This document shows, in pieces, positions 1-64,000 of a stretch of DNA of 64,000 nucleotides (its first letter is position 1; every line of letters starts with the position of its first letter). The DNA is taken from contig JBEKBM010000003.1 in assembly GCA_050015395.1 (NCBI GenBank), forward strand, positions 1-64,000, in the 5' to 3' direction. The notes beneath the pieces are model-generated. The model was not told the DNA's origin. It saw nothing but the letters and a program-made list of their open reading frames with translations, and made no database searches. The translations under genes and the position numbers were made by a program. Origin of the DNA: Candidatus Bathyarchaeia archaeon (GTDB lineage: Archaea > Thermoproteota > Bathyarchaeia > Bathyarchaeales > Bathycorpusculaceae).

Positions 1-1057
1 TCGCATTCAAGTACTCGCTTACATCAATGTGCTCGTCTAAGGTGTGGTCAAGGTGCGAGTCGCCTGGACCGTAAGTGACTATGGGCAGGTTCATGGCTTT
101 ACCGAGAATGTTCATGTCGCCGGTTCCGGTTTTGCGCAGAAGCGTTGCTGGCTTGTTCAGCACTTTCCTAACCGAAGACGATAATACATGTACCAGCGGT
201 GAAGTCTTGTTCACTTCAAAAGGCTCGACAGTGTCTAAAACGGTTGCTTTCGCAGTAACCTTCGGATTAGCAGCCTGATACTTCGCAATTAACTTCTCTA
301 TCTCCTCAAAAACCTGAGCCGTGGAAAATTGGATTGGCACTCGAACGTCAATGTTCAATTCAGCTTCAAACGGAATCACGGAGGTTGCTCTGCCACCCGT
401 AACTTTAACCAAGCAGACTGTAACAGCATAAAAAGGGCTCTCTGCAGGCTCCAGCGCCGGATAAGGATACGCGTTTTTGATTTGTCCCCAAAGCTCATAC
501 GCTTTCTCCAACGCGTTCTCGTAAAGCCAAGGCATAGAGGAGTGCCCAGTCTGAGTCCTGCAAACAATCTTAAGCTGGATTTGACCTTTGTAACCGATGG
601 TTACGTTCTCAACACCGCTGGGCTCACCAAAAATCGCGTAGTCAGCCTTAATTCCCTGAGTTATCAAGTGCTTGACGCCTCGGCTGGTGGCTTCTTCCTC
701 GACAACGCTTGCAACTAAAATTTTACCCTTAAACCCCGGCTCCTTACCAGCAGCAGCCGCAGCCACAACCATCGCAGCAAGCGGACCTTTAGCGTCCACA
801 GCGCCACGAGCATAGAGTTTGCCTTCTTCAATCCGAAGCGGCAAATGCCCAGCCACCGTATCCATGTGCCCGCATAATAAGATGACTGGTTCGCCTTCAC
901 CGACAACGCCTATTACGTTTCCGATGTCATCTTTTCCAACATCAAAACCCATCTTCTTCATTTCATAAGCTAAGAAGTTGGCTATATCCTCTTCTTTTCC
1001 TGAAGGACTGTAAATGCCAAGAAGATTAGTTAGGAACCGTACTGCTTGCTCGCTCAT
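1..1057 (-). CDS. lysK: [LysW]-lysine/ornithine hydrolase (M20 family), runs off the window edge
   Basis: Manual translation from ATG at 1057: MSEQAVRFLTNLLGIYSPSGKEE..LLCGHMDTV..LYARGAVDAKGPL..VEEE..TYGPGDSHLDHTLDEHI. M20 metal-binding motifs are present and it lies downstream of lysJ. Not in the ORF track because it is truncated. Confidence 0.9.
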   Translation of the reverse strand, partial: MSEQAVRFLTNLLGIYSPSGKEEDIANFLAYEMKKMGFDVGKDDIGNVIGVVGEGEPVILLCGHMDTVAGHLPLRIEEGKLYARGAVDAKGPLAAMVVAAAAAGKEPGFKGKILVASVVEEEATSRGVKHLITQGIKADYAIFGEPSGVENVTIGYKGQIQLKIVCRTQTGHSSMPWLYENALEKAYELWGQIKNAYPYPALEPAESPFYAVTVCLVKVTGGRATSVIPFEAELNIDVRVPIQFSTAQVFEEIEKLIAKYQAANPKVTAKATVLDTVEPFEVNKTSPLVHVLSSSVRKVLNKPATLLRKTGTGDMNILGKAMNLPIVTYGPGDSHLDHTLDEHIDVSEYLNA

Positions 1058-2237
1058 TTTCTTCTTCCCCTAAAACCTCGTCTAAAACAGCAACTGCCCG
1101 ATTAATCTGTTCTTTCTCAATCACAAGCGGTGGCAATAAACGAACTACGGTTCTTCCAGCATCCAGCACCAGAACACCTCTCGCTACTGCCTTAAGAATT
1201 ACGTTAAGAACGTCATACCGCAATTCCACACCAAGCATCAAGCCTAAACCGCGAACTTCCTTGACGATTTTATGCTTAGCCTGCAAACCTTCCAACTGAA
1301 CCTTGAAATACTTGCCCATTTCCGCCGCGCGCTCAGCAAGTTTTTCTTCCACAAGCGCATCTATGGCAGCGCATCCAGCAGCACAAACCAGCGGGCTTCC
1401 ACTGAAAGTAGTCGAGTGCTCACCAACTTTAAGCGCTGACATAATGTTTTCCTTGGCTACGGTTATGCCGATTGGTAAGCCGCCTGCAAACGGCTTCGCC
1501 AAACACATAACATCAGGCGTAACACCCCAGTTCTGGCACCCGAACAGTTTGCCCGTCCGTCCGAAACTGGTTTGCACCTCATCAAAGATTAAGAGAACGT
1601 TCTTTTCGTCGCAGATTTCACGTACCGCCTGCAAGTAACCGTCTGGTGGAACACGAACACCGCCTTCACCGCGGATTGGCTCCATCAAGACTGCGGCTGT
1701 TTTCTCGGTTATGGCTTCACGGATTTTATCGGCATTGTCAGGCGCTACATGCTTGAACTCTGGAACCAGCGGCATGAAAGGCTCGCGGTATTTCTTGTCC
1801 CATGTGGCGGATAGTGCGCCCATGGTTTTGCCGTGAAAAGCGCCCATTAAAGCGATTATTTCTGGTTTGCCTTTGAATTTGCGGGCGAGTTTTATGGCGC
1901 ATTCGACGGATTCGGCGCCGCTGTTTGAAAGAAACGCTTTGTCCAAGCCTTTCGGCGTTATCTGCACAAGCTTCTCTACGAATTCAGCGCGTTTGTCATT
2001 GTAGAAGCCGCTGTGACAAGAAATCAACTTTTCAGCTTGAGCGCAAACTGCCTGCACAACTTTTGGGTGACAATGCCCCAGCAACGCTACACCATAGCTG
2101 CTTGTGCAATCAACGTATTCTTTGCCATTTATATCCCAAACAAGCGCGCCTTTACCTCTTGTAAGCACGACTGATTTTTTGGAGAAAACATTCGCCATGA
2201 ACCGATTTTCAATATCCATTATGTCTTTGTCATTCAC
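1026..2237 (-). CDS. lysJ: [LysW]-aminoadipate semialdehyde / acetylornithine aminotransferase (class III PLP)
   Basis: SNSGAESVE, FHGKT and FDEVQTSFGRTG..AK motifs; within the lysW operon. Confidence 0.92.
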   Translation of the reverse strand: MNDKDIMDIENRFMANVFSKKSVVLTRGKGALVWDINGKEYVDCTSSYGVALLGHCHPKVVQAVCAQAEKLISCHSGFYNDKRAEFVEKLVQITPKGLDKAFLSNSGAESVECAIKLARKFKGKPEIIALMGAFHGKTMGALSATWDKKYREPFMPLVPEFKHVAPDNADKIREAITEKTAAVLMEPIRGEGGVRVPPDGYLQAVREICDEKNVLLIFDEVQTSFGRTGKLFGCQNWGVTPDVMCLAKPFAGGLPIGITVAKENIMSALKVGEHSTTFSGSPLVCAAGCAAIDALVEEKLAERAAEMGKYFKVQLEGLQAKHKIVKEVRGLGLMLGVELRYDVLNVILKAVARGVLVLDAGRTVVRLLPPLVIEKEQINRAVAVLDEVLGEEENERASSTVPN

Positions 2238-3039
2238 CTGTTATCACTGTACCAACCTTATGATTCAAAGCGGAACTAATAGGCTGATTTCCCGTGCCTG
2301 AAGTAACTAAAACTTCCTTGACACCTTGATTTAACGCTTCCAGCGCCGCGTGCACTTTGGTGCTCATGCCTTGCCCAATGCTTGACATGACCTCTTTAAC
2401 TTCTGTTGCACTAATTTTCGGAACGCACTCGCCCTTAAGCATTAAGCCTTGCACGTCAGTAAGTAGGATTAGGCGGTCTGCTTTGAGGGCACCTGCGATT
2501 ATGGCTGCTGCTCTGTCGCCGTCCACGTTGAGTGACTCAAAATCTTGGCTCACCGCAATAGGCGTCACAATCGGCACATAACCTTTTTCAAGCAGAAGAT
2601 TCAGCAGACCAGCGTTGACTTGAGTTATTTTTCCAGTGTAACCGCCATCGATTACTTTTTTTCTGCCGCGTTCGTCAACGGCGATGAGCTTGGTTTTTCG
2701 TTCAGCCTTCAAGGTTGCCGCATCCAAGCCGGTTATGCCTACAGCTGGGATGCCTTGGCTTTGCAGCGCTAAAACTATTTGCTTGTTGATTTTGCCTGCC
2801 ATAACCATTGTGTAAATCTCAATGGTTTCTTTGTCGGTGTAGCGGCTTCGGAAGCCTTCGGGTGAAATTATGAATTTTTGTTCTTTGCCGAGTTTTGAGG
2901 CGATTTCGGTGACTTCTACGCCTCCGCCGTGCACAATGATGACCTTGTTGTCTTTGGCTACGTCTTTGAGGTCGGCGACTAAATCGGTGGATGCGCCTTC
3001 TTTGAGTATGCTTCCGCCCATCTTAATTACAAGCAGCAT
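2230..3039 (-). CDS. lysZ: [LysW]-aminoadipate/glutamate kinase
   Basis: VIKMGGS, VHGGG, NVDGDRAA, GMSTKV; amino-acid kinase family. Confidence 0.92.
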   Translation of the reverse strand: MLLVIKMGGSILKEGASTDLVADLKDVAKDNKVIIVHGGGVEVTEIASKLGKEQKFIISPEGFRSRYTDKETIEIYTMVMAGKINKQIVLALQSQGIPAVGITGLDAATLKAERKTKLIAVDERGRKKVIDGGYTGKITQVNAGLLNLLLEKGYVPIVTPIAVSQDFESLNVDGDRAAAIIAGALKADRLILLTDVQGLMLKGECVPKISATEVKEVMSSIGQGMSTKVHAALEALNQGVKEVLVTSGTGNQPISSALNHKVGTVITGE

Positions 3040-3045
3040 AAGCTA

Positions 3046-4101
3046 TCACATCGGATGGAAACCAGTGCTCTTTAGCCCAGTTGTCTCGTCTATGCCCATA
3101 AGTATGTTCATGCATTGCACACCTTGTCCTGAAGCGCCCTTGGTCATGTTGTCTAAGGCTGAGAAAAGCAAAAGCCGATTCGCGTGCTCATCGATTTCGA
3201 AGCCGACGTCACAGTAATTTGTGCCCATGGTCACTTTCGGGTCAGGCAACTGGTATGGTCCTTTCTGGTATTTCACTAAACGTATGAATGGTTCGCCCTC
3301 ATACAGTCCTCGAAGGGCTTTCCAGACATCCTTGCTGGTTATCGGTTGTTTGGGGAAAGTGTGAATAGTGGCAAGGATTCCGCGAACCATGTTTACAGCA
3401 TGCGGAGTGAACGAGATTTTTACCAGCTCATTCGTCAATGCGTTAAGTTCCTGCTCAACCTCAGCGATGTGGCGGTGCCCAACGACCTTGTAGGGTCGCA
3501 CTCCGCTAAACCGCTCAGGATGATGCGATGAGATAGAGGGCTTGCTGCCGCCGCCGGAAGAACCAACCTTCAAGTCCACTACGATTTTGTCTTTGTCAAC
3601 AAGCCCAGCTTTCACTACAGGCGCTAAGCCCAGAATGGCGGATGTTGCCATGCAACCTGGACAAGCGATTAAGCGAGCATTTTTTATTTCTTCGCGATGA
3701 AGTTCAGGCAAGCCGTATGCGGCTTCTTTGAGCATTTCTGGGTGGGCATGTTTCCAACCATAGTATGTTTCGTAGTCGGCTGGGTTTTTGAGGCGGAAAT
3801 CAGCGCTCATGTCGATTACTTTTAAGCCTGCCTCTAAGAGTTTGGGAACTAAATTGACTGAGCCGCCGTGTGGTGTTGCTGTGAAGATTAAGTCGCAGTT
3901 TTTCTGCAACTCAGTCATATCTTGGGGCACAAATTTTAATTGTGTCAAACCTCGCAGGTTTGGGTGTACGTTGAAGATGTATTCGCCTACGCTTTGGCGT
4001 GAAGTAACCATGGTTACCTCTGCTTGCGGGTGAAGAAGTAAGAGTCGCAGGAGTTCGCTGCCGACGTATCCTGAACCGCCAATTATTCCAATTCTCAACA
4101 T
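3046..4101 (-). CDS. lysY: [LysW]-aminoadipyl/glutamyl-phosphate reductase (ArgC family)
   Basis: GGSGYVG, ACPGCMATS, GSSGGG, DNMTKGASGQ. Confidence 0.93.
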   Translation of the reverse strand: MLRIGIIGGSGYVGSELLRLLLLHPQAEVTMVTSRQSVGEYIFNVHPNLRGLTQLKFVPQDMTELQKNCDLIFTATPHGGSVNLVPKLLEAGLKVIDMSADFRLKNPADYETYYGWKHAHPEMLKEAAYGLPELHREEIKNARLIACPGCMATSAILGLAPVVKAGLVDKDKIVVDLKVGSSGGGSKPSISSHHPERFSGVRPYKVVGHRHIAEVEQELNALTNELVKISFTPHAVNMVRGILATIHTFPKQPITSKDVWKALRGLYEGEPFIRLVKYQKGPYQLPDPKVTMGTNYCDVGFEIDEHANRLLLFSALDNMTKGASGQGVQCMNILMGIDETTGLKSTGFHPM

Positions 4102-4121
4102 TTCCGTTTTTCCTCGTTACT

Positions 4122-5306
4122 TTAATGGTCGATTAGGCTTTGGGCGCCTTTTAAGAGTGGAACCGCCACATTGAGGCCTGTTGCGAGCCGAGTGTTCTCC
4201 CAGAATTCTGGGCAAGAATTTGACTCATGAAAGACTAAGGAACTCTTATTTTTTTCTACGCTTTCTTCAATTATCTTTTTAATATTTTCGTAATGCTTAC
4301 TGTTCACATAGCCTTGGAACGCTTTTTCAAGTTTGCTGTTCCATGCTGGGAAATCAGTTAGGCGTGTTTCATCCTGTTTAACTTTTTGAACAGGCAAAAA
4401 CGCTTGAGCTGCCTTATCAAGTTCAGCTTTAAGGTAAGCGTCGTCTACTGTCTTGTTTTCTTTAACGTTTACCATGGCATCTAAAGCTAAAATCCATGCT
4501 TCGCTGCCTTTGCCAAGGGTTCTGCCACATTTCACCGCTAACTCCTGAACGCTTGAGGGTAATTTGGCGCCGAAAACCAAGTTGCCCAAGAAAGTGTTTG
4601 TTCTGAAATCCTTAAAGCCGGCTCTTGCCATTGCAGTGCGATAGCAAACGGGTTGTTTACCTTTCTCTTTGGAAACGATTATTCTTAAATCGTAAAACCA
4701 CTTTTCGACTAATTCCTGCGCGACTATGCCGACAGGGTTAATTATTGAGGGTTTTGTTTCTCGGATGTTTGCGATTAGCTCTTCATGGTTTTTTGCAAGC
4801 ATAATCATTTTGCCATGTGTCCCAGCGTCAGCTTTAATCACTATGCCTTCCGAAAGGGGGATTTCTTGTTGAAATAGTTCTGCTATGTCTTTTTCGTTAT
4901 GGATTTCTTTACCATTTTTCATGATGTCTGCTGAGTCGCATGGGACGTAAACTGTTTTGGGAATCGGTATGCCTTCTTTCCAAAGGTGCAGTAATGTACG
5001 TAGTTTGCTGTAGCAGACAAATTCGATTTGAGAAGAATTTAATGTTTTTTTGCCAAGCATTTCCATGATGTATGAGGCTTGAAGGCGACGGTTTTTGCTT
5101 TGCGCACGATTAAGCACGGCGGCGATATTTTTGATTATGCTTGTGTAGTCTTTGCCTTTGGTTTTAGCGCTGAAACCATCTTTGGAAATTGATAAGGCGA
5201 TTTTTCGGAATGGCAGAAAAGTTAAGTCTATTCCCATTTGTTGTGCGGTTAGTTTTATGCCGTTTTCGTCGTTTTCTGACCGTTCATACAAAAGTGCTAT
5301 GCTCAT
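4122..5306 (-). CDS. lysX: Divergent LysX/ArgX-type ATP-grasp ligase (LysW aminoadipate/glutamate ligase)
   Basis: Lies between lysW and lysY; ATP-grasp motifs IPIPKT, IVIKADAGTHG, QELVE..DLRII, FRTNTFLG, HESNSCPEF; longer than typical LysX. Confidence 0.75.
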   Translation of the reverse strand: MSIALLYERSENDENGIKLTAQQMGIDLTFLPFRKIALSISKDGFSAKTKGKDYTSIIKNIAAVLNRAQSKNRRLQASYIMEMLGKKTLNSSQIEFVCYSKLRTLLHLWKEGIPIPKTVYVPCDSADIMKNGKEIHNEKDIAELFQQEIPLSEGIVIKADAGTHGKMIMLAKNHEELIANIRETKPSIINPVGIVAQELVEKWFYDLRIIVSKEKGKQPVCYRTAMARAGFKDFRTNTFLGNLVFGAKLPSSVQELAVKCGRTLGKGSEAWILALDAMVNVKENKTVDDAYLKAELDKAAQAFLPVQKVKQDETRLTDFPAWNSKLEKAFQGYVNSKHYENIKKIIEESVEKNKSSLVFHESNSCPEFWENTRLATGLNVAVPLLKGAQSLIDH

Positions 5307-5377
5307 CGCTTATCTGCTTCCATGAAAAAAATTTTCTAAAAAACTGATTTAAATAAAGGCTTTTTAGTAAATACTGT

Positions 5378-5596
5378 TTATTCGCCCCAGTCTTCTCCTT
5401 CAATCGTTAATTCTTGAAGGTCTACGCATCCGCCTTTTACTTGTTTAACTTCTAGTTCCAGTCCGCAGCCCGGGCAACTTAGGATTTCTCCTTTTTCTGT
5501 GTCTGCTGGAACATCAAGCTCTGCGTCGCAGTCAGGGCATCTTGCCTTGTTTATAGCCTTCACCTCTTGAGGGTTTGAGTTTGCTTGTTTAATCAT
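5378..5596 (-). CDS. lysW: Amino-group carrier protein LysW
   Basis: CPDC...CPGC zinc ribbon and C-terminal EDWGE; start codon uncertain. Confidence 0.95.
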   Translation of the reverse strand: MIKQANSNPQEVKAINKARCPDCDAELDVPADTEKGEILSCPGCGLELEVKQVKGGCVDLQELTIEGEDWGE

Positions 5597-5653
5597 TTTT
5601 GTTCGTCACTTTATTATCTTTGGAAATGTCTTTTTCAATAATTCCGACTTTAA

Positions 5654-5682
5654 TTTAAACGTTGTGACTTATTTGTTACAAC
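5654..5682 (-). promoter_or_regulatory. Putative lysW promoter: TATA-like TTTAAA with an adjacent imperfect palindrome
   Basis: GTTGTGAC-TTATTT-GTTACAAC (5661-5682) lies immediately upstream (minus strand) of TTTAAA, between lysW and the divergent Lrp gene. Confidence 0.45.
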
Positions 5683-5856
5683 TTGGACTTTTAATGTTCC
5701 ATTTGGTGCAGACACCAAAGCATGTAAAAAACAGCTGGCGGTAGTGGAAAACGCACAATAAAAACATTAAGCACAACGAAATTCGCATCACACTTTAAAT
5801 GTTAAAAAGGGAAATCGTTAAATTTTTCCCACAGCAATAATCATTCGGCGAAAAAA

Positions 5857-6267
5857 ATGGACGAGAAAGGCAAGCAAATAATCGAAATCCTAAAAGATGA
5901 CGGAAGAGCAGGCTACGGTGAAATAGGCGCTAAAATCGGATTATCTGAAGGTGCTGTGCGGAAAAGAATCAAAACATTAAGCGATGAAGGAGTTATACGA
6001 AAATTCACGGTTAAAATCGGCGTTGCAGAAGGCGCCCAAGCCATAACTTTGCTTACAGCCAACCCTGCCTTTCCAACTCAGGAAGTCTCAAAGAAAATCC
6101 AAGCAATCCCAAATGTTGAAACAACCTATGAAGTCAGCGGCGAATATGACATCGTAGCAGTCATCAGCGGAATGAACATGACAGAAGTTAACGAGTGCAT
6201 AGAGAAAATCCGCATGGTTGAAGGCATAGTGAAAACCAACACCATGATAGTTCTACGCAGTTCGTAA
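5857..6267 (+). CDS. lysM: Lrp/AsnC family regulator (LysM-like)
   Basis: HTH GLSEGAVRKRIKTL plus RAM domain YEVSGEYDI; divergent from lysW. Confidence 0.8.
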   Translation: MDEKGKQIIEILKDDGRAGYGEIGAKIGLSEGAVRKRIKTLSDEGVIRKFTVKIGVAEGAQAITLLTANPAFPTQEVSKKIQAIPNVETTYEVSGEYDIVAVISGMNMTEVNECIEKIRMVEGIVKTNTMIVLRSS

Positions 6268-6281
6268 AAAAAAATCGACCT

Positions 6282-6680
6282 TTATTGCTTTTCAGCCAAA
6301 ATTAGTTTTTTAACCCTGTGCTCAATTTCATCTCTGATTTCTCGTACCTTATCCATCGATTTGCCTTTAGGGTCTTCAAGCGCCCAATCAACAGTATCCT
6401 TAAAGAAGGGACCAGGACAAAGGTCAGCGGCACCGCAGCCCATGGTGACAATCAAGTCGGCTTTGTTTGCCATTTCCTGAGTGAGCAGTTTGGGCTTGTT
6501 CATGGATATGTCGATGCCCTTTTCTTTCATGGCTTCAACCACAACTGGGTTCACTTTGGGGGCTAGTTTTATCCCTGCGCTCTGTGCAGTCAGTTTTCCT
6601 GCGCCGTATTTGTTGGCGAAAGCTTCTGCCATTTGGCTTCTGCCAGCGTTTTCGACGCAAACAAACAAGGCTTTTTTCAT
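6282..6680 (-). CDS. arsC: Arsenate reductase (thioredoxin-coupled, LMW-PTP fold)
   Basis: FVCVENAGRSQMAEAF, TMGC, DWALEDP. Confidence 0.9.
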   Translation of the reverse strand: MKKALFVCVENAGRSQMAEAFANKYGAGKLTAQSAGIKLAPKVNPVVVEAMKEKGIDISMNKPKLLTQEMANKADLIVTMGCGAADLCPGPFFKDTVDWALEDPKGKSMDKVREIRDEIEHRVKKLILAEKQ

Positions 6681-6683
6681 TTT

Positions 6684-6773
6684 TCAATCCCCTTTGAAAT
6701 ACCTTTTTCTCAGCCAGAGAGCAACGTTAACTAAACTTATCATAATTGGGACTTCTATTAAAGGACCTATCAC
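6684..6773 (-). pseudogene. acr3: C-terminal relic of the Acr3 arsenite exporter
   Basis: Translates to [29 protein letters not shown], the characteristic Acr3 C-terminus, directly upstream of arsC; the rest of the gene is absent. Confidence 0.8.
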
Positions 6774-6788
6774 TTCCTTGAACCCCTC

Positions 6789-6920
6789 AACTCAAACGTC
6801 AGTTTGAGTTCGACTGGCTCAATTGTCTGGACAAAAGTTACAGATTTTGTTTGGACAAAAAAATTTACTCCAAGCCGAGCCCAATAGTCGCAACTATTGC
6901 TATTTGATTAGTCGCAACTA
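6789..6920. repeat. 9-bp inverted repeat plus two pairs of quasi-palindromic direct repeats
   Basis: AACTCAAAC-gtca-GTTTGAGTT (6789-6810); TTGT(C/T)TGGACAAAA at 6823 and 6847; TAGTCGCAACTA at 6885 and 6909. Confidence 0.75.
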
Positions 6921-6967
6921 AAAAATCTGTATTGGAGACAGTGTCTTTTTGCTGGTTAAATGTTGTC

Positions 6968-7678
6968 TTATCTTTTTTTCTCAATTTTTTCAACAGCACT
7001 GCTTGTCCCAAGATAAGCAATATCAGTCAACCCGACAAAAAAACCTGTTTCCACAACGCCAGGAATCATCTTCAGCTTTGCATCTAACTCTCCAGGTTTA
7101 GCTATCTCACCAAAATTTGCGTCTAAAATGGCGTTTCCATTATCAGTTATTACTGGACCAAGCTTGCCTTTGCCTTCACGCAAAACAGGCTTTCCACCAG
7201 CAGCAATGATTTTTCGTTTCACAAGCGAAATAGCAAAAGGCAAAACTTCTATGGGCACTGACTGATTGTTTTCACCTAACACCTTCACCTTTTTCTGCTC
7301 GTCGGCAATGATAATGTTAAGTTTAGAGGCTGCAGCAACAATTTTTTCTCTCGCCAGCGCTGCACCCATACCTTTGATCAGATTTAATTCAGGGGTTATT
7401 TGATCCGCCCCATCAATCGTCACATTTATTTCTGGATGCTCATCCAACGTTGTTATCGGAATTCCACAATCAACAGCTAACAAGAAAGCTTGATAAGAAG
7501 TGGGAACACCCATGACGTGCAGTTTTTCGCGTTTCATTTTTTCGCCTAGTGCTTCTATGGCAAACGCAGCTGTGCTTCCGCTTCCTAAACCCACAATAAA
7601 GCCGTCCTTAACATGTTTAACCGCTTCTAAGGCTGCTTTTCGTTTTGCCTCTTGAATTGGCTCAAGGTTAGCTTTCAA
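6968..7678 (-). CDS. rpiA: Ribose-5-phosphate isomerase A
   Basis: GLGSGST, IDGADQI, IKGMGAALAREKI, TDNGNAILD. Confidence 0.95.
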   Translation of the reverse strand: MKANLEPIQEAKRKAALEAVKHVKDGFIVGLGSGSTAAFAIEALGEKMKREKLHVMGVPTSYQAFLLAVDCGIPITTLDEHPEINVTIDGADQITPELNLIKGMGAALAREKIVAAASKLNIIIADEQKKVKVLGENNQSVPIEVLPFAISLVKRKIIAAGGKPVLREGKGKLGPVITDNGNAILDANFGEIAKPGELDAKLKMIPGVVETGFFVGLTDIAYLGTSSAVEKIEKKR

Positions 7679-8396
7679 TTTCCATTTGCCCCAGTTTATC
7701 TAAAACTTTCTCAACTTCACTTCTAATGGATTCTATTCTTTTTTCAGCTTCAGTTTTAGCGTCAGGTTTTTCTTCTGGCGGTTTCCGCTTCTTTTTCTGC
7801 TTTTCTTCGCCTGCTTCCTCTTCTTCCTCATCCTCCATTTTTTCCATCTGCGGCGCGGACATTTGTGTGGGCAATTTTACAGGTATCTCTGTTATCGGTT
7901 TAACATCAATTTTTGTTCTAAGCTCTTCAACCTTTGATGTTAATTCACCGAAGCGTTCACTGAACAGCTTCATTAGATCTTCCTGCATGCCTTCAAGATC
8001 GTGCAATGCAACTATTGTTTCATCTTTTGAGATGGATTCTTTAATAGACATCATTCTTGCCTTGTATGTTCCAGCAAGTTTTTCCCGTTCTTGTTCTGAA
8101 ATTTTCCCTTCCGCTTGTGCCTCATATAAGTGCCGTAGTGCATCGCTTAAAATCTCTCTTTCTAAATCAAGCATCCGCAGCTCATCTTTTGCGTTAGAAG
8201 CGGTTGTTGTTTGGACGCTTTTGGAGATTCTGAAGGGTGAACCAGCAAATTCAAGGCTTAGATTATCTGTTTTTTGAGGTTTTTTCCGCGAGGGTTTTTC
8301 CCCCAGTTTTCTCATGGCATAAATAACTATCCCGCAGGCGATGATTATCACTACCGCTACTGCAGTGACTGTTAATGGGTCATCGTACCAAGCCAT
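7668..8396 (-). CDS. Membrane-anchored coiled-coil hypothetical protein
   Basis: N-terminal TM helix, charged coiled coil and acidic run; overlaps the rpiA start. Confidence 0.75.
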   Translation of the reverse strand: MAWYDDPLTVTAVAVVIIIACGIVIYAMRKLGEKPSRKKPQKTDNLSLEFAGSPFRISKSVQTTTASNAKDELRMLDLEREILSDALRHLYEAQAEGKISEQEREKLAGTYKARMMSIKESISKDETIVALHDLEGMQEDLMKLFSERFGELTSKVEELRTKIDVKPITEIPVKLPTQMSAPQMEKMEDEEEEEAGEEKQKKKRKPPEEKPDAKTEAEKRIESIRSEVEKVLDKLGQMEIES

Positions 8397-8912
8397 GCCA
8401 AGCTGTCCTCGATATCTTGATTGCGCACCATGTATATATAAATTAATACAAGCGTTCCATACAGTTTTCCAACTTTAAATATTGAATACGTTCCGAATAT
8501 GCTGTTTTTGCTTTTTACTTGCGCTTTTTCAAGTGCCCCAATAATTGAGAACGATGTTGCAACGCTGATTAGTCCGCCAACAATCATCCAGCGACCTCAA
8601 ACAGTCACGCTAACGTAGGCGAAAACTGAGGCGCAAAAAAAAGCTGATTAAGGCAAGGTTAATTGTGAAGTGTGTTCTCTTTGTTTGTGATTCAACCATG
8701 CAGTAACACTACTTTACAATTCAGCAACACTGCACACAATAAAACCTTCTAACAACATTCAATTTAACGCCATTGCCGATATAGTTAACCAAAAGAGTAT
8801 CATTAAACGGACGCTTAATGGAGCGCATCTGCCCCCAAACAGGATAATTTATCTTTAGCAAGTTACCATTTTCTCTTTAGGCAGAACACTGCATTTGCGA
8901 GTTTAGAGCAAA

Positions 8913-10148
8913 ATGGTTGCTATAGAGAAACCTAGGCTTGTAGTTTTCGACGTTGAAGGAGCGCTTATTCCAAAAAACCGCTTCTTTTTCGAAGTAGGAA
9001 AAAGCTTAGGCTTAATTAAGCTGATCAAGCTCCTTTTTTACGGTTTTCTCTATGAAGCAGGCATTTTAAAACTGGAATCAGTGTTGAAGCATATTTTTAA
9101 AGAATTAAATGGGGTTAAGCTTGAAACTTTAACTTTAATTTTTGGAAGAATTCCTTCAACGCCCTTTTTGAAAAACATTTTTTCTCAAATAAAAATGAGA
9201 AATTGCAAGATTGCTTTGATTAGTTCTGGGTTGCCAACAGTTATTGTTAAAAAATTAGCTAATGCAGTTGGTGCAGACTATGCCTATGGCATTGAAGTTG
9301 AAACCAAAGATGGCAAGTTAACTGGTAAAATCTGGGGCGACGCCATTGAGCCGAATGGGAAACTGAAAATTTTATCGCAAATTTTAACCACTGAAGGCTT
9401 ACGGTTAAGCGATTGCATCGTTGTCGCTGATGACAGAAACAACCGTTGCGTTTTTTTGCCTGGAATGTTGAAAATCGGTTTTAATCCCGATTTTGTTATA
9501 AGAGTTAAAGCTGACAGGGTAGTGAATGGCAAACTTTCTGCAATCTTGCCCATCATTGATGGGAAACCACATAAGCGTTCTTTTCCGTCAACGAACGATT
9601 TTGTAAGAGAAGATATTCATGCTTCTGGATTTTTTATGCCAGTTATCGCCAGTTTAATAGGTGTTCCCATAGTTGGCGCTTTAATTTTCACGATAGCATT
9701 GATATACACTATATCGGAACTTTGGCGTTTAGAAGGAAGAGAATTTTCATTCATTTCGGCGGTTACACGCCATGCTGCCTCTCAATCAGAATTGCGCGGC
9801 TTTGCAGCGGCGCCATTGTACTTTGCTTTCGGTATTTTGTTTACTTTGCTTGTGTTTCCTGCACCTGCAAGTTATGCCGCCGTTGCTATGTTTTGCTTAG
9901 GCGATAGCGTTGCTTCACTTTTTGGCGGTCTTATTTCTACGTCTTTACCATTTAACAAGGCGAAAACTTGGGAAGGTTCGCTGGCTGGTTTCTTTTTTGC
10001 GTTTTTAGCTGGCACGTTTTTTGTTTCGCCGTTATTGGCTTTTATTGGGGCAGCGATTGCTATGACCGTTGAGGTTCTTCCTTTACCAGTGAATGATAAT
10101 GTGCTGGTGCCAGTAATTACAGGAGCAGCGTTGACGCTGCTGATCTGA
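8913..10148 (+). CDS. Fusion of a HAD/SerB-like phosphatase and a polyprenol (dolichol/phytol) kinase-like domain
   Basis: N-terminal VVFDVEG, ISSG and VADDRNN HAD motifs; C-terminal multi-TM region with GDSVASLFG and KTWEGSLAG..DN (CTP-transferase/dolichol kinase signature). Confidence 0.75.
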   Translation: MVAIEKPRLVVFDVEGALIPKNRFFFEVGKSLGLIKLIKLLFYGFLYEAGILKLESVLKHIFKELNGVKLETLTLIFGRIPSTPFLKNIFSQIKMRNCKIALISSGLPTVIVKKLANAVGADYAYGIEVETKDGKLTGKIWGDAIEPNGKLKILSQILTTEGLRLSDCIVVADDRNNRCVFLPGMLKIGFNPDFVIRVKADRVVNGKLSAILPIIDGKPHKRSFPSTNDFVREDIHASGFFMPVIASLIGVPIVGALIFTIALIYTISELWRLEGREFSFISAVTRHAASQSELRGFAAAPLYFAFGILFTLLVFPAPASYAAVAMFCLGDSVASLFGGLISTSLPFNKAKTWEGSLAGFFFAFLAGTFFVSPLLAFIGAAIAMTVEVLPLPVNDNVLVPVITGAALTLLI

Positions 10149-10234
10149 TGCTTTGTATTTTCTGAAAAGAAGAAAAATACTTCATCATCATCAACAACAA
10201 AAGGAATTACTGCCTTAAGATAATCCTTGACAAA

Positions 10235-10489
10235 TTATTTCTTGTTTTGAGAATTGACCAGGCAAATTTTTTGCTGGTGGCTTAGCTTTTTTACTTCTTT
10301 TTCACGTTTAATCGCGTTGCTTCTTGAATCAAACAGTTCAAAGTACGCAAGCCTTTGCGGTTTGTGCGCTTTTGTGTATTTTGCGCCTTTGCCGTTTTGA
10401 TGCAGTTTTGTTCTTGCATCTAAGTCCTTGGTGTAACCTGTGTAGAAGCTTCCGTCACTGCATAGTAAAATGTAAACGTAAAATGACAT
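10235..10489 (-). CDS. GIY-YIG nuclease family protein (UPF0213-like)
   Basis: YVYIL..FYTGYT..R..H..GAKYT. Confidence 0.9.
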   Translation of the reverse strand: MSFYVYILLCSDGSFYTGYTKDLDARTKLHQNGKGAKYTKAHKPQRLAYFELFDSRSNAIKREKEVKKLSHQQKICLVNSQNKK

Positions 10490-10495
10490 TTTGTT

Positions 10496-11206
10496 TTATT
10501 GCTCCTCAGTTTGGGGCGGCAGGTAATCGTAAACGATGCCTTTTTGCATGGCTCTTTTGAGGTAAGCTTCAGGGTCGATTTCTTGGACTTTTGCCCAGTC
10601 AACGTCGATTATGTAGGTTTCCTGTATGCGTGCATTTCGTATTTCTTCAATGGTGACTGGCGGTTTATGGTAGTATGCGTCACAGAGCTTTTTTATCTGC
10701 ATTATTTCTTGGTCGGTTCGGTTTCTTGGAGGTTTAGCCAATGCACGGGGAAAAGGCAGAATATAGTGGGGTGGTACGCCTAACGCGAATTTTCCTGCAA
10801 AATTGCTGTACCTTATTATCTTGCTTGCCAACCTTGCAGTAGTGTAAGTTAATGGAGCCAAAGCGTTTTCAGGAGGAATATAACCAGTTTCTACTTCAAC
10901 GATTAGGTTTCCGTAGCCTTTTATGGCGTACAAATCACAGGTTAAAATTTCGTTTAACGGATATTCAAGTTGAACTTCGTAGCCTTTTTGGATTAGGTAT
11001 TTGGCGCAAACAAGTTCCATCACGGAATGGTTGATTTTTAAAATGTTTTCTTTTTGCAGCTTTACCAGCCAGTCTTTTAGCATGTTAAGTTTGTTTTCAG
11101 CTTCTTTTCCAGAATCCTTTGTAAGCCTTGATACTAGAACCGTTAAATCTTGCTCGAATTTTTGCCTGTTACTCATTTGCTGTTTCCTTGCCAATTGGTC
11201 TGGCAA
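10496..11206 (-). CDS. Hypothetical protein, possible PD-(D/E)xK-like fold
   Basis: 236-aa ORF with CDLYA..IVEVETG motif. Confidence 0.65.
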   Translation of the reverse strand: MPDQLARKQQMSNRQKFEQDLTVLVSRLTKDSGKEAENKLNMLKDWLVKLQKENILKINHSVMELVCAKYLIQKGYEVQLEYPLNEILTCDLYAIKGYGNLIVEVETGYIPPENALAPLTYTTARLASKIIRYSNFAGKFALGVPPHYILPFPRALAKPPRNRTDQEIMQIKKLCDAYYHKPPVTIEEIRNARIQETYIIDVDWAKVQEIDPEAYLKRAMQKGIVYDYLPPQTEEQ

Positions 11207-11558
11207 CCATTAACCTATTGGTTTTAGAATATATAAAGCCAGAAAACGTTTAGCGACCAACTATTCTTAGAACAGTTGTCAACATTAACTAATCGGCTTA
11301 GTGGGTCTCTCGCGATGCATCAACAGGGGTAATCTTTGCGGTTTAGTTAACGGCTGGCTGACTTTGCTGGTTGCTTTAGGCTTAGACTCAACTTGGCACT
11401 TTTTACGTGTAGAAGTAGTCAGTAAATAGTAGTCCCCCCTCCCCTGTTTGTTGCGTTTGTTTTGGGTTGGTTTTTTGGTTTAGGGTTTGAATTGGGTTTA
11501 GTTGCGGTGGAAAAAGGCGTAAAAAGGCAGGGGTTTACGGGATTCGAGTGCGGATGAT

Positions 11559-11744
11559 TTAAGGTTTTAAGGTAGCGAGAACTAGCCTTGTAGAGTTAAC
11601 ATCAACCTCAACAATCTTGCAATTTTTAAACTCTTTACCTTCACCCAAAATATTCTTGACTACTACATTGTCGCCTTCAACTTTAACGTAAATAACATCC
11701 TTGAATTCCACTTTTCCGTTTAAGATTATGTCGAATTCACACAT
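11559..11744 (-). CDS. CooT-family small nickel-binding protein
   Basis: MCE N-terminus, DV..V..EG..V..NILGE pattern, 61 aa. Confidence 0.7.
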   Translation of the reverse strand: MCEFDIILNGKVEFKDVIYVKVEGDNVVVKNILGEGKEFKNCKIVEVDVNSTRLVLATLKP

Positions 11745-11993
11745 AAGGTTTCACTACATTGGAAAAAGGAATTCTGGGTTATAAGTGCTTTTATCAACAC
11801 ACCTAATTAGTCAGGGAAAATCTTAGTGCTCTGTAGCCGTCTTTATTCTCCCTTCTTGGAAATCAAGTTGTAGGTTGGCTTTGGTAAGTTAATTATTGAC
11901 AAAAAGTTGTAAACAAATGAGACTGACACCGTAAACCTTTTATTTGTACAATGGTCTACCTTTAAGGAACGTGGAATTTCAAGAGGAATTAAG

Positions 11994-12044
11994 ATGAGGG
12001 ATCGTCACCTCAATAGCTGGAATCGTCGGGTACTTATTCTTTGA
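11994..12044 (+). CDS. Putative leader peptide of the ilv-leu operon (MRDRHLNSWNRRVLIL)
   Basis: GAGG about 8 nt before ATG; last four codons are Val-Leu-Ile-Leu; ends 96 nt upstream of ilvB; followed by TTTTT and a potential stem. Confidence 0.6.
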   Translation: MRDRHLNSWNRRVLIL

Positions 12045-12140
12045 TTTTTCCAGGGAACTCTCTGAAACAGCCATTGAAAAATTTTCAAACCGATCTTTCT
12101 GCAGACGAGAGTATAGTTATCAAAAAGGAGAAGCAATGAA

Positions 12141-13847
12141 ATGACTAAAATGTCTGGTGCAAAGGCACTGTTAGAATCCCTTGAACGACAAAATGTGGAC
12201 GTCATATTCGGCATCTTAGGCGGAGCAATACTGCCTGTCTACGATGCATTATGTGGCAACACAAAAATTAGGCACATTCTCAGCAGACATGAGCAAGGAG
12301 CAGCACACGCAGCCGAAGGCTATGCCAGAGCCAGCGGACGAGCAGGAGTGTGCATGGCAACCTCAGGACCAGGAGCCACTAACTTAGTCACTGGAATAGC
12401 AAACGCGTACATGGATTCCTCACCAGTAATAGCTTTAACAGGGCAGGTTCCTTCGACGGGCGTTAACACTTCTTACATGATTGGCAGAGACGCATTTCAA
12501 GAAGCAGACATCATCGGCATCACTACACCAATCACCAAGTACAATTGTCAACCGCGAACAGTCGCTGAAATCCCAATAGCCGTTAACACTGCCTTCCACA
12601 TAGCAACCACAGGCAGACCAGGACCAGTCCTAATTGACTTACCAAAGGACGTGCAAGCTGGAACCGCCGATGTTGAATTCACAAACAAAATTGATGCCCG
12701 AGGATACAAACCCGTAATCGAGCCAGATTTAGCAAAAATCAGCGAAGCTGTCAATTTGCTTGCAAAAGCTGAGAAACCAATCATACTGGCAGGAGGCGGA
12801 GTCATAATCTCCAACGCGTCAGATGAACTTATGCAAATGTCAGATTTGCTGATGGCGCCAGTAGCCACAACTTTGATGGGCAAAGGTGCCTTCCCTGAAG
12901 GTCATCCCTTATCAGTTGGAAGCATCGGAATGCATGGAAACCCAGCGGCAAACAAGCTAATGGGTGAAGCTGACGTGCTGTTGGCTGTTGGAACAAGATT
13001 CTCTGACCGCGCAACAGCAAACTTGGACACTTTCTGCGCCAACGCCAAAAAGATTCACATTGACATTGACGCCGCAGAAATTGGAAAAAACATCGAAGTC
13101 GACGTGCCCATAGTTGGCGACGCCAAAACCTCTATGAAACTATTACATGCTGCCTTAACGAAGAAACTGCGCAAAAACGAAAGCAGCACTTGGACAAAAC
13201 GAGTTAAAGAAGCCAAAGAACAACTAAGCCCACTGCTAAAAGAGATGCCTAAAGACCTGTTACCAAAAGCGTTATTGACGGAGCTTAGAAGACTACTGCC
13301 TGAAAATACCATAGTCACCACAGAAGTCGGCCAAAATCAAATGTGGTCAGCTCTATACTTTAAAGCATTAAAGCCGAGAACGTTCATTAGCTCGGGCGGG
13401 TTGGGAACAATGGGTTTCGGTTTTCCAGCAGCGCTAGGAGCGAAAGTTGCCTGTCCAGACAGGCCTGTAGTGGACATAGCGGGCGACGGCAGTTTCTTAA
13501 TGACTGAACAAGAACTCGCGTGCTCTGTAACGGAGAACATCCCTGTCACAGTCATAGTGCTGAACAATTCGGTGTTAGGGATGGTTGCGCAGTGGCAAAG
13601 AATGCTCTACAAACGCCGCTATATGGCAGTTAACTTGGGAAATACACCTGACTTTGTGAAGCTGGCAGAGGCTTACGGAGCACAAGGCTTCCGAGCAAGG
13701 TCAATGGAAGAATTCCAAAAAGCCGTAAAAACCGCGCTAAACAGTAAAGTTACAACTGTAATCGACGTGCCTATCGGCTCAGAGCAGGACGTTGTGCCCT
13801 TTGTGCCTCCAGGCTGCGGTTTACCACAACAGAGAGGTGACTACTAA
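12141..13847 (+). CDS. ilvB: Acetolactate synthase large subunit
   Basis: RHEQGAAHAAEGYARA, SGPGATN, GDGSFLM..NN ThDP motif. Confidence 0.96.
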   Translation: MTKMSGAKALLESLERQNVDVIFGILGGAILPVYDALCGNTKIRHILSRHEQGAAHAAEGYARASGRAGVCMATSGPGATNLVTGIANAYMDSSPVIALTGQVPSTGVNTSYMIGRDAFQEADIIGITTPITKYNCQPRTVAEIPIAVNTAFHIATTGRPGPVLIDLPKDVQAGTADVEFTNKIDARGYKPVIEPDLAKISEAVNLLAKAEKPIILAGGGVIISNASDELMQMSDLLMAPVATTLMGKGAFPEGHPLSVGSIGMHGNPAANKLMGEADVLLAVGTRFSDRATANLDTFCANAKKIHIDIDAAEIGKNIEVDVPIVGDAKTSMKLLHAALTKKLRKNESSTWTKRVKEAKEQLSPLLKEMPKDLLPKALLTELRRLLPENTIVTTEVGQNQMWSALYFKALKPRTFISSGGLGTMGFGFPAALGAKVACPDRPVVDIAGDGSFLMTEQELACSVTENIPVTVIVLNNSVLGMVAQWQRMLYKRRYMAVNLGNTPDFVKLAEAYGAQGFRARSMEEFQKAVKTALNSKVTTVIDVPIGSEQDVVPFVPPGCGLPQQRGDY

Positions 13848-14360
13848 ATGGAAGTTGAAAAAACAAAAATAATCTCCGTACTTGTCGAAAATAAGCCAGG
13901 TGTACTCCACGGAGTATCCAACCTGTTCCGACGCAGAAACTTTAACATTGAAAGCATCACCGTCGGTCCCACTGAAAAGAAAGACTTAGCACGCATGACA
14001 ATAACAGTCAACGAAGATGAAAAAACAATCGAACAAGTCATCAAGCAACTGGCAAAGCTCATTGATGTACTTAAAGTCGAGGAGCTAGAGCATGGAAACT
14101 TTGTCATGCGGGAACTGGCTTTGATAAAAGTTAGCGTGCCAAGCCCCAAAGAACGCTCCGACATCATAAACTGCGTAGAAGTCTTCAGAGGACGAATCAT
14201 AGACGTTTCAACCGACAGCTTAACCGTAGAAATCACAGGAACACCCGACAAAATCGACGCATTCCTAAACCTGATGAAAACGTCCGGCGTCATTGAACTT
14301 GCAAGAACAGGCATAACCGCACTGGCACGAGGAGCAAAATCAATAAGAATCGACGAATAA
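13848..14360 (+). CDS. ilvN: Acetolactate synthase regulatory subunit
   Basis: ENKPGVL..FRRRNFNIESITVG, ELARTG. Confidence 0.95.
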   Translation: MEVEKTKIISVLVENKPGVLHGVSNLFRRRNFNIESITVGPTEKKDLARMTITVNEDEKTIEQVIKQLAKLIDVLKVEELEHGNFVMRELALIKVSVPSPKERSDIINCVEVFRGRIIDVSTDSLTVEITGTPDKIDAFLNLMKTSGVIELARTGITALARGAKSIRIDE

Positions 14361-14466
14361 ATCGTCTCTCCGAACGGAAACCCTTAACTTTCAGTTTCTC
14401 AAAAATGAGAAATCTCAAAGCACTTAATGCAAATAAAAAGATAATTGTAACAGAAGCGAAAAAAAC

Positions 14467-15738
14467 ATGAATATAACAGAAAAAATATTGGCTAAAGCCT
14501 CAGGAAAACAAGTCGTACATCCAGGAGAAATTGTGGATGCAAACGTAGACATGATAATGGTACACGATTTAACTGGACCTTTAGCCGTTGAAGCCTTCAA
14601 AAAAATAGGCGTACAAAAAGTTTGGGATAACCAAAAAGTAGTGGTGATTCTGGACCACCAGGTGCCGGCTGAGTCCGTTAAAGCGGCAGAACTGCACAAG
14701 ACCATGCGCCAATTCGCCAAAGACCAAAAACTACGCATATACGACATAGGCAGAGGCGGAATCTGCCACCAAGTCATGCCTGAAAAAGGGCATGTGGTTC
14801 CTGGAACAGTAATCGTAGGCGCTGATTCCCACACTTGCACCTACGGAGCCTTCGGCGCTTTCGCAACAGGAATAGGCTCAACTGAAGCAGCAGCAGTCTT
14901 TGCTACTGGAAAGATTTGGCTGAAGGTGCCTGAAGCGATTAAAGTAAACGTAACTGGGCAATTCCAAAAGTACGTTACACCAAAAGACCTAATCCTATCA
15001 ATAATTGGACGCGTGAGAGTTGACGGCGCCATATACAAAAGCGCTGAATTCACTGGTCCAACAATAAAAAACATGAGCATAGCAGGAAGAATGACGCTGT
15101 GCAATATGGCTGTGGAAATGGGCGCCAAAAACGGCATCATCGAACCAGATGAAACAACTCGCAAGTTCCTAGAAGGCAGAACCAGCAAAACATTGCCCAA
15201 CTTTGAATCATTGAAAAGCGACAAAGACGCAGTTTACGAGAAAACAGTGGAATTTGACGTCTCAAAGATGGAGCCACAAGTTGCATGCCCATCATCAGTT
15301 GACAACGTTAAGCCTGTTTCAGAAGTAGGCAACGTTCCAATCGAGCAGGCGTTTATTGGTTCATGCACCAACGGCAGAATTGAAGATTTACGCTTAGCCG
15401 CTCAAGTCCTAAAGGGCAAACGCGTAAAAGACAATGTTAGAACACTGGTAATTCCAGCTTCACAAGAAGTTTACAAACAAGCGTTAAACGAAGGCTTATT
15501 GGAAATTTTCACTGATGCAGGCGCAATAGTTTGCGGTTCGGCGTGCGGTCCATGCCTAGGCGGGCACATAGGATTATTAGCGTCAGGCGAAGTTTGCGTA
15601 AGCACTTCAAATAGGAACTTTATCGGAAGAATGGGCAGCGCCCAAGCCAGCGTATACTTGGCTTCTCCAGCAACGGTAGCTGCTTCAGCAGTCACAGGCA
15701 AAATCACTGACCCCAGAAAACTGGAGGTAAAAGCATGA
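14467..15738 (+). CDS. leuC: 3-isopropylmalate dehydratase large subunit (LeuC/HacA family)
   Basis: GADSHTCT, GSCTNGR, CGPCLG, STSNRNF. Confidence 0.92.
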   Translation: MNITEKILAKASGKQVVHPGEIVDANVDMIMVHDLTGPLAVEAFKKIGVQKVWDNQKVVVILDHQVPAESVKAAELHKTMRQFAKDQKLRIYDIGRGGICHQVMPEKGHVVPGTVIVGADSHTCTYGAFGAFATGIGSTEAAAVFATGKIWLKVPEAIKVNVTGQFQKYVTPKDLILSIIGRVRVDGAIYKSAEFTGPTIKNMSIAGRMTLCNMAVEMGAKNGIIEPDETTRKFLEGRTSKTLPNFESLKSDKDAVYEKTVEFDVSKMEPQVACPSSVDNVKPVSEVGNVPIEQAFIGSCTNGRIEDLRLAAQVLKGKRVKDNVRTLVIPASQEVYKQALNEGLLEIFTDAGAIVCGSACGPCLGGHIGLLASGEVCVSTSNRNFIGRMGSAQASVYLASPATVAASAVTGKITDPRKLEVKA

Positions 15739-16238
15739 ATATGAAAATCAAAGGTCCAGCAATAAAATTCGGAAACAACATTGACACAGACGTTATTCTG
15801 CCTGGAAAATACCTGGTGTTGGTTGACCCTTACGAGTTAGCAAAACATGCCCTGGAAAGCTTGGACCCAGCGTTTCCTGAAAAAGCAAAAAATGGCGTAA
15901 TTGTAGTGGGCGGCAAAAACTTCGGATGCGGCTCAAGCCGGGAACAAGCGCCACTAGCCCTAAAATACGCAGGCGTAAAATGCGTGTTAGCAGAATCTTT
16001 CGCGCGGATTTTCTTTCGAAACGCCATTAACATTGGATTACCAGTAATCGAGTGCAAAGGCATATCGGCTGCTGTCGAAACAGGTGACGAAATAGCCGTG
16101 GACGTTGAAGCTGGCAAGATAGAAAACATTTCAAGAGGCAAAAAGTTTCAAGTAGACAAGCTCCCACCATTCATAATTGAAATATTAGCGGATGGCGGAT
16201 TAATCGAAAACCTAAGAAGGAGACTAAACAAAAAATGA
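15735..16238 (+). CDS. leuD: 3-isopropylmalate dehydratase small subunit
   Basis: NIDTDVILPGKYLV (YLV is the IPMI-type loop), NFGCGSSREQAP. Confidence 0.92.
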   Translation: MNMKIKGPAIKFGNNIDTDVILPGKYLVLVDPYELAKHALESLDPAFPEKAKNGVIVVGGKNFGCGSSREQAPLALKYAGVKCVLAESFARIFFRNAINIGLPVIECKGISAAVETGDEIAVDVEAGKIENISRGKKFQVDKLPPFIIEILADGGLIENLRRRLNKK

Positions 16239-17272
16239 CAGAATACAAAATATCCCTAATCCCAGGCGACGGCATAGGACCAGAATTAACTGAAGCAACC
16301 CTAAAAGTCCTAGACTCAGCACAGAAAAAATTCGGATTAAAACTCAAAATTATTGAGGCTGAAGCGGGCGACGCAACCTTAGCCAAAAGAGGCGCCGCAC
16401 TACCCGAAGACACAGTGCAAAAAATCAAAGAATCCCACGCTTGCCTAAAGGGTCCCGTAGGCGAAAGCGCAGCTGACGTCATAGTTAAACTCAGATTAAT
16501 GTTCGATTTGTACGCTAATTTACGTCCATTAAAGGCTTACCCCAACGTTCCTGTTGCTCGACCCGACATTGACATGATGTTTGTTAGGGAGAACACTGAG
16601 GATGTTTACAAAGGCTTAGAATTCACCATTGGCAACGACACAACTCTGTGCCTAAGAGTAATTACCCGAAAGAATTGTGAACGCATAGCAAAAAAAGCTT
16701 TCGAAATTGCACGTTTACGCAATGGCAAAAAGAGGGTAACCGCCATACACAAAGCCAACGTTATGCGCGTAACCGACGGATTATTCGCTAGCATATGCCG
16801 CGAAACAGCGAAACAATACCCGGACATCGCTTTCAACGAATTATATGTGGATGCTGCATCAATGCGTCTGATAAAAGAGCCCCAAGTATTTGATGTGCTA
16901 TGCACGTGCAACATGTTTGGCGATATCCTCTCCGATGAAGCAGCCCAACTTATCGGCGGATTAGGCATGGCTCCAGGCGCAAACATAGGCGACAACTTTG
17001 CACTCTTCGAACCCATACATGGTTCAGCACCAAACAGAGCAGGAAAACACACGGCAAACCCAATCTCCATGATACTATCCGCAAAAATGATGCTGGACTG
17101 GCTTGGCGAAAAATACAATGACAAAAAATGCATACAAGCGGGAAAATCAATAGAGAACGGAGTAGTACACGCATTACGTAACGGTCAAACTGTTCCAGAC
17201 TGCGGCGGCAACACCACGACCGTGGGAATGGCAGAAGCCATTGCTGCAGCCCTAACAGTGAAAACTGGTTGA
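16235..17272 (+). CDS. leuB: 3-isopropylmalate/(homo)isocitrate dehydrogenase family
   Basis: GDGIGPE, RENTE, NMFGDILSD, FEPIHGSAP. Confidence 0.85.
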   Translation: MTEYKISLIPGDGIGPELTEATLKVLDSAQKKFGLKLKIIEAEAGDATLAKRGAALPEDTVQKIKESHACLKGPVGESAADVIVKLRLMFDLYANLRPLKAYPNVPVARPDIDMMFVRENTEDVYKGLEFTIGNDTTLCLRVITRKNCERIAKKAFEIARLRNGKKRVTAIHKANVMRVTDGLFASICRETAKQYPDIAFNELYVDAASMRLIKEPQVFDVLCTCNMFGDILSDEAAQLIGGLGMAPGANIGDNFALFEPIHGSAPNRAGKHTANPISMILSAKMMLDWLGEKYNDKKCIQAGKSIENGVVHALRNGQTVPDCGGNTTTVGMAEAIAAALTVKTG

Positions 17273-17276
17273 AAAA

Positions 17277-18800
17277 ATGACAAATAAAACCTCAAAACGT
17301 ATCCGTATTTTTGACACTACCCTAAGAGATGGTGAACAAACACCCGGCGTATCTTTAACCGCCGACGACAAGATTGAGATTGCACGCCAACTAAGCAAGC
17401 TAGGCGTCGACGTTATCGAAGCAGGTTTTCCAAGCTCTTCAGAAGGCGAAAAAAAAGTTGTCAAAGAGATTGCAAAAGCTGGGTTAGAACCAGAAATCTG
17501 CGCTCTGTCCAGAGCAACAAAAGGCGATATTGATGCAGCAATCGATTGTGACGTTGATTTAATTCATGTTTTTATTCCTACGTCGCCTGTGCAAATGAAG
17601 TACGCCGTGAACTTAACGCCTGAACAAGTGCTGTCTTCAACCGTGGAATCTATTGAGTACGTTAAGAAGCATGGTTTCAAATGCGAGTTTTCGCCAATGG
17701 ATGCCACGCGCTCAGAAATGGTCTTCTTAAAACAAGTTTGCCAAGCAGCAGAGAAAGCAGGAATGGACAGCCTAAACGTTCCTGATACCGTGGGCATAAT
17801 GATTCCTAAAACAACCATCAAACTCATTGAGAAACTAAAAAATGTAGTTAACGTTCCCATTAGCACACATTGCCACGACGATTTTGGCTTGGCAGTTGCA
17901 AACTCCTTAGCCGCAGTTGAAGCCGGCGCTACTCAGGTGCACGTTGCTGTCAACGGGTTAGGTGAGCGTGCTGGTAACGCTTCGCTTGAAGAAGTGGTTA
18001 TGGCTTTGCATCTGATTTACAAGTACAAGACAGGCGTGAACACACGGTTATTATACGGCACTTCCAGACTGGTTTCATCGTTGACCGGCATATCTGTGCA
18101 AGCTAACAAGGCAATTGTGGGCGAAAACGCTTTTGCACATGAGTCAGGCATTCATACTCGTGGAGTAACGGAGAAGCCATTAACTTTTGAGCCAATAGAC
18201 CCAGAGTTGGTCGGGCGCACAAGAAAATTAGTTGCAGGGAAACTAGCTGGAACACGCGGCATAAAAGCTGAACTGGAAGAGATAGGCATCCACCCAAGCG
18301 AAGAGCAAATAAAAGAAATTGTCCAACGCGTCAAAGAGTTAGGCGACAAGGGCAAGATGGTGACGGATGCTGATTTATTTGCGTTAACCTCTGCAGTTAT
18401 GGGTGAAGTGATAGGTGAAGAAAAAATTGTTGACTTATGCGACCTAGCCGTCGTAACAGGCATCAAAGTAATTCCGACCGCTTCAGTCCGGCTAGTTTTG
18501 GATGGAAAAGAGTATATTGCGGCAGAAACAGGTGTAGGCCCAGTTGACGCTGTTTTAAAAGCCATCCAAAAACTAACTAATAACCTGGAAAATATACGGC
18601 TCAGCGAATATCGTCTTGAAGCAATCACAGGCGGCTCAAACGCCGTAGCAGAGGTCGTCATTAAAGTAGAGGACGAAAAAGGCAACATCGTTTCAGCACG
18701 TGCAGCCAGAGAAGACATCGTTATGGCAAGCGTTGAAGCAATGATAAACGGTATAAACAAGCTCTTGCTAAAGAATCGTAAGCAGGGAAACAAAAAGTGA
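17277..18800 (+). CDS. leuA: 2-isopropylmalate (or citramalate) synthase with regulatory domain
   Basis: DTTLRDGEQ, HCHDDFG, GERAGN, FAHESGIH, GVGPVDA; cannot exclude CimA. Confidence 0.8.
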   Translation: MTNKTSKRIRIFDTTLRDGEQTPGVSLTADDKIEIARQLSKLGVDVIEAGFPSSSEGEKKVVKEIAKAGLEPEICALSRATKGDIDAAIDCDVDLIHVFIPTSPVQMKYAVNLTPEQVLSSTVESIEYVKKHGFKCEFSPMDATRSEMVFLKQVCQAAEKAGMDSLNVPDTVGIMIPKTTIKLIEKLKNVVNVPISTHCHDDFGLAVANSLAAVEAGATQVHVAVNGLGERAGNASLEEVVMALHLIYKYKTGVNTRLLYGTSRLVSSLTGISVQANKAIVGENAFAHESGIHTRGVTEKPLTFEPIDPELVGRTRKLVAGKLAGTRGIKAELEEIGIHPSEEQIKEIVQRVKELGDKGKMVTDADLFALTSAVMGEVIGEEKIVDLCDLAVVTGIKVIPTASVRLVLDGKEYIAAETGVGPVDAVLKAIQKLTNNLENIRLSEYRLEAITGGSNAVAEVVIKVEDEKGNIVSARAAREDIVMASVEAMINGINKLLLKNRKQGNKK

Positions 18801-19618
18801 AAGTAGCCTTCCAAGGCGAACGGGGCGCTTACAGCGAAAACGCAGTCTTCCAGTTCTTCGGGGCCGACGCACAGGTTAAACCCTGCAAGGACTTCAAGGA
18901 CGTTTTTGACAGCGTATGCACTCAGGAAACCCAGTTCGGCGTCGTACCGGTCGAGAATAGCTTGGAGGGCAGCGTAACACAGAACTACGACCTCTTCCTG
19001 AAGTACAATTTGAAGGTGTGCGGCGAAGTTATCGTGAAAATCGAGCACTGCCTCATCGCAAACCCCGGCACTGCTTTGTCAGATATCAAAGTTGTTTACT
19101 CGCATCCGCAAGCGCTGGGACAGTGCCGAACCTTCTTGGAGGAGTTTGGACGCGAACTCATACCGACATATGACACGGCTGGCAGCGTCAAGATGCTTAA
19201 AGAAAAAGGCTTAAACAACGCTGCGGCGATTGCCAGCGAAAGAGCAGCTAACCTCTACGGCATGCACATCCTCGCCAAAGACATCGCGGACAACCCTGAT
19301 AACTATACACGGTTCTTCGTCCTATCCACAGAGGATTCGCCTGCAACGGGTAAAGACAAAACCAGCATAATCTTCTCAGCCGCCCACAAGCCAGGCTCAC
19401 TCTACCATGCACTAGGTGAGTTCGCCAAAAGAGACATCAACCTCACCAAAATTGAATCCCGACCAACCAAGCAAACGGCGTGGGAATACAACTTCTACTT
19501 GGATTTTGAGGGACACAGGAGCGAGAAACCGTGCGCTGAAGCTCTGAAAGCTCTGGAGAAGTACGCGGTGTTCATTAAGATTTTAGGCTCATATCCTAAA
19601 GCCAAATCGTCACAATAA
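18797..19618 (+). CDS. pheA: Prephenate dehydratase
   Basis: QGERGAYSE, PVENSLEGSV, SHPQALGQC, TRFF, IESRP, ILGSYP. Confidence 0.95.
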   Translation: MKVAFQGERGAYSENAVFQFFGADAQVKPCKDFKDVFDSVCTQETQFGVVPVENSLEGSVTQNYDLFLKYNLKVCGEVIVKIEHCLIANPGTALSDIKVVYSHPQALGQCRTFLEEFGRELIPTYDTAGSVKMLKEKGLNNAAAIASERAANLYGMHILAKDIADNPDNYTRFFVLSTEDSPATGKDKTSIIFSAAHKPGSLYHALGEFAKRDINLTKIESRPTKQTAWEYNFYLDFEGHRSEKPCAEALKALEKYAVFIKILGSYPKAKSSQ

Positions 19619-19633
19619 GCTTAAATGGATGAT

Positions 19634-19651
19634 TGTAACATATTTGTTACA
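19634..19651. promoter_or_regulatory. Perfect palindrome, likely autoregulatory operator of the MNT-HEPN module
   Basis: TGTAACA-tatt-TGTTACA between a TTAAAT box and ATG 19653. Confidence 0.55.
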
Positions 19652-19652
19652 T

Positions 19653-20201
19653 ATGGAACAAAAAGATTACAAACTTGAGGTAATAAATTTTCTTGTACAA
19701 GAGCGAGGGCATGTACGAGGAATAGCAAGTAAACTTGGCACAAATCACATGCTTATTGCAAGGAAAATAAATGAGCTGTCAAACGAAAACGTCGTTGATT
19801 TTCTTCAGGAAGGAAAAAACAAGACTTACTTTCTTAAAAAAACGGCAGAGGCGAGAGCATCCATTTTTATGGCAGAAAATTACAAATTGCTTCAAACCTT
19901 AGAGAAGTATCCACGTTTGCGGAATGTAATCGAAAAAATCCAAAGAGACCGAAAAATGTGTTTAGCGCTTCTTTTCGGGTCGTATGCGAAAGGCACTGCG
20001 TTAAAAGAAAGTGACGTTGACATTTATGTGGAAAGTAGAGACCTGAATCTCAGAAAAAATTTGAAATTGCTCGACTCAAAATTAAGCGTGAAAATAGGGG
20101 ACTATGATAGAGCGTCCCCACTGATAAAGGAAATTGAAAAGAACCATGTAGTATTAAAAGGGGTTGAATATTTCTATGAAAAAAATCAGTTTTTTGAGTA
20201 A
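19653..20201 (+). CDS. HTH-fused minimal nucleotidyltransferase (MNT antitoxin)
   Basis: N-terminal wHTH; LFGSYAKG..ESDVDI; start moved to ATG 19653 (MEQKDY). Confidence 0.85.
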   Translation: MEQKDYKLEVINFLVQERGHVRGIASKLGTNHMLIARKINELSNENVVDFLQEGKNKTYFLKKTAEARASIFMAENYKLLQTLEKYPRLRNVIEKIQRDRKMCLALLFGSYAKGTALKESDVDIYVESRDLNLRKNLKLLDSKLSVKIGDYDRASPLIKEIEKNHVVLKGVEYFYEKNQFFE

Positions 20202-20646
20202 ACTCAAAAGAGAAGGTAAACTGCAGCTAGTTTCACCAAGCGAAACGATAAAAGATTCCTACTTGAAAAAATCTGAAAGCAATCTTGCCTCCGCGAAAAT
20301 CCTTCTAGAAAATGAGCGGCTTGAGGAATCCGTTTCTCTAGCATACTTTAGCATGTACAATATGCTAACTGCGATTCTCTTTCAGGTTGGAATAAAATGC
20401 GAGAACCATTCAGCAAGCATAATTTTGCTTAGTGCCCTTTTCGGTATAGACAACGAGAGTATATCTTCCGCAAAGGATGAGAGAATTGACAAGCAATATT
20501 ACGTAGATTTTAGTGTAACGAGGGAAGACACTGTTGAATTGATAGAGACCGCAGAAGATTTCAACAAGAACCTTTTCGATTTCTCATCAAAAATGAATAG
20601 CCAGAAAATAAAGGATTACAGAAAGCGGTTTTTAGAGTTAGTTTGA
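20176..20646 (+). CDS. HEPN domain protein (MNT-HEPN partner)
   Basis: YFSMY..GIKCENH..ERIDKQYY; overlaps the MNT gene. Confidence 0.85.
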   Translation: MKKISFLSKLKREGKLQLVSPSETIKDSYLKKSESNLASAKILLENERLEESVSLAYFSMYNMLTAILFQVGIKCENHSASIILLSALFGIDNESISSAKDERIDKQYYVDFSVTREDTVELIETAEDFNKNLFDFSSKMNSQKIKDYRKRFLELV

Positions 20647-20682
20647 GTCTGAATAACGTTTGTTTTAACAGGTAACGAGCAA

Positions 20683-20727
20683 GCAGTCTTCGTGAAGATT
20701 CTAGGCTCCTACCCTAGGGTCATATAG
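20683..20727 (+). pseudogene. Relic duplicate of the pheA 3' end
   Basis: AVFVKILGSYPRVI* versus pheA AVFIKILGSYPKAKSSQ*; 10/11 aa identical, with mostly synonymous nucleotide differences. Confidence 0.85.
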
Positions 20728-20751
20728 ATACATTGACGTTTTTCTACTGGC

Positions 20752-22554
20752 TCAAAGTATTGCTTTATCAAGAATAAAGCGGAATGTTTTACCTTGATAT
20801 ATTTTGCCTAGTTCAATTTTCTCAGTATCTAATACCAGTTGTTTCAGATCAGGTCTAGCCTTCTCAAGAGTTTCAGAAGAAGTAACTTGAGGGTTGATCA
20901 TTTTTTCGATTTCTGGGTAAGGATTGAGTTTGTAATACTCTTTCCATTCGATGTTTTGTAATTGAAGAAGACGATTTTTTAAAGTTTCAAGTCTTTCAAA
21001 GGTCGTCTTAGTACTTTTCAGTTTGTAAGCATATTTATCGCCTAGAAGCACCAATTTTTTATCACGCTCAGAAATCATCGCCTCGACCCAACTCTTTGCA
21101 GCCGTTTCGGAATTAATAATATTAGCTTTATCAGAAAAATTGAAACCGATTTTGTTCCAATCGAAGTGTGCCAGCGTAAGTTTATCTATGTCAAAGGCTT
21201 GGAAAGAGCTGTTAACCCTTTGTAACCATTTGTCAATGAATTCATCATTAGCTATAACCGAATGCAACAGCGCCTTGACCGCAAAAATCGAAAGTTCAAA
21301 AGGACCGATAAATTGTGATTCCAAGTTTTTCCATTCTATGCCAGATTTCTCCAGTGCACTTTCAGCCAGTGTAGAAAACTCGGCATCTATACACCATCTT
21401 GCTAAATAGACCCAACGGTTAGTACTGCCATATTTATCTTCATCAGCTATGCTTTCTTTTTCTGTCTTACAAGCAGTCTTTAGAGTTCCAATATAATGGT
21501 TTCTTAATTGTTGTAAAACCGTGGCAAAGGGGTACGAGAGGCAGATGACTCTATTGGCAATTCTTGATTCGTCGCGCGTTTGAATGTTAATAAATCGAAG
21601 TTTTTTATCGAAAATACTCTGTGCATCCGGAGAAACTAAAATAACATGCAAATCCTCGTTAGCTCTTGCAGCATCCCAGAGCATATGGACTAGATAATTA
21701 TCTCTGAACGAGTACCCTACAACAATCAAAAGCTTAGTGTTATGGTTGAACAACTTTTTCTTGAATAACACCTGCAGATCAGTAAGTGGCTCAACGTACT
21801 CGGATTTTTGAGCTGGATAGATAAGTAACGGTTCGACTGCTTCACCGTATATTAAGCGTAGACCTTCGTTGGAGTTAGAGTGAACGGGGATTTTTACGCA
21901 CTCTTTCGTTTTTTTGTTTTCATACCAAATAACTGAACCATGAAGTTTGTAGTGCTTCACATCAAACGATGCCTTAAAATTCCCTTCGTTCCAGTAAATA
22001 TCAAAACCATCTGTGTATCTTCTGTGGCTTAGATAACTTATTTGTTCAATGCAAGTATCATAATTTGTGGAAAATATTTCGATGGGGGTCTCAAATTTAA
22101 GGAGCTCTTGTAAATACGTTAGGCTGCTTTCTTTTTCTACTATTACCTTAGCTCTGATAAACGCCTCTAATAGATTTTTTAGCTCTAAAAACGATTTTGG
22201 GTCTGAGTCTAAACAAAATTTTTTGTCTGAGTAGAAATCGAGTAGTGGCACCTGTTCTTTATTGATAAGGTCACGTAAAGTAGCTAGCAGTTGTTCCACA
22301 TCAACTTCATACTTGTCCAAATTGCCAGTTTTTCTGTTGAAAGTTTCTCTGACCGCCAAAATATCTAGTAACATCTTGGTTAACGGTTGATGCTGTGCTT
22401 CAATGTATCTAATAAATTCGCTAACAAACCCATACGTGTCAGGGATCCCAGCATCCATTGATGCACCAGCGCCCAAGAGAAATACCACATCTTCTCTGCT
22501 TTCTTCCTGTTCGGTCACAAGTATCAGCTCGTATGTTACAGATATTATTGACAA
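20752..22554 (-). CDS. SIR2-like (SIR2_2) NADase domain protein with uncharacterised C-terminus
   Basis: FLLGAGAS..GIP, STNYD, KLHGS, VGYSFRD. Confidence 0.88.
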   Translation of the reverse strand: MSIISVTYELILVTEQEESREDVVFLLGAGASMDAGIPDTYGFVSEFIRYIEAQHQPLTKMLLDILAVRETFNRKTGNLDKYEVDVEQLLATLRDLINKEQVPLLDFYSDKKFCLDSDPKSFLELKNLLEAFIRAKVIVEKESSLTYLQELLKFETPIEIFSTNYDTCIEQISYLSHRRYTDGFDIYWNEGNFKASFDVKHYKLHGSVIWYENKKTKECVKIPVHSNSNEGLRLIYGEAVEPLLIYPAQKSEYVEPLTDLQVLFKKKLFNHNTKLLIVVGYSFRDNYLVHMLWDAARANEDLHVILVSPDAQSIFDKKLRFINIQTRDESRIANRVICLSYPFATVLQQLRNHYIGTLKTACKTEKESIADEDKYGSTNRWVYLARWCIDAEFSTLAESALEKSGIEWKNLESQFIGPFELSIFAVKALLHSVIANDEFIDKWLQRVNSSFQAFDIDKLTLAHFDWNKIGFNFSDKANIINSETAAKSWVEAMISERDKKLVLLGDKYAYKLKSTKTTFERLETLKNRLLQLQNIEWKEYYKLNPYPEIEKMINPQVTSSETLEKARPDLKQLVLDTEKIELGKIYQGKTFRFILDKAIL

Positions 22555-22587
22555 GCGTTTGTTTATAATTTCTTTTGTCTTTACAAC

Positions 22588-22689
22588 TTATTTTTCTGTT
22601 ACTTCTTGCATTTTGTACATTGCTTGATATAACTTGGCATTGCATGAGTTAACTACTGTCAGCTTGGCCTTCAAATGCTCAATTCTTTT
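22588..22689 (-). pseudogene. Degenerate relic of the tyrA 3' end (33 codons plus stop)
   Basis: KRIEHLKAKLTVVNSCNAKLYQAMYKMQEVTEK* aligns without gaps to TyrA KRMERLKAKLTEADPDFAKSYEAMYRMLEATEK*. Confidence 0.85.
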
Positions 22690-22707
22690 ATGATTATGCA
22701 AAACTCA

Positions 22708-23331
22708 TTATGTCTTGACCACACTACGATAGAAGTTCTCTATGACTTTGTGTCCTTCAAAGTGAGTTTCTTTTTTGTTGGCTATGCGTTCGGGGTGGAA
22801 CTGAACGCCGTAAAACGGTTTGCTTTTGTGCTTAACGGCTTCCACTTCGCATGAAGCTGAATCCGCGAGCAGAAGAAAACCAGCCGCGTCGAGACTTTCT
22901 TTTAAGACATAATCGTAGTGTGATTCAGATAGTTGTATCGTGTTGTGTTTTGCAAAGCCTGCAAATATTTCGTCAACGTCAACTACCCGAACTTTTTCAA
23001 ACTGGTCAAAAACTGGTTGAGGAAGTGAGCCTACTTTGGCGCCAAATGCCCAACAAAGCAATTGATGACCATAGCAAATACCCAGTATGGGTAAGTTACA
23101 GGTTTTTATTAAATTAACAACTCCTTCGAACATATGTCTGTGAGAAGGATTGACTATTCTAGCTGCAGACCCACTGATGACAACACAGTCTACGTCCTTC
23201 TCAACGTGGTAGCCCTCATCGACATCTCTGAATTGGATAACGGTGTACTCGCTAAATTTTCTAACCGCTTCAAGTAAAGCCTCGTTTGTCGTGGCTTTCA
23301 GAGAACAGTTCACAAGCAATGACTTCGTCAT
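22708..23331 (-). CDS. Class I glutamine amidotransferase (GuaA-A-like)
   Basis: ILGICYGHQ, GVQFHPE (Cys-His-Glu triad). Confidence 0.88.
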   Translation of the reverse strand: MTKSLLVNCSLKATTNEALLEAVRKFSEYTVIQFRDVDEGYHVEKDVDCVVISGSAARIVNPSHRHMFEGVVNLIKTCNLPILGICYGHQLLCWAFGAKVGSLPQPVFDQFEKVRVVDVDEIFAGFAKHNTIQLSESHYDYVLKESLDAAGFLLLADSASCEVEAVKHKSKPFYGVQFHPERIANKKETHFEGHKVIENFYRSVVKT

Positions 23332-23387
23332 CTAATCACTTCATTCACAGCTTGATTTCTCATAAATCAGATATAAGATTGAATATG

Positions 23388-23555
23388 CTATATCTCAACT
23401 GCTATATCCACATATGCTTCAGCGTCGTAAAGGATTCCTTCCATCCCTCGGTGTCTTCCGCTTTTCATAATTAGCCTCGGTCCAGAGACTTTGCGGGCAA
23501 CGTAGACTATGCGTTTGCCGATTATTCCGTCGCTTGCCTTAGTTAGCGTAGTCAT
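23388..23555 (-). CDS. Small 55-aa hypothetical protein coupled to the RHH gene
   Basis: MTTLTKASDGIIGKRIVYVARKVSGPRLIMKSGRHRGMEGILYDAEAYVDIAVEI*; ATGA overlap with the upstream stop codon. Confidence 0.5.
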   Translation of the reverse strand: MTTLTKASDGIIGKRIVYVARKVSGPRLIMKSGRHRGMEGILYDAEAYVDIAVEI

Positions 23556-23902
23556 TTTTTCGCCTTCTTTATGTGTCCATCTTCCAGAAGCTTATTAATA
23601 GTCTTGAAGGTTACGCCGAAATCCAACCCCAGTGCGTCAGCTATTTCACTGGCAAAATTAGGACCAGGGTGCTGCTTCAAATAGGTCTCAATCATGTGCT
23701 CAGCATCGTGGTTTTCCACCTTTTTGACGCTGATAACTTCCATGCTACCGAGCTTATCCCGTACGGCTTCCCGCAGGAAATCGGCAAAACTACGATAAAG
23801 TCCTGCTTCAATGAGTTGCTGAACCTTAACATAATCTGATTTCGAAAGTCTCACAGCTGCTTGAAGCCCTTCCGACTTAACGATTTTCTGCTTCTGCACC
23901 AT
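23552..23902 (-). CDS. RHH (CopG-like) plus HTH regulator or antitoxin
   Basis: AVRLS..LIEAGLYRSFADFLREAVRDKL; C-terminal ASEIADALGL HTH. Confidence 0.8.
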   Translation of the reverse strand: MVQKQKIVKSEGLQAAVRLSKSDYVKVQQLIEAGLYRSFADFLREAVRDKLGSMEVISVKKVENHDAEHMIETYLKQHPGPNFASEIADALGLDFGVTFKTINKLLEDGHIKKAKK

Positions 23903-24045
23903 AAAAAATTATTCCTTTTGGTACCAAATGGTATGAAATACCTAATAAATATTCTGTTAAAACATCACATCATAACCAAGAAAATAAAATTTGTCGAATA
24001 GAACTCACATTAAAGCAAAAATATAACATGAAGTTAGCCAGTTTC

Positions 24046-24075
24046 TTATTTTTCGGTGGCTTCCAGCATTTGGTA
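24046..24075 (-). repeat. Direct repeat of the last 30 nt of tyrA
   Basis: TTATTTTTCGGTGGCTTCCAGCATTTGGTA versus 25562-25591 TTATTTTTCGGTGGCTTCGAGCATTCGGTA (28/30); YQMLEATEK* versus YRMLEATEK*. Confidence 0.9.
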
Positions 24076-24138
24076 GCTTCGGAGTCAGCAAATAATTTAA
24101 GTGCTTACATGAATTACTATGAACAGATAGTCTGAAAG

Positions 24139-25554
24139 GTGTTGCCAATGCCGCCATTCTTGCCCTTATTTGAGAGAAACATATTTCTAGACTTCATTGA
24201 TCCTGCCAAAGTTGAGCAAGATTCTGATGTTATAAAAGATTACTTTGAAGGTGGCTGTGACGTTAATGCAAAGGTATTGTTGGAGGTCGAAAACCAGAAA
24301 TGGAAATTCTACTTAGACAATCTGATGGTTATCCGTCGAAATCAGCTTTTCGGCACCTCTACACCAATACCTGATGAAGATAAGAAAGTAGATCAGCTTG
24401 CAAGCGAGGGAAAATTACTAGCTCAAGAGCTGAAGCAAATACGAAATGTGAGACCCATATCCACTCGAACATTGGCGACATGGCTGAATAAGGAAGCGAG
24501 AAGAACTGAATACCTCGAAGCTAAATCTATCCCGTATCCAAATGATGAAGAACATCAACAACACCTTTCGTGGATTGTCTCGAATACATTGGCAGAATTG
24601 TACTTTCCAGAGGGATTCTTTACAAGCGGAATTTTCAAGTTGGAATCTGGGTTCTCAACTTTTCCTTACGATTTTTTGGAGTGCTTTCTAGGTCAGCGTC
24701 AACTTTACATTTGGTATCTAATTTACACCCAGAGAGGTCCTGAACATTTCCTAAAAAATCTAGAAGGGGTCATTATTCGAAGATACATAGTTACACGGAC
24801 TTTCTCTATGAATGCCTATAGCCTTCTAAACGTACTAATGTTCAACGGTAATGACCAAAATAGATGCAATCGTTTTTTTACCAGGCGCATGGAGAAAAAC
24901 ATCAGCGTTGAGGCGACTTATTGGTGTGGACTTACCAATAGTATTGGGGCAAGGAATGAAGAAGATTCCTTCAAGAACTTTTTCATGTCAAATCCATCTT
25001 CAAACTGCAATTTTAGAGACCCATTTCAACCAGCTCGTGATTCAGAACCAGGACTAATCGAGCAAGCGATTTTTAACCATGTTGTTGGAAACTATTGCGC
25101 CTCAGTGAATTTACTTTTTCCGTTAATAGAGGGAGTCATTTGGGACATCTCAGTCGCAGAACATCTTCTGAATGGAGGAATATACACAACATCTTCAAAT
25201 TTGAGCACTAGGGATGTCAAAAGCCGTCAACTTCTTGATGATAGCGGAACACCCATTCCAATTCGTCATGGCGCACCCAGTTTAAAAGAGCTTCTGGAAA
25301 ATACTAGAATGAAAAATATCTTCCATACACAATTCCTAAAGTTCCTATGCGGGGAAGTATTTCCTGATGAGAGAAACCCTATTCTTCACGGTGTCCTGCT
25401 TGATTATAACTCTCCTTCTCTATCGTCTCGTCTTCTTTTAGTCGTTGAATATTTGCACTCAATAATCAAGAACAAACAATACTTATATCCTGTGCAACTT
25501 GACCCGACTGGTTATTGGACACCAGAAAAAAGTGGCGACCCAAGATTCTTTTGA
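24139..25554 (+). CDS. Large protein with C-terminal HEPN-like (DUF4209-like) domain
   Basis: LLFPLIEGVI helix followed by the RNPILHG (Rx4H) motif. Confidence 0.65.
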   Translation: MLPMPPFLPLFERNIFLDFIDPAKVEQDSDVIKDYFEGGCDVNAKVLLEVENQKWKFYLDNLMVIRRNQLFGTSTPIPDEDKKVDQLASEGKLLAQELKQIRNVRPISTRTLATWLNKEARRTEYLEAKSIPYPNDEEHQQHLSWIVSNTLAELYFPEGFFTSGIFKLESGFSTFPYDFLECFLGQRQLYIWYLIYTQRGPEHFLKNLEGVIIRRYIVTRTFSMNAYSLLNVLMFNGNDQNRCNRFFTRRMEKNISVEATYWCGLTNSIGARNEEDSFKNFFMSNPSSNCNFRDPFQPARDSEPGLIEQAIFNHVVGNYCASVNLLFPLIEGVIWDISVAEHLLNGGIYTTSSNLSTRDVKSRQLLDDSGTPIPIRHGAPSLKELLENTRMKNIFHTQFLKFLCGEVFPDERNPILHGVLLDYNSPSLSSRLLLVVEYLHSIIKNKQYLYPVQLDPTGYWTPEKSGDPRFF

Positions 25555-25561
25555 TATGCTT

Positions 25562-26437
25562 TTATTTTTCGGTGGCTTCGAGCATTCGGTACATGGCTTC
25601 GTAGGATTTAGCAAAGTCTGGGTCAGCTTCAGTCAATTTAGCCTTTAAGCGCTCCATTCGCTTCACAATTGCGTCTGCATCCTTGTTTTTGATTAAGCTC
25701 AACCATTCATTTGCTTTAGCCATAAACAATTCTTCGATTTCGCCCAGCTCAGGCAAGTTCGTTTGTAGACTTGCATAAAGGTCAGGTGTTTCAAGAGCTG
25801 TTGCCTCTGCCAAAGTGAATAGCATCCGATATGTAGTGCCCGCGACTTCTTTTGTTTCTGGGAAATCTTTTTGTTCCAGGAGCGTTTCGCAAGCAACTAA
25901 GCCCAGAAAATGTGGTAGACCAAGAACAACCGATATAAGTTCATCATGCTTTTTCGGAGACATGACAAAGACATGCGCTTCTTCTTGTTCTAGCCACTTC
26001 TTGAATTGTTCTGCGAACTTTTCCTCTTCAGGGCTGGTTGGAGTGAGAATGTATGCTTTGTGTTTGACGCCGCTGCTTCCTGGCCCAAAAACTGGATGAG
26101 TCCCCAGAACTAAGGCGCCTTTTATGTTCTCATGCATGGTTTTGACGGGGGTTTCTTTGATTGAGCATATGTCCATGACGACTTGTCCTTGGTGAAGTGC
26201 CGGGCTAATAGTTTTTACTACTTCTTCAAAAGCGTTTATGGATACGCAGATTAGAACTTGGTCTGCATCAGTAACGGCTTCCTTGAAATCGGTGGTTAAC
26301 TTGATTTGTAATTCTTTTTTTAGATTGGCTATTTTTTCTTTTTTCCTGTCTGCCAGTGTCACAGAGTAGCCTTTTGAATTAAAAAATTTAGCGAACCAAA
26401 CACCCATTTTTCCCGCGCCAATTATGGCAATTTTCAT
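25562..26437 (-). CDS. tyrA: Prephenate dehydrogenase
   Basis: IIGAGKMG, DICSIK, GTHPVFGP, HD....V.GLPH. Confidence 0.93.
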   Translation of the reverse strand: MKIAIIGAGKMGVWFAKFFNSKGYSVTLADRKKEKIANLKKELQIKLTTDFKEAVTDADQVLICVSINAFEEVVKTISPALHQGQVVMDICSIKETPVKTMHENIKGALVLGTHPVFGPGSSGVKHKAYILTPTSPEEEKFAEQFKKWLEQEEAHVFVMSPKKHDELISVVLGLPHFLGLVACETLLEQKDFPETKEVAGTTYRMLFTLAEATALETPDLYASLQTNLPELGEIEELFMAKANEWLSLIKNKDADAIVKRMERLKAKLTEADPDFAKSYEAMYRMLEATEK

Positions 26438-27558
26438 TCAAGCGCCTCGCTAATCTTGTCTAAGGCAGTTTTTATTTCGTCTCTGGGTGCAGTTAAAGAG
26501 ATTCTAAAGTGTTCTTTGTAATCGCCGAACGCTGTGCCTGGAGCTACTGCTACGCCTTTATCCAGCAAGTCTAAGGTGAATTTTTCGGAGTTTAAGCCTG
26601 GATGCTTGGGGAAAACGTAGAATGGCGCTTCAGGTTTTGTGAATGAGAGCCCTGCCTTGGCTAAGGTTTTGGTTGCCATTTTTGCTCTTTCTTGGTATTC
26701 TTCTTTGATTTTTGTGGCGAGTTGTTTTTGCATTTCCAGCGCTTTTAGGGCTGCTTCTTGAATGAATACTGGAACGTTGTTGATGGTGATTTGGTTGAGT
26801 TTAGTTATGTTATCGACGAGCTGTTTGTTCGCTATGATGTAGCCGATTCGCCAGCCTGTCATGGTGAATGTTTTGGAGAAGCCGTTGGATAAAATATGGG
26901 TGTGGTTGCCGTCATACTCTAGGATACTTTTTGTTTTAACGAAACTGATTGTTCCATAAACCTCATCGGATAGTATTGTGACGCCTTTCTTGTTGGCTAT
27001 TTCCACTATGCCGTCTAGTGTTTCAGCATCCATGACTTTGCTTGTAGGATTATTAGGATTGTTGAGTATTATCATGCGGGTGTTCTTGTCAATCATGGCT
27101 TCAAGCTTGTCTAAATCTACTTTCCAGCCGTCTTCCATCTCTGTCCTTAACAGTTTAGTTTGAGCACCAAGGCTCTTAGCGATTAAATCGTAAGCTGTCC
27201 AGTAAGGCGTCGGGATAATTACGTTTCCTCCTGCCTTCATCATGAGATACATGGTGGCGAATATGCCCCATTTTGAACCAGGCGTAATAACCACGTTTTC
27301 AGCTTTAACTCCATGGAGTTCAGCGAGCCTTTCTCTAAGGTTGGTCTCGCCGTAAGAGGAAGAATATTTTGTTTTGCCCGCCTTCATCGCTGCGTATGCC
27401 GCTTCAATTATCTCGTTAGGCGTAGCTAAGTCTGGGTCGCCTAGGTTTAAGCGTATTATCTTTTTTCCTTCATTTTCGAGCCTTATGGCTTTCTCGTTTA
27501 TTTCATAGAGCACGGCGTTAACTCTCCGTTGAGAGGTCTTTCTACTCTTGAACAGCAC
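26434..27558 (-). CDS. Class I/II PLP aminotransferase (aromatic/aspartate)
   Basis: NNPNNPT, SDEVY, GFSKTFTMTGWRIG; true start may be a GTG slightly downstream. Confidence 0.9.
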   Translation of the reverse strand: MLFKSRKTSQRRVNAVLYEINEKAIRLENEGKKIIRLNLGDPDLATPNEIIEAAYAAMKAGKTKYSSSYGETNLRERLAELHGVKAENVVITPGSKWGIFATMYLMMKAGGNVIIPTPYWTAYDLIAKSLGAQTKLLRTEMEDGWKVDLDKLEAMIDKNTRMIILNNPNNPTSKVMDAETLDGIVEIANKKGVTILSDEVYGTISFVKTKSILEYDGNHTHILSNGFSKTFTMTGWRIGYIIANKQLVDNITKLNQITINNVPVFIQEAALKALEMQKQLATKIKEEYQERAKMATKTLAKAGLSFTKPEAPFYVFPKHPGLNSEKFTLDLLDKGVAVAPGTAFGDYKEHFRISLTAPRDEIKTALDKISEALE

Positions 27559-27802
27559 TGCACATATTAACTATTTCGCGGTAAACCGCTTCAACTTGCA
27601 GTGGATCAAGATGAAATTCAACCGCTTTTTCTTTAACACGTTTGTAGATTTCATTTTCTCTGGAAGTGTCCCTTATTTTCATGTCTTTCTTTTTCTTAGC
27701 TAAGCCAATAGCCATGCATATTTTGGCTCTTTCGTTTAGGGCATCTAGGATTTGTTCGTCAACTTCGTCGACCTTTTTTCTGAGCTGTTGGATTTCATCC
27801 AT
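27542..27802 (-). CDS. Chorismate mutase (AroQ type)
   Basis: LRKKVDEVDEQI..LNER....IG..K, RD..RE. Confidence 0.9.
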   Translation of the reverse strand: MDEIQQLRKKVDEVDEQILDALNERAKICMAIGLAKKKKDMKIRDTSRENEIYKRVKEKAVEFHLDPLQVEAVYREIVNMCSAVQE

Positions 27803-28911
27803 TATTTCTGTCTCTCCAAAACTTTCGGTATAAAGCCAGCGCGAATCATATGGTCAGCTAAGGTTATGGCGACCGCAGATTCTATAGCGGGCACGGCTTT
27901 TGGGACGACACAGGGGTCATGCCTACCCTTAATGCTAAGATTCGTGTCTTCCATCGTAGACAGATTAATGGTCTTCTGTTCTTTGCCGATGGAAGGTGTC
28001 GGTTTTATTGCTACTCGCATCATGATTGGCATGCCATTGGATATTCCGCCCAAAATTCCGCCCATATTATCCGTTGAAGTTGCAACCCTTCCGCTCTGCA
28101 TAATATAGGGGTCGTTGCTTTCTGAGCCCTTTAACTCTGCAACTCTAAACCCCAAGCCGAACTCAACCCCTTTCACAGCGGGAATATCAAACAACGCTTT
28201 TGCTAAATCGGCATCAAGCGAATCAAACAGTGGCTCTCCAACTCCTACTGGAACATTTAGGGCAATGCATTCAACTATTCCGCCAAGACTATCGCCTTCT
28301 TTTCTCGCAGTGACTATGGCTTCCTCTATTCTTTCTGCACAGGCTAAGTCTGGACACCGGGTAGCCGCTGTGTACCTGTTCTTGCGGATTTCCTCAGCAG
28401 TAAACTTTTTATCACTTTTAACTTTGCCAACTGCTCGGGTGTAAGCTAAAATGTCAACGTCGAATCTGCTCAGTAGTTTTTTGGCTATTGCTCCAGCCAT
28501 GATGAGTGCGACTGTGAGTCTGCCTGAGAAGCGTCCGCCGCCTCGGTAATCGTTAAAGCCACCATACTTCACGCGGGCGGGATAATCGGCGTGTCCTGGT
28601 CTTGGCAGGTCCTTGATTGCCTCGTAATCGCTTGAGTCAACCTCCTTATTCTCAACCATCAAAGCGATTGGAGCACCAGTAGTGAAACCGTTAAAAACCC
28701 CTGAAAGAATTTTGGCAACGTCTTTTTCGATTCTTCCAGAAACTATTTTCGGCTCTGCTGGAATGCGCCTATCCAGTTCCACTTGGATGTCTGCTTCAGA
28801 AAGAGGCAATCCCGCAGGGCAACCGTCCACGACTGCGCCGACGTGTGTGCCGTGGCTTTCGCCGAAAGTGGTTACTGTTAATTCTTTACCTATCGAATTT
28901 CCCGCCAACAA
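27802..28911 (-). CDS. aroC: Chorismate synthase
   Basis: TFGESHG, PRPGHAD, GGGRFSGR, GRHDPC. Confidence 0.96.
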   Translation of the reverse strand: MLAGNSIGKELTVTTFGESHGTHVGAVVDGCPAGLPLSEADIQVELDRRIPAEPKIVSGRIEKDVAKILSGVFNGFTTGAPIALMVENKEVDSSDYEAIKDLPRPGHADYPARVKYGGFNDYRGGGRFSGRLTVALIMAGAIAKKLLSRFDVDILAYTRAVGKVKSDKKFTAEEIRKNRYTAATRCPDLACAERIEEAIVTARKEGDSLGGIVECIALNVPVGVGEPLFDSLDADLAKALFDIPAVKGVEFGLGFRVAELKGSESNDPYIMQSGRVATSTDNMGGILGGISNGMPIMMRVAIKPTPSIGKEQKTINLSTMEDTNLSIKGRHDPCVVPKAVPAIESAVAITLADHMIRAGFIPKVLERQK

Positions 28912-30190
28912 TTTCAGCTCCTATCTGTCTTAGATGAGTGAAGAACTGCGGATAAGACTTTCTAACGCACTCTGCATTTTGAACAGTGGTTTGCCCTTCT
29001 GCGCCTAGGGCTGCAACCGAGCAAGCCATCGCGATACGGTGATCATTATGCGGGTTAATCACTGCACCATTCAACGCACAGGGACCTCTCACAATTAGAC
29101 TGCTGGAATCCATATCTATTTGCGCACCCATCTTTCTTAGCTCAACATAAAGCGATGACAACCTATCTGACTCTTTTAGCCTGAGCCTTTGTGCACCGCT
29201 TATTCGAGAAGTTCCTTTCGCATAACATGCAAGCGTAGCACAAACTGGAACAAGATCAGGGATATTTTTTGCGTCGATGTTCAGAGGTTCAAGCAAACTA
29301 CCTGTTCCATTTATTTCAACACTGTCCTCACATACTTTCCCATTGACACCCATTTGCTTGAGGATGCCCAAAATCGCTTTATCGCCTTGAATGCTCTCAT
29401 AATCAAGATTGCTGATTTTTACTTTCGAGTTGGTTATGGCTGCGGCAGCTAGGAGAAAGGCAGCTGAAGAGAAGTCGCCGGGCACTTTGCAGTCAGAGGG
29501 CTTGTACGTTTGATTGGACGGAATATCTATGCGCTCAAAGTTACCTTGAACATAAACCTTGACTCCGTGTTTGGCGATGACATCTTGGGTAATTTTAACG
29601 TAATCCACAGACTCGAGCGGTGTTGTAAGAATGATTTCAGTATCCACCTTTGCCAACGGGCAAGCAAACATCAACCCAGATATGAACTGGGAACTAACAT
29701 CACCAGGAATAGACGTTTTGCCTCCAAGAATACCACCGCCTTCAACTAAGACGGCGTCTTTGTCGCCGAGTTTTTGCGAATGTGCTTTGGCACCAAGGTC
29801 CTTGAGGCTTTGAATCAAAGGCTCTATAGGTCTGCGTTCAAGAGAACCTCTGAAAACTAGTATTGATGGGTCAGGTGCAAGGGCAGCTACAGGTATCATG
29901 AAACGTAATGTAGCTCCAGATTCACCGCAGTCAATAGGCTCGTTGGCACTTTTAAGCGGCATTACGCCAGTAACTGTCCAGCAACCTTCCGCCTGCTTTA
30001 CTTTTGCGCCCAAAGCCATGATGGCTCGCAGGGTTGCTTCTGTATCCTCAGATAAAAGAGGATTAGATATTTTAGAAGTGCCATTAGACAGGGCATCGGC
30101 TATGAGCATTCGCTGTGTGTAAGACTTTGATGGAGGAGCACAAACCTTCCCACTTAAACGCTCAGTGTTTTTAACGATTACATCTGCCAT
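28886..30190 (-). CDS. aroA: EPSP synthase
   Basis: PPSKSYTQR, CGESGATLRF, SSQFISG, LRLKESDR, HNDHRIAM. Confidence 0.96.
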   Translation of the reverse strand: MADVIVKNTERLSGKVCAPPSKSYTQRMLIADALSNGTSKISNPLLSEDTEATLRAIMALGAKVKQAEGCWTVTGVMPLKSANEPIDCGESGATLRFMIPVAALAPDPSILVFRGSLERRPIEPLIQSLKDLGAKAHSQKLGDKDAVLVEGGGILGGKTSIPGDVSSQFISGLMFACPLAKVDTEIILTTPLESVDYVKITQDVIAKHGVKVYVQGNFERIDIPSNQTYKPSDCKVPGDFSSAAFLLAAAAITNSKVKISNLDYESIQGDKAILGILKQMGVNGKVCEDSVEINGTGSLLEPLNIDAKNIPDLVPVCATLACYAKGTSRISGAQRLRLKESDRLSSLYVELRKMGAQIDMDSSSLIVRGPCALNGAVINPHNDHRIAMACSVAALGAEGQTTVQNAECVRKSYPQFFTHLRQIGAEIVGGKFDR

Positions 30191-30193
30191 TGG

Positions 30194-31063
30194 CTAAAGC
30201 ACCTTAGCTTTCTCGCGGTTCAAGCGCGCCTCTAAGACTTTGCCATCATACTTCTGTAAAGCGGCTTTCACTGAATCAATCTTGTTCTTGGGCGTAACTG
30301 CTGTTACTGCGGGTCCTTTGCCGCATAATCCAGCTGCTACTGCTCCAGCAGCTAGCGCATCAATCGCAATTGAAGGGTTGTATCCTGAGGCTGAGGAGTA
30401 AATTAAGCCGTTAAGCGTCAATGCCTCCCAAACCTTTCCCTCCAAAGCTTCCTTGTACGCAACTTCAACGAGCGGTTTGACCGTTTGCAACCTGCACACG
30501 TTAGAGTCGGCTGTGTACGCTTTTTCAGGCGGTACATGGAACAGCACCGTTAAGTCTCCAGCCAACGGTAAATGCTTAACTATTTCTCGGCTCAAGTTGT
30601 CAGTAATTACTATGCCGCCGAAGTAGGAAGCGCAAGCGTCATCGAAAGCGCCTGTTACAGTCACTTTTGCGTCGAAAGCAGCGTCTACGCCCAACTTTAC
30701 GAGTTCCAAGTCGTCAAGCGTTTTGTCTAACGCCGCTGTGGCTGCTAGGGCTACTGCGTTTGCGGCTGCACTGCTGCTTTTTAATCCTTTGGCGATTGGA
30801 ATGTTTGACCAAGTTTTTACTTTGGCTCCAAAACTATTATCCAAACTGAACAGCTGGAGAACCCTCATCACGGTTTTTTCCATTAAGGCGGTATTTTCTT
30901 TGGGATCAGAGGTTATTTCTGCTTTGATAACATGAGGTTCATCCGTTAATTTGACTTCTGCTTTAGTCCACAAATCAACTCCGAATGCCGCACCTTTGCC
31001 GAATGCCATTGCGTTAACGATTGTTGCAGCCCCATGAGCTATAGCCGTAGCTTTTCCAGTCAA
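30194..31063 (-). CDS. aroK: Archaeal shikimate kinase (GHMP family)
   Basis: IPIAKGLKSSSAA, VTGAFDDA. Confidence 0.92.
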   Translation of the reverse strand: MTGKATAIAHGAATIVNAMAFGKGAAFGVDLWTKAEVKLTDEPHVIKAEITSDPKENTALMEKTVMRVLQLFSLDNSFGAKVKTWSNIPIAKGLKSSSAAANAVALAATAALDKTLDDLELVKLGVDAAFDAKVTVTGAFDDACASYFGGIVITDNLSREIVKHLPLAGDLTVLFHVPPEKAYTADSNVCRLQTVKPLVEVAYKEALEGKVWEALTLNGLIYSSASGYNPSIAIDALAAGAVAAGLCGKGPAVTAVTPKNKIDSVKAALQKYDGKVLEARLNREKAKVL

Positions 31064-31067
31064 CTTT

Positions 31068-31925
31068 CTACACCTTTAACAAGTGGTTAAGCGCTGCCTT
31101 CCTCATAACTTCAACCGGCGCCTTGCCACTGGTCCAGATTTCAAAGGATGCAGCACCTTGATAAATTAACATTTCAACCCCACTCACTACTTTGGCGCCC
31201 ACCGCTTTAGCGTCCTTCGCTAACTTGGTTTCAACTGGACTGTACACTATGTCCATCACTGCCAAATCAGCTTTCAACCATTCAGGCGCGACTGGAGTTT
31301 GGTTAGCGTTTGGTTTCATTCCGACTGAGGTAGCGTTAATCAGCACATCGGAATCAACAAGGTTATCTTTGATTGTTCCGGGCGTAAGCGCATTTGCGAT
31401 GACTTTTTTGTTGAACGCTTTTTTCAAAAGGTTAGTTAGTTCCGTTGCTGGTTTAGCTGTTCGATTCAGAATTACTAGTTCATCGGCTTCTTGCGCAAGA
31501 GTGTATGCTATGGCTCTTGCGGCGCCGCCTGCTCCAAGCAACAGCACCTTTTTGCCTCTTGGCTCAACGCCGTTCTCTCTTAGAGCTTTTAGGGCTCCGA
31601 TGCCGTCAGTGTTAAAGCCAAAGAGTCTTCCAGCCTTGTTAAGGATAGTATTTACTGAGCCTATGGTTTTGGAAGCTTGGTCAATTTCATCTAAGTAGTT
31701 GATAACTGTGCTTTTGTGTGGCATGGTTACGTTTAACCCGTGAATGGTCAAGGCTCGCATGCCGCTTATGGCGTTTCCGACTTCAGCTGGTTTTACTTTG
31801 AACGCTAAAAACACGTAGTCCAGTTTCAAAGCCTCAAACGCTGCATTATGCATGATTGGGCTCAGCGTGTGCTCTATTGGGTCACCGATTACTCCGCAAA
31901 CACGTGTTTTTCCTGAAATAACCAT
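31068..31925 (-). CDS. aroE: Shikimate dehydrogenase
   Basis: HTLSP.MHN, NVTMPHK, NTDG, GAGGAARA. Confidence 0.95.
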   Translation of the reverse strand: MVISGKTRVCGVIGDPIEHTLSPIMHNAAFEALKLDYVFLAFKVKPAEVGNAISGMRALTIHGLNVTMPHKSTVINYLDEIDQASKTIGSVNTILNKAGRLFGFNTDGIGALKALRENGVEPRGKKVLLLGAGGAARAIAYTLAQEADELVILNRTAKPATELTNLLKKAFNKKVIANALTPGTIKDNLVDSDVLINATSVGMKPNANQTPVAPEWLKADLAVMDIVYSPVETKLAKDAKAVGAKVVSGVEMLIYQGAASFEIWTSGKAPVEVMRKAALNHLLKV

Positions 31926-31930
31926 CTTAT

Positions 31931-32611
31931 TTATGCTCCTAAGAGGTTGTAAATACCCCTCATTTCTTGAACAGTCATTTGCCCTGACGCAGTTTCGTTG
32001 CCCTGCTCAAGCGAAGCGAATGTGAAGAATGCACCGAACATTGGTGAGAGAAGCCTGGAAACCTTGCCTTGTTCACCCATGCAGAAACAGACAAGTTTAG
32101 CCTTGCTTGACATGGAAGAAACAAAATTCAGCACCGCCAGATTGTCTTCGATTTTCTTTGCAGCTGTCACTATTTTGCAGACGATGGCTCCGCCGGCAAT
32201 TTCTTTTTCCAGAACCGTTTCCATTTCACAAACACTTAATGCGCCGTCGAATTTGTGGTAGGAAACGATTGGTTTAGCGCTCAATAGCTTGAGTTTTTCG
32301 ATTGTTTCTTTATGTTTTGGGCTTGACAGGTTAACGTCAACATATTCGAAGCCGTTCTTGGCAGCGTTTAGTAATGTTTGTTGCCGCTCGGTTTCTGTTC
32401 CAGCATAAAAGCCTTTTTCAATCAAGAGCTTGTTTGTTGCGATTAGCGGAACTTTGGTGCTTTTAACAAGTTCTGATAGGTTTCTGGACGCTTCAAAGCA
32501 GTCTAGCCTAACTTCTATGAGGTTTGCTTGGGCTTTTTCTGCCCTCTCGATGAGACTTAACGCTTCAAGATTATTTTTTGGGAGAATCGAGACGCAGATT
32601 CTCGCTGTCAC
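31931..32611 (-). CDS. aroD: Type I 3-dehydroquinate dehydratase
   Basis: IEVRLD, IVSYH, KIV, FCMGEQGKVSR, ASGQ. Confidence 0.9.
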   Translation of the reverse strand: MTARICVSILPKNNLEALSLIERAEKAQANLIEVRLDCFEASRNLSELVKSTKVPLIATNKLLIEKGFYAGTETERQQTLLNAAKNGFEYVDVNLSSPKHKETIEKLKLLSAKPIVSYHKFDGALSVCEMETVLEKEIAGGAIVCKIVTAAKKIEDNLAVLNFVSSMSSKAKLVCFCMGEQGKVSRLLSPMFGAFFTFASLEQGNETASGQMTVQEMRGIYNLLGA

Positions 32612-33648
32612 TTTTCTATCACCGTTTCTTCAGGCACGGATACGCCGAAGTGTCGGCCTCCTTTCGCGGCTATGTGCACTATGACTTCATCGTTTGGTTT
32701 TAGTTCTGTTACTGGTTTTGAAGCTTTCGGTGTCACCACTCGTATTGTTTCGGCGTTTTGAAGTATAATCTTGATTTTTGTGTCGCCGACTTGGGCTTCG
32801 ATTAGGAGTAGAGGTCGAAACTCAATTTTTGACCGTCCCACATTTGTTATTCGAGCTTTTCCTTCCCTATTAATGATTAAAACTTCATCGCCCGCTTTCA
32901 ACTCGGACAGATACCGAGTACCCTGCAGAGAAGTTAACGTGTAGTTTGACGCTGCCCCGGCGTTTACCCGGAAAGGCCTAGAATTTACGTAGGGGTTTTC
33001 ATTTACTTCAGCCTCTACAAGAAAGAAGCCTGCGGATTGGCATCCGACCAGCATTCCTTCGCCCGGAACCATTAAGTCAACAGTGTCCACGCAGACTCTG
33101 GCTCCACTGCTAATCGGTTTAGTTGATACGATTTTAGCTACAGTTAAAGTTATTTTGGGCATTTGCTCTTTAACGATTTTGGTGGCTTTTGAAAGCTCGT
33201 TGGGGTTTGAGGTTTTTAGCAAAACACCGTCGGTTCCTAGTTCTAGGGCTTCAAGAACCAGTTTCGCGTCTTCTGCGGTGGTGACTTCGGCGATTAGTTT
33301 GCTTTTGCCTCTTGCCTTCGCAATCAAATTTTCAAGCGGAATTACCCGCCAATCAAGACAGTTAATGATAATGTAATCAACCCCGAGTTCTGCCGCTTCG
33401 ACGGCTTTATTTTCGTCTTCTTTTCCCTTTATGCTGATTTTGATGGCGGTTTTTTTACCCTCGTTTTTGTGTTGGGCTATTTTTTTCTCGTTTAGTTCAG
33501 TGAGGAAGGTTATGTTTAATTTGCCAGAGCGGTTACCCGCCTGGGTATCTTCAATGATTACGTCAGCGTTTTCATGGGCGAGGCTGAGTAAAGTTTCTTT
33601 TTCTTGCGGTGAAGCAGCTTGGTCTATTTCTACCCATAGTTCCTTCAA
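32608..33648 (-). CDS. aroB': 3-dehydroquinate synthase II (DKFP pathway)
   Basis: WRVIPLENL, RVCVDT, RPFRVNAGA, LQNAETIR, GRHFG. Confidence 0.93.
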   Translation of the reverse strand: MKELWVEIDQAASPQEKETLLSLAHENADVIIEDTQAGNRSGKLNITFLTELNEKKIAQHKNEGKKTAIKISIKGKEDENKAVEAAELGVDYIIINCLDWRVIPLENLIAKARGKSKLIAEVTTAEDAKLVLEALELGTDGVLLKTSNPNELSKATKIVKEQMPKITLTVAKIVSTKPISSGARVCVDTVDLMVPGEGMLVGCQSAGFFLVEAEVNENPYVNSRPFRVNAGAASNYTLTSLQGTRYLSELKAGDEVLIINREGKARITNVGRSKIEFRPLLLIEAQVGDTKIKIILQNAETIRVVTPKASKPVTELKPNDEVIVHIAAKGGRHFGVSVPEETVIEK

Positions 33649-34436
33649 TGGTGCTCACCGAGAATTTTAAGCGCTTGCTCTACGCTAACGCCGTCATGAA
33701 CGATTGCTGATAGCGCTTTAACTATTAAAGTTGGGTTCTCGTTTTGGAACACGTTTCGTCCAATGGAGAGTCCTGCAGCGCCAGCTTTTATTGAGTCATG
33801 TGTGGTTTGGAGGATTTCTTGGGATGTTTTGCATTTTGGTCCTCCAGCAATTACCACTGGAACTGGGCAGCTTTCGACGACTGTTTTGAAGGTGTCTATG
33901 TTGCCTGTGAAGTTTGCTTTAATTATGTCTGCGCCTAGTTCAGCGCCAATTCTTGCAGCGTGGGCTACCACGTCAGGCGCATGTTCGTTTTGTATTTTTG
34001 GTCCACGAGCGTACATCATTGCAAGCAGCGGCATACCGTATATGTCGCATTCGTCGGATACTTTGCCTAGGTTACTTAGCATTTTGTCCTCGTCTTGTGC
34101 ACCAACGTTCACGTGTACGGACACTGCATCTGCGCCTAAGCGTATGGCTTCTTGAACAGTGCACACTTGGACTTTACCGTTTATGTTCGGGCTAAGGTTT
34201 GACATGCCTGATAACTGCACTATTAAACCTGCGTTTCCAGCGTCAACGTATTTGGCTATGCCTTTGTGGACTAGTACGGCGTCGACTCCACCTTTGAGGA
34301 GTTGATTGATTATTTGCTGCATGTCGATTATTCCTTGGATTGGGCCGATTGTTACGCCGTGATCCATGGGTACGATTACTGTGCGGTTGTCTTGCCGCAT
34401 GATTCTTTTTAATCGTCGTGTTTTTCCTTGGTTCAT
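33645..34436 (-). CDS. aroA': 2-amino-3,7-dideoxy-D-threo-hept-6-ulosonate synthase
   Basis: VPMDHG, GADAVSVHVNVG, MMYARG, AELGADIIK; adjacent to aroB'. Confidence 0.9.
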   Translation of the reverse strand: MNQGKTRRLKRIMRQDNRTVIVPMDHGVTIGPIQGIIDMQQIINQLLKGGVDAVLVHKGIAKYVDAGNAGLIVQLSGMSNLSPNINGKVQVCTVQEAIRLGADAVSVHVNVGAQDEDKMLSNLGKVSDECDIYGMPLLAMMYARGPKIQNEHAPDVVAHAARIGAELGADIIKANFTGNIDTFKTVVESCPVPVVIAGGPKCKTSQEILQTTHDSIKAGAAGLSIGRNVFQNENPTLIVKALSAIVHDGVSVEQALKILGEHH

Positions 34437-34452
34437 ATTTAGTCACCTTTGC

Positions 34453-35700
34453 TTATTTGGAAGTCCTTAATGAGTTTTTAATTAGTTTCAAGGCTTTTTC
34501 ACGTTCATTCCAATCTACAAAGAGCAGAATGCTTGATGTTATGGTTAGTATGCCTGAAATGTTTATCCCGTTTAATCTGAGGTCTTCGCTGATTTTTCCT
34601 ATTATGCCGTGGGTCTCTTCTAAGCCGACACCGCTTGTTTTTATGAAGACTAGGTCTTTTTTGACCGCCATTGCTATGGTTTCTTTATTGTTCTTTGTGA
34701 TATCATGAATATCATTAAAGAGCACGTCCAAGTTTTTTTCTTGAGAAGCGTAAAGTATAATTGAGTTTGTGTTCATTGACATGCCGAGAAGCAGGGAGTG
34801 CTGTTTGGTTTTTTCCACCATTTCTTGGATGATTTGGGGGTTTGCGGAGATGCCGTTTCCGATTACTGTTATTTCAGCGACTGGAAAGGGATGTGCTATT
34901 TCCGCGTCCAGTTCACTTGCTAATGCGCCTGTGATTACTGTGCCTTCTTTAGTTAAGTTGCCGTGTGCGTGGTTGATTACTCGGACGTTGATGTTTTTTG
35001 GTTTGTACTTTAAGGCTTTGCTGTGAATAAATTTGGCGCCTGAATCAGCTAAGCCTACTAGGGTGTTAACGTCGATTTCTCTTAGGCGTTCTGGGTTGGA
35101 GACAGTCTTGGGATCACCTGACATTATGCCATCCGCGTCGGTGACTAAGACGATTTCGTCAGCGTTTAATGCTTCAGCTAGGACAAACGCGGTTGTGTCG
35201 CTGCCGCCTCTTCCGAGAGTGGTGATTTTGCCGTCTTTAGTTTTGCCAAGGAACCCAGCGACTACTGGTATTATACCCTTTTCCATAAGGGGCAGTATGC
35301 ATTCACGAATATTTTTTTCGCAATCTTTCAGGATTGGATTGGCGTTTTGGAATGCTGAGTCAGTTATTATTGGCCAGTTGTTGTCTATTGGGTCAAAGTA
35401 GCAGGATTCTGCACCGTTAGTTTTTAGCGCAGCAGCGAATATTCTTATGCTGGTTCGCTCACCCATCGAGAGGATATCATCCAAGTCTTTTTTCTCTAAT
35501 TTTCCATTGGAAGCGTTTTTCGCTGTCGTCATAAGGACATCGGTTGTTTTGCCCATAGCGGAAACTACAACGGCGACCTGTGTGCCTTTTTTGGCTTCGT
35601 TCACGACGGCAACAACCGCTTTTAAGAGCCTCTCGTGATCCGCTAGGCTAGAACCACCAAATTTAACAACAATTCTTTCGTTAGAGGTATTTTTTTCCAT
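34453..35700 (-). CDS. lysC: Aspartate kinase (first gene of the aromatic operon)
   Basis: VVKFGGSS, SAMGKTTD, TTLGRGGSDTTA, C-terminal ACT-like region. Confidence 0.9.
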   Translation of the reverse strand: MEKNTSNERIVVKFGGSSLADHERLLKAVVAVVNEAKKGTQVAVVVSAMGKTTDVLMTTAKNASNGKLEKKDLDDILSMGERTSIRIFAAALKTNGAESCYFDPIDNNWPIITDSAFQNANPILKDCEKNIRECILPLMEKGIIPVVAGFLGKTKDGKITTLGRGGSDTTAFVLAEALNADEIVLVTDADGIMSGDPKTVSNPERLREIDVNTLVGLADSGAKFIHSKALKYKPKNINVRVINHAHGNLTKEGTVITGALASELDAEIAHPFPVAEITVIGNGISANPQIIQEMVEKTKQHSLLLGMSMNTNSIILYASQEKNLDVLFNDIHDITKNNKETIAMAVKKDLVFIKTSGVGLEETHGIIGKISEDLRLNGINISGILTITSSILLFVDWNEREKALKLIKNSLRTSK

Positions 35701-35718
35701 CTTTTACACCCATGCTTT

Positions 35719-35756
35719 GCCCAGAACTTTGCTTAAAAAATTTCTTAGTTCTGGGC
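35719..35756 (-). promoter_or_regulatory. Perfect 10-bp hairpin with a U6-containing loop between the leader ORF and aspartokinase (candidate attenuator)
   Basis: mRNA sense: GCCCAGAACT-AAGAAATTTTTTAAGCAA-AGTTCTGGGC, starting directly after the leader stop codon. Confidence 0.7.
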
Positions 35757-35840
35757 TTAAGGAAAATAATGATAAAAGTAGTAGTCGAAGCTAAGGAGTT
35801 GTGATGCACTTGTTTCTATCTTGCTTTTGCAATTAGACAT
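35757..35840 (-). CDS. Putative Phe/Tyr-rich leader peptide (MSNCKSKIETSASQLLSFDYYFYHYFP)
   Basis: 7 of the last 10 codons are Phe/Tyr; TATA-like CTTATATT about 40 nt upstream; precedes the Phe/Tyr biosynthesis operon. Confidence 0.75.
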   Translation of the reverse strand: MSNCKSKIETSASQLLSFDYYFYHYFP

Positions 35841-36619
35841 TGTAGCTTCGAACCCTTGCTCAATCAGTCATCATCCAGAAAATATAAGCGTTTCGGAAAC
35901 AGCAGTAGATCCGCAAGTGCTTTAGCAAAAAGAGCCTAAAGTTTTCATTGGTTTTGCTTAAAGTAACTTTGCTATTTGGGTCTTCTTCTATGTCATGGTT
36001 TTCAATAGGGTAAAATATACGTGTGTAGGCTACTACCTACCGGGGGGTCAAATGCATATACGTTTTGTAGATACAATTTGACGATACAGTTTCAAAGAAC
36101 AGGCGGGAGAGCATATGCCTAAAGCGTTTAAGGCATTCAAGTGCGAGGCATTGCAAAGTTAGTGCTCTTAGCCATTGGAGGAACCTGCAATGTTAGTGAC
36201 AGGCGCTCAGGTGAATACTCCACAACATCGTTTAGCAGTTTTCAAGCTTTACTAAAGCTCACCTGCGGAACTACTGAACAGGATGACAGTTTAACTGATA
36301 AGTGCCTAACTATGACATGCCAGTTTCTAATTAAATAGCATACAAGCCTAAGGGGGGTCTACTTTTAGCCTAGGTGTTTGAGTAGCAAAAAGACTACCCT
36401 ATTTGGTCAGTCGACTTGTAAAACAAGCCTTTGTATGCTGTTATGCTTTCTTTTGCTTTTCTTCAGCTAAGCATCCACAATAAAAAATGTAGTTTCAAGA
36501 AACAAAAAAATAACAAAATCGCTCCGCTAAGAGCAAATTACGAGCCAGCAGTTCATTGCGACGGGGTATAGTCTTTATCAATTTGACCGTGCTATAAAGA
36601 ACCTAAAGAAGGTATTCGA

Positions 36620-37456
36620 TTGAAAGTGCAAAGGCAAAATGATTGGCAGGAAATCCTCATCCAATGCAAAAACAACGTGCAAACCAGCATTCAACCATGC
36701 TTATCAACCGTCAGGGAACCTCAACCTAACTTGGGCACGGGCGCTGGCGGAGACGCTATGAAGCCGGTGGATTTGGCGGCTGAAAAAGCAATAGTTGACA
36801 CCCTAAAGCAGTATAGTGTTTCTTTCACTTTGATTAGTGAAGAGTCAGGGGTAAAAAAATTCGGCGCGGCACCCCAAGAATGCTTTGTTACAGTTGACCC
36901 GATAGATGGGACCACGAACTTGATGCATGGTTTGCCCTTCTATGCTTGCTCTATTGCGGTTTCGGGAAAGCCCATGCTTGCCGATGTTTACGCGAGTATG
37001 GTTGCTGACCTTTTCCACGATGTAACTTACACTGCACTTGAAGGGAAGGGGGCTTATCGGGATGGCGAAAAAATACAGACGTCAAAGACTGCTTCTTTGG
37101 ATGAGGCAGTTGTAGGCTTAGACTTAAACACTTACAAAGTCAAGGAGTTCGTGCCTAAATTAACCGCTTTGATTGAGAAAACAAAGCACATCAGGCACTT
37201 TGGCGCTAACGCACTCGAACTTTGTTACGTTGCCAATGGCTTGACAGACGCGTTTGTAGATGTTCGCGGGAAGCTTCGCACGACTGATGTGGCAGCTGGC
37301 TTTCTGGTTGTGAAAGAGGCTGGCGGAATAGTTTCTACACCTGAAAATCAAGTCTTAAACGTTGCGTTGGATCCTAAGCAAACCTTAAGTTTCATAGCTT
37401 CAGGTAACATGGAAATTCATAGAAAAATCATAAGCTTGGTTAAATCCGCATGTTAA
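36620..37456 (+). CDS. suhB: Inositol monophosphatase / FBPase family
   Basis: ISEE, VDPIDGTTN, RHFGANAL, DVAAG. Confidence 0.9.
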   Translation: MKVQRQNDWQEILIQCKNNVQTSIQPCLSTVREPQPNLGTGAGGDAMKPVDLAAEKAIVDTLKQYSVSFTLISEESGVKKFGAAPQECFVTVDPIDGTTNLMHGLPFYACSIAVSGKPMLADVYASMVADLFHDVTYTALEGKGAYRDGEKIQTSKTASLDEAVVGLDLNTYKVKEFVPKLTALIEKTKHIRHFGANALELCYVANGLTDAFVDVRGKLRTTDVAAGFLVVKEAGGIVSTPENQVLNVALDPKQTLSFIASGNMEIHRKIISLVKSAC

Positions 37457-38292
37457 ATTTGCTTTGGCCTCACCCTGCAGCACTCATAAAAAATGGAAAA
37501 ACTAAAACTCTTCTTATCGCTGACCCGCACCTCGGCTGGGAAATGGGGCTTCAAGAAAAAGGCATCCATATCCCAAGCCAAACGCCTAAAATTCTCAACA
37601 AACTAACGGCAATAATCACCAAGTACAAGCCAGAGCAACTGGTTATCCTTGGCGACGTAAAGTACACGGTTGTTTCCAGTGAACTGGGCGAGTGGCATGA
37701 TATCCCAGATTTTTTTGCAAAACTACAAAGCTACGTTGGCGACATAGCTATTGTACGTGGTAACCATGACGCTAACCTTGAACCGCTGCTACCAGAAAAC
37801 GTCAAGATTTTGCCTGCAACAGGAGAGGTAATTGGTGATGTAGGCGTTTTTCATGGTCACAAGTGGCCCTCGCCAGCCTTGCTGCAATGTAAAACGTTGG
37901 TTATGGGACATTTGCATCCAGTTGTGGTTTTTCGTGACCCTGCAGGCTTTAAAATTACAAGGCAAGTGTGGATGAAAGCAAACTGTGACACGGAAGCTTT
38001 AGCGAAGATTCTGTTGCAAAAACACAACGTAAAAATCGAAGGCACCGTTGCTGAAACACTCAAGAAGCACTATAATATCAGACTGAAGGCGAAGGAAATT
38101 TTCATAATGCCAAGCTTCAACGATTTCCTAGGCGGCAGACCAGTAAACGAAACAAGACCCAGAAAAGAAATTGGTAATGAAGCGTTGATTGGGCCAGTTT
38201 TGCGTTCGGAAGCCGTCGATGTTGATAATTCTGAGCTTTATCTTTTGGACGGCACTTATCTTGGGACTTTAAACCAGCTCAGGAGCCTATAA
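37450..38292 (+). CDS. Metallophosphoesterase (ICC-like, archaeal)
   Basis: ADPHLG, LGDVK, RGNHD, FHGH, GHLHP. Confidence 0.88.
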   Translation: MLNLLWPHPAALIKNGKTKTLLIADPHLGWEMGLQEKGIHIPSQTPKILNKLTAIITKYKPEQLVILGDVKYTVVSSELGEWHDIPDFFAKLQSYVGDIAIVRGNHDANLEPLLPENVKILPATGEVIGDVGVFHGHKWPSPALLQCKTLVMGHLHPVVVFRDPAGFKITRQVWMKANCDTEALAKILLQKHNVKIEGTVAETLKKHYNIRLKAKEIFIMPSFNDFLGGRPVNETRPRKEIGNEALIGPVLRSEAVDVDNSELYLLDGTYLGTLNQLRSL

Positions 38293-38686
38293 GAAAAGTC
38301 CAAGTGAACTACTCGCCCGCTTACAAAAAGAAAGAAAAAAATTTTTAATGAACCTTTCAGCACCCGTTTTAAGCTTATTTTACATAACAGAGCCTGTTTC
38401 AGGCTGATTCGTCATGTCACGCATCAACATTGAAACTCGTCACGCAAATACATAGAAACCTGACAATATCAATAACCTAAAACAACTACCTTGAAGGGCA
38501 CCTACGCCTTCCTTTTCCTTCCCCTAATGGCCGAGGGATTGGCTGAGAAAGAAGTCACATTTGCCTAAGATGGCACTTGAGGTTCTAAATTAGCTGAGAA
38601 GACTATTGATTAGTGAGGGTTTGCTGGTTAACTCTTATATTTCCCTGCATGTTATAAGCATAACATAGTTTGAGGGAGGAAAAAAA

Positions 38687-38842
38687 ATGAAACTAGTAAC
38701 AGTCCTGTTACCAGAAGCTTATCTGGAAGGTTTAGATGAATTAGTCCGTGCTAACATGTATCCAAGCAGAAGCAGCGTAATTAGGTCTTCAGTACGCGAC
38801 CTACTTAAAAAAGAGCTCTGGGAAAACAAACGCCAAAGATAA
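38687..38842 (+). CDS. Small RHH transcription regulator (CdrS/CopG-like)
   Basis: MKLVTVLLPEAYLEGLDELVRANMYPSRSSVIRSSVRDLLKKELWENKRQR*; GGAGG ribosome-binding site; below the ORF-track cutoff. Confidence 0.85.
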   Translation: MKLVTVLLPEAYLEGLDELVRANMYPSRSSVIRSSVRDLLKKELWENKRQR

Positions 38843-38846
38843 ACCG

Positions 38847-39614
38847 CTAAGTACGCTTTAATGAAGCACAAAGTTTCTTTGCCACTTGAGCTGGGTCTTC
38901 TGCAAGAGTGATTTCTCGCCCAACGATGAGGTAGCTGGCGCCTGCTTTAAGCGCCGTTTCCGCGGCTCCACCCTGGACGCCGATGCCAGGTGAGTAAATG
39001 GGCACTTTTTCCCCAAGAATCTGCTTTATTTCCGCTATTTTTTGCGGGTAAGTTGCTCCGACCACCACTCCGTCAGCACCCCACTTCAAGGCTTTTTTAG
39101 CAAAAGAAACATACTGCAGCGTTTTTCCTCCTGTTTCAGCGTCGATTATTGTTTGGCCGTAGCCTTCAATAGCTCCTTTATGGCTCATGTAACAGAGAAG
39201 TATGACGCCTCGCCCAAGCCGCTGGGAAACTTCAAAGAGCGGTTTTAAGCCTTCGTCCCAGCCTACGAACGGGTTAGCGATTAAAGCGTCAAAACCAGCA
39301 GCATAATAATAATCCGCTATCACCTGATTAGTGGCTCCGATGTCGTTTACTTTAGCATCCATAATCGCCAACAGTCCTTGTCCGCGGATTTGCTCCACAA
39401 GTGGCTGCACGCCGTCAAAGGTGCCGAGCGGAAGCACAAGATGATGATTTATCTTCACGGCGCAAATGTAGGGGTGGACTGCTTTGAGGATTTTTTGGGC
39501 TTTAACCAAAATTTTACTTCGGTTCTCTGGAGCTTCAAAGGGAAAATCCAACGCCAAAACAATTGGTGAATTCTTACTTTTGGCTGCTTCTTCCATTTCC
39601 GCTTTAAACGACAA
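38847..39614 (-). CDS. pyrF: Orotidine-5'-phosphate decarboxylase
   Basis: LALD, DAKVNDIGAT, VVGAT, SPGIGVQGG, IVGREI. Confidence 0.93.
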   Translation of the reverse strand: MSFKAEMEEAAKSKNSPIVLALDFPFEAPENRSKILVKAQKILKAVHPYICAVKINHHLVLPLGTFDGVQPLVEQIRGQGLLAIMDAKVNDIGATNQVIADYYYAAGFDALIANPFVGWDEGLKPLFEVSQRLGRGVILLCYMSHKGAIEGYGQTIIDAETGGKTLQYVSFAKKALKWGADGVVVGATYPQKIAEIKQILGEKVPIYSPGIGVQGGAAETALKAGASYLIVGREITLAEDPAQVAKKLCASLKRT

Positions 39615-39705
39615 AGTGATGCCTCTTGCTCTACTGTTGAACGCTTAGCTATTTCATTTTTTCGCCTGTTCTCGTATTTTGCTCATTGAAACAATATAAA
39701 TGATG

Positions 39706-39802
39706 TTGAAAAGCATTGAAAAGCAATGAAAAACACCGTCGTCGGTTCCATGCAGAACTATGTTGAATCATATTTGAAGCATATTAGAAGCATCTAGTAG
39801 AC
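39706..39802. repeat. Degenerate 10-11-bp tandem repeats in the pyrF/aconitase divergent intergenic region
   Basis: TTGAAAAGCA TTGAAAAGCA ATGAAAAACA; ATATTTGAAGC ATATTAGAAGC. Confidence 0.55.
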
Positions 39803-39958
39803 CCGGGGGTAGACTAATGCGCACACACAACTCGAAAGCAAAAACCAGCCATTAAAAGTGAAATTTATAAGAGAAGCTTAATTTCCTTCAACAAATAGGC
39901 ATATAAGAATAAGTGCAAGCTAACTCCATAAATTTGCACTACTTGCAAGGGAAAACAA

Positions 39959-41884
39959 ATGAAAAAGACCATTGCGGAAAAAGTTATCGCTCAACACTTA
40001 GCTGCAGGAAAAATGGAGCTGGGGGAAGAAATTGCCTTAAAAATAGACCATACCTTAACTCAGGATTCTACGGGCACCTTAGCTTATCTTGAGTTTGAAG
40101 CCATGGGAGTTTCAAAGGTCAAAACTCAGCTAAGCCTAAGCTTTGTTGACCACAACATGCTTCAGAATGACTTCAGAAATGCAGATGATCACCGCTACTT
40201 GCAAGGAGTTGCAGCTAAATACGGTATTGTTTTCTCGCGTCCAGGCAACGGCATCTGCCATCAACTCTATCTTGAACGTTTTGCCCAACCATCCCTGACG
40301 CTTTTGGGAAGCGATAGCCATACTCCGACTGCTGGTGGCATGGGCATGATTGCTATTGGCGCGGGAGGACTCGGTGTTGCCGCAGCCATGGCGGGAGAAC
40401 CCTTCTATCTTGAAATGCCAAGTATCTTCGGGGTAAAGTTAACTGGGAAGCTGTCGCCTTTTGTTTCAGCCAAAGACGTTATTCTCCAAGTACTCAAAGA
40501 ATTGACCGTGAAGGGCGGAGTAAACAAGATTCTGGAATACTTTGGCTCAGGAGTTAAACCCTTAAGCGTTCCTGAACGAGGAACCATAGCGAATATGGGC
40601 ACGGAAACAGGAGCAACAACATCAATTTTTCCATCTGACGAAACAACAAGGCTTTTCCTGTGTGGGCAAGGAAGAGAAAACCAATGGAAAGAGCTCAAAG
40701 CGGATGACGACGCAAAATACAGTGAAATTCTTGATGTAGAACTTGGGGCAGTTGAACCGTTAATAGCGTTACCCCATAGCCCAGACAACGTTAAACCAGT
40801 AAGTGAAGTTGAAGGAACAATAGTAGACCAAGTGTGCATTGGCAGCTGCACCAACTCGTCACTTAGAGACTTAAAAATTGTCTCTGCTCTGCTGAAGGGC
40901 AAAAAAATCAGCGACAACGTCAGCCTTACTGTTTCGCCGGGTTCAAGGCAAGCCTTACAGAACCTAGCAGCTACTGGTGAACTTGAGCCCTTAATTCAGT
41001 CAGGCGCCAGAATACTTGAAAACGCTTGCGGTCCATGCATTGGAATTGGGCAAGCTCCGACAACCGAGGGCGTGTCGCTTAGAACGTTTAACCGCAACTT
41101 TAAAGGCCGATCTGGAACGCAGGATGCGAAGGTTTACTTGGTTAGTCCAGAAACAGCAGTTGCATCAGCTATTACTGGTAAAATTACGGATCCACGAAAA
41201 CTCGGCATGTACCCAGAGATTAGCTTACCGGAAAGGTGTGTTTTCAGCGATAACATGTTCATTTACCCCTCAGTGAAGGCAAAAACCCCCGTCGTTATGG
41301 GTCCCAACATTAAACCTCTATCATCATTCAAGCCGATGCCCGACCGATTAACAGGTGAAGTGTTGCTAAAGCTTGGCGATAACGTTTCAACCGATGACAT
41401 TTTGCCAGGAGGTACGGAAATCATGTCTTTGAGAAGCAACATTCCCGAAATAAGCAAATACACTTTCTGCCGTCTTGACAAAACTTTTGCGTCCCGAGCC
41501 ATCGAGAAAAACGGCGGGTTCATTGTCGGCGGCGAAAATTACGGTCAAGGCTCCTCGCGGGAACACGCTGCGTTGGCGCCTAAATATCTTGGCGTAAAAG
41601 CGGTTATAGCCAAATCTTTCGCTAGGATACATATGGCTAACTTGGTTAATTTCGGAATTCTACCCTTAATGTTTACAGATAAAAAGGATTATTCAGGAAT
41701 CGAGCAAGGTGACGCGTTGGATTTGGATGTTAAAGACTTAAATGAGCGCCTGCTTGTGAAGAATCTGGGTAAGGGCACAAAAATAGATGTTACCTTAAGC
41801 CTCAGCGAGTTAGATAAGGGCATTGTTAAAGCAGGCGGAAAACTAGCCTCTATAAAGGCAAAACAGAACACAAAAAACCTTTAA
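39959..41884 (+). CDS. Aconitate hydratase (single chain, about 640 aa)
   Basis: QDSTGT, GSDSHTPT, GSCTNSS, CGPCIG, FNRNF, YGQGSSREHAAL. Confidence 0.9.
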   Translation: MKKTIAEKVIAQHLAAGKMELGEEIALKIDHTLTQDSTGTLAYLEFEAMGVSKVKTQLSLSFVDHNMLQNDFRNADDHRYLQGVAAKYGIVFSRPGNGICHQLYLERFAQPSLTLLGSDSHTPTAGGMGMIAIGAGGLGVAAAMAGEPFYLEMPSIFGVKLTGKLSPFVSAKDVILQVLKELTVKGGVNKILEYFGSGVKPLSVPERGTIANMGTETGATTSIFPSDETTRLFLCGQGRENQWKELKADDDAKYSEILDVELGAVEPLIALPHSPDNVKPVSEVEGTIVDQVCIGSCTNSSLRDLKIVSALLKGKKISDNVSLTVSPGSRQALQNLAATGELEPLIQSGARILENACGPCIGIGQAPTTEGVSLRTFNRNFKGRSGTQDAKVYLVSPETAVASAITGKITDPRKLGMYPEISLPERCVFSDNMFIYPSVKAKTPVVMGPNIKPLSSFKPMPDRLTGEVLLKLGDNVSTDDILPGGTEIMSLRSNIPEISKYTFCRLDKTFASRAIEKNGGFIVGGENYGQGSSREHAALAPKYLGVKAVIAKSFARIHMANLVNFGILPLMFTDKKDYSGIEQGDALDLDVKDLNERLLVKNLGKGTKIDVTLSLSELDKGIVKAGGKLASIKAKQNTKNL

Positions 41885-41959
41885 TCAATAGTGTGCGCCG
41901 CGGCAAATGATAAACTTCGGAAGCCCTTTTTCATGTTATGTTATTAAAAAAGTAGAAGG

Positions 41960-42676
41960 TTAAACAGCCCACACCGATGAATTAGTAAGTTGCCAAGTGA
42001 TAATTAAGTTCATTTGTGGGTTGTTGTATTCTTGAACATTAGTCATGATAGTAAGCATTCCTGTTTGCTTATCGAAATAGACACCTATGAAATTATCTTG
42101 GTCTGTACTGCCTGTTGGATCATTCATATTGGTAAATACATTTTCTATTGACCAGTAGTTTCTTTGCCTAGTGCTGTTAGCATATGTTTGAGTGTCTGTG
42201 CTGTTAACAATAAGATTCTCATCTCCTCCCTTAGGGCAAAGCAGGTTATTTACGTTGAGGTTGGGAGCGTAAATACCCCAAAATCCGTTTTGATCTCCTA
42301 GGTTTCCATTAGATATATCAATCGTTTGTGACTGCTGGATGTCTGTTCCATTTTTGAATACCCAATCAGTACTAAACGAGACAATAGAGCCATTGATTCC
42401 TGTTATGGCAACTTCATAGTACTTTGTATCGTTTAAGTCCGAGAAACCAGGATATTCTGAGTCTGGATTTGCACCTGAAGTAAACAACACCGACTCGCCA
42501 GTTATGTTGTAAAAGAAGGTGTCGCCAACATGGACGCCTGGCACTATCAGCTTAGAACTTTTAGTTGAAGAAGTTTCAGTTGTATAGACTATTGCAGCAG
42601 TAGCAATGCATAATACAGCCAAGAGAATGATGGCAGCAATCAATTTGGTACTCATAACTTTCTCTTTCTTGGGCAT
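41960..42676 (-). CDS. Membrane-anchored or secreted hypothetical protein
   Basis: N-terminal hydrophobic helix; N/T/S-rich beta region; YFDKQTGML. Confidence 0.75.
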   Translation of the reverse strand: MPKKEKVMSTKLIAAIILLAVLCIATAAIVYTTETSSTKSSKLIVPGVHVGDTFFYNITGESVLFTSGANPDSEYPGFSDLNDTKYYEVAITGINGSIVSFSTDWVFKNGTDIQQSQTIDISNGNLGDQNGFWGIYAPNLNVNNLLCPKGGDENLIVNSTDTQTYANSTRQRNYWSIENVFTNMNDPTGSTDQDNFIGVYFDKQTGMLTIMTNVQEYNNPQMNLIITWQLTNSSVWAV

Positions 42677-42829
42677 AAATTATGATTGCAGTATTCGGGT
42701 ATTTAGTTGTTTTCCCAAAAGCCGTCATAAAACAGGCGCTGGCTAAATTGCAGAAAAATTAAATTATTCATTTCTAATAGGGAAGTCTTTGCGGTAAATT
42801 TAAGAGAAAGGACTTTTAATAAGAATTCG

Positions 42830-43903
42830 GTGGAAAATTTGATTTGTCACAATTGTGGTGCTCAGATTCCAGATGATGCAGCGTTCTGTGAAAAATGTGG
42901 AACAAGCACAACATTAACTACGCCTAAAGCAGCTGTAGCTTCGGCTTCGCCTGTTGTTGCGCCTTCTGGAGTAGCATCGTTGAAATGCCCGAGTTGCGGT
43001 GCGCCTATCGCGCCCAAGTTTGGAGAGATGGTTATAACCTGCGAGTATTGTGGCAGCGCAGTTACTCTGGGAACCCAAGGCTGGACTAACATACAGAAGC
43101 AGACAATGCTTCTTTTGAAGGTCGCCACCGTTGACGAAGTGAATTCAATAATCACGCCGATGATGGACAAGGGTCTTCTGCATAGACATCTTCACGAAGA
43201 CTCCAAGCAGGAGGAAATGAGCCTCACGTACGTTCCTTACTGGATTGTGAGCGTCTCTGCCCGTACGAGCATCACCGCTACTGATGAAACCGCACAAATT
43301 GCCCAGACTGCTACAACCGCCGCGTTGATGGGCGTAATATTCGGCGGGATGGGTGGTGGTTTCGGCGGAGGAGGGCGGGGTGGTTTCGGAGGAGGCAGGC
43401 GCGCTTTTGAGGGTGGATTTGGAACAGGCGGCCTGTTGACTGGTGTTCTTGGGTTGAAGCGGATACGGATAATGGCTTTCGGAATGGGGATGGGATATGG
43501 CGGCGGAATGAGAAAGTCTGAGCAAATGGACGCGAACTACAATTTTCCCGTAATTGCGCTAAAGGCTCTTACGGACTATCAGCCGCGGGACTATCAATTC
43601 AATCTCGAGGGCAGAGCGCTGTTTGACATTTCCAAGTTGCCCAAGGGCGTTACGATCCTCAACGGGGACATCGGCGAAGATGTTGCCAAATCCCAGGCAA
43701 AGACCCTGGTCGATCAGCTTCAATCACAAAAGGCGCACGCGAAATATCACATGATCCAGTCGATAAACACCGAGTCGGACGTTGGGGACGTGGAGCTGCT
43801 CCACGCTCCGGTATGGTTCGCAAAGTACGACCACAAGGGGAACAAAATCGTGTTGGTCATTGACGCCAACTCTGGCAGAGTGATCAACAGCTTCGGCCTC
43901 TAA
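42830..43903 (+). CDS. Double zinc-ribbon protein with a Gly-rich insert
   Basis: CHNC..CEKC, CPSC..CEYC, YVPYW, HAPVW; GGGFGGGGRGGFGGGRR. Confidence 0.8.
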   Translation: MENLICHNCGAQIPDDAAFCEKCGTSTTLTTPKAAVASASPVVAPSGVASLKCPSCGAPIAPKFGEMVITCEYCGSAVTLGTQGWTNIQKQTMLLLKVATVDEVNSIITPMMDKGLLHRHLHEDSKQEEMSLTYVPYWIVSVSARTSITATDETAQIAQTATTAALMGVIFGGMGGGFGGGGRGGFGGGRRAFEGGFGTGGLLTGVLGLKRIRIMAFGMGMGYGGGMRKSEQMDANYNFPVIALKALTDYQPRDYQFNLEGRALFDISKLPKGVTILNGDIGEDVAKSQAKTLVDQLQSQKAHAKYHMIQSINTESDVGDVELLHAPVWFAKYDHKGNKIVLVIDANSGRVINSFGL

Positions 43904-44238
43904 GAGCGGCAGCGCGCTTCTATGCCTTTGCGCTCGTCTCTTTTTTTCCTTTGAATACACACGTGGTACCCAAAATACTAAAAAGCAATAAGGATTCCTG
44001 ACGTTGTGGTTAACCCTGTGACTGCATTTGGAACATAAGCGGCTTCTGGAAGGATTGGCGATTATGCCTAAACCAAAAGCAGTAACGATTACAGTTATTA
44101 GTATATCCAGAGCCTTCAGCCATTCAAACCGTATTTCAACCATGTGTTTGAGGCTGCCTTGGTGGAGTTACAGGCGGTGAAGCGCTAAGGTTTGCCAACC
44201 AAACCATAAACAAAGAAGAAAGAGCAGCCAGAGCCTAA

Positions 44239-44805
44239 TCAAGCTTTTTTGGTGAAGAAGAAAACGCCGTAACTCTTGTATGGCTGCATCTGCTTAAGTT
44301 TGAAAATGCCTGCTTCAATTTCTGCTTTTAACGCTTCGGGATTTTGAACTGGCGCGCCAGGGAAGATGCCTTTCTTTGTGACCTCCACAATTATCAGCTT
44401 ACCTTCAGGCTTGAGAATCCTGCCGAACCCTTTTAAAACGGCTTCACTTTCACCAACCTCATGGTAAACTGTTACAAGAAGAATCATGTCAACTGAGCTG
44501 TCCTCGAGTTGAATGTTTGCGCCGTTACTTTGCAAAAACTGGATGTTCTTAACTCCTACCTTAGCGGCTTTGTTTTGGGCTTTCTTAAGCATCTCGAGTG
44601 AAAGGTCAACCGCCACCACCCTTTTGGCTTTTTTTGCAAGTTCTATGATGTAATAGCCTGGTCCACAACCGAAATCTACCACTACATCGTTTGGGTTTAT
44701 GGCAAGTTTCTCCACGAGTTCGGAAGGCGGCTGAATCAACCGTCTGAGCGGATTATCTAAAAAGAAGGCGCCTGATGCTGAATACGGGTGTCCTTTATGT
44801 GACAG
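44239..44805 (-). CDS. Class I SAM-dependent methyltransferase
   Basis: VVDFGCGPG motif I; frame is open upstream through FLDNPLRRLIQPP to a CTG at 44805 (start uncertain). Confidence 0.85.
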   Translation of the reverse strand: MSHKGHPYSASGAFFLDNPLRRLIQPPSELVEKLAINPNDVVVDFGCGPGYYIIELAKKAKRVVAVDLSLEMLKKAQNKAAKVGVKNIQFLQSNGANIQLEDSSVDMILLVTVYHEVGESEAVLKGFGRILKPEGKLIIVEVTKKGIFPGAPVQNPEALKAEIEAGIFKLKQMQPYKSYGVFFFTKKA

Positions 44806-45608
44806 GTTTTCAACTCTCCGTTAAGTTGATGTTTCTGAACTACTTTTTGTTTGTTAAAGAATATATGCTTTATATTTAGAGTCAATGCGGTTTACTCAAT
44901 GTTAGTTTTTCCGTCGCTAAATTCCGCAGCTAACATGCTTTCCAGATGGTGTACCGGCATTTTACGCGTGGTTTTCATAGCTAAAATGCGTCCCTGGCTC
45001 CTACTTATAGGGGGATAAGTATGCTAACATGGTTTCATGATACAGGGTTTTTTCTAAAAATGTGAGTTCCAAGTTTGCAATTACGAGACACATACATAAA
45101 TGAGTCTACAAAAAATGTCATAGCATGAATAAGGAGAAACTAATGAATTGGATCCATTTTTCATGGCGCGTTTCGTGTATTTCTCAAGCACCTATTTGAA
45201 GGCTTCATCCAAATCTACGTTATAATAATTTGCTTGCGGGCCATCATACGATTTACTTATAATGAGTGCAGGGGTGGAATTTGGACTCCCAATAGACAGG
45301 AGACCTTGCCAATCAAACGTTTTCCCCATTCTTTCCCTCTTTTTTCGTTTGCATTTTGGAAAAAAACATGGGCGCCTCTTTTTGATTTGCTTTATGGCAA
45401 GCTAGTGAGCGCTCTGCTGGCTTCTTGAAAGAGGTTTGCTTTCCAAAAAGAGAAAAAAGGTGTTGTGAAGGTTATTGGCGTCTATTTCTTGGTCTTGGCT
45501 GGTTGGTTTTTCTCTTTTGCTTTCGCTGCTGAAGCTACAATCTATGTCGTTGTTGTTCCATTGCTTGTCGGTGAAGGATCAGCGACTTTTTTCTGTTGTG
45601 TTGCGAGG

Positions 45609-46559
45609 TTACTTGGAGAGGAATCTCCAGGAGAGAACTATTCCGATTGCAGATAATATTATCGCGAATCCTGTCACAACCGCGAAGTCAAGCCATAGAC
45701 TATTCATGCCTGTCGCTCCAATCAATACCTGTCTTATTCCGTCGACTGCGTAGCTTACGGGGTTAACTCTTACGACGTCTTGAAGCCAAGCTGGCATTAT
45801 TTTTACCGGAAACAATGCGTTACTTGCGAATAGTAGTGGGAGGTTGAGTAGGTTTATGATTGCCATTTGTGTTTGCCAATCACCTGATCTTAGCGCGAGC
45901 ACCGTGAACAACGCAGATAACCCGACGGCCATAAGGAAGATGATGAGGAATGCACCAGCGATTCCTTGAGGGGTGAAATTTGCCGTATCCATCCCGAGAG
46001 CTACTGCAACCACTAGAACTATGGCTGCTTGTATCAGGGATCTACCGACACTTTGTAGGATTTTGCCCATCACAATTGATCCGCGTGCAACTGGTGTGCT
46101 CAGAGCTTTGTTTAGGAAACCGAATCTACGGTCGAAGACTACTGACATTCCGCTGAACGCGGAAGTGAAGAGGACGATGAAAGCAAGCATTCCGCATGAC
46201 AAGAATGAGAAGTAGCTTGTTGTTCCGAAAAAGTTCTTCAAAATTATGTCCTGTTGTGCTATGGTGGCTCCTGACCCGGCGATGAAGGACCCAAAGTTCA
46301 GGGCTTTGCCGAACAAGCCAAGCCAGATAATTGGTTGAATTAGTGACACAAAGAGTTGTATTGGGTTAGTGTACCACTTTCGAAGGTCTCTGTTTGTCAG
46401 CGCCCACAGGCCGTGAAAGGGACTCCTGCTGAGCTTTGGAGCTGTCCTGAACCTTTGTTCCTGCTGGGCTGAAACCTGTTCGGGCGTTTTGGTTTGGTCT
46501 TCGGGGTCTTTTGAAGCTTTGATTTTGGTGTTTATCGTGTCTTCGTCCATGATTGTCAC
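45609..46559 (-). CDS. ABC-2 type permease (DrrB-like)
   Basis: Multi-TM; DRRFGFL..L.TPV, NPVSYAVD. Confidence 0.9.
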   Translation of the reverse strand: MTIMDEDTINTKIKASKDPEDQTKTPEQVSAQQEQRFRTAPKLSRSPFHGLWALTNRDLRKWYTNPIQLFVSLIQPIIWLGLFGKALNFGSFIAGSGATIAQQDIILKNFFGTTSYFSFLSCGMLAFIVLFTSAFSGMSVVFDRRFGFLNKALSTPVARGSIVMGKILQSVGRSLIQAAIVLVVAVALGMDTANFTPQGIAGAFLIIFLMAVGLSALFTVLALRSGDWQTQMAIINLLNLPLLFASNALFPVKIMPAWLQDVVRVNPVSYAVDGIRQVLIGATGMNSLWLDFAVVTGFAIILSAIGIVLSWRFLSK

Positions 46560-46560
46560 C

Positions 46561-47586
46561 TTAGGATCTCGCTTTCCTCATAGTTCTCCGTTGACGGATC
46601 ATCTGCAGCTTGTCGACTTCTTCCTCTCTGAGGTTACGGCCTGTTAATTCGAGGTATGCCTCGTCTAAACTGGGCTTTGTCAGAGAGATTCTGGTGACGT
46701 GCAGTCCCTTGGATCGGATCAGGTCGGTTATCTGGGGAGATGCTTCTTCCCCGTCGTTCACCTTGATCCTGTAATTGCTGTCTTGCTTCTTGACTTCCTT
46801 GACGAGCTGGATCTTGGCTATGTCGGATGAGATGTCTGGCTCGTTTTCTTTTACGTCGACGACGATGACGTCTCCGCCTACGCTTTGTTTGAGTTCTTCG
46901 GGCGATCCGATCTTCACTATGTGGCCGTGATCTATTATGGCCACTCTTTCGCAAAGAGAATCAGCTTCTTCAAGGTAGTGGGTGGTGAGAAACAGTGTCA
47001 TGCGGTACTCTTCCTTCAGCGTCTTAATGTATTTCCAAACTGCAGTTCGCGTTTGAACGTCAAGACCGAGCGTGGGTTCGTCGAGGAAAAGCAGTTTCGG
47101 GTAGTTAATCAGGCCGCAAGCGAGCTCTAGGCGCCTTCGCATTCCTCCCGAGTAAGTGGAGACTTTCCTGTTCGCTGCGTCTTCAAGCTCAACAAGTTTT
47201 AGAAGTTCTTTTGCGTGAGCCTTCGAATCTTTTCTGGCCATTCCGTAAAGGTCTGCGCAGAGAATGATGTTGTTGATTCCTGTCATGTCCTCGTCCGCCG
47301 TGTATTCCTGCGGGACGACCCCGACGCTTCTTCGCACTTCGTTCGCGTCTTTGAATATGCTGAATCCGCAGACCACAGCTTTTCCCGACGTGGGCTTCAT
47401 GAGGGTCGTTAGCATGTTGATGGTGGTCGTTTTGCCGGCGCCATTTGGCCCGAGAAAACCGAAGATTTCTCCTTCTTTGATGTTGAAGCTCACGTTATCA
47501 ACTGCCTTGAGGCTTCCGAAGGTTTTTGAAAGGTTTTCCACTGTGATTATGTTAGAAGTTGGCGTTTCAATTTTGTTTGTCGACAT
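46561..47586 (-). CDS. ABC transporter ATPase (DrrA-like)
   Basis: GPNGAGKTT, YSGGMRRRL, LDEPT, TTHY. Confidence 0.93.
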   Translation of the reverse strand: MSTNKIETPTSNIITVENLSKTFGSLKAVDNVSFNIKEGEIFGFLGPNGAGKTTTINMLTTLMKPTSGKAVVCGFSIFKDANEVRRSVGVVPQEYTADEDMTGINNIILCADLYGMARKDSKAHAKELLKLVELEDAANRKVSTYSGGMRRRLELACGLINYPKLLFLDEPTLGLDVQTRTAVWKYIKTLKEEYRMTLFLTTHYLEEADSLCERVAIIDHGHIVKIGSPEELKQSVGGDVIVVDVKENEPDISSDIAKIQLVKEVKKQDSNYRIKVNDGEEASPQITDLIRSKGLHVTRISLTKPSLDEAYLELTGRNLREEEVDKLQMIRQRRTMRKARS

Positions 47587-47622
47587 TTTGTTTTCTCCTA
47601 ACTCTTTTTTTAAACGGGTTTG

Positions 47623-48045
47623 CTATGTGTTGGTTATTTTGGAGAGTCTTGACTGGATTTCCTTGATTTTTTCTATATGAGGAGAGAGTTTGGAAGGGTC
47701 GGATTTTGCGAGGTCTTCAAAGTATGAAACGAAGCTGTTCATTTCGTTTAGGACATCTTCTAGCGTGCGCGGGAGGTTTGACCTCATTCTGGAAGGCCAA
47801 GCCATTTCCTCTTTTCCCTGTTCGGTTAACTCGTACTTGCCGTCTTCTCTCTTTTTTATCGAACCCTCTTTGGTCATTGTGTCAAGCAGAGGATATACGG
47901 AGCCTGGCGACGGTCTCCACCAGCCTTGACTCATGTTTTCCATGGCGTCCATTATTTCGGCGCCGTTTTTCGGTGAAATTTCTAACGCATATAAAACCCA
48001 GCCGTGAAGGCCGCGGCGTTTGTGTTTCATCCAATCAAACCACAT
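47623..48045 (-). CDS. PadR family regulator
   Basis: WRPSPGSVYPLL, YELTEQG. Confidence 0.9.
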   Translation of the reverse strand: MWFDWMKHKRRGLHGWVLYALEISPKNGAEIMDAMENMSQGWWRPSPGSVYPLLDTMTKEGSIKKREDGKYELTEQGKEEMAWPSRMRSNLPRTLEDVLNEMNSFVSYFEDLAKSDPSKLSPHIEKIKEIQSRLSKITNT

Positions 48046-48086
48046 ATCGAATTACCGATATCGAAATATCGATATATGCTTATAAA
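48046..48086 (-). promoter_or_regulatory. PadR operon promoter with a palindromic operator
   Basis: CGATAT-cgaa-ATATCG (48056-48071) and repeated ATATCGA; TTTATAAG TATA box on the minus strand at about 48079-48086. Confidence 0.6.
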
Positions 48087-48164
48087 TTTGCCTCTTTCAA
48101 AATGTGCGCCGCGCGAAACACTCCATCGATTTTGCTAATGGGCGCACTCTGAATTCGTCTGATA

Positions 48165-48425
48165 TTACTTGTTTTCAACTTTCGAGGTCGAATTCCAAAT
48201 CAGCTCAAAATGATTTTGAATTATACCGACGAAATAGGCATTGTCTGACCACAAATACACGGCTCTTTGAAAATCGATGGTTGTTCCAAAGAATATTTCT
48301 TTCTTGTCAATTAGAACCACCGCGGCTGGAATGGGTGACGTAGTGTAACGTATCTCAAAACACGGGTTCACAAGAAGAGTCTGAGGGATCTCCAGCCGCA
48401 ACTCTTTGTCTTTAGGGTTTTCCAT
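48165..48425 (-). pseudogene. Fragment resembling a TrmB-family C-terminal domain
   Basis: EIRY..VVLIDKKEI..LWSDN..FELIWN pattern without an N-terminal HTH. Confidence 0.5.
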
Positions 48426-48513
48426 AAGGAGTCGGAACTTGACTTCGTGTACAAATAGTTAAATATGGCAAATTATACTTTTCCTTTGTTGTGTTTTTTG
48501 GACAGTTTTAGAT

Positions 48514-48903
48514 ATGACAAAACCTCTCGATCTAAACAAGTCGGTTATTACGAAATCGACCGCCGAAAAGATTTTGGCAACGGTGCCATATGGTAATGTC
48601 TTCCATTTTTTCGAATCAATAGGCCAATACACGGGGGGAAACCGCTGTTAGTTGGCAGCCTTCGCCAAAGAAGCTGAAATCATACCAATTGAGTCAATTG
48701 ATTTTCATTCCAAAAGAGCTGACTTTCAAAAGTGGATAGCAGACACTATTGGAGACACTGAATTAGCAACAGCAATCGGGCACATTGAGAAAGAGCTCAC
48801 TGGGGAGCCATTGAAAAGAAGAATTCTCAAGATTATAAATGCACGGGTAAGAGAACTTGAAAGTCAAATCCAGCATGCAAGCACTCTTGGCAGCAAGAAA
48901 TAA
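48514..48903 (+). pseudogene. DUF5752-like protein interrupted by an in-frame TAG
   Basis: AEKILATVPYGNVFHFFESIGQYTGENRC*LAAFAKE..ESIDFH..DFQKWI..IGDTELA; both parts are in the same frame. Confidence 0.65.
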
Positions 48904-49036
48904 TCAACAGGTTGCCGATTCATCTGACAATAGCCTTCGATTTTTTAGATTCGATAGGTGGATATCTCGATCAGAGCTAGCATACAGAATTGTTCGACCC
49001 GGAAAGTGAGTGAGAAGATTTGGGAGGTGAATTGGA

Positions 49037-49462
49037 ATGGTGAGAGTGAAACAAATTATGAAGGATGAAGGCGAATTCTTAGAAGCTGCTAAGGTCAGCG
49101 ATTTAGAAAAAGGCGTTATGAGAAGCGTGGAGCTGAAAGGGATTGATATCTTAATAGCTAATGTGGATGGACGATTCTACGCTTTAGACGACAGATGCGG
49201 ACACATGAACGCTCTGCTTTCTATGGGAACCCTGAACGGGAAAATCGTAACTTGCCCGTTTCATTATGCTCAGTTTGACGTTACTACAGGACAGAAAGTA
49301 AAAGATCCCATGTCAGAAAGCTTCAAAGACATGGATAAACTTCCTGAAGAAATGCAGAAATTCTTGATCTACGCAAAAAAACTTATGGATCCCGTAAAAA
49401 CCTTCGACATGCAAACGCATGAAGTTAAAGTGGAAGGAAACAAGATTCTAGTCAGAATATGA
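49037..49462 (+). CDS. Rieske [2Fe-2S] ferredoxin
   Basis: CGH...CPFH Rieske motifs. Confidence 0.9.
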   Translation: MVRVKQIMKDEGEFLEAAKVSDLEKGVMRSVELKGIDILIANVDGRFYALDDRCGHMNALLSMGTLNGKIVTCPFHYAQFDVTTGQKVKDPMSESFKDMDKLPEEMQKFLIYAKKLMDPVKTFDMQTHEVKVEGNKILVRI

Positions 49463-49662
49463 AAGCATTTTTGAAGACTTAGACAGAAACCTTCTTTTTC
49501 TAATTTTTGAACTTTAGCAGTAGGAGAGTTGACCCATTAACGGTATACTCGTGGAAATACTGTTGCTCTTCTTAGGTTCTGTCATGTCATTTCTCTTGTT
49601 TAACCCGAAAGGTAAAGAAAAATTCTGGGAGGTCGTTAGATATTGAGCTTCAGCGTTATCCT

Positions 49663-50670
49663 TCATAACCAGCCTCTTCTTCTAAAAATTACTATGAGGG
49701 TCACCGCTACGCCAATCATTATCGCGTCCATGATATAGAAGCCTAAAGAGCTACTGCTGCCAGGTATAAAGAACCCTTTTCCGAAGTTGGTTCCGTATAT
49801 TTCAGCAATCAAGGCCAAGGGAAGAAAAATTGCGGAGATAATGGTGAGGATTCTGATGATGTTGTTTGTGGTTAACGTTTGAACATTGATCAAGATGTCG
49901 GTTATATCGCTGATTTCTTCCCGATGGTTATCCACCACTTCAATCAGCGAGATTGTCCTATCATAGAGATCCTCAAAGCGGGACATTGTAGCGCTGGAAA
50001 CTAGAGCAAACTCGCCTCGCGCTATTTTTCCTACTATTTCACGCATGGGACCTATGGACTGTCTCATGACCAACACTTGGTCCCTTGACTTAGAAATTTC
50101 TAATCCAAAGCTTGTTTCCGATCGTCTTGGCCTTTCCCTAAAGAGGGCTCCTGCTTTTTTGGTCAAATTCTGTAATCTTTCATGCACTAAATCAGAAATC
50201 AAAAAGAACTCATTCGTGATTAAATCCAAGAATATATACAAAAGAATATCTGTGGAAGGCGAAAGTGAAAGCGCGAAATAACCATGTGTGCTGATTTTTT
50301 TGTAAACGGCACATGTAATATCCGAATAACCCCTGTGAACTGTGATAATCCACCTTTTCCCCACCAGCAACGAGAGCCTTTCCATTTTTACGTCGGAAAC
50401 AAAGCCCTCCCTTTTAGGAAAATTAAGAACACAGGATATGCGGTCCTCTTGCTCCTCAATTTTTGACCGTTGTCCTTCTTCAATCAGTTCCTTCAGCCTT
50501 AGTTCATCTAACTCAAAATGCTGCACTATCGCTTTGATTTCGGCATCCGAGGGATCCTCAACATCGATCCACAACACGGAATCTTCGCTGATCTTCTCAG
50601 GGAGAGACTCCAACGTATCAGACTGCCATCTTCCTTCTTCATGCTTCCGAAGCTGAGTTATGGTTAACAG
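49663..50670 (-). CDS. corA: CorA-family divalent cation transporter
   Basis: WIDVEDP; two C-terminal TMs; YGTNF (variant of GMN); frame is open to CTG 50670, which follows GGTGA. Confidence 0.85.
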   Translation of the reverse strand: MLTITQLRKHEEGRWQSDTLESLPEKISEDSVLWIDVEDPSDAEIKAIVQHFELDELRLKELIEEGQRSKIEEQEDRISCVLNFPKREGFVSDVKMERLSLLVGKRWIITVHRGYSDITCAVYKKISTHGYFALSLSPSTDILLYIFLDLITNEFFLISDLVHERLQNLTKKAGALFRERPRRSETSFGLEISKSRDQVLVMRQSIGPMREIVGKIARGEFALVSSATMSRFEDLYDRTISLIEVVDNHREEISDITDILINVQTLTTNNIIRILTIISAIFLPLALIAEIYGTNFGKGFFIPGSSSSLGFYIMDAIMIGVAVTLIVIFRRRGWL

Positions 50671-50917
50671 TTATGGTTCACCAGTTACTGTTAATGAAAA
50701 CTCTTGTCTAAACTTATATTTAGCCATACAAAAAAGCTGCATATTAAGCATGCGTTAGGCTTGAGTTCTCGGTCGGCTCTCCTCCAAAAGGGTAATGAGG
50801 ATGTATAGCGGAAAGTCTTTGACTTATGTAAATTCAAGCAAAGTGGACATGAATATCCTTTGTAAAAACCAAAAAATCTAGGAGCTGCTTCTTTTTAGGT
50901 AGTTCTTCAAGGAAGAG

Positions 50918-51253
50918 CTAAGTTGGCTGCTCCGAAACGTCCTTTTTGTCGCCGGATCCCTTCTCATTTAGGCGAATTATGAGTTGGTGGTTTTTCTTGA
51001 CAAGAGCTACATCTTCTTTTTCTATATTGTCTGCAATTACTTCTCCGTTGTATTTCATACGACTGGTATAGCCTAGTTCTTTTAGTTCGTTCATGAGGAG
51101 TTCGCGTAGTTTTCTTAGTTGCTCACCTGATGTTTGCGGGTCTCTGGTGAAGCAGAAAGTAATGGTTTTTTTGTCAGGGTCATAGTTTGCTCGGGTGCCT
51201 CTGCCAAGTTTTTCTACGTGACCCCATATTGTTTTGTCGCTTTCATCTCTCAT
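50918..51253 (-). CDS. Hypothetical protein
   Basis: 111-aa ORF with AGGTGG ribosome-binding site, directly downstream of aIF2-alpha. Confidence 0.6.
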   Translation of the reverse strand: MRDESDKTIWGHVEKLGRGTRANYDPDKKTITFCFTRDPQTSGEQLRKLRELLMNELKELGYTSRMKYNGEVIADNIEKEDVALVKKNHQLIIRLNEKGSGDKKDVSEQPT

Positions 51254-51265
51254 GTTTCCACCTTG

Positions 51266-52054
51266 CTATTTCTCTCTTTTAAAGGAGCCGTGTCCGCCTG
51301 CCTTAGTAATGTTTGTGACTACACTTTGGCTTACTTCGTCGAGAAGCTCTTCGGCACGTTTCCAGTTATCAGCGGAGACTTCTACGCTGTATCTGGGAGC
51401 GGCGATAACGCAAAATTCGATTTTAGCGTCTTTAGCTTTTTGTGCTTTCTCGGCGTCAATGAATGCGTCTTGGATGCATTTAACGCCGTTGGGTTTCATG
51501 CAGCGAATTTCAAGCGTACCTTTGACTTTCACCATTTTGATACGGATGCGTTCTTCTGCAACTTGGACGAAGGCTTTGGCGATGTCTTCAGGTATGTCAA
51601 GTTTAGTTAGGGCTTCTGTGCCTTCTTTGAGAGCTTTTTCGAAGCCTTCATATAAACCGACGCTTTCTTCCAGGATAACGCCTGCTTTCTGGTAGACTTC
51701 ATGTACGGGCAAGCCTACTTTTTCTGCGACCGCACGCAGAAGTACTTCGCCTTTGCGGTCTCTTTTCCAAGCTTTGATTTTTTCAATTCTTTCGCGTTTT
51801 GTAACGCGTCTGAGGGATAAGTCAATGTGGCCTTTTTCAAGGTTTACATGGAGAACTTTTAGAACCATTTTTTGTTTTTCACGAACGTAGTCGTGGACGT
51901 TTCTTATTCTGGCGCTGGAGATTTCGGAGATATGAAGAAACCCGCGTTTATTGTATTCATCTAGGTTAGCGTAAGCTCCATAATCCATCACGCTCTCTAT
52001 GGTGGCGATTACGAGATCTCCAGATTCAGGCCATTCAGATTTATGTTCAGACAT
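51266..52054 (-). CDS. eif2a: Translation initiation factor 2 alpha subunit
   Basis: WPESGDLV, YGAYANLDEY, LHISEIS, KGHIDLSLRRV, AAPRY. Confidence 0.95.
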   Translation of the reverse strand: MSEHKSEWPESGDLVIATIESVMDYGAYANLDEYNKRGFLHISEISSARIRNVHDYVREKQKMVLKVLHVNLEKGHIDLSLRRVTKRERIEKIKAWKRDRKGEVLLRAVAEKVGLPVHEVYQKAGVILEESVGLYEGFEKALKEGTEALTKLDIPEDIAKAFVQVAEERIRIKMVKVKGTLEIRCMKPNGVKCIQDAFIDAEKAQKAKDAKIEFCVIAAPRYSVEVSADNWKRAEELLDEVSQSVVTNITKAGGHGSFKREK

Positions 52055-52101
52055 AGTTTACATCTGCTCTAACTTGCGAGAAAGAATGTGGGTTGAGTGT
52101 T

Positions 52102-52404
52102 TTATTCTTTTTTGTCCAACTTGACAATATAAATTTCTTTGTTGCGGACTCTGAGTGCTGCATTGAATTTTCTGTCTGGTTTCTTGTTGTATGACTTAAC
52201 TCTAAATGAGAATGGCGCGTACATTGATCTTACTGTTTTACCCTCAACTTCAACCTTAAACATCTTCTCAGGGCTCTCAATGATCTGCTTGAAAACTGCA
52301 TCATACTCGGGAATCTTGGCGATTTTTCTTCCTTCAGGTATTTCCTTGACTGGAGTTGCTTTTGCTACTATTTGCTTGTTCTTACTTTTTTCTAGTTTAG
52401 ACAC
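52102..52404 (-). CDS. Small basic hypothetical protein
   Basis: 100-aa Lys-rich ORF with an upstream TTTAATA box. Confidence 0.55.
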   Translation of the reverse strand: MSKLEKSKNKQIVAKATPVKEIPEGRKIAKIPEYDAVFKQIIESPEKMFKVEVEGKTVRSMYAPFSFRVKSYNKKPDRKFNAALRVRNKEIYIVKLDKKE

Positions 52405-53183
52405 ATGTATTCACACTATATACATGTCAGTTATACTATTAAAGACTAGCAGTAACATCGGCAGAAATAATTACGGTTAAGTCAACGTAATAGTGAACTA
52501 ATGGTAATCCAAGTAAGCATTGATTTTTTTTGAATATTTCTCGCACCAATATCTGGATTGAGATGACATATTTTCGGTCGATTAACATCTAACTAACTTT
52601 TGTTCGGTGAACACGCCGAGTGCAACGCTGAATGTTTTACTCGCCTTTTATGTCATTTCTGTTACATTCCGCTTTTGGTCTATATTCTCTTTTTCTGGTT
52701 CATTGCTTATGATGCTTTTCGCATTCTTTTATTCTTACAAGCATCCAATCTTTTTCTTCATAAACGCATCCGCAAACCAAAGTTTTAATCGTCAAGATTG
52801 CCGCCCTTCAAGCAAACTTACCAGATACACCAATGTATTAGTCACCAATATTCATAATGATTTCTCTCGGAGTTAAAAGCAAGCGAAGCGTGGACTCTGC
52901 ACGTAAGATAATTTCATAGGAAAAAGAGTCTTCTATTTTATTCTCGATCTTGTGCTTCAGTTCTCAAGCGCTGATCCGAGACAAAAAAGAAAGCTTAAAA
53001 TGGAAAGGTAAGCAACTGATTTTTGACTGTTTAGATTCAGAAAAAAACCCTTTTAAGCTCGAAAAAAATCGGACGGTTTTTGTGTTATTCAATAAAGATC
53101 ACGCGCAGTTCTCTAATTTTCTTCCAGAAAGGGTAAAGTTTTAGAATGCGGGATGCGTTTGTTTGCTTGGTTAAGGTGAATAT

Positions 53184-53306
53184 ATGAGCGTGATGAAAAG
53201 AAAAAAGAAGAATACACAGCTCGAGCAGCAAAAGAAAATGCAGCGAGAAAAAGATCTAAAAAAGAAACAGATGCGACAACAACTTCCAGCTAAAGGAAAG
53301 AAATAA
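53184..53306 (+). CDS. 40-aa highly basic small protein
   Basis: AGGTGA ribosome-binding site; MSVMKRKKKNTQLEQQKKMQREKDLKKKQMRQQLPAKGKK*. Confidence 0.5.
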   Translation: MSVMKRKKKNTQLEQQKKMQREKDLKKKQMRQQLPAKGKK

Positions 53307-53550
53307 CGTTCCTAAGCACGAAAGGCAAGAAAACTTCCTTTTACTTTAAGGGTAACTTGGAGAATGGTAGATGTCGCCTTTTGTGAACTTTTGTGCCGTC
53401 TGCGAGAAGAACTATCAATCGTCCCATTTGCTTATGTGCTCTCTCTTGTTTGCTTTTTCAATTCCGCGATAAATGTCCCAAGCCTTGTTTAAATTGCCGA
53501 ATTCCCCAAAAGTCAAAAAACAAAAATGATAAAAAAGGATTAAGGCTATT

Positions 53551-53967
53551 TTAAGCAATACGAATATGATAAAGATAGAATGTTATGCGTCCAGTTGAGC
53601 ATTCTGGAATTGCATCCTCATCTTTTAATGTTTTCAACCAATCATTAACCGTTGAGAAACCAGATTTCGCAACATAAAATCCTAAGTCATTATGCTTTAA
53701 ATTTATTGGAGACGTTACGTTAAATGTTGCAGTAGTAAATTCTGTTCGTGAGTTGTCGAGGCATGTTTTGCAGACATCAACAAACTCTTCGAATTCAATT
53801 ATAAGATTAGCATCATAACCCTTAATCTTGTAGTATGAGTACTGTGGATTTTCAACGTCTGTAAGTATGAAAACATTGCCATTTTTCTTAAGATAATTGA
53901 GGGCATTAGGGTCAATCTCGATTTCTAAAATGTTTGCGTCACTATTTCCGCTCATACTGCTTTTCAC
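53551..53967 (-). CDS. Hypothetical protein
   Basis: 138-aa ORF, AT-rich, no recognisable motif. Confidence 0.6.
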   Translation of the reverse strand: MKSSMSGNSDANILEIEIDPNALNYLKKNGNVFILTDVENPQYSYYKIKGYDANLIIEFEEFVDVCKTCLDNSRTEFTTATFNVTSPINLKHNDLGFYVAKSGFSTVNDWLKTLKDEDAIPECSTGRITFYLYHIRIA

Positions 53968-54149
53968 CTACTTATCATTTAATTAATTATTTAACTTCCT
54001 ATTATTATAAAACACTATAGATAAACCCTATGTTGTTACTGTGTAAATGCGGCTTTTACGGTGTTATTGTTTGCGGTTAACTGTTTATGTGCCTATGTGT
54101 GTGCTTGATAATGACTGACTGGAAAGCGTAGCTGGAGACATTTGACTCT

Positions 54150-54875
54150 TTGCTCAGGGAGCTAAGCCAAAACCAGCGAGAGCAAAATGGACGGTTGCGT
54201 TTCGACCGACTTTTCGCTATTGCCAGCGACGTTGCCAGCCAATTTTACTGCCTGAAAAAAGTAGAAATGCAGTATATCCACGGTAAGGTAGAAACTGAAG
54301 CGAAGAACATTAGCACGGAAGCTCATGAGAAATTGACTGAGGACTCTGTGAAAGTCAAACGGGCTGAACTGTGGCTGAAAATAAATGGGGACAAACCTGT
54401 TTTCGCTTTGGAAATGTTTCTTCTCGCCAAATACGGCGACGTGCTTTTGGCTGGTAAGCCTGAATCGGCACTTTTTGCGCGTGGCTATCCGCTTACAGTC
54501 TTTGAGTACAAGTTTAGCCGAAGCAGCGTAGTCTATCCGTCTTATCATGTGCAAGTACAAACCTGCGGTATCCAGCTTGAAAACATGGGTTTCGACACGA
54601 GCAGGCTGTTCTATGCGATTGTAGTTGCTGACCCAAAGACGAAGGGAAGCAGAGAACTAAGACAAAACGTGGTGCACACCTTAATCAGGAACGGCCCAAA
54701 GGAAGCCGTGCATTCCATTAATGACGCCAAGATTTACTATAACAAATTCAACCGCGAAATCGCAGAGAAGGATTTGACGTGGGCTACAGAGTTCTGGAAC
54801 AAATATAGAGAAGCCCAACCGACAAACAACCAGAACAAATGCTCAAGATGTGAGTACCAGACAAAGTGTGAATAA
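54150..54875 (+). CDS. Stand-alone Cas4-like PD-(D/E)xK nuclease with Fe-S cysteines
   Basis: ASDVASQFYC, GKPES, FEYKFS, HVQVQT, KCSRCEYQTKC. Confidence 0.75.
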   Translation: MLRELSQNQREQNGRLRFDRLFAIASDVASQFYCLKKVEMQYIHGKVETEAKNISTEAHEKLTEDSVKVKRAELWLKINGDKPVFALEMFLLAKYGDVLLAGKPESALFARGYPLTVFEYKFSRSSVVYPSYHVQVQTCGIQLENMGFDTSRLFYAIVVADPKTKGSRELRQNVVHTLIRNGPKEAVHSINDAKIYYNKFNREIAEKDLTWATEFWNKYREAQPTNNQNKCSRCEYQTKCE

Positions 54876-55030
54876 CTCGTTTTGCTGTCCTTCGTTAATT
54901 TTTGCTCTTAAACAAAACTTAACTTTTTTAGTGTCTTTTGATTCTTACTCCAGAATACACAATGTTTACAAAGACGAGTGGAACCAACATTTGGCAGCCG
55001 CATCTAATTTACTATTAGCGTGTATGAAAG

Positions 55031-55891
55031 ATGTTTCCCACCAACGTCCTGCCCAAGAAACTCTATCTCATAGGTGTAGTAGTTATCTTCCTCTCTGTCT
55101 ACTCACAATACTTCATACGTTACGGGTCAATAACCGGGTACCTAGTCGTCTACGGAATACCCGTTCTCGTTGTCAGCCTCCTTTTTGGCAGGCAGCTGTT
55201 CCACCGAGCGGGCAAAAACAACAAGGACGCCGCTAAATTCGGCTTAGGGCTATTCGGCGTCTTAATCGTGATCAGCCTTTTACTCTCCATCATAGCTTTA
55301 GCTATAATAACGCATTTCGACCCGCACGCCGCAAACCTGCTAAACAAGCCAAATCCCGTGCTCAACGTGCCGTCCAACGTTGCGTGGCTGATGATTCCCG
55401 TCTCCATACTTGTGGTAGGTCCGGCTGAAGAGTACCTGTTCCGCGGCTTCATCTACGGCGGGCTCCTCAGCATCTCCAAGGGAAGATACTGGATTCTATT
55501 GGCGGCTGTTTCAAGTGTGATGTTTGCTTCCGTCCACGCCTACTACGCCCTCACATACGGCATCGCCAGCGTCCTGCCGTTTATAGACTTAATAACTTTC
55601 GGTTTAGCCATGTCCATTGCGTACTACTGGTCAGGAGGAAACATACTGGTACTTGCGCTCATTCATGGCGTGTACGACGCCACAGACTTTCTAGGTGTAG
55701 CCACCACAAGCCAAATTGGCCAAGCTGCACAGCTCGTGATGATATTTGTCGGCATAGGGTTTGCAGCAGTTTACCTTCCCAAAAAATCGCCATGCGCCAA
55801 ACGCCTAACCCCTCAGTTTCCCCTGAAACCACGCCTGAAACGCAGCCGCCACCTGCCCCTCCACAAATGTAGCTGTACGTTTAGGACTTAG
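55031..55891 (+). CDS. CPBP/CAAX-like intramembrane metalloprotease
   Basis: AEEYLFRG, FASVH, HGVYD. Confidence 0.88.
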   Translation: MFPTNVLPKKLYLIGVVVIFLSVYSQYFIRYGSITGYLVVYGIPVLVVSLLFGRQLFHRAGKNNKDAAKFGLGLFGVLIVISLLLSIIALAIITHFDPHAANLLNKPNPVLNVPSNVAWLMIPVSILVVGPAEEYLFRGFIYGGLLSISKGRYWILLAAVSSVMFASVHAYYALTYGIASVLPFIDLITFGLAMSIAYYWSGGNILVLALIHGVYDATDFLGVATTSQIGQAAQLVMIFVGIGFAAVYLPKKSPCAKRLTPQFPLKPRLKRSRHLPLHKCSCTFRT

Positions 55892-56029
55892 AACCAGGAG
55901 AGGGTTCCGTTTTTTCTTGAGGTGCGCTATCCAACCAACCTGAGATATTTTGTATGCCTTTGTTTTCCATGCAAGTTAATGCAGTTAAATTCAGAACGCA
56001 GATTTTTGTACTTTGATCTGTCGGCATCT

Positions 56030-56458
56030 TTATGGAAAAGTGGCAGGGTAGCGGCCCATGGCTTCCAGTATTTCTTCGGAGGCCGTCTTTTTTCCAAGAT
56101 TTCGCACAAAATCGGCAGCGACGACTATCCCAACTAATCTGTTCTGCTTCAATACTGGAAGTCTTCTGATTTTATTGCTTGACATTAGCCTAGCTGCCTC
56201 CTTAAGCGAAGCATCAGGATCAACTGTAATAAGAGACTTAGACATAATCTCCGAGACCTTGGTATCCAGCGGTAATTTTTTCGCCACGACCCTTCTAACA
56301 AAATCTCTTTCAGTAACTATTCCAATGGGCACTTCCTCATCCATGATAACCAAGCAACCCACTCGGTTCGAACTCATGAGCTCCGCTGCTTCAAAAACGC
56401 TATTATTAACACCGATTGAAATGACATTCTTCGTCATGATATCTTTGACTGCCGGCAT
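56030..56458 (-). CDS. CBS domain pair protein
   Basis: VKDIMT, GIVTERD, VSEIMS, IRRLPV. Confidence 0.92.
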   Translation of the reverse strand: MPAVKDIMTKNVISIGVNNSVFEAAELMSSNRVGCLVIMDEEVPIGIVTERDFVRRVVAKKLPLDTKVSEIMSKSLITVDPDASLKEAARLMSSNKIRRLPVLKQNRLVGIVVAADFVRNLGKKTASEEILEAMGRYPATFP

Positions 56459-56596
56459 AATCTCTCTTAAGAAAAACGCCTAAATAAGATTTTCGAGGTC
56501 AAATGTTATAACTTCAGTTAAACGCATGAACAAGCAATCCACTACTCTTTTATTTGCACGTGGGCCTCTTGAAAAAATGTTGAGGGTGCAAGACTT

Positions 56597-58276
56597 CTAC
56601 TCTTTTTCCGTGGGTTTTTTTTGTCCGTATACGTATTTTCCGCCTCTTAGCGCGGAGCAAACTGCGGCTGCAACGCACATTATCGCGCCGATGACGAACG
56701 CCTCTCTCAGCGCAGTCATGAACGGAGCTGAAATTGCATTTGGGAAGAAGGTTGATCCCGTGAGATAATTAATCGTTGCTGTTGGTATGGAGCTTACTAA
56801 CGATGAAGGAAGGGTGTGAAGTATCGTTGCGACTGGGTTGTAGCCTAGAAAGGATGCGAAGAGGGCCCCTGAGGCTGGCGTAGCACTGAAGGCCTGTGCA
56901 AGCTGCGAAGGCGCACCGGCACTTGTAACTGCAGCTGCTAGGGCACTTGGAAGACTCCCGGTGAGCGACACTATGATGATGGTGAAAAAGATAGCCTGGC
57001 TTATCGTATTTGCACTGTTCTGTATGGTTGCGCGCATTCCAGATGCGGCACCTCTGTGTTCCGCGGGTACTGAGTTCATTATAGATGCCATGTTAGGAGA
57101 AGCAAAGATGCCACCCCCGATTCCCATTATGAAAAGCACAACCGCAAAAGACAGGTAGATGAAATCAGCTGGGAGCAGCACGAACCCTGCGAAAGCAGCG
57201 GCGGAAATCACCATACCCGAAGTAGCGAGTAGTCTTGCGCCGTGTTTGTCTGATAGCCAGCCACTGATCGGTCCAGTTAAGACAAAACCTATCGACATGG
57301 GTATCATTAATATGCCACACCAAAACGGTGTGGAATCAAAGCTGTACCCATGGAGAGGAAGCCATATTCCTTGAAGCAATATGATAAGCATTATCATCAC
57401 TCCGCCCCTTGACATGGTACTGAAAAGCGAAGCAAGGTTACCTGCACTAAACGCTCTTATCTTAAACAGATCAAGCCTAAACATTGGCTCAGCGACATGG
57501 TTTTCGATAAACGGAAAAGCAACAAGAAGACCCGCCCCGACGACGAGAGAAGCAATGACCCATGGATTACCCCAGCCCATAGCCGAGTTCCCATAAGGTA
57601 TCAAACCGTAGATAACGCCTGCTAGAATTAATGTTAATCCCCCGCCAAAAGCGATGTTCCCCCAAATGTCCAATTTTTGGTTTCTTCTAATAGTGCCGCG
57701 CTCTTTCAGCTTCATGTACGACCAGACCGTGCCTATCACCCCAACTGGCACGCTCACCAGAAACACTAGCCGCCAGTCATAAATCGCTAAAATGCCTCCC
57801 AGAACCAGACCTATTATAGAACCGGCGAGGAAAGATATCTGGTTTATTCCAAGTGCTTTTCCGCGTTCATTGGTTGGGAATGCGTCAGTTATTATTGCAG
57901 CGCTGTTTGCGAACAAGAATGCTCCGCCAATTCCTTGGACTATTCTGAAAACTATTATCTCGATAGCCCCTGCGTCACCCTGATTTGGAGTTATTGAAAG
58001 CAAAATCGAGCCAACTGTGAAGATAAGGAATCCAAGGTTGTAGAGCCTTACGCGCCCAAACATGTCTGAAAGTCTGCCAAAAGTGACAAGCAACGTGGCG
58101 GTAACAATGCTGTACCCAAACAGTATCCACAGCATGTACTGAAAAGACGTAAAAGGATTAATGTTAATTCCGCGAAAGATAGCGGGCAACGCAATCAAGA
58201 CAATGGTGCCGTCGATTGAAGCCATCAAAGTGCCAAGCGTAGTATTAGAAAGCGCAACCCACTTGTACTCAACCAT
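56597..58276 (-). CDS. MFS drug:H+ antiporter (DHA2-like)
   Basis: [18 protein letters not shown], about 14 TMs. Confidence 0.92.
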
Positions 58277-58535
58277 CTGTTTTCACTAAAGTTTTAATTG
58301 GTGTGTCTGATGGGTCATAAATAGTTTACCAACCAAAGCCCACTGTTTTCGCATAACATCTGTTACTGAAAATACATTTCTGAGGTCTTCCTGAGCTTTT
58401 GCAAACTCAAAACAGAGAAAGAAAACTGCAACTCCATAAACGCAGCGCGCAACCAGCCCTCTCGGCTAAAGAAAACTCGTTATAACAAATGATGCCTAAT
58501 TCGGGAGCACCATGCGCGCCATCAAGTTCTAGAAA

Positions 58536-58573
58536 AAATTGCGCTGTTCATGTCAAATTGCGCTGTTCATGTC
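58536..58573. repeat. Perfect 19-bp tandem duplication
   Basis: AAATTGCGCTGTTCATGTC x2. Confidence 0.9.
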
Positions 58574-59172
58574 AAAAATGAAATCAGGTTATTCCAACTC
58601 TTGAAGATAGTTTCGGTTGATGAGACAGAATTTAGATAGAAATAAGGTCTTTATCAGCTTAACAAATGGGTCTATTGCCGCGATTTTGTTCAAGACAAGT
58701 TATATTAAACCTGCGCTTATTATCACCTGCAGGTCGGGGAGCACGCTTTAGACGTGATGCATTGAGGCATGGAGCGTGTCAATTAAAACAGCGGAAAATT
58801 GATACGCGGCAAAGACTTTGCTTCGATGGGCTGGACATGCAAATGTTGCACTGAGGAGATGAGCAGCGTGGTCAAAACGGTGAAAGACCATGAGGCGACG
58901 AAGACACGGCCTCAGTGGACCGCGAACATGTTTAAGGCTCAGACCCAACCTGTTCTTCTTAATAACCTAAACTATAGAAAGCTCTTTCTTTTAATACATA
59001 AAAAAGGTAAGGCCACCTACGGATTGATTCTTTCGTATATTCAAATCGTTCTTTAACAAAATAACTCCATTCATCTCTCGTTGGAGAAGTTACCCTTGTT
59101 AGCCCATATCATGAAAGGGAAAGGATATGTTTGAGAATCTCTCGCATAGTTGTGGAGAGTAAGTCTATGTGT

Positions 59173-59367
59173 ATGGGGAAAGTAGTTGTTCGTTGTCCTG
59201 TATGCAAAAACCAGATTCAGGTCACTAGACCCGACAGCAATCACCCGTTTTGGTCTACAAATAAACCTGTAAAAGACGAAGGCATAGAGAGTGTTGTTGA
59301 GCAAGTTCTTGAATGCAAAAATCCATCATGTGCTTCAAAATTTTCAATTTACTGGTACAACAAATAA
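59173..59367 (+). CDS. Small zinc-ribbon protein
   Basis: MGKVVVRCPVC...CKNPSC; start placed at ATG 59173. Confidence 0.7.
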   Translation: MGKVVVRCPVCKNQIQVTRPDSNHPFWSTNKPVKDEGIESVVEQVLECKNPSCASKFSIYWYNK

Positions 59368-59423
59368 ATAAATACACTGACAAAAAATTGCTGACAATAT
59401 AAGAAAATGACTAAACTGTTTAG

Positions 59424-59975
59424 TCACATGGGTTTAAGGGTCTTTTTGAATATTTCTTCTCGCCACTTGTGCTCCCAGCTTGCCCAACCAGTCTTCACAA
59501 GGCTTTCCCTCAAGTGAGGCTTTTCAGCAACCCACTCCAGAAATGTCCAGAAGCGCCTCTTGTCTTTGAGCATTTCCTCAGGCACCCCTTTTTCAACACA
59601 CCATCTAACATATCCTCTTTCAACCAACTGCTTAAGTTCGCCTGTGGATTCGACCCTTTGAACCTTGAACCCTAAGCTTAGTAAGTACACACCTACACTT
59701 GATAGAACGTATTCTGAACAAACCTTAAAACAGGTTTCAGCGTCAGGCTGCATAACTGCGACAATCTCGTTTGCAATCTTCACCGCGTCATCCAAATATT
59801 TCTTGTTCTTGAAGTTCGGCGGCTGAAAAGAAGAAGTGGGAATTCTGCGCTCCATCACCATAGGGTCTGGAGGCTTGAGCGCGCCAACCACCACGCCCAA
59901 TAAGAGATCGCCCCATCCTGAAGCATCTATCAAAATCGTCTTCCCAGGAAAAAAATAATCCAACGCCAAACTCAA
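59424..59975 (-). CDS. Hypothetical protein, possibly RNase H-like fold
   Basis: ILIDASGWGDLLLGVVVGA resembles the RNase HII N-terminal motif; C-terminal KTGW. Confidence 0.6.
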   Translation of the reverse strand: MSLALDYFFPGKTILIDASGWGDLLLGVVVGALKPPDPMVMERRIPTSSFQPPNFKNKKYLDDAVKIANEIVAVMQPDAETCFKVCSEYVLSSVGVYLLSLGFKVQRVESTGELKQLVERGYVRWCVEKGVPEEMLKDKRRFWTFLEWVAEKPHLRESLVKTGWASWEHKWREEIFKKTLKPM

Positions 59976-60250
59976 TCACCACACTGAGAAATATTTAAGG
60001 GGTTTCTGTTTTTCTGTCTTTTGTTTATCTGGGGCTTTCAATTCAAAAAACAGACTTTAATTCTATTTTAGGAGTGCGTGCGCTTTAGTAAATATTATTC
60101 GGGAAAAGCTTGTGATAATTTTGGCGCATTCTTCTTTTCGTTAATTGGCTGCTTTAAAAATCGGTTAAGCTCCTATTCTGAAAGAGGCAATGGTTGGATT
60201 GGATGTTTACATGAGAATAACGGGAAAAAGAAAAAAGGGGTTTTGAGAGT

Positions 60251-60628
60251 TTACTGTATTCCCCATCTCTTTACGATTTTCACTATCAGGAAGATTACCA
60301 AGGCTACGATAAGGAAAGTTATCAACGCCACAAGGAAGTCACCGATAGTGAATACCCCAGTTGTGTAGGTCGCTAGATTTTTCATGCCTGGTATTAGGAG
60401 TCCTATTGCGGGCAGTAGCAGATCCTTGACGAGTGCCTGAACGAATCCGCCTAGATAAAGACCCAAGATGAAGGCAACGGCGAGACCAAAGACACCGTAT
60501 TTTGACAGAAAATCTTTGAATTCAGGCCACATCCCTTTAGGCGCAGGCGGCGTAGGTTTAGGCTCTAGCAGTTCACGAATTTTCTTGAGCTCATCAAGCA
60601 TTTCTTGGTCGTTTGACATAAAAACCAC
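60251..60628 (-). CDS. mscL: Large-conductance mechanosensitive channel
   Basis: EFKDFL..GVFGLAVAFILG, LVKDLLLP, IGDFL.ALITFLI. Confidence 0.88.
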   Translation of the reverse strand: MVFMSNDQEMLDELKKIRELLEPKPTPPAPKGMWPEFKDFLSKYGVFGLAVAFILGLYLGGFVQALVKDLLLPAIGLLIPGMKNLATYTTGVFTIGDFLVALITFLIVALVIFLIVKIVKRWGIQ

Positions 60629-61254
60629 ACAATCTTATTTGTCGATGACTGCTAATAAAACTATGCAAGACAACAAAAAAAGATAACTATACTTCACAAT
60701 TGTTTAAATCACTATCAGAAAACCCCATAATAACTGTGCATTTGTTTAACAGTTAGAGCAAACCGAGGAAATAGGGGCATAAAACAATCTGCGCCCCTAA
60801 ACATCAAATTGAAGAACAGGCCACAGTGCTACACCGCACTACAAATCTACGAAAAAGACCACAACATACGTCCGAACTTCAGAGCTAATGCTAAACGAAG
60901 GCAAAGCGCTCAAGAAAATGCTCAAATGAAGGGTGACTACAAATTTTGTGAATGTAGTCGCCTCAAAACAAAATGTTTCCCTCCGAATCAAGGCACAGTA
61001 ATCAGCAATTAACCCTAAAGAAGTCAACAACAAATCTTTCATGATGTAGAGGATGAAAGAAAAAAGAATTGCCGTTACAGGAGCAGTTTTTTCTTCTTCT
61101 CGTTAACTGGTTGTTATGAAAATCGAGTCAGCCATAGGTCTGAAACCCCCTATACACCATTGGTTCGGAGTCTGAAGGGCGCCAAAACTCAATGGCAATG
61201 AGTCAAATTTAAATTGTACACCATCCTAAAATGTAGAGCAAACGAGTAGTATTC

Positions 61255-62424
61255 ATGAGACGGATTCCGACACAGTTCTTTACTCCGGTGTGCAGAAACC
61301 CCGAACTCTTGATGAGCTTTATTAGAGGTTCATACAGGGGGGTTGTTAAATCAAGACTAGATTATCGAAATGAAGATGGGAGCAGCTCTGCCCTTTGGTT
61401 GCTGAGCCTGAGAATTACGCATCGTTGTAATCACAGGTGCGCAATCTGTGCACAATGGGGACAAAACGGATACAACGCAAGAGAGGATACACCAAAAGTT
61501 ACCGGAGAAGTCCCAGTTGAAATTTACAAAAAAGTAATAGACGAAGTCGCCCCCAAAAAAGTTCACGTTTACATAACGGGCGGAGAACCTTTTCTCTACG
61601 AACCATTGGTTCCCTTGGTTAACTACATGAAACAAAAAAGACTAACGGTTCAAGTAGTAACAAACGGGGTCGGACTAGAAAAAAACGCTGAAACCATAGT
61701 TGAAAACGGATGGGACATGATTTGCGTCTCCTTCGATGGCCCAAGAGAAATTCACGACAAATGCCGAGGCGTCCCAGGCGCATTAGATACAGCAAAAAAA
61801 GGAATATTGGCGATCCAAAAAATAAAGAAACAGAAAAAAAAGACAAAACCGGGCATCTTCATTATCACAACAATCTCCAAGAACAACGAATCCACATTAC
61901 TTGACACCGTGAAAGAAGCAGAAAAACTAAGCCCTGACGGCATGACAATCTACTACTCATGGTTCACCAAAGAATGGATAGGACAAAAACACACAAAAAT
62001 AGCAGAAGAAAAGTTAGGCGTAACACCTTTCGCATGGAAAGGCTACGTCCGCGACACAACAAAATTGAACATAGACAAAATTGCTGAACAAGTACAACAA
62101 ATAAAATCTAAAAAAGCTTCCATACCCATTCTGTTTGTACCCGACCTCAAACCAGAGGAAATCCGGACGTACTATACTGAACCGGAAAATTTCTTCGGAT
62201 ACAAAAAATGTATTTCACCATGGTTCCAGTTAGACGTAATGCCAAACGGAGATACCGTCACATGTAGAGACTTTCCAGACTTCGTTACAGGAAACATTAA
62301 GGAATCAAGTATCCTCGAAATATACAATAGTGAAAAACACCGCAAATTCAGACGAGCCCTAAGAAGCTGTGACAATGGAGTTTTTCCAATATGCTCCCGA
62401 TGTTGCGGCTTGATGGGGTATTAA
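61255..62424 (+). CDS. Radical SAM/SPASM domain protein
   Basis: CNHRCAIC, TGGEP, C..PW..PNGD..C, C-terminal CSRCC. Confidence 0.9.
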   Translation: MRRIPTQFFTPVCRNPELLMSFIRGSYRGVVKSRLDYRNEDGSSSALWLLSLRITHRCNHRCAICAQWGQNGYNAREDTPKVTGEVPVEIYKKVIDEVAPKKVHVYITGGEPFLYEPLVPLVNYMKQKRLTVQVVTNGVGLEKNAETIVENGWDMICVSFDGPREIHDKCRGVPGALDTAKKGILAIQKIKKQKKKTKPGIFIITTISKNNESTLLDTVKEAEKLSPDGMTIYYSWFTKEWIGQKHTKIAEEKLGVTPFAWKGYVRDTTKLNIDKIAEQVQQIKSKKASIPILFVPDLKPEEIRTYYTEPENFFGYKKCISPWFQLDVMPNGDTVTCRDFPDFVTGNIKESSILEIYNSEKHRKFRRALRSCDNGVFPICSRCCGLMGY

Positions 62425-62454
62425 AAATGCTTTTCGCCTAAGAGGAGAACACAT

Positions 62455-63297
62455 TTGACCGACCAGCTGCCGATTCAGCCAAAAAAGAGGACAGCAAGCA
62501 ACCAAAACTTTTCTATTCAAGCAAACACAAAAGATCATCAACAAAAAAATAGGTTGATCACGATGGAGCCCATAGACGTTGCAATTCTCACCATGAACAG
62601 CGACCGAATGTTGAGGGAATGCATTAATTCTGTTTACAAGAACGTACCAGTTAACAACCTCATTATTATTGATGGCCACTCCACTGACACTACAGCAGAC
62701 ATAGTGAAGGAGTTCCAAGAAAAATACGGGAACGTTAGCTTCATTCAAGAAAAGGGAACAAGAGGCAGCGCTAGGCAGAAAGCAATTCAACTGGTAAAAA
62801 GTGACTGGTTCATGTTTGTCGACAGCGACGTTATCCTGTCAAAAAACTGGTTTGCCGAGGCGGAAAAACTAGTAAAAGACGACGTGGGCGCTATCTGGGG
62901 AATCGAAATTTGGTCAGTGCTAAAAGGATCGAAATTACTGAAGCTGTTTGAAAGGGTTACAATAAAAATATTCGAAAAAAGAGGCGGCACCCACGACACG
63001 TTAATTCGACGAAAAACAGTTGAAGACATCAAAATACCCTACCAGCTGCATACTTACGAGGACGGATACATCAAAGATTGGATCGGCAAAAAAGGCTACA
63101 AGGTACTAGGCGTCTATGAACCGTACTGCATCCATTTTCGTCCAGATGAAGTGTGGACAACCAGAAAACACGTCGAACTCATGGTCAGCGATCTTAAGTA
63201 CGCCGTTCACCGCCCCGTACTTATACTTTCATACGGCTTCTACGCAGCCATCGTTATTTACCAAATTGTCTCAAGCAAATTCAAGCGAACAGGCTAA
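62455..63297 (+). CDS. Glycosyltransferase family 2
   Basis: IIIDGHSTD.T, FVDSD, YED; true start likely the ATG at about 62563. Confidence 0.88.
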   Translation: MTDQLPIQPKKRTASNQNFSIQANTKDHQQKNRLITMEPIDVAILTMNSDRMLRECINSVYKNVPVNNLIIIDGHSTDTTADIVKEFQEKYGNVSFIQEKGTRGSARQKAIQLVKSDWFMFVDSDVILSKNWFAEAEKLVKDDVGAIWGIEIWSVLKGSKLLKLFERVTIKIFEKRGGTHDTLIRRKTVEDIKIPYQLHTYEDGYIKDWIGKKGYKVLGVYEPYCIHFRPDEVWTTRKHVELMVSDLKYAVHRPVLILSYGFYAAIVIYQIVSSKFKRTG

Positions 63298-63486
63298 AAA
63301 GCAAACAGAGGTGGCTTCTCGCCATCGATGATTTTGGCAACAAGGTCGAAAAAACCGTAGCTCAAAAAGGGCTAAGATTAGAAAAGACTTTTCGCTTTAA
63401 GCCTTATTTACGGTCATGGTATTGTGTGGTTTCTCAAAAATATTTCAGGAAATAGTGAGTGAGCATAAAAAACGCTACTTTATTAG

Positions 63487-63999
63487 CTATTTCACTGTCA
63501 CTTTATGCTTTTTAGGTGCGGGTGCAATCGTCTTCTTTGGGATGGAGACTTCGAGTAATCCGTCCTTAAATGTGGATTCAGCTTTCTCAGGGATTACTTC
63601 TTCTGGGAACGACAGTTGTTTGTAAATATGCGAGTAAACGCGTTCTCTGACAACAAAGTTCTTCTCCGTATCTTCTGTTTCAACATCTGTTTCGGCCGAG
63701 ATTTCAATACCATCCGTCGTCAGGGCTACGTCGATCTTGTCTTTAGCTACGCCAGGCATCTCAGCATGCACCACAAACTTGTTTCCCTCATCAACCAGAT
63801 CTACAGTTGCCTCACGAACCGGAACTGTAGGTTCAAGACTTATCCATTCAAATGGAAAAGCTATACTTTCAATGAAATTTTTGCGAAAATTATCCATTAA
63901 ATCGTCAAAGGTCGTCAAAACATGAACCGCAGGAACTTGTTTGGCAGAAATACGTTTAGCAGGAACTTTGGCAAGAACGGGTTTAGCAAGAACATGCTT
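63487..63999 (-). CDS. Hsp20/alpha-crystallin small heat-shock protein, starts beyond the window
   Basis: AEMPGV.K..I, FVVRER, FKDGLLEVSIPK; frame is open to the window edge with xAK repeats. Confidence 0.9.
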   Translation of the reverse strand, partial: KHVLAKPVLAKVPAKRISAKQVPAVHVLTTFDDLMDNFRKNFIESIAFPFEWISLEPTVPVREATVDLVDEGNKFVVHAEMPGVAKDKIDVALTTDGIEISAETDVETEDTEKNFVVRERVYSHIYKQLSFPEEVIPEKAESTFKDGLLEVSIPKKTIAPAPKKHKVTVK

Positions 64000-64000
64000 T

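Follow-up and report, generated by a model that had tools for sequence, protein, structure and literature searches.

Leader-peptide control of amino-acid operons is a textbook bacterial mechanism that needs translation to be coupled to the fate of the same mRNA, with E. coli pheL-pheA, pheM-pheST, trpL and hisL among its classical cases. The leaders of ermC and cat/cmlA are translational attenuators, and ermC-type induced mRNA stability is also known in bacteria. In mycobacteria, polycysteine small open reading frames (sORFs) are described as acting through ribosomes that stall in the cognate-codon tract and so unblock a sequestered ribosome-binding site (10.1101/834739). Our full-text literature searches returned no archaeal report of leader-peptide control of this kind, and the word stem "attenuat" is absent from a 2021 review of archaeal transcription-translation coupling.

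Here we describe a candidate leader of this kind from Bathyarchaeia, an uncultured lineage that is very abundant in soils and sediments, in what we call the window, the whole 64,000-nt stretch of contig JBEKBM010000003.1 (assembly GCA_050015395.1) that was analysed. Like the E. coli leaders named above, it carries a short 5'-leader ORF with a codon run for the operon's products, and like classical bacterial attenuators it has a stable hairpin after the stop, with a ribosome stalled on hungry codons as the presumed signal. It differs from them in being an archaeal leader with a BRE/TATA promoter, in a codon run that mixes Phe and Tyr with occasional Trp, and in a first gene that encodes an aspartokinase feeding the archaeal DKFP route; it also shows no conserved U-tail (3/121 leaders), no antiterminator alternative that we could find, and no Rfam leader match. 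With the mycobacterial Cys sORFs it shares a stall, presumed here, that arises from scarcity of the cognate amino acid (10.1101/834739). Unlike those sORFs and the ermC and cat leaders, it is archaeal, its occlusion of the ribosome-binding site is a prediction based on composition, and in most clades its Shine-Dalgarno (SD) motif lies outside the stable hairpin (H2, below).

Anatomy of the leader

All elements of the leader lie on the minus strand, ahead of an aspartokinase gene. The candidate promoter, CCGAAACGCTTATATTTT (35896-35879), is of archaeal type and combines a BRE-like CCGAAA with a TATA-like CTTATATTTT, the TATA-like CTTATATT occupying 35888-35881; among the 29 genus sequences that span the element (alignment A1) it is at least 90% conserved while its flanks are variable. 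Because the distance from TATA element to start in archaea is ~25 nt, transcription would be expected to begin at 35856..35858, giving a 5' UTR of ~17 nt. The leader uORF (35757..35840) has 27 codons and a TAA, with its ATG at 35840 and the stop at 35759-35757. Its codons read MSNCKSKIETSASQLLSFDYYFYHYFP, and 7 of the final 10 (FDYYFYHYFP) specify Phe or Tyr, the aromatic codon run at 35763..35789 comprising F18, Y20, Y21, F22, Y23, Y25 and F26.

Two helices accompany the uORF. H1 is an RNAalifold consensus helix between TCGAAGCTA (35843..35851), which sits between an AGGG(T) SD-like motif and the uORF ATG, and TAGCTTCGA (35785..35793), which spans codons S17-F18-D19. H2 (35719..35756) is a hairpin with a perfect 10-bp stem that adjoins the uORF stop, its 5' arm GCCCAGAACT (35756-35747) pairing with its 3' arm AGTTCTGGGC (35728-35719) around an 18-nt loop (35746-35729) that includes a T6 at 35740-35735. 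Seven nucleotides past H2 comes the SD-like GGGTG of the aspartokinase gene (35707..35711), and the ATG of that gene reads at 35700. This order of parts, from the TATA-like element through the 27-codon uORF with its 7/10 Phe/Tyr tail to the 10-bp stem, GGGTG and ATG, had been proposed by the first-pass annotation and proved exact to the base. H2 has a folding energy of -16.7 kcal/mol (z = -4.67) and the complete leader one of -40.7 kcal/mol (z = -3.28), values that 0/200 shuffles equalled in either case.

Genome-wide searches set this leader apart. Among 30,275 sORFs with an ATG start and 8-60 codons in the 2.59-Mb genome, the uORF was the sole one to pass a filter for a location outside long ORFs, an ORF of at least 120 aa no more than 300 nt downstream, and at least 7 F/Y in a 10-codon window. 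Across the genome, 11 sORFs ahead of long ORFs have a stop that adjoins a stem of at least 8 bp, and this one alone has an amino-acid-biased tail. No Trp- or His-rich uORF was present upstream of trpE (contig C41) or hisG (C13) in the same genome.

The aspartokinase gene heads an 11-gene minus-strand operon for the DKFP, shikimate and Tyr pathway, in which genes overlap or are separated by gaps of at most 16 nt. It encodes a pathway-dedicated aspartate kinase paralogue (34453..35700; NCBIfam NF005159, 387 bits, exceeding the cut-off), and two more aspartokinase-like genes in the genome have 38% and 32% identity. The ten further genes (25562..34436), assigned with NCBIfam and, for chorismate mutase, Pfam CM_2, encode ADH (ADTH) synthase, dehydroquinate synthase II, aroD, aroE, archaeal shikimate kinase, aroA, aroC, chorismate mutase (27542-27802), an aminotransferase and prephenate dehydrogenase. 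The leader stands before an operon that makes the amino acids cognate to its codons, as attenuators do. An earlier reading, that the operon and a nearby pheA lead to Tyr and Phe, needs one qualification, in that pheA lies outside the operon at 18797-19618 on the plus strand, where it overlaps the end of another gene.

Conservation of the uORF and signs of its translation

To place the leader in a comparative frame, we pooled and de-duplicated Bathyarchaeia aspartokinase loci into a set of 106, comprising 89 distinct leaders and 86 distinct peptides. An aromatic-rich tail was present in 106/106 of these loci with upstream DNA analysed. By source, the aromatic-tailed uORF occurred in 30/30 genus loci, in 11/11 additional loci from four families (one of them, L038, interrupted by a contig end and another, L039, short and weak with 4 aromatic residues), in 64/64 named Bathyarchaeia records having upstream DNA, and in another 15/15 loci.

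The uORF bears several marks of translation. Its frame has no internal stop in any of the 89 distinct leaders, with a total of 0 stops versus 59 and 164 in the alternative frames, where 45 and 83 of the leaders respectively are interrupted. Changes in leader length are multiples of three; the spacing from ATG to AGCTTCG takes values of 27, 42, 45 and 48 nt and is divisible by three in 80/80 cases. The ATG itself is invariant in alignment A1. The N-terminal half of the peptide is variable and unconserved, and the aromatic bias is confined to the end, with F+Y+W making up 63% of the final 12 codons versus 7.6% elsewhere in the peptide across the 89 distinct leaders. All four Phe and Tyr codons are used (TAT 250, TAC 124, TTT 182, TTC 113), and families that differ in nucleotides still share, at the amino-acid level, an S-F-[D/G/E]-Y motif and the arrangement of aromatic residues. 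The last aromatic codon is the final or penultimate sense codon in 84/89 leaders. The absence of Trp codons noted at first pass holds for the window and fails in 7/89 distinct orthologous leaders, which carry Trp within the aromatic tail. The 5' leader thus contains a short, apparently translated ORF with clustered cognate codons, a hallmark of bacterial attenuators.

Conservation of the two helices

H1 and H2 are separate and mutually compatible helices according to RNAalifold and the pair counts. Across 83 sequences H1 is paired in 96.0% of cells, its core pairs showing only one-sided changes compatible with G-U pairing. H2 is paired in 96.7% of cells, with compensatory changes at two pairs and one at the weak closing pair, and the covariation score was reached by 0/500 shuffles. 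G-U pairs are tolerated in 40 cells of H1 and 52 of H2 (summed from the pair table). Within the genus, conservation extends to synonymous positions in H1, in H2 and in several codons (TTTTAT, TATTTT), and the H1 core TTCGAA is a palindrome.

Between families the sequence of H2 differs and its position stays constant, the hairpin beginning within a few nucleotides of the uORF stop. The final aromatic codon lies 7-10 nt ahead of the first H2 pair in 90/121 distinct leaders, and an SD-like motif follows 0-8 nt past H2 in 103/121, with none detected by simple pattern in 12. The first-pass annotation had proposed a comparison of whether orthologous leaders share Phe/Tyr-rich uORFs and stem covariation; the outcome was clearly positive, and its description as a candidate archaeal leader-peptide attenuator therefore stands strengthened.

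Probable sensing and possible outputs

Because the layout is conserved in its aromatic tail, open frame, indels in threes and hairpin position, this is very probably a translated Phe/Tyr-sensing leader. We consider it likely that ribosomes stalling on the aromatic codons sense charged tRNA-Phe and tRNA-Tyr, whatever the output. If true, archaea would have their first example of amino-acid supply being sensed in cis through translation. A conserved, sequence-defined leader before one operon offers a concrete and portable test object for ribosomal cis regulation in archaea, one that could tell whether such control runs through initiation, through FttA or oligo-U termination, or through mRNA decay, and it singles out a small, unannotated ORF together with a dedicated aspartokinase as the point where entry into the archaeal DKFP route would be regulated.

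As the output of this sensor we tentatively prefer translational attenuation, knowing that the odds do not yet favor it. H2 spans the interval from the uORF stop codon to just ahead of the aspartokinase SD, and would clamp the U-rich aromatic codons beside the purine-rich ribosome-binding site, so that the two could pair and initiation would fall. When Phe or Tyr is scarce, a ribosome dwelling on the aromatic run would mask that strand, the binding site would open and aspartokinase would be translated, and the tightly packed downstream genes could follow via translational coupling and translation-dependent transcript elongation. H1, which joins the 5' UTR to the first aromatic codons, may limit or time uORF translation.

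Folding models give this output mixed support. In the minimum free energy fold of the window's leader, the SD, spacer and AUG of aspartokinase are base-paired to codons 21-25 and H2 caps the duplex, and by geometry, given the known reach of a ribosome, a stalled-ribosome footprint would cover this predicted occluding strand, the aromatic run. A local model of the 89 leaders raised the probability that the binding site is unpaired from 0.39 to 0.69 when the tail was masked. In a whole-leader model no clear switch appeared, the same probability being 0.43 for the free leader and 0.43, 0.49 and 0.48 for stalls at the first aromatic codon, the last one and the stop, respectively. The helix between tail and binding site is paired at 73% in 30 genus sequences, its covariation does not exceed that of shuffles (187/500 reach it), and it is missing from the RNAalifold consensus.

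Specific complementarity between tail and binding site was also considered and rejected, as it did not rise above shuffled-tail or control-site levels: natural tails occlude no better than composition-matched shuffles (unpaired probability 0.392 vs 0.381, natural lower in only 40/89), and they form duplexes with the binding site that are no stronger than with 433 such sites from elsewhere in the genome (median percentile 0.58). The predicted occlusion would thus rest on base composition and not on specific complementarity. Most of the tail would stay free if a ribosome stalled at the first aromatic codons, which counts against translational attenuation.

The same sensor could instead act through premature transcription termination or cleavage, with ribosome position setting either H2 formation or the exposure of U-rich nascent RNA, in the aromatic codons and the H2 loop, to oligo-U- or FttA/aCPSF1-dependent termination. 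We regard this scenario, which would be an archaeal equivalent of transcription attenuation in bacteria, as possible and on the whole doubtful. The general layout does resemble that of bacterial leader-peptide attenuators, and the effect would have the right sign, as the U-rich aromatic run would be masked by a ribosome stalled there. Archaeal termination, as outlined in one account, makes use of oligo(dT) tracts and of FttA, which prefers U-rich RNA (PMC13681488), and runs of at least five T occur inside the hairpin in 59/121 distinct leaders, the T6 of the window among them. Such runs are, however, lacking in the other 62/121, U-runs are absent from GC-rich clades, and a hairpin followed by a U-tail is not conserved, a run of at least four T within 12 nt after H2 occurring in only 3/121 leaders; the oligo-U output suggested at first pass therefore finds no support as a general feature. 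In the window H2 is followed by AAAGCA and does not have the form of an intrinsic terminator. The T-run in the loop would moreover be transcribed before H2 forms, and by this reasoning H2 could not modulate intrinsic termination there.

Neither do alternative pairings speak for termination, since the family alignments showed no conserved antiterminator pairing with the 5' or the 3' arm of H2. The GCCCA:UGGGU pairing put forward by the first-pass annotation is not conserved, with U preceding GGG in 15/30 genus sequences (A1) and the stems of other clades being unrelated. Possible alternatives appear in single clades only, namely a CUGGGC copy in the 5' UTR of one genus (g16) and GGUCCC-UAA-GGGGACC in 5/5 leaders of two families (f57/f61). 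A search of the window against Rfam gave nothing relevant at gathering score, with no match to any leader family, and no leader family, Phe_leader included, at E <= 10 in 35600-36000.

An improbable output is mRNA stability, whereby a 5'-proximal stalled ribosome together with H1 and H2 would block 5'-to-3' exonucleolytic decay and lengthen the life of the operon mRNA under Phe/Tyr limitation. This would have the right sign without a terminator or SD sequestration, and, given the short 5' UTR expected here, the uORF would be 5'-proximal and the H1 stem would form very near the 5' end. It leaves the placement of the SD 0-8 nt past H2 unexplained.

Sensing could also differ in kind, with the nascent aromatic peptide acting as an arrest peptide that detects free Phe/Tyr in the tunnel and stalls at the stop when they are plentiful, so that H2 is held open and expression lowered, a logic similar to that of TnaC and the fungal arginine attenuator peptide. 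The amino-acid-level conservation of the S-F-[D/G/E]-Y motif and aromatic pattern across families fits this, as does a Pro-stop ending in 36/89 leaders. H2 adjoins the stop codon, and a ribosome there would therefore, by what is known of its geometry, melt the GC base of the hairpin. Against this, the peptide has only 20-29 residues and a freely varying N-terminal half, F and Y swap at most positions, and the leaders differ in their last residue (P in 36, N in 24, T in 7, Y in 6, S in 4, R in 3 and one of six other residues in 9). Hungry-codon sensing is the simpler reading of a cognate-codon run, and we judge an arrest peptide decidedly improbable.

Very unlikely, too, is that the conserved elements are sites for a regulatory protein, either a DNA operator or the target of a TRAP-like RNA-binding protein on UAY/UUU triplets or H2, with the open frame incidental. 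The synonymous-site conservation of H1, H2 and several codons within the genus and the palindromic core of H1 would suit such sites. The frame that stays open in 89/89 leaders while other frames have frequent stops, and the indels in threes, would not; nor would the G-U pairs of H1 and H2, which are A-C mismatches on the opposite strand or in a DNA palindrome, nor the whole replacement of the H2 sequence in other families with its position retained. That the uORF, conserved and apparently translated as it is, encodes a small aromatic-rich protein with its own function and no role in regulating the operon is highly unlikely, as half of the peptide is unconserved, the uORF always lies between promoter and aromatic operon, its stop marked by a hairpin, and the amino-acid bias fits the products of the pathway.

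Distribution across lineages

About half of the further families that were sampled from the class share this layout, as do some of the phylum's other classes. Of 20 loci sampled in those further families, 9 (f26, f35) lack the aromatic leader, and so do 4/4 loci of a family that lies outside the class (f51). Only L188 and L189, two leaders from a different class, place the SD and AUG within H2, in its 3' arm. Considering this spread across many Bathyarchaeia families and other classes of the phylum, we think there is a good chance that the leader is an ancient peptide sensor native to Archaea, working without a bacterial-type terminator or antiterminator and using a hairpin fixed at the stop to couple ribosome position to first-gene initiation or to FttA-type termination.

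A search for the ADH-synthase family across the order returned mostly, among its high-scoring matches, a second aldolase paralogue without aspartokinase or leader. In one genome (G070, locus L123) an aro-type ADH synthase gene occurs without an aspartokinase ORF, and its upstream region contains no aromatic uORF.

Contigs from four peat RNA runs include fragments with 90-97% similarity to the genes for aspartokinase and ADH synthase. Because the contigs come without ends or strand and RNA libraries can hold DNA, they show only that the leader sequence of a relative is present in an RNA library, where one 96-nt contig (depth 3, run X2) spans 35720-35795 and then diverges.

A conserved aromatic-tailed leader ahead of the aro operon

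The minus-strand leader of the aspartokinase-headed aromatic (aro) operon is, as judged by comparative sequence analysis, a real and conserved element with two supported RNA helices; its short upstream open reading frame (uORF) is very probably translated, and we consider it likely that the leader acts as a ribosome-mediated Phe/Tyr sensor, whatever its output. Re-reading the minus strand, which bore out all coordinates of the first-pass annotation, revealed a BRE/TATA-like element CCGAAACGCTTATATTTT at 35896-35879 and a 27-codon uORF encoding MSNCKSKIETSASQLLSFDYYFYHYFP from its ATG at 35840 to its TAA at 35759-35757. The stop is directly adjoined by a hairpin, H2, with arms GCCCAGAACT (35756-35747) and AGTTCTGGGC (35728-35719) and an 18-nt loop that includes a T6 run at 35740-35735. 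A GGGTG motif lies 7 nt past H2 (35711-35707), and 6 nt further on is the ATG of the 415-aa aspartokinase ORF (35700). Predicted folding energies were -16.7 kcal/mol for H2 (z -4.67) and -40.7 kcal/mol for the entire leader (z -3.28), with 0 of 200 shuffles doing as well in either case.

Domain scans (NCBIfam/Pfam) showed that the minus-strand operon runs from aspartate kinase (starting at 35700) through ADH (ADTH) synthase, 3-dehydroquinate synthase II, aroD, aroE, an archaeal GHMP-type shikimate kinase, aroA, aroC, chorismate mutase (27542-27802) and an aminotransferase to prephenate dehydrogenase (operon end 25562), with genes overlapping or spaced by ≤16 nt. We take these 11 genes to be the archaeal DKFP route; because this route uses up aspartate semialdehyde, a dedicated aspartokinase heads the operon, and two aspartokinase-like genes elsewhere in the genome share 38% and 32% identity with that copy. 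The prephenate dehydratase gene pheA (18797-19618, plus strand) lies 6 kb from the operon, and its GTG start codon overlaps the final codons of a 507-aa gene that looks like an isopropylmalate or citramalate synthase; the two genes together span 17277-19618 (plus strand). A search for a leader of pheA's own found none, and its separate, overlapping gene arrangement therefore places control of the Phe branch apart from the aro leader.

Comparing orthologous leaders, as the first-pass annotation had proposed, revealed conserved F/Y-rich uORFs in 106 pooled Bathyarchaeia loci, a sample of related genomes rather than a set of independent trials, of which 105 gave a uORF that includes its start codon. 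The loci reduce to 89 distinct leaders and, because the peptide outside the tail varies freely, 86 distinct peptides. An aromatic-tailed frame preceded the orthologous aspartokinase in all 30 same-genus loci (73-100% aspartokinase identity), in 11/11 additional loci that included families f7, f5 and f12 (50-61% identity; L038 is truncated at a contig end, and L039, short and weak, has 4 aromatic residues), in 64/64 named records having upstream DNA (a 65th begins within the gene) and in another 15/15 loci drawn from two genera. Four aromatic-tailed loci (L122, L126, L128 and L139) were found via the ADH synthase gene, and genome G070 possesses an aro-type ADH synthase with neither the aspartokinase nor the uORF. 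Records of close relatives came from bog, peat and soil metagenomes; the genome studied here has a GC content of 42.6%.

Among 20 loci from other families of the class, a clear aromatic tail with an adjoining hairpin was present in 10 and a weak one in 1, and the aromatic leader was absent from 9 (families f26 and f35). A wider sample of 20 loci comprised 16 outside the class and 4 inside it. Clear leaders accounted for 7 of the 16 (family f57, 3/3; f61, 2/2; f46 genus g130, 2/2) and weak ones for 4 (f46 genus g147, 3; f65, 1), while family f51 had none in 4 loci and one fetched stretch missed the region. Among the in-class loci, the pattern is matched by L197 (8 aromatic residues) and by L196 (5 residues; hairpin -29.4 kcal/mol), and no adjoining hairpin was found in L194 and L195 of family f17.

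Two side observations concern individual loci. Six f26 loci that have no aromatic leader (L157-L160, L162, L163) carry another conserved small frame about 100 nt upstream, beginning MGDxLFGDGVY..., conserved also at the nucleotide level and weaker in L165, L167 and L174; it may be a second, unrelated leader type for the same aspartokinase. In L105, the sole such record, the uORF does not have its usual stop and runs four extra codons into H2 (...YFPQAQN), which may mean that the leader has decayed or that the record was misassembled.

Signs of translation and genomic uniqueness

The leaders show the pattern that a translated, otherwise unconstrained leader peptide should produce. Across the 89 distinct leaders there were no in-frame stops between ATG and stop, against 59 stops in the +1 frame (45 leaders) and 164 in the +2 frame (83 leaders), and uORF lengths grouped at 26-28 codons. 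F+Y+W content was 63% in the last 12 codons versus 7.6% in the remaining peptide; all four Phe/Tyr codons were in use, F and Y interchanged at most tail positions such that the RNA was altered and the codon class kept, and 7 leaders had a Trp codon within the tail. Spacing between the ATG and the conserved AGCTTCG was 27, 42, 45 or 48 nt, a multiple of three in 80/80 leaders, and together with the open frame this makes an element with no coding role at all less plausible. Contigs from relatives in peat metatranscriptomes (90-97% identity) covered parts of aspartokinase and ADH synthase, one short contig spanning H2 and the aromatic tail; these contigs are silent on transcript ends, strand and regulation.

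Genome-wide scanning identified this uORF as the sole intergenic small ORF that has at least 7 F/Y in 10 codons and is followed by a gene, and as the sole one joining a biased tail with an adjoining stem. As no cognate leader was found at the genome's trp and his operons, we view the arrangement as a device of the aromatic operon and not a general habit. Separately, trpE on contig C41 (match 5062-6366, minus strand) has no in-frame ATG, GTG or TTG near its beginning; an ATG that precedes four consecutive Gs is offset from the frame by one base, and the cause may be a homopolymer sequencing error instead of a biological one.

Two supported RNA helices and their geometry

Consensus folding of 30 genus sequences (RNAalifold) resulted in two helices, H2 and H1, the latter pairing 35851-35843 (minus strand, 5' UTR just before the ATG) with 35793-35785 (codons S17-F18-D19). 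Across 83 distinct family sequences, 96.0% of H1 and 96.7% of H2 cells were paired, falling to 44-46% when the partner was shifted by one column. Both-sided changes occurred at five pairs (28 cells) over the two helices, with those in H2 found in at least three lineages (the L092-L097 group, L028 and L077/L078), and the covariation score was reached by 0 of 500 shuffles, a count that is not a probability since shuffling ignores relatedness; the stem covariation that the first-pass annotation suggested looking for is thus present. One-sided changes went nearly all to G-U (40 cells in H1, 52 in H2), which fits the sense RNA alone because G-U pairs work only there. Replacement of H2 with its place kept is stronger support still than these counts: stem sequences are unrelated between clades, as in L128 (arms GGAGAAACCG/CGGTTTCTCC), f5 (purine/pyrimidine-rich stems) and f57/f61 (GGGGACC...), yet H2 always starts only a few nt from the stop. 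In genus g16, H2 (8+5 bp) extends over the final two stop-codon letters, and in 3/15 sequences one of its G-C pairs is replaced by A-U.

In a geometry set of 121 distinct leaders, H2 started between 6 nt inside the uORF end and 1 nt past the stop in 115 (in 59 of them exactly past the stop), the last aromatic codon began 7-10 nt ahead of the first H2 pair in 90, and a Shine-Dalgarno-like (SD) motif lay 0-8 nt past H2 in 103, a simple pattern finding none in 12. That last aromatic codon was the penultimate sense codon in 76 of the 89 leaders and the last in 8. Three features are universal: an aromatic run that extends to the stop, a hairpin H2 located there, and an SD directly past H2. Given the reach of a bacterial ribosome, one that waits at the final aromatic codon would sit against H2, and one at the stop codon would melt its GC-rich base.

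Candidate outputs of the sensor

This universal layout, the window fold and a masking model lead us to prefer, tentatively and at less than even confidence, translational attenuation as the output. H2 would clamp the U-rich aromatic codons against the purine-rich aspartokinase binding site, and a ribosome dwelling on these codons would free it. In the minimum-energy fold of the window, a long irregular stem capped by H2 pairs codons 21-25 with the SD, spacer and AUG of aspartokinase. Local modelling of 89 leaders left the binding site 0.39 unpaired, rising to 0.69 with the tail masked by a ribosome. Several results count against this output: composition-matched shuffled tails occluded the binding site equally (0.381 versus the natural 0.392), the tail paired equally with binding sites from elsewhere in the genome (median percentile 0.58), a search for covariation in the tail:binding-site helix found none, and a whole-leader model gave almost no change in the binding site. 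Clade-specifically, the 3' arm of H2 holds the SD and AUG in L188 and L189. In f57/f61, from other classes of the phylum, 5/5 leaders (L178-L181, L184) end ...GGUCCC UAA GGGGACC..., such that the last two sense codons could reach over the stop codon and pair with H2's 5' arm, a putative hairpin that would genuinely compete with H2; the arrangement is absent from the window's genus.

Premature termination, through FttA or at oligo-U, is a somewhat less likely but live rival output. T-runs of at least 5 do occur inside H2 in 59/121 leaders, mostly in the window's genus, where they often pair with an A-run in the loop; a bacterial-type terminator, however, is not conserved, with a T-run of at least 4 past H2 in only 3/121 leaders. 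RNAalifold and pair counts found no conserved antiterminator pairing of the bacterial type, and the GCCCA:UGGGU pairing proposed earlier fails on conservation in the genus alignment. Although the element falls outside the bacterial terminator/antiterminator family as defined, its way of sensing is probably the same. Action via mRNA stability or decay, also a live rival, seems improbable, and other readings share the rest of the probability.

Leader-peptide work in the full-text literature that we retrieved was bacterial only, and the word stem 'attenuat' was absent from the accessible portion of a 2021 review of archaeal transcription-translation coupling. In the sections available, a 2025 perspective (PMC13681488) places attenuation among the bacterial consequences of coupling and presents coupling in archaea as a hypothesis. 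For translational attenuation, the mycobacterial polycysteine small-ORF system (10.1101/834739) is the nearest precedent in mechanism.

Other features near the operon

Two frames lie just past the downstream end of the operon: 20752-22554 (minus strand) encodes 600 aa and contains a SIR2-like domain (Pfam SIR2_2, E 1.5e-9), and 24139-25554 (plus strand) is a 471-aa ORF that has no Pfam match. A stretch roughly 75-110 nt long, immediately upstream of the aro promoter (window ~35895-36005, minus strand) and ending ...GCGGATCTACTGCTG, has two further copies in the genome, at C6:48011-48085 (81% identity over 74 nt) and C17:137-188 (88% over 48 nt). The C6 copy is also directly upstream of a gene, and the repeat may represent an sRNA gene, a small mobile element or an upstream element common to these sites.
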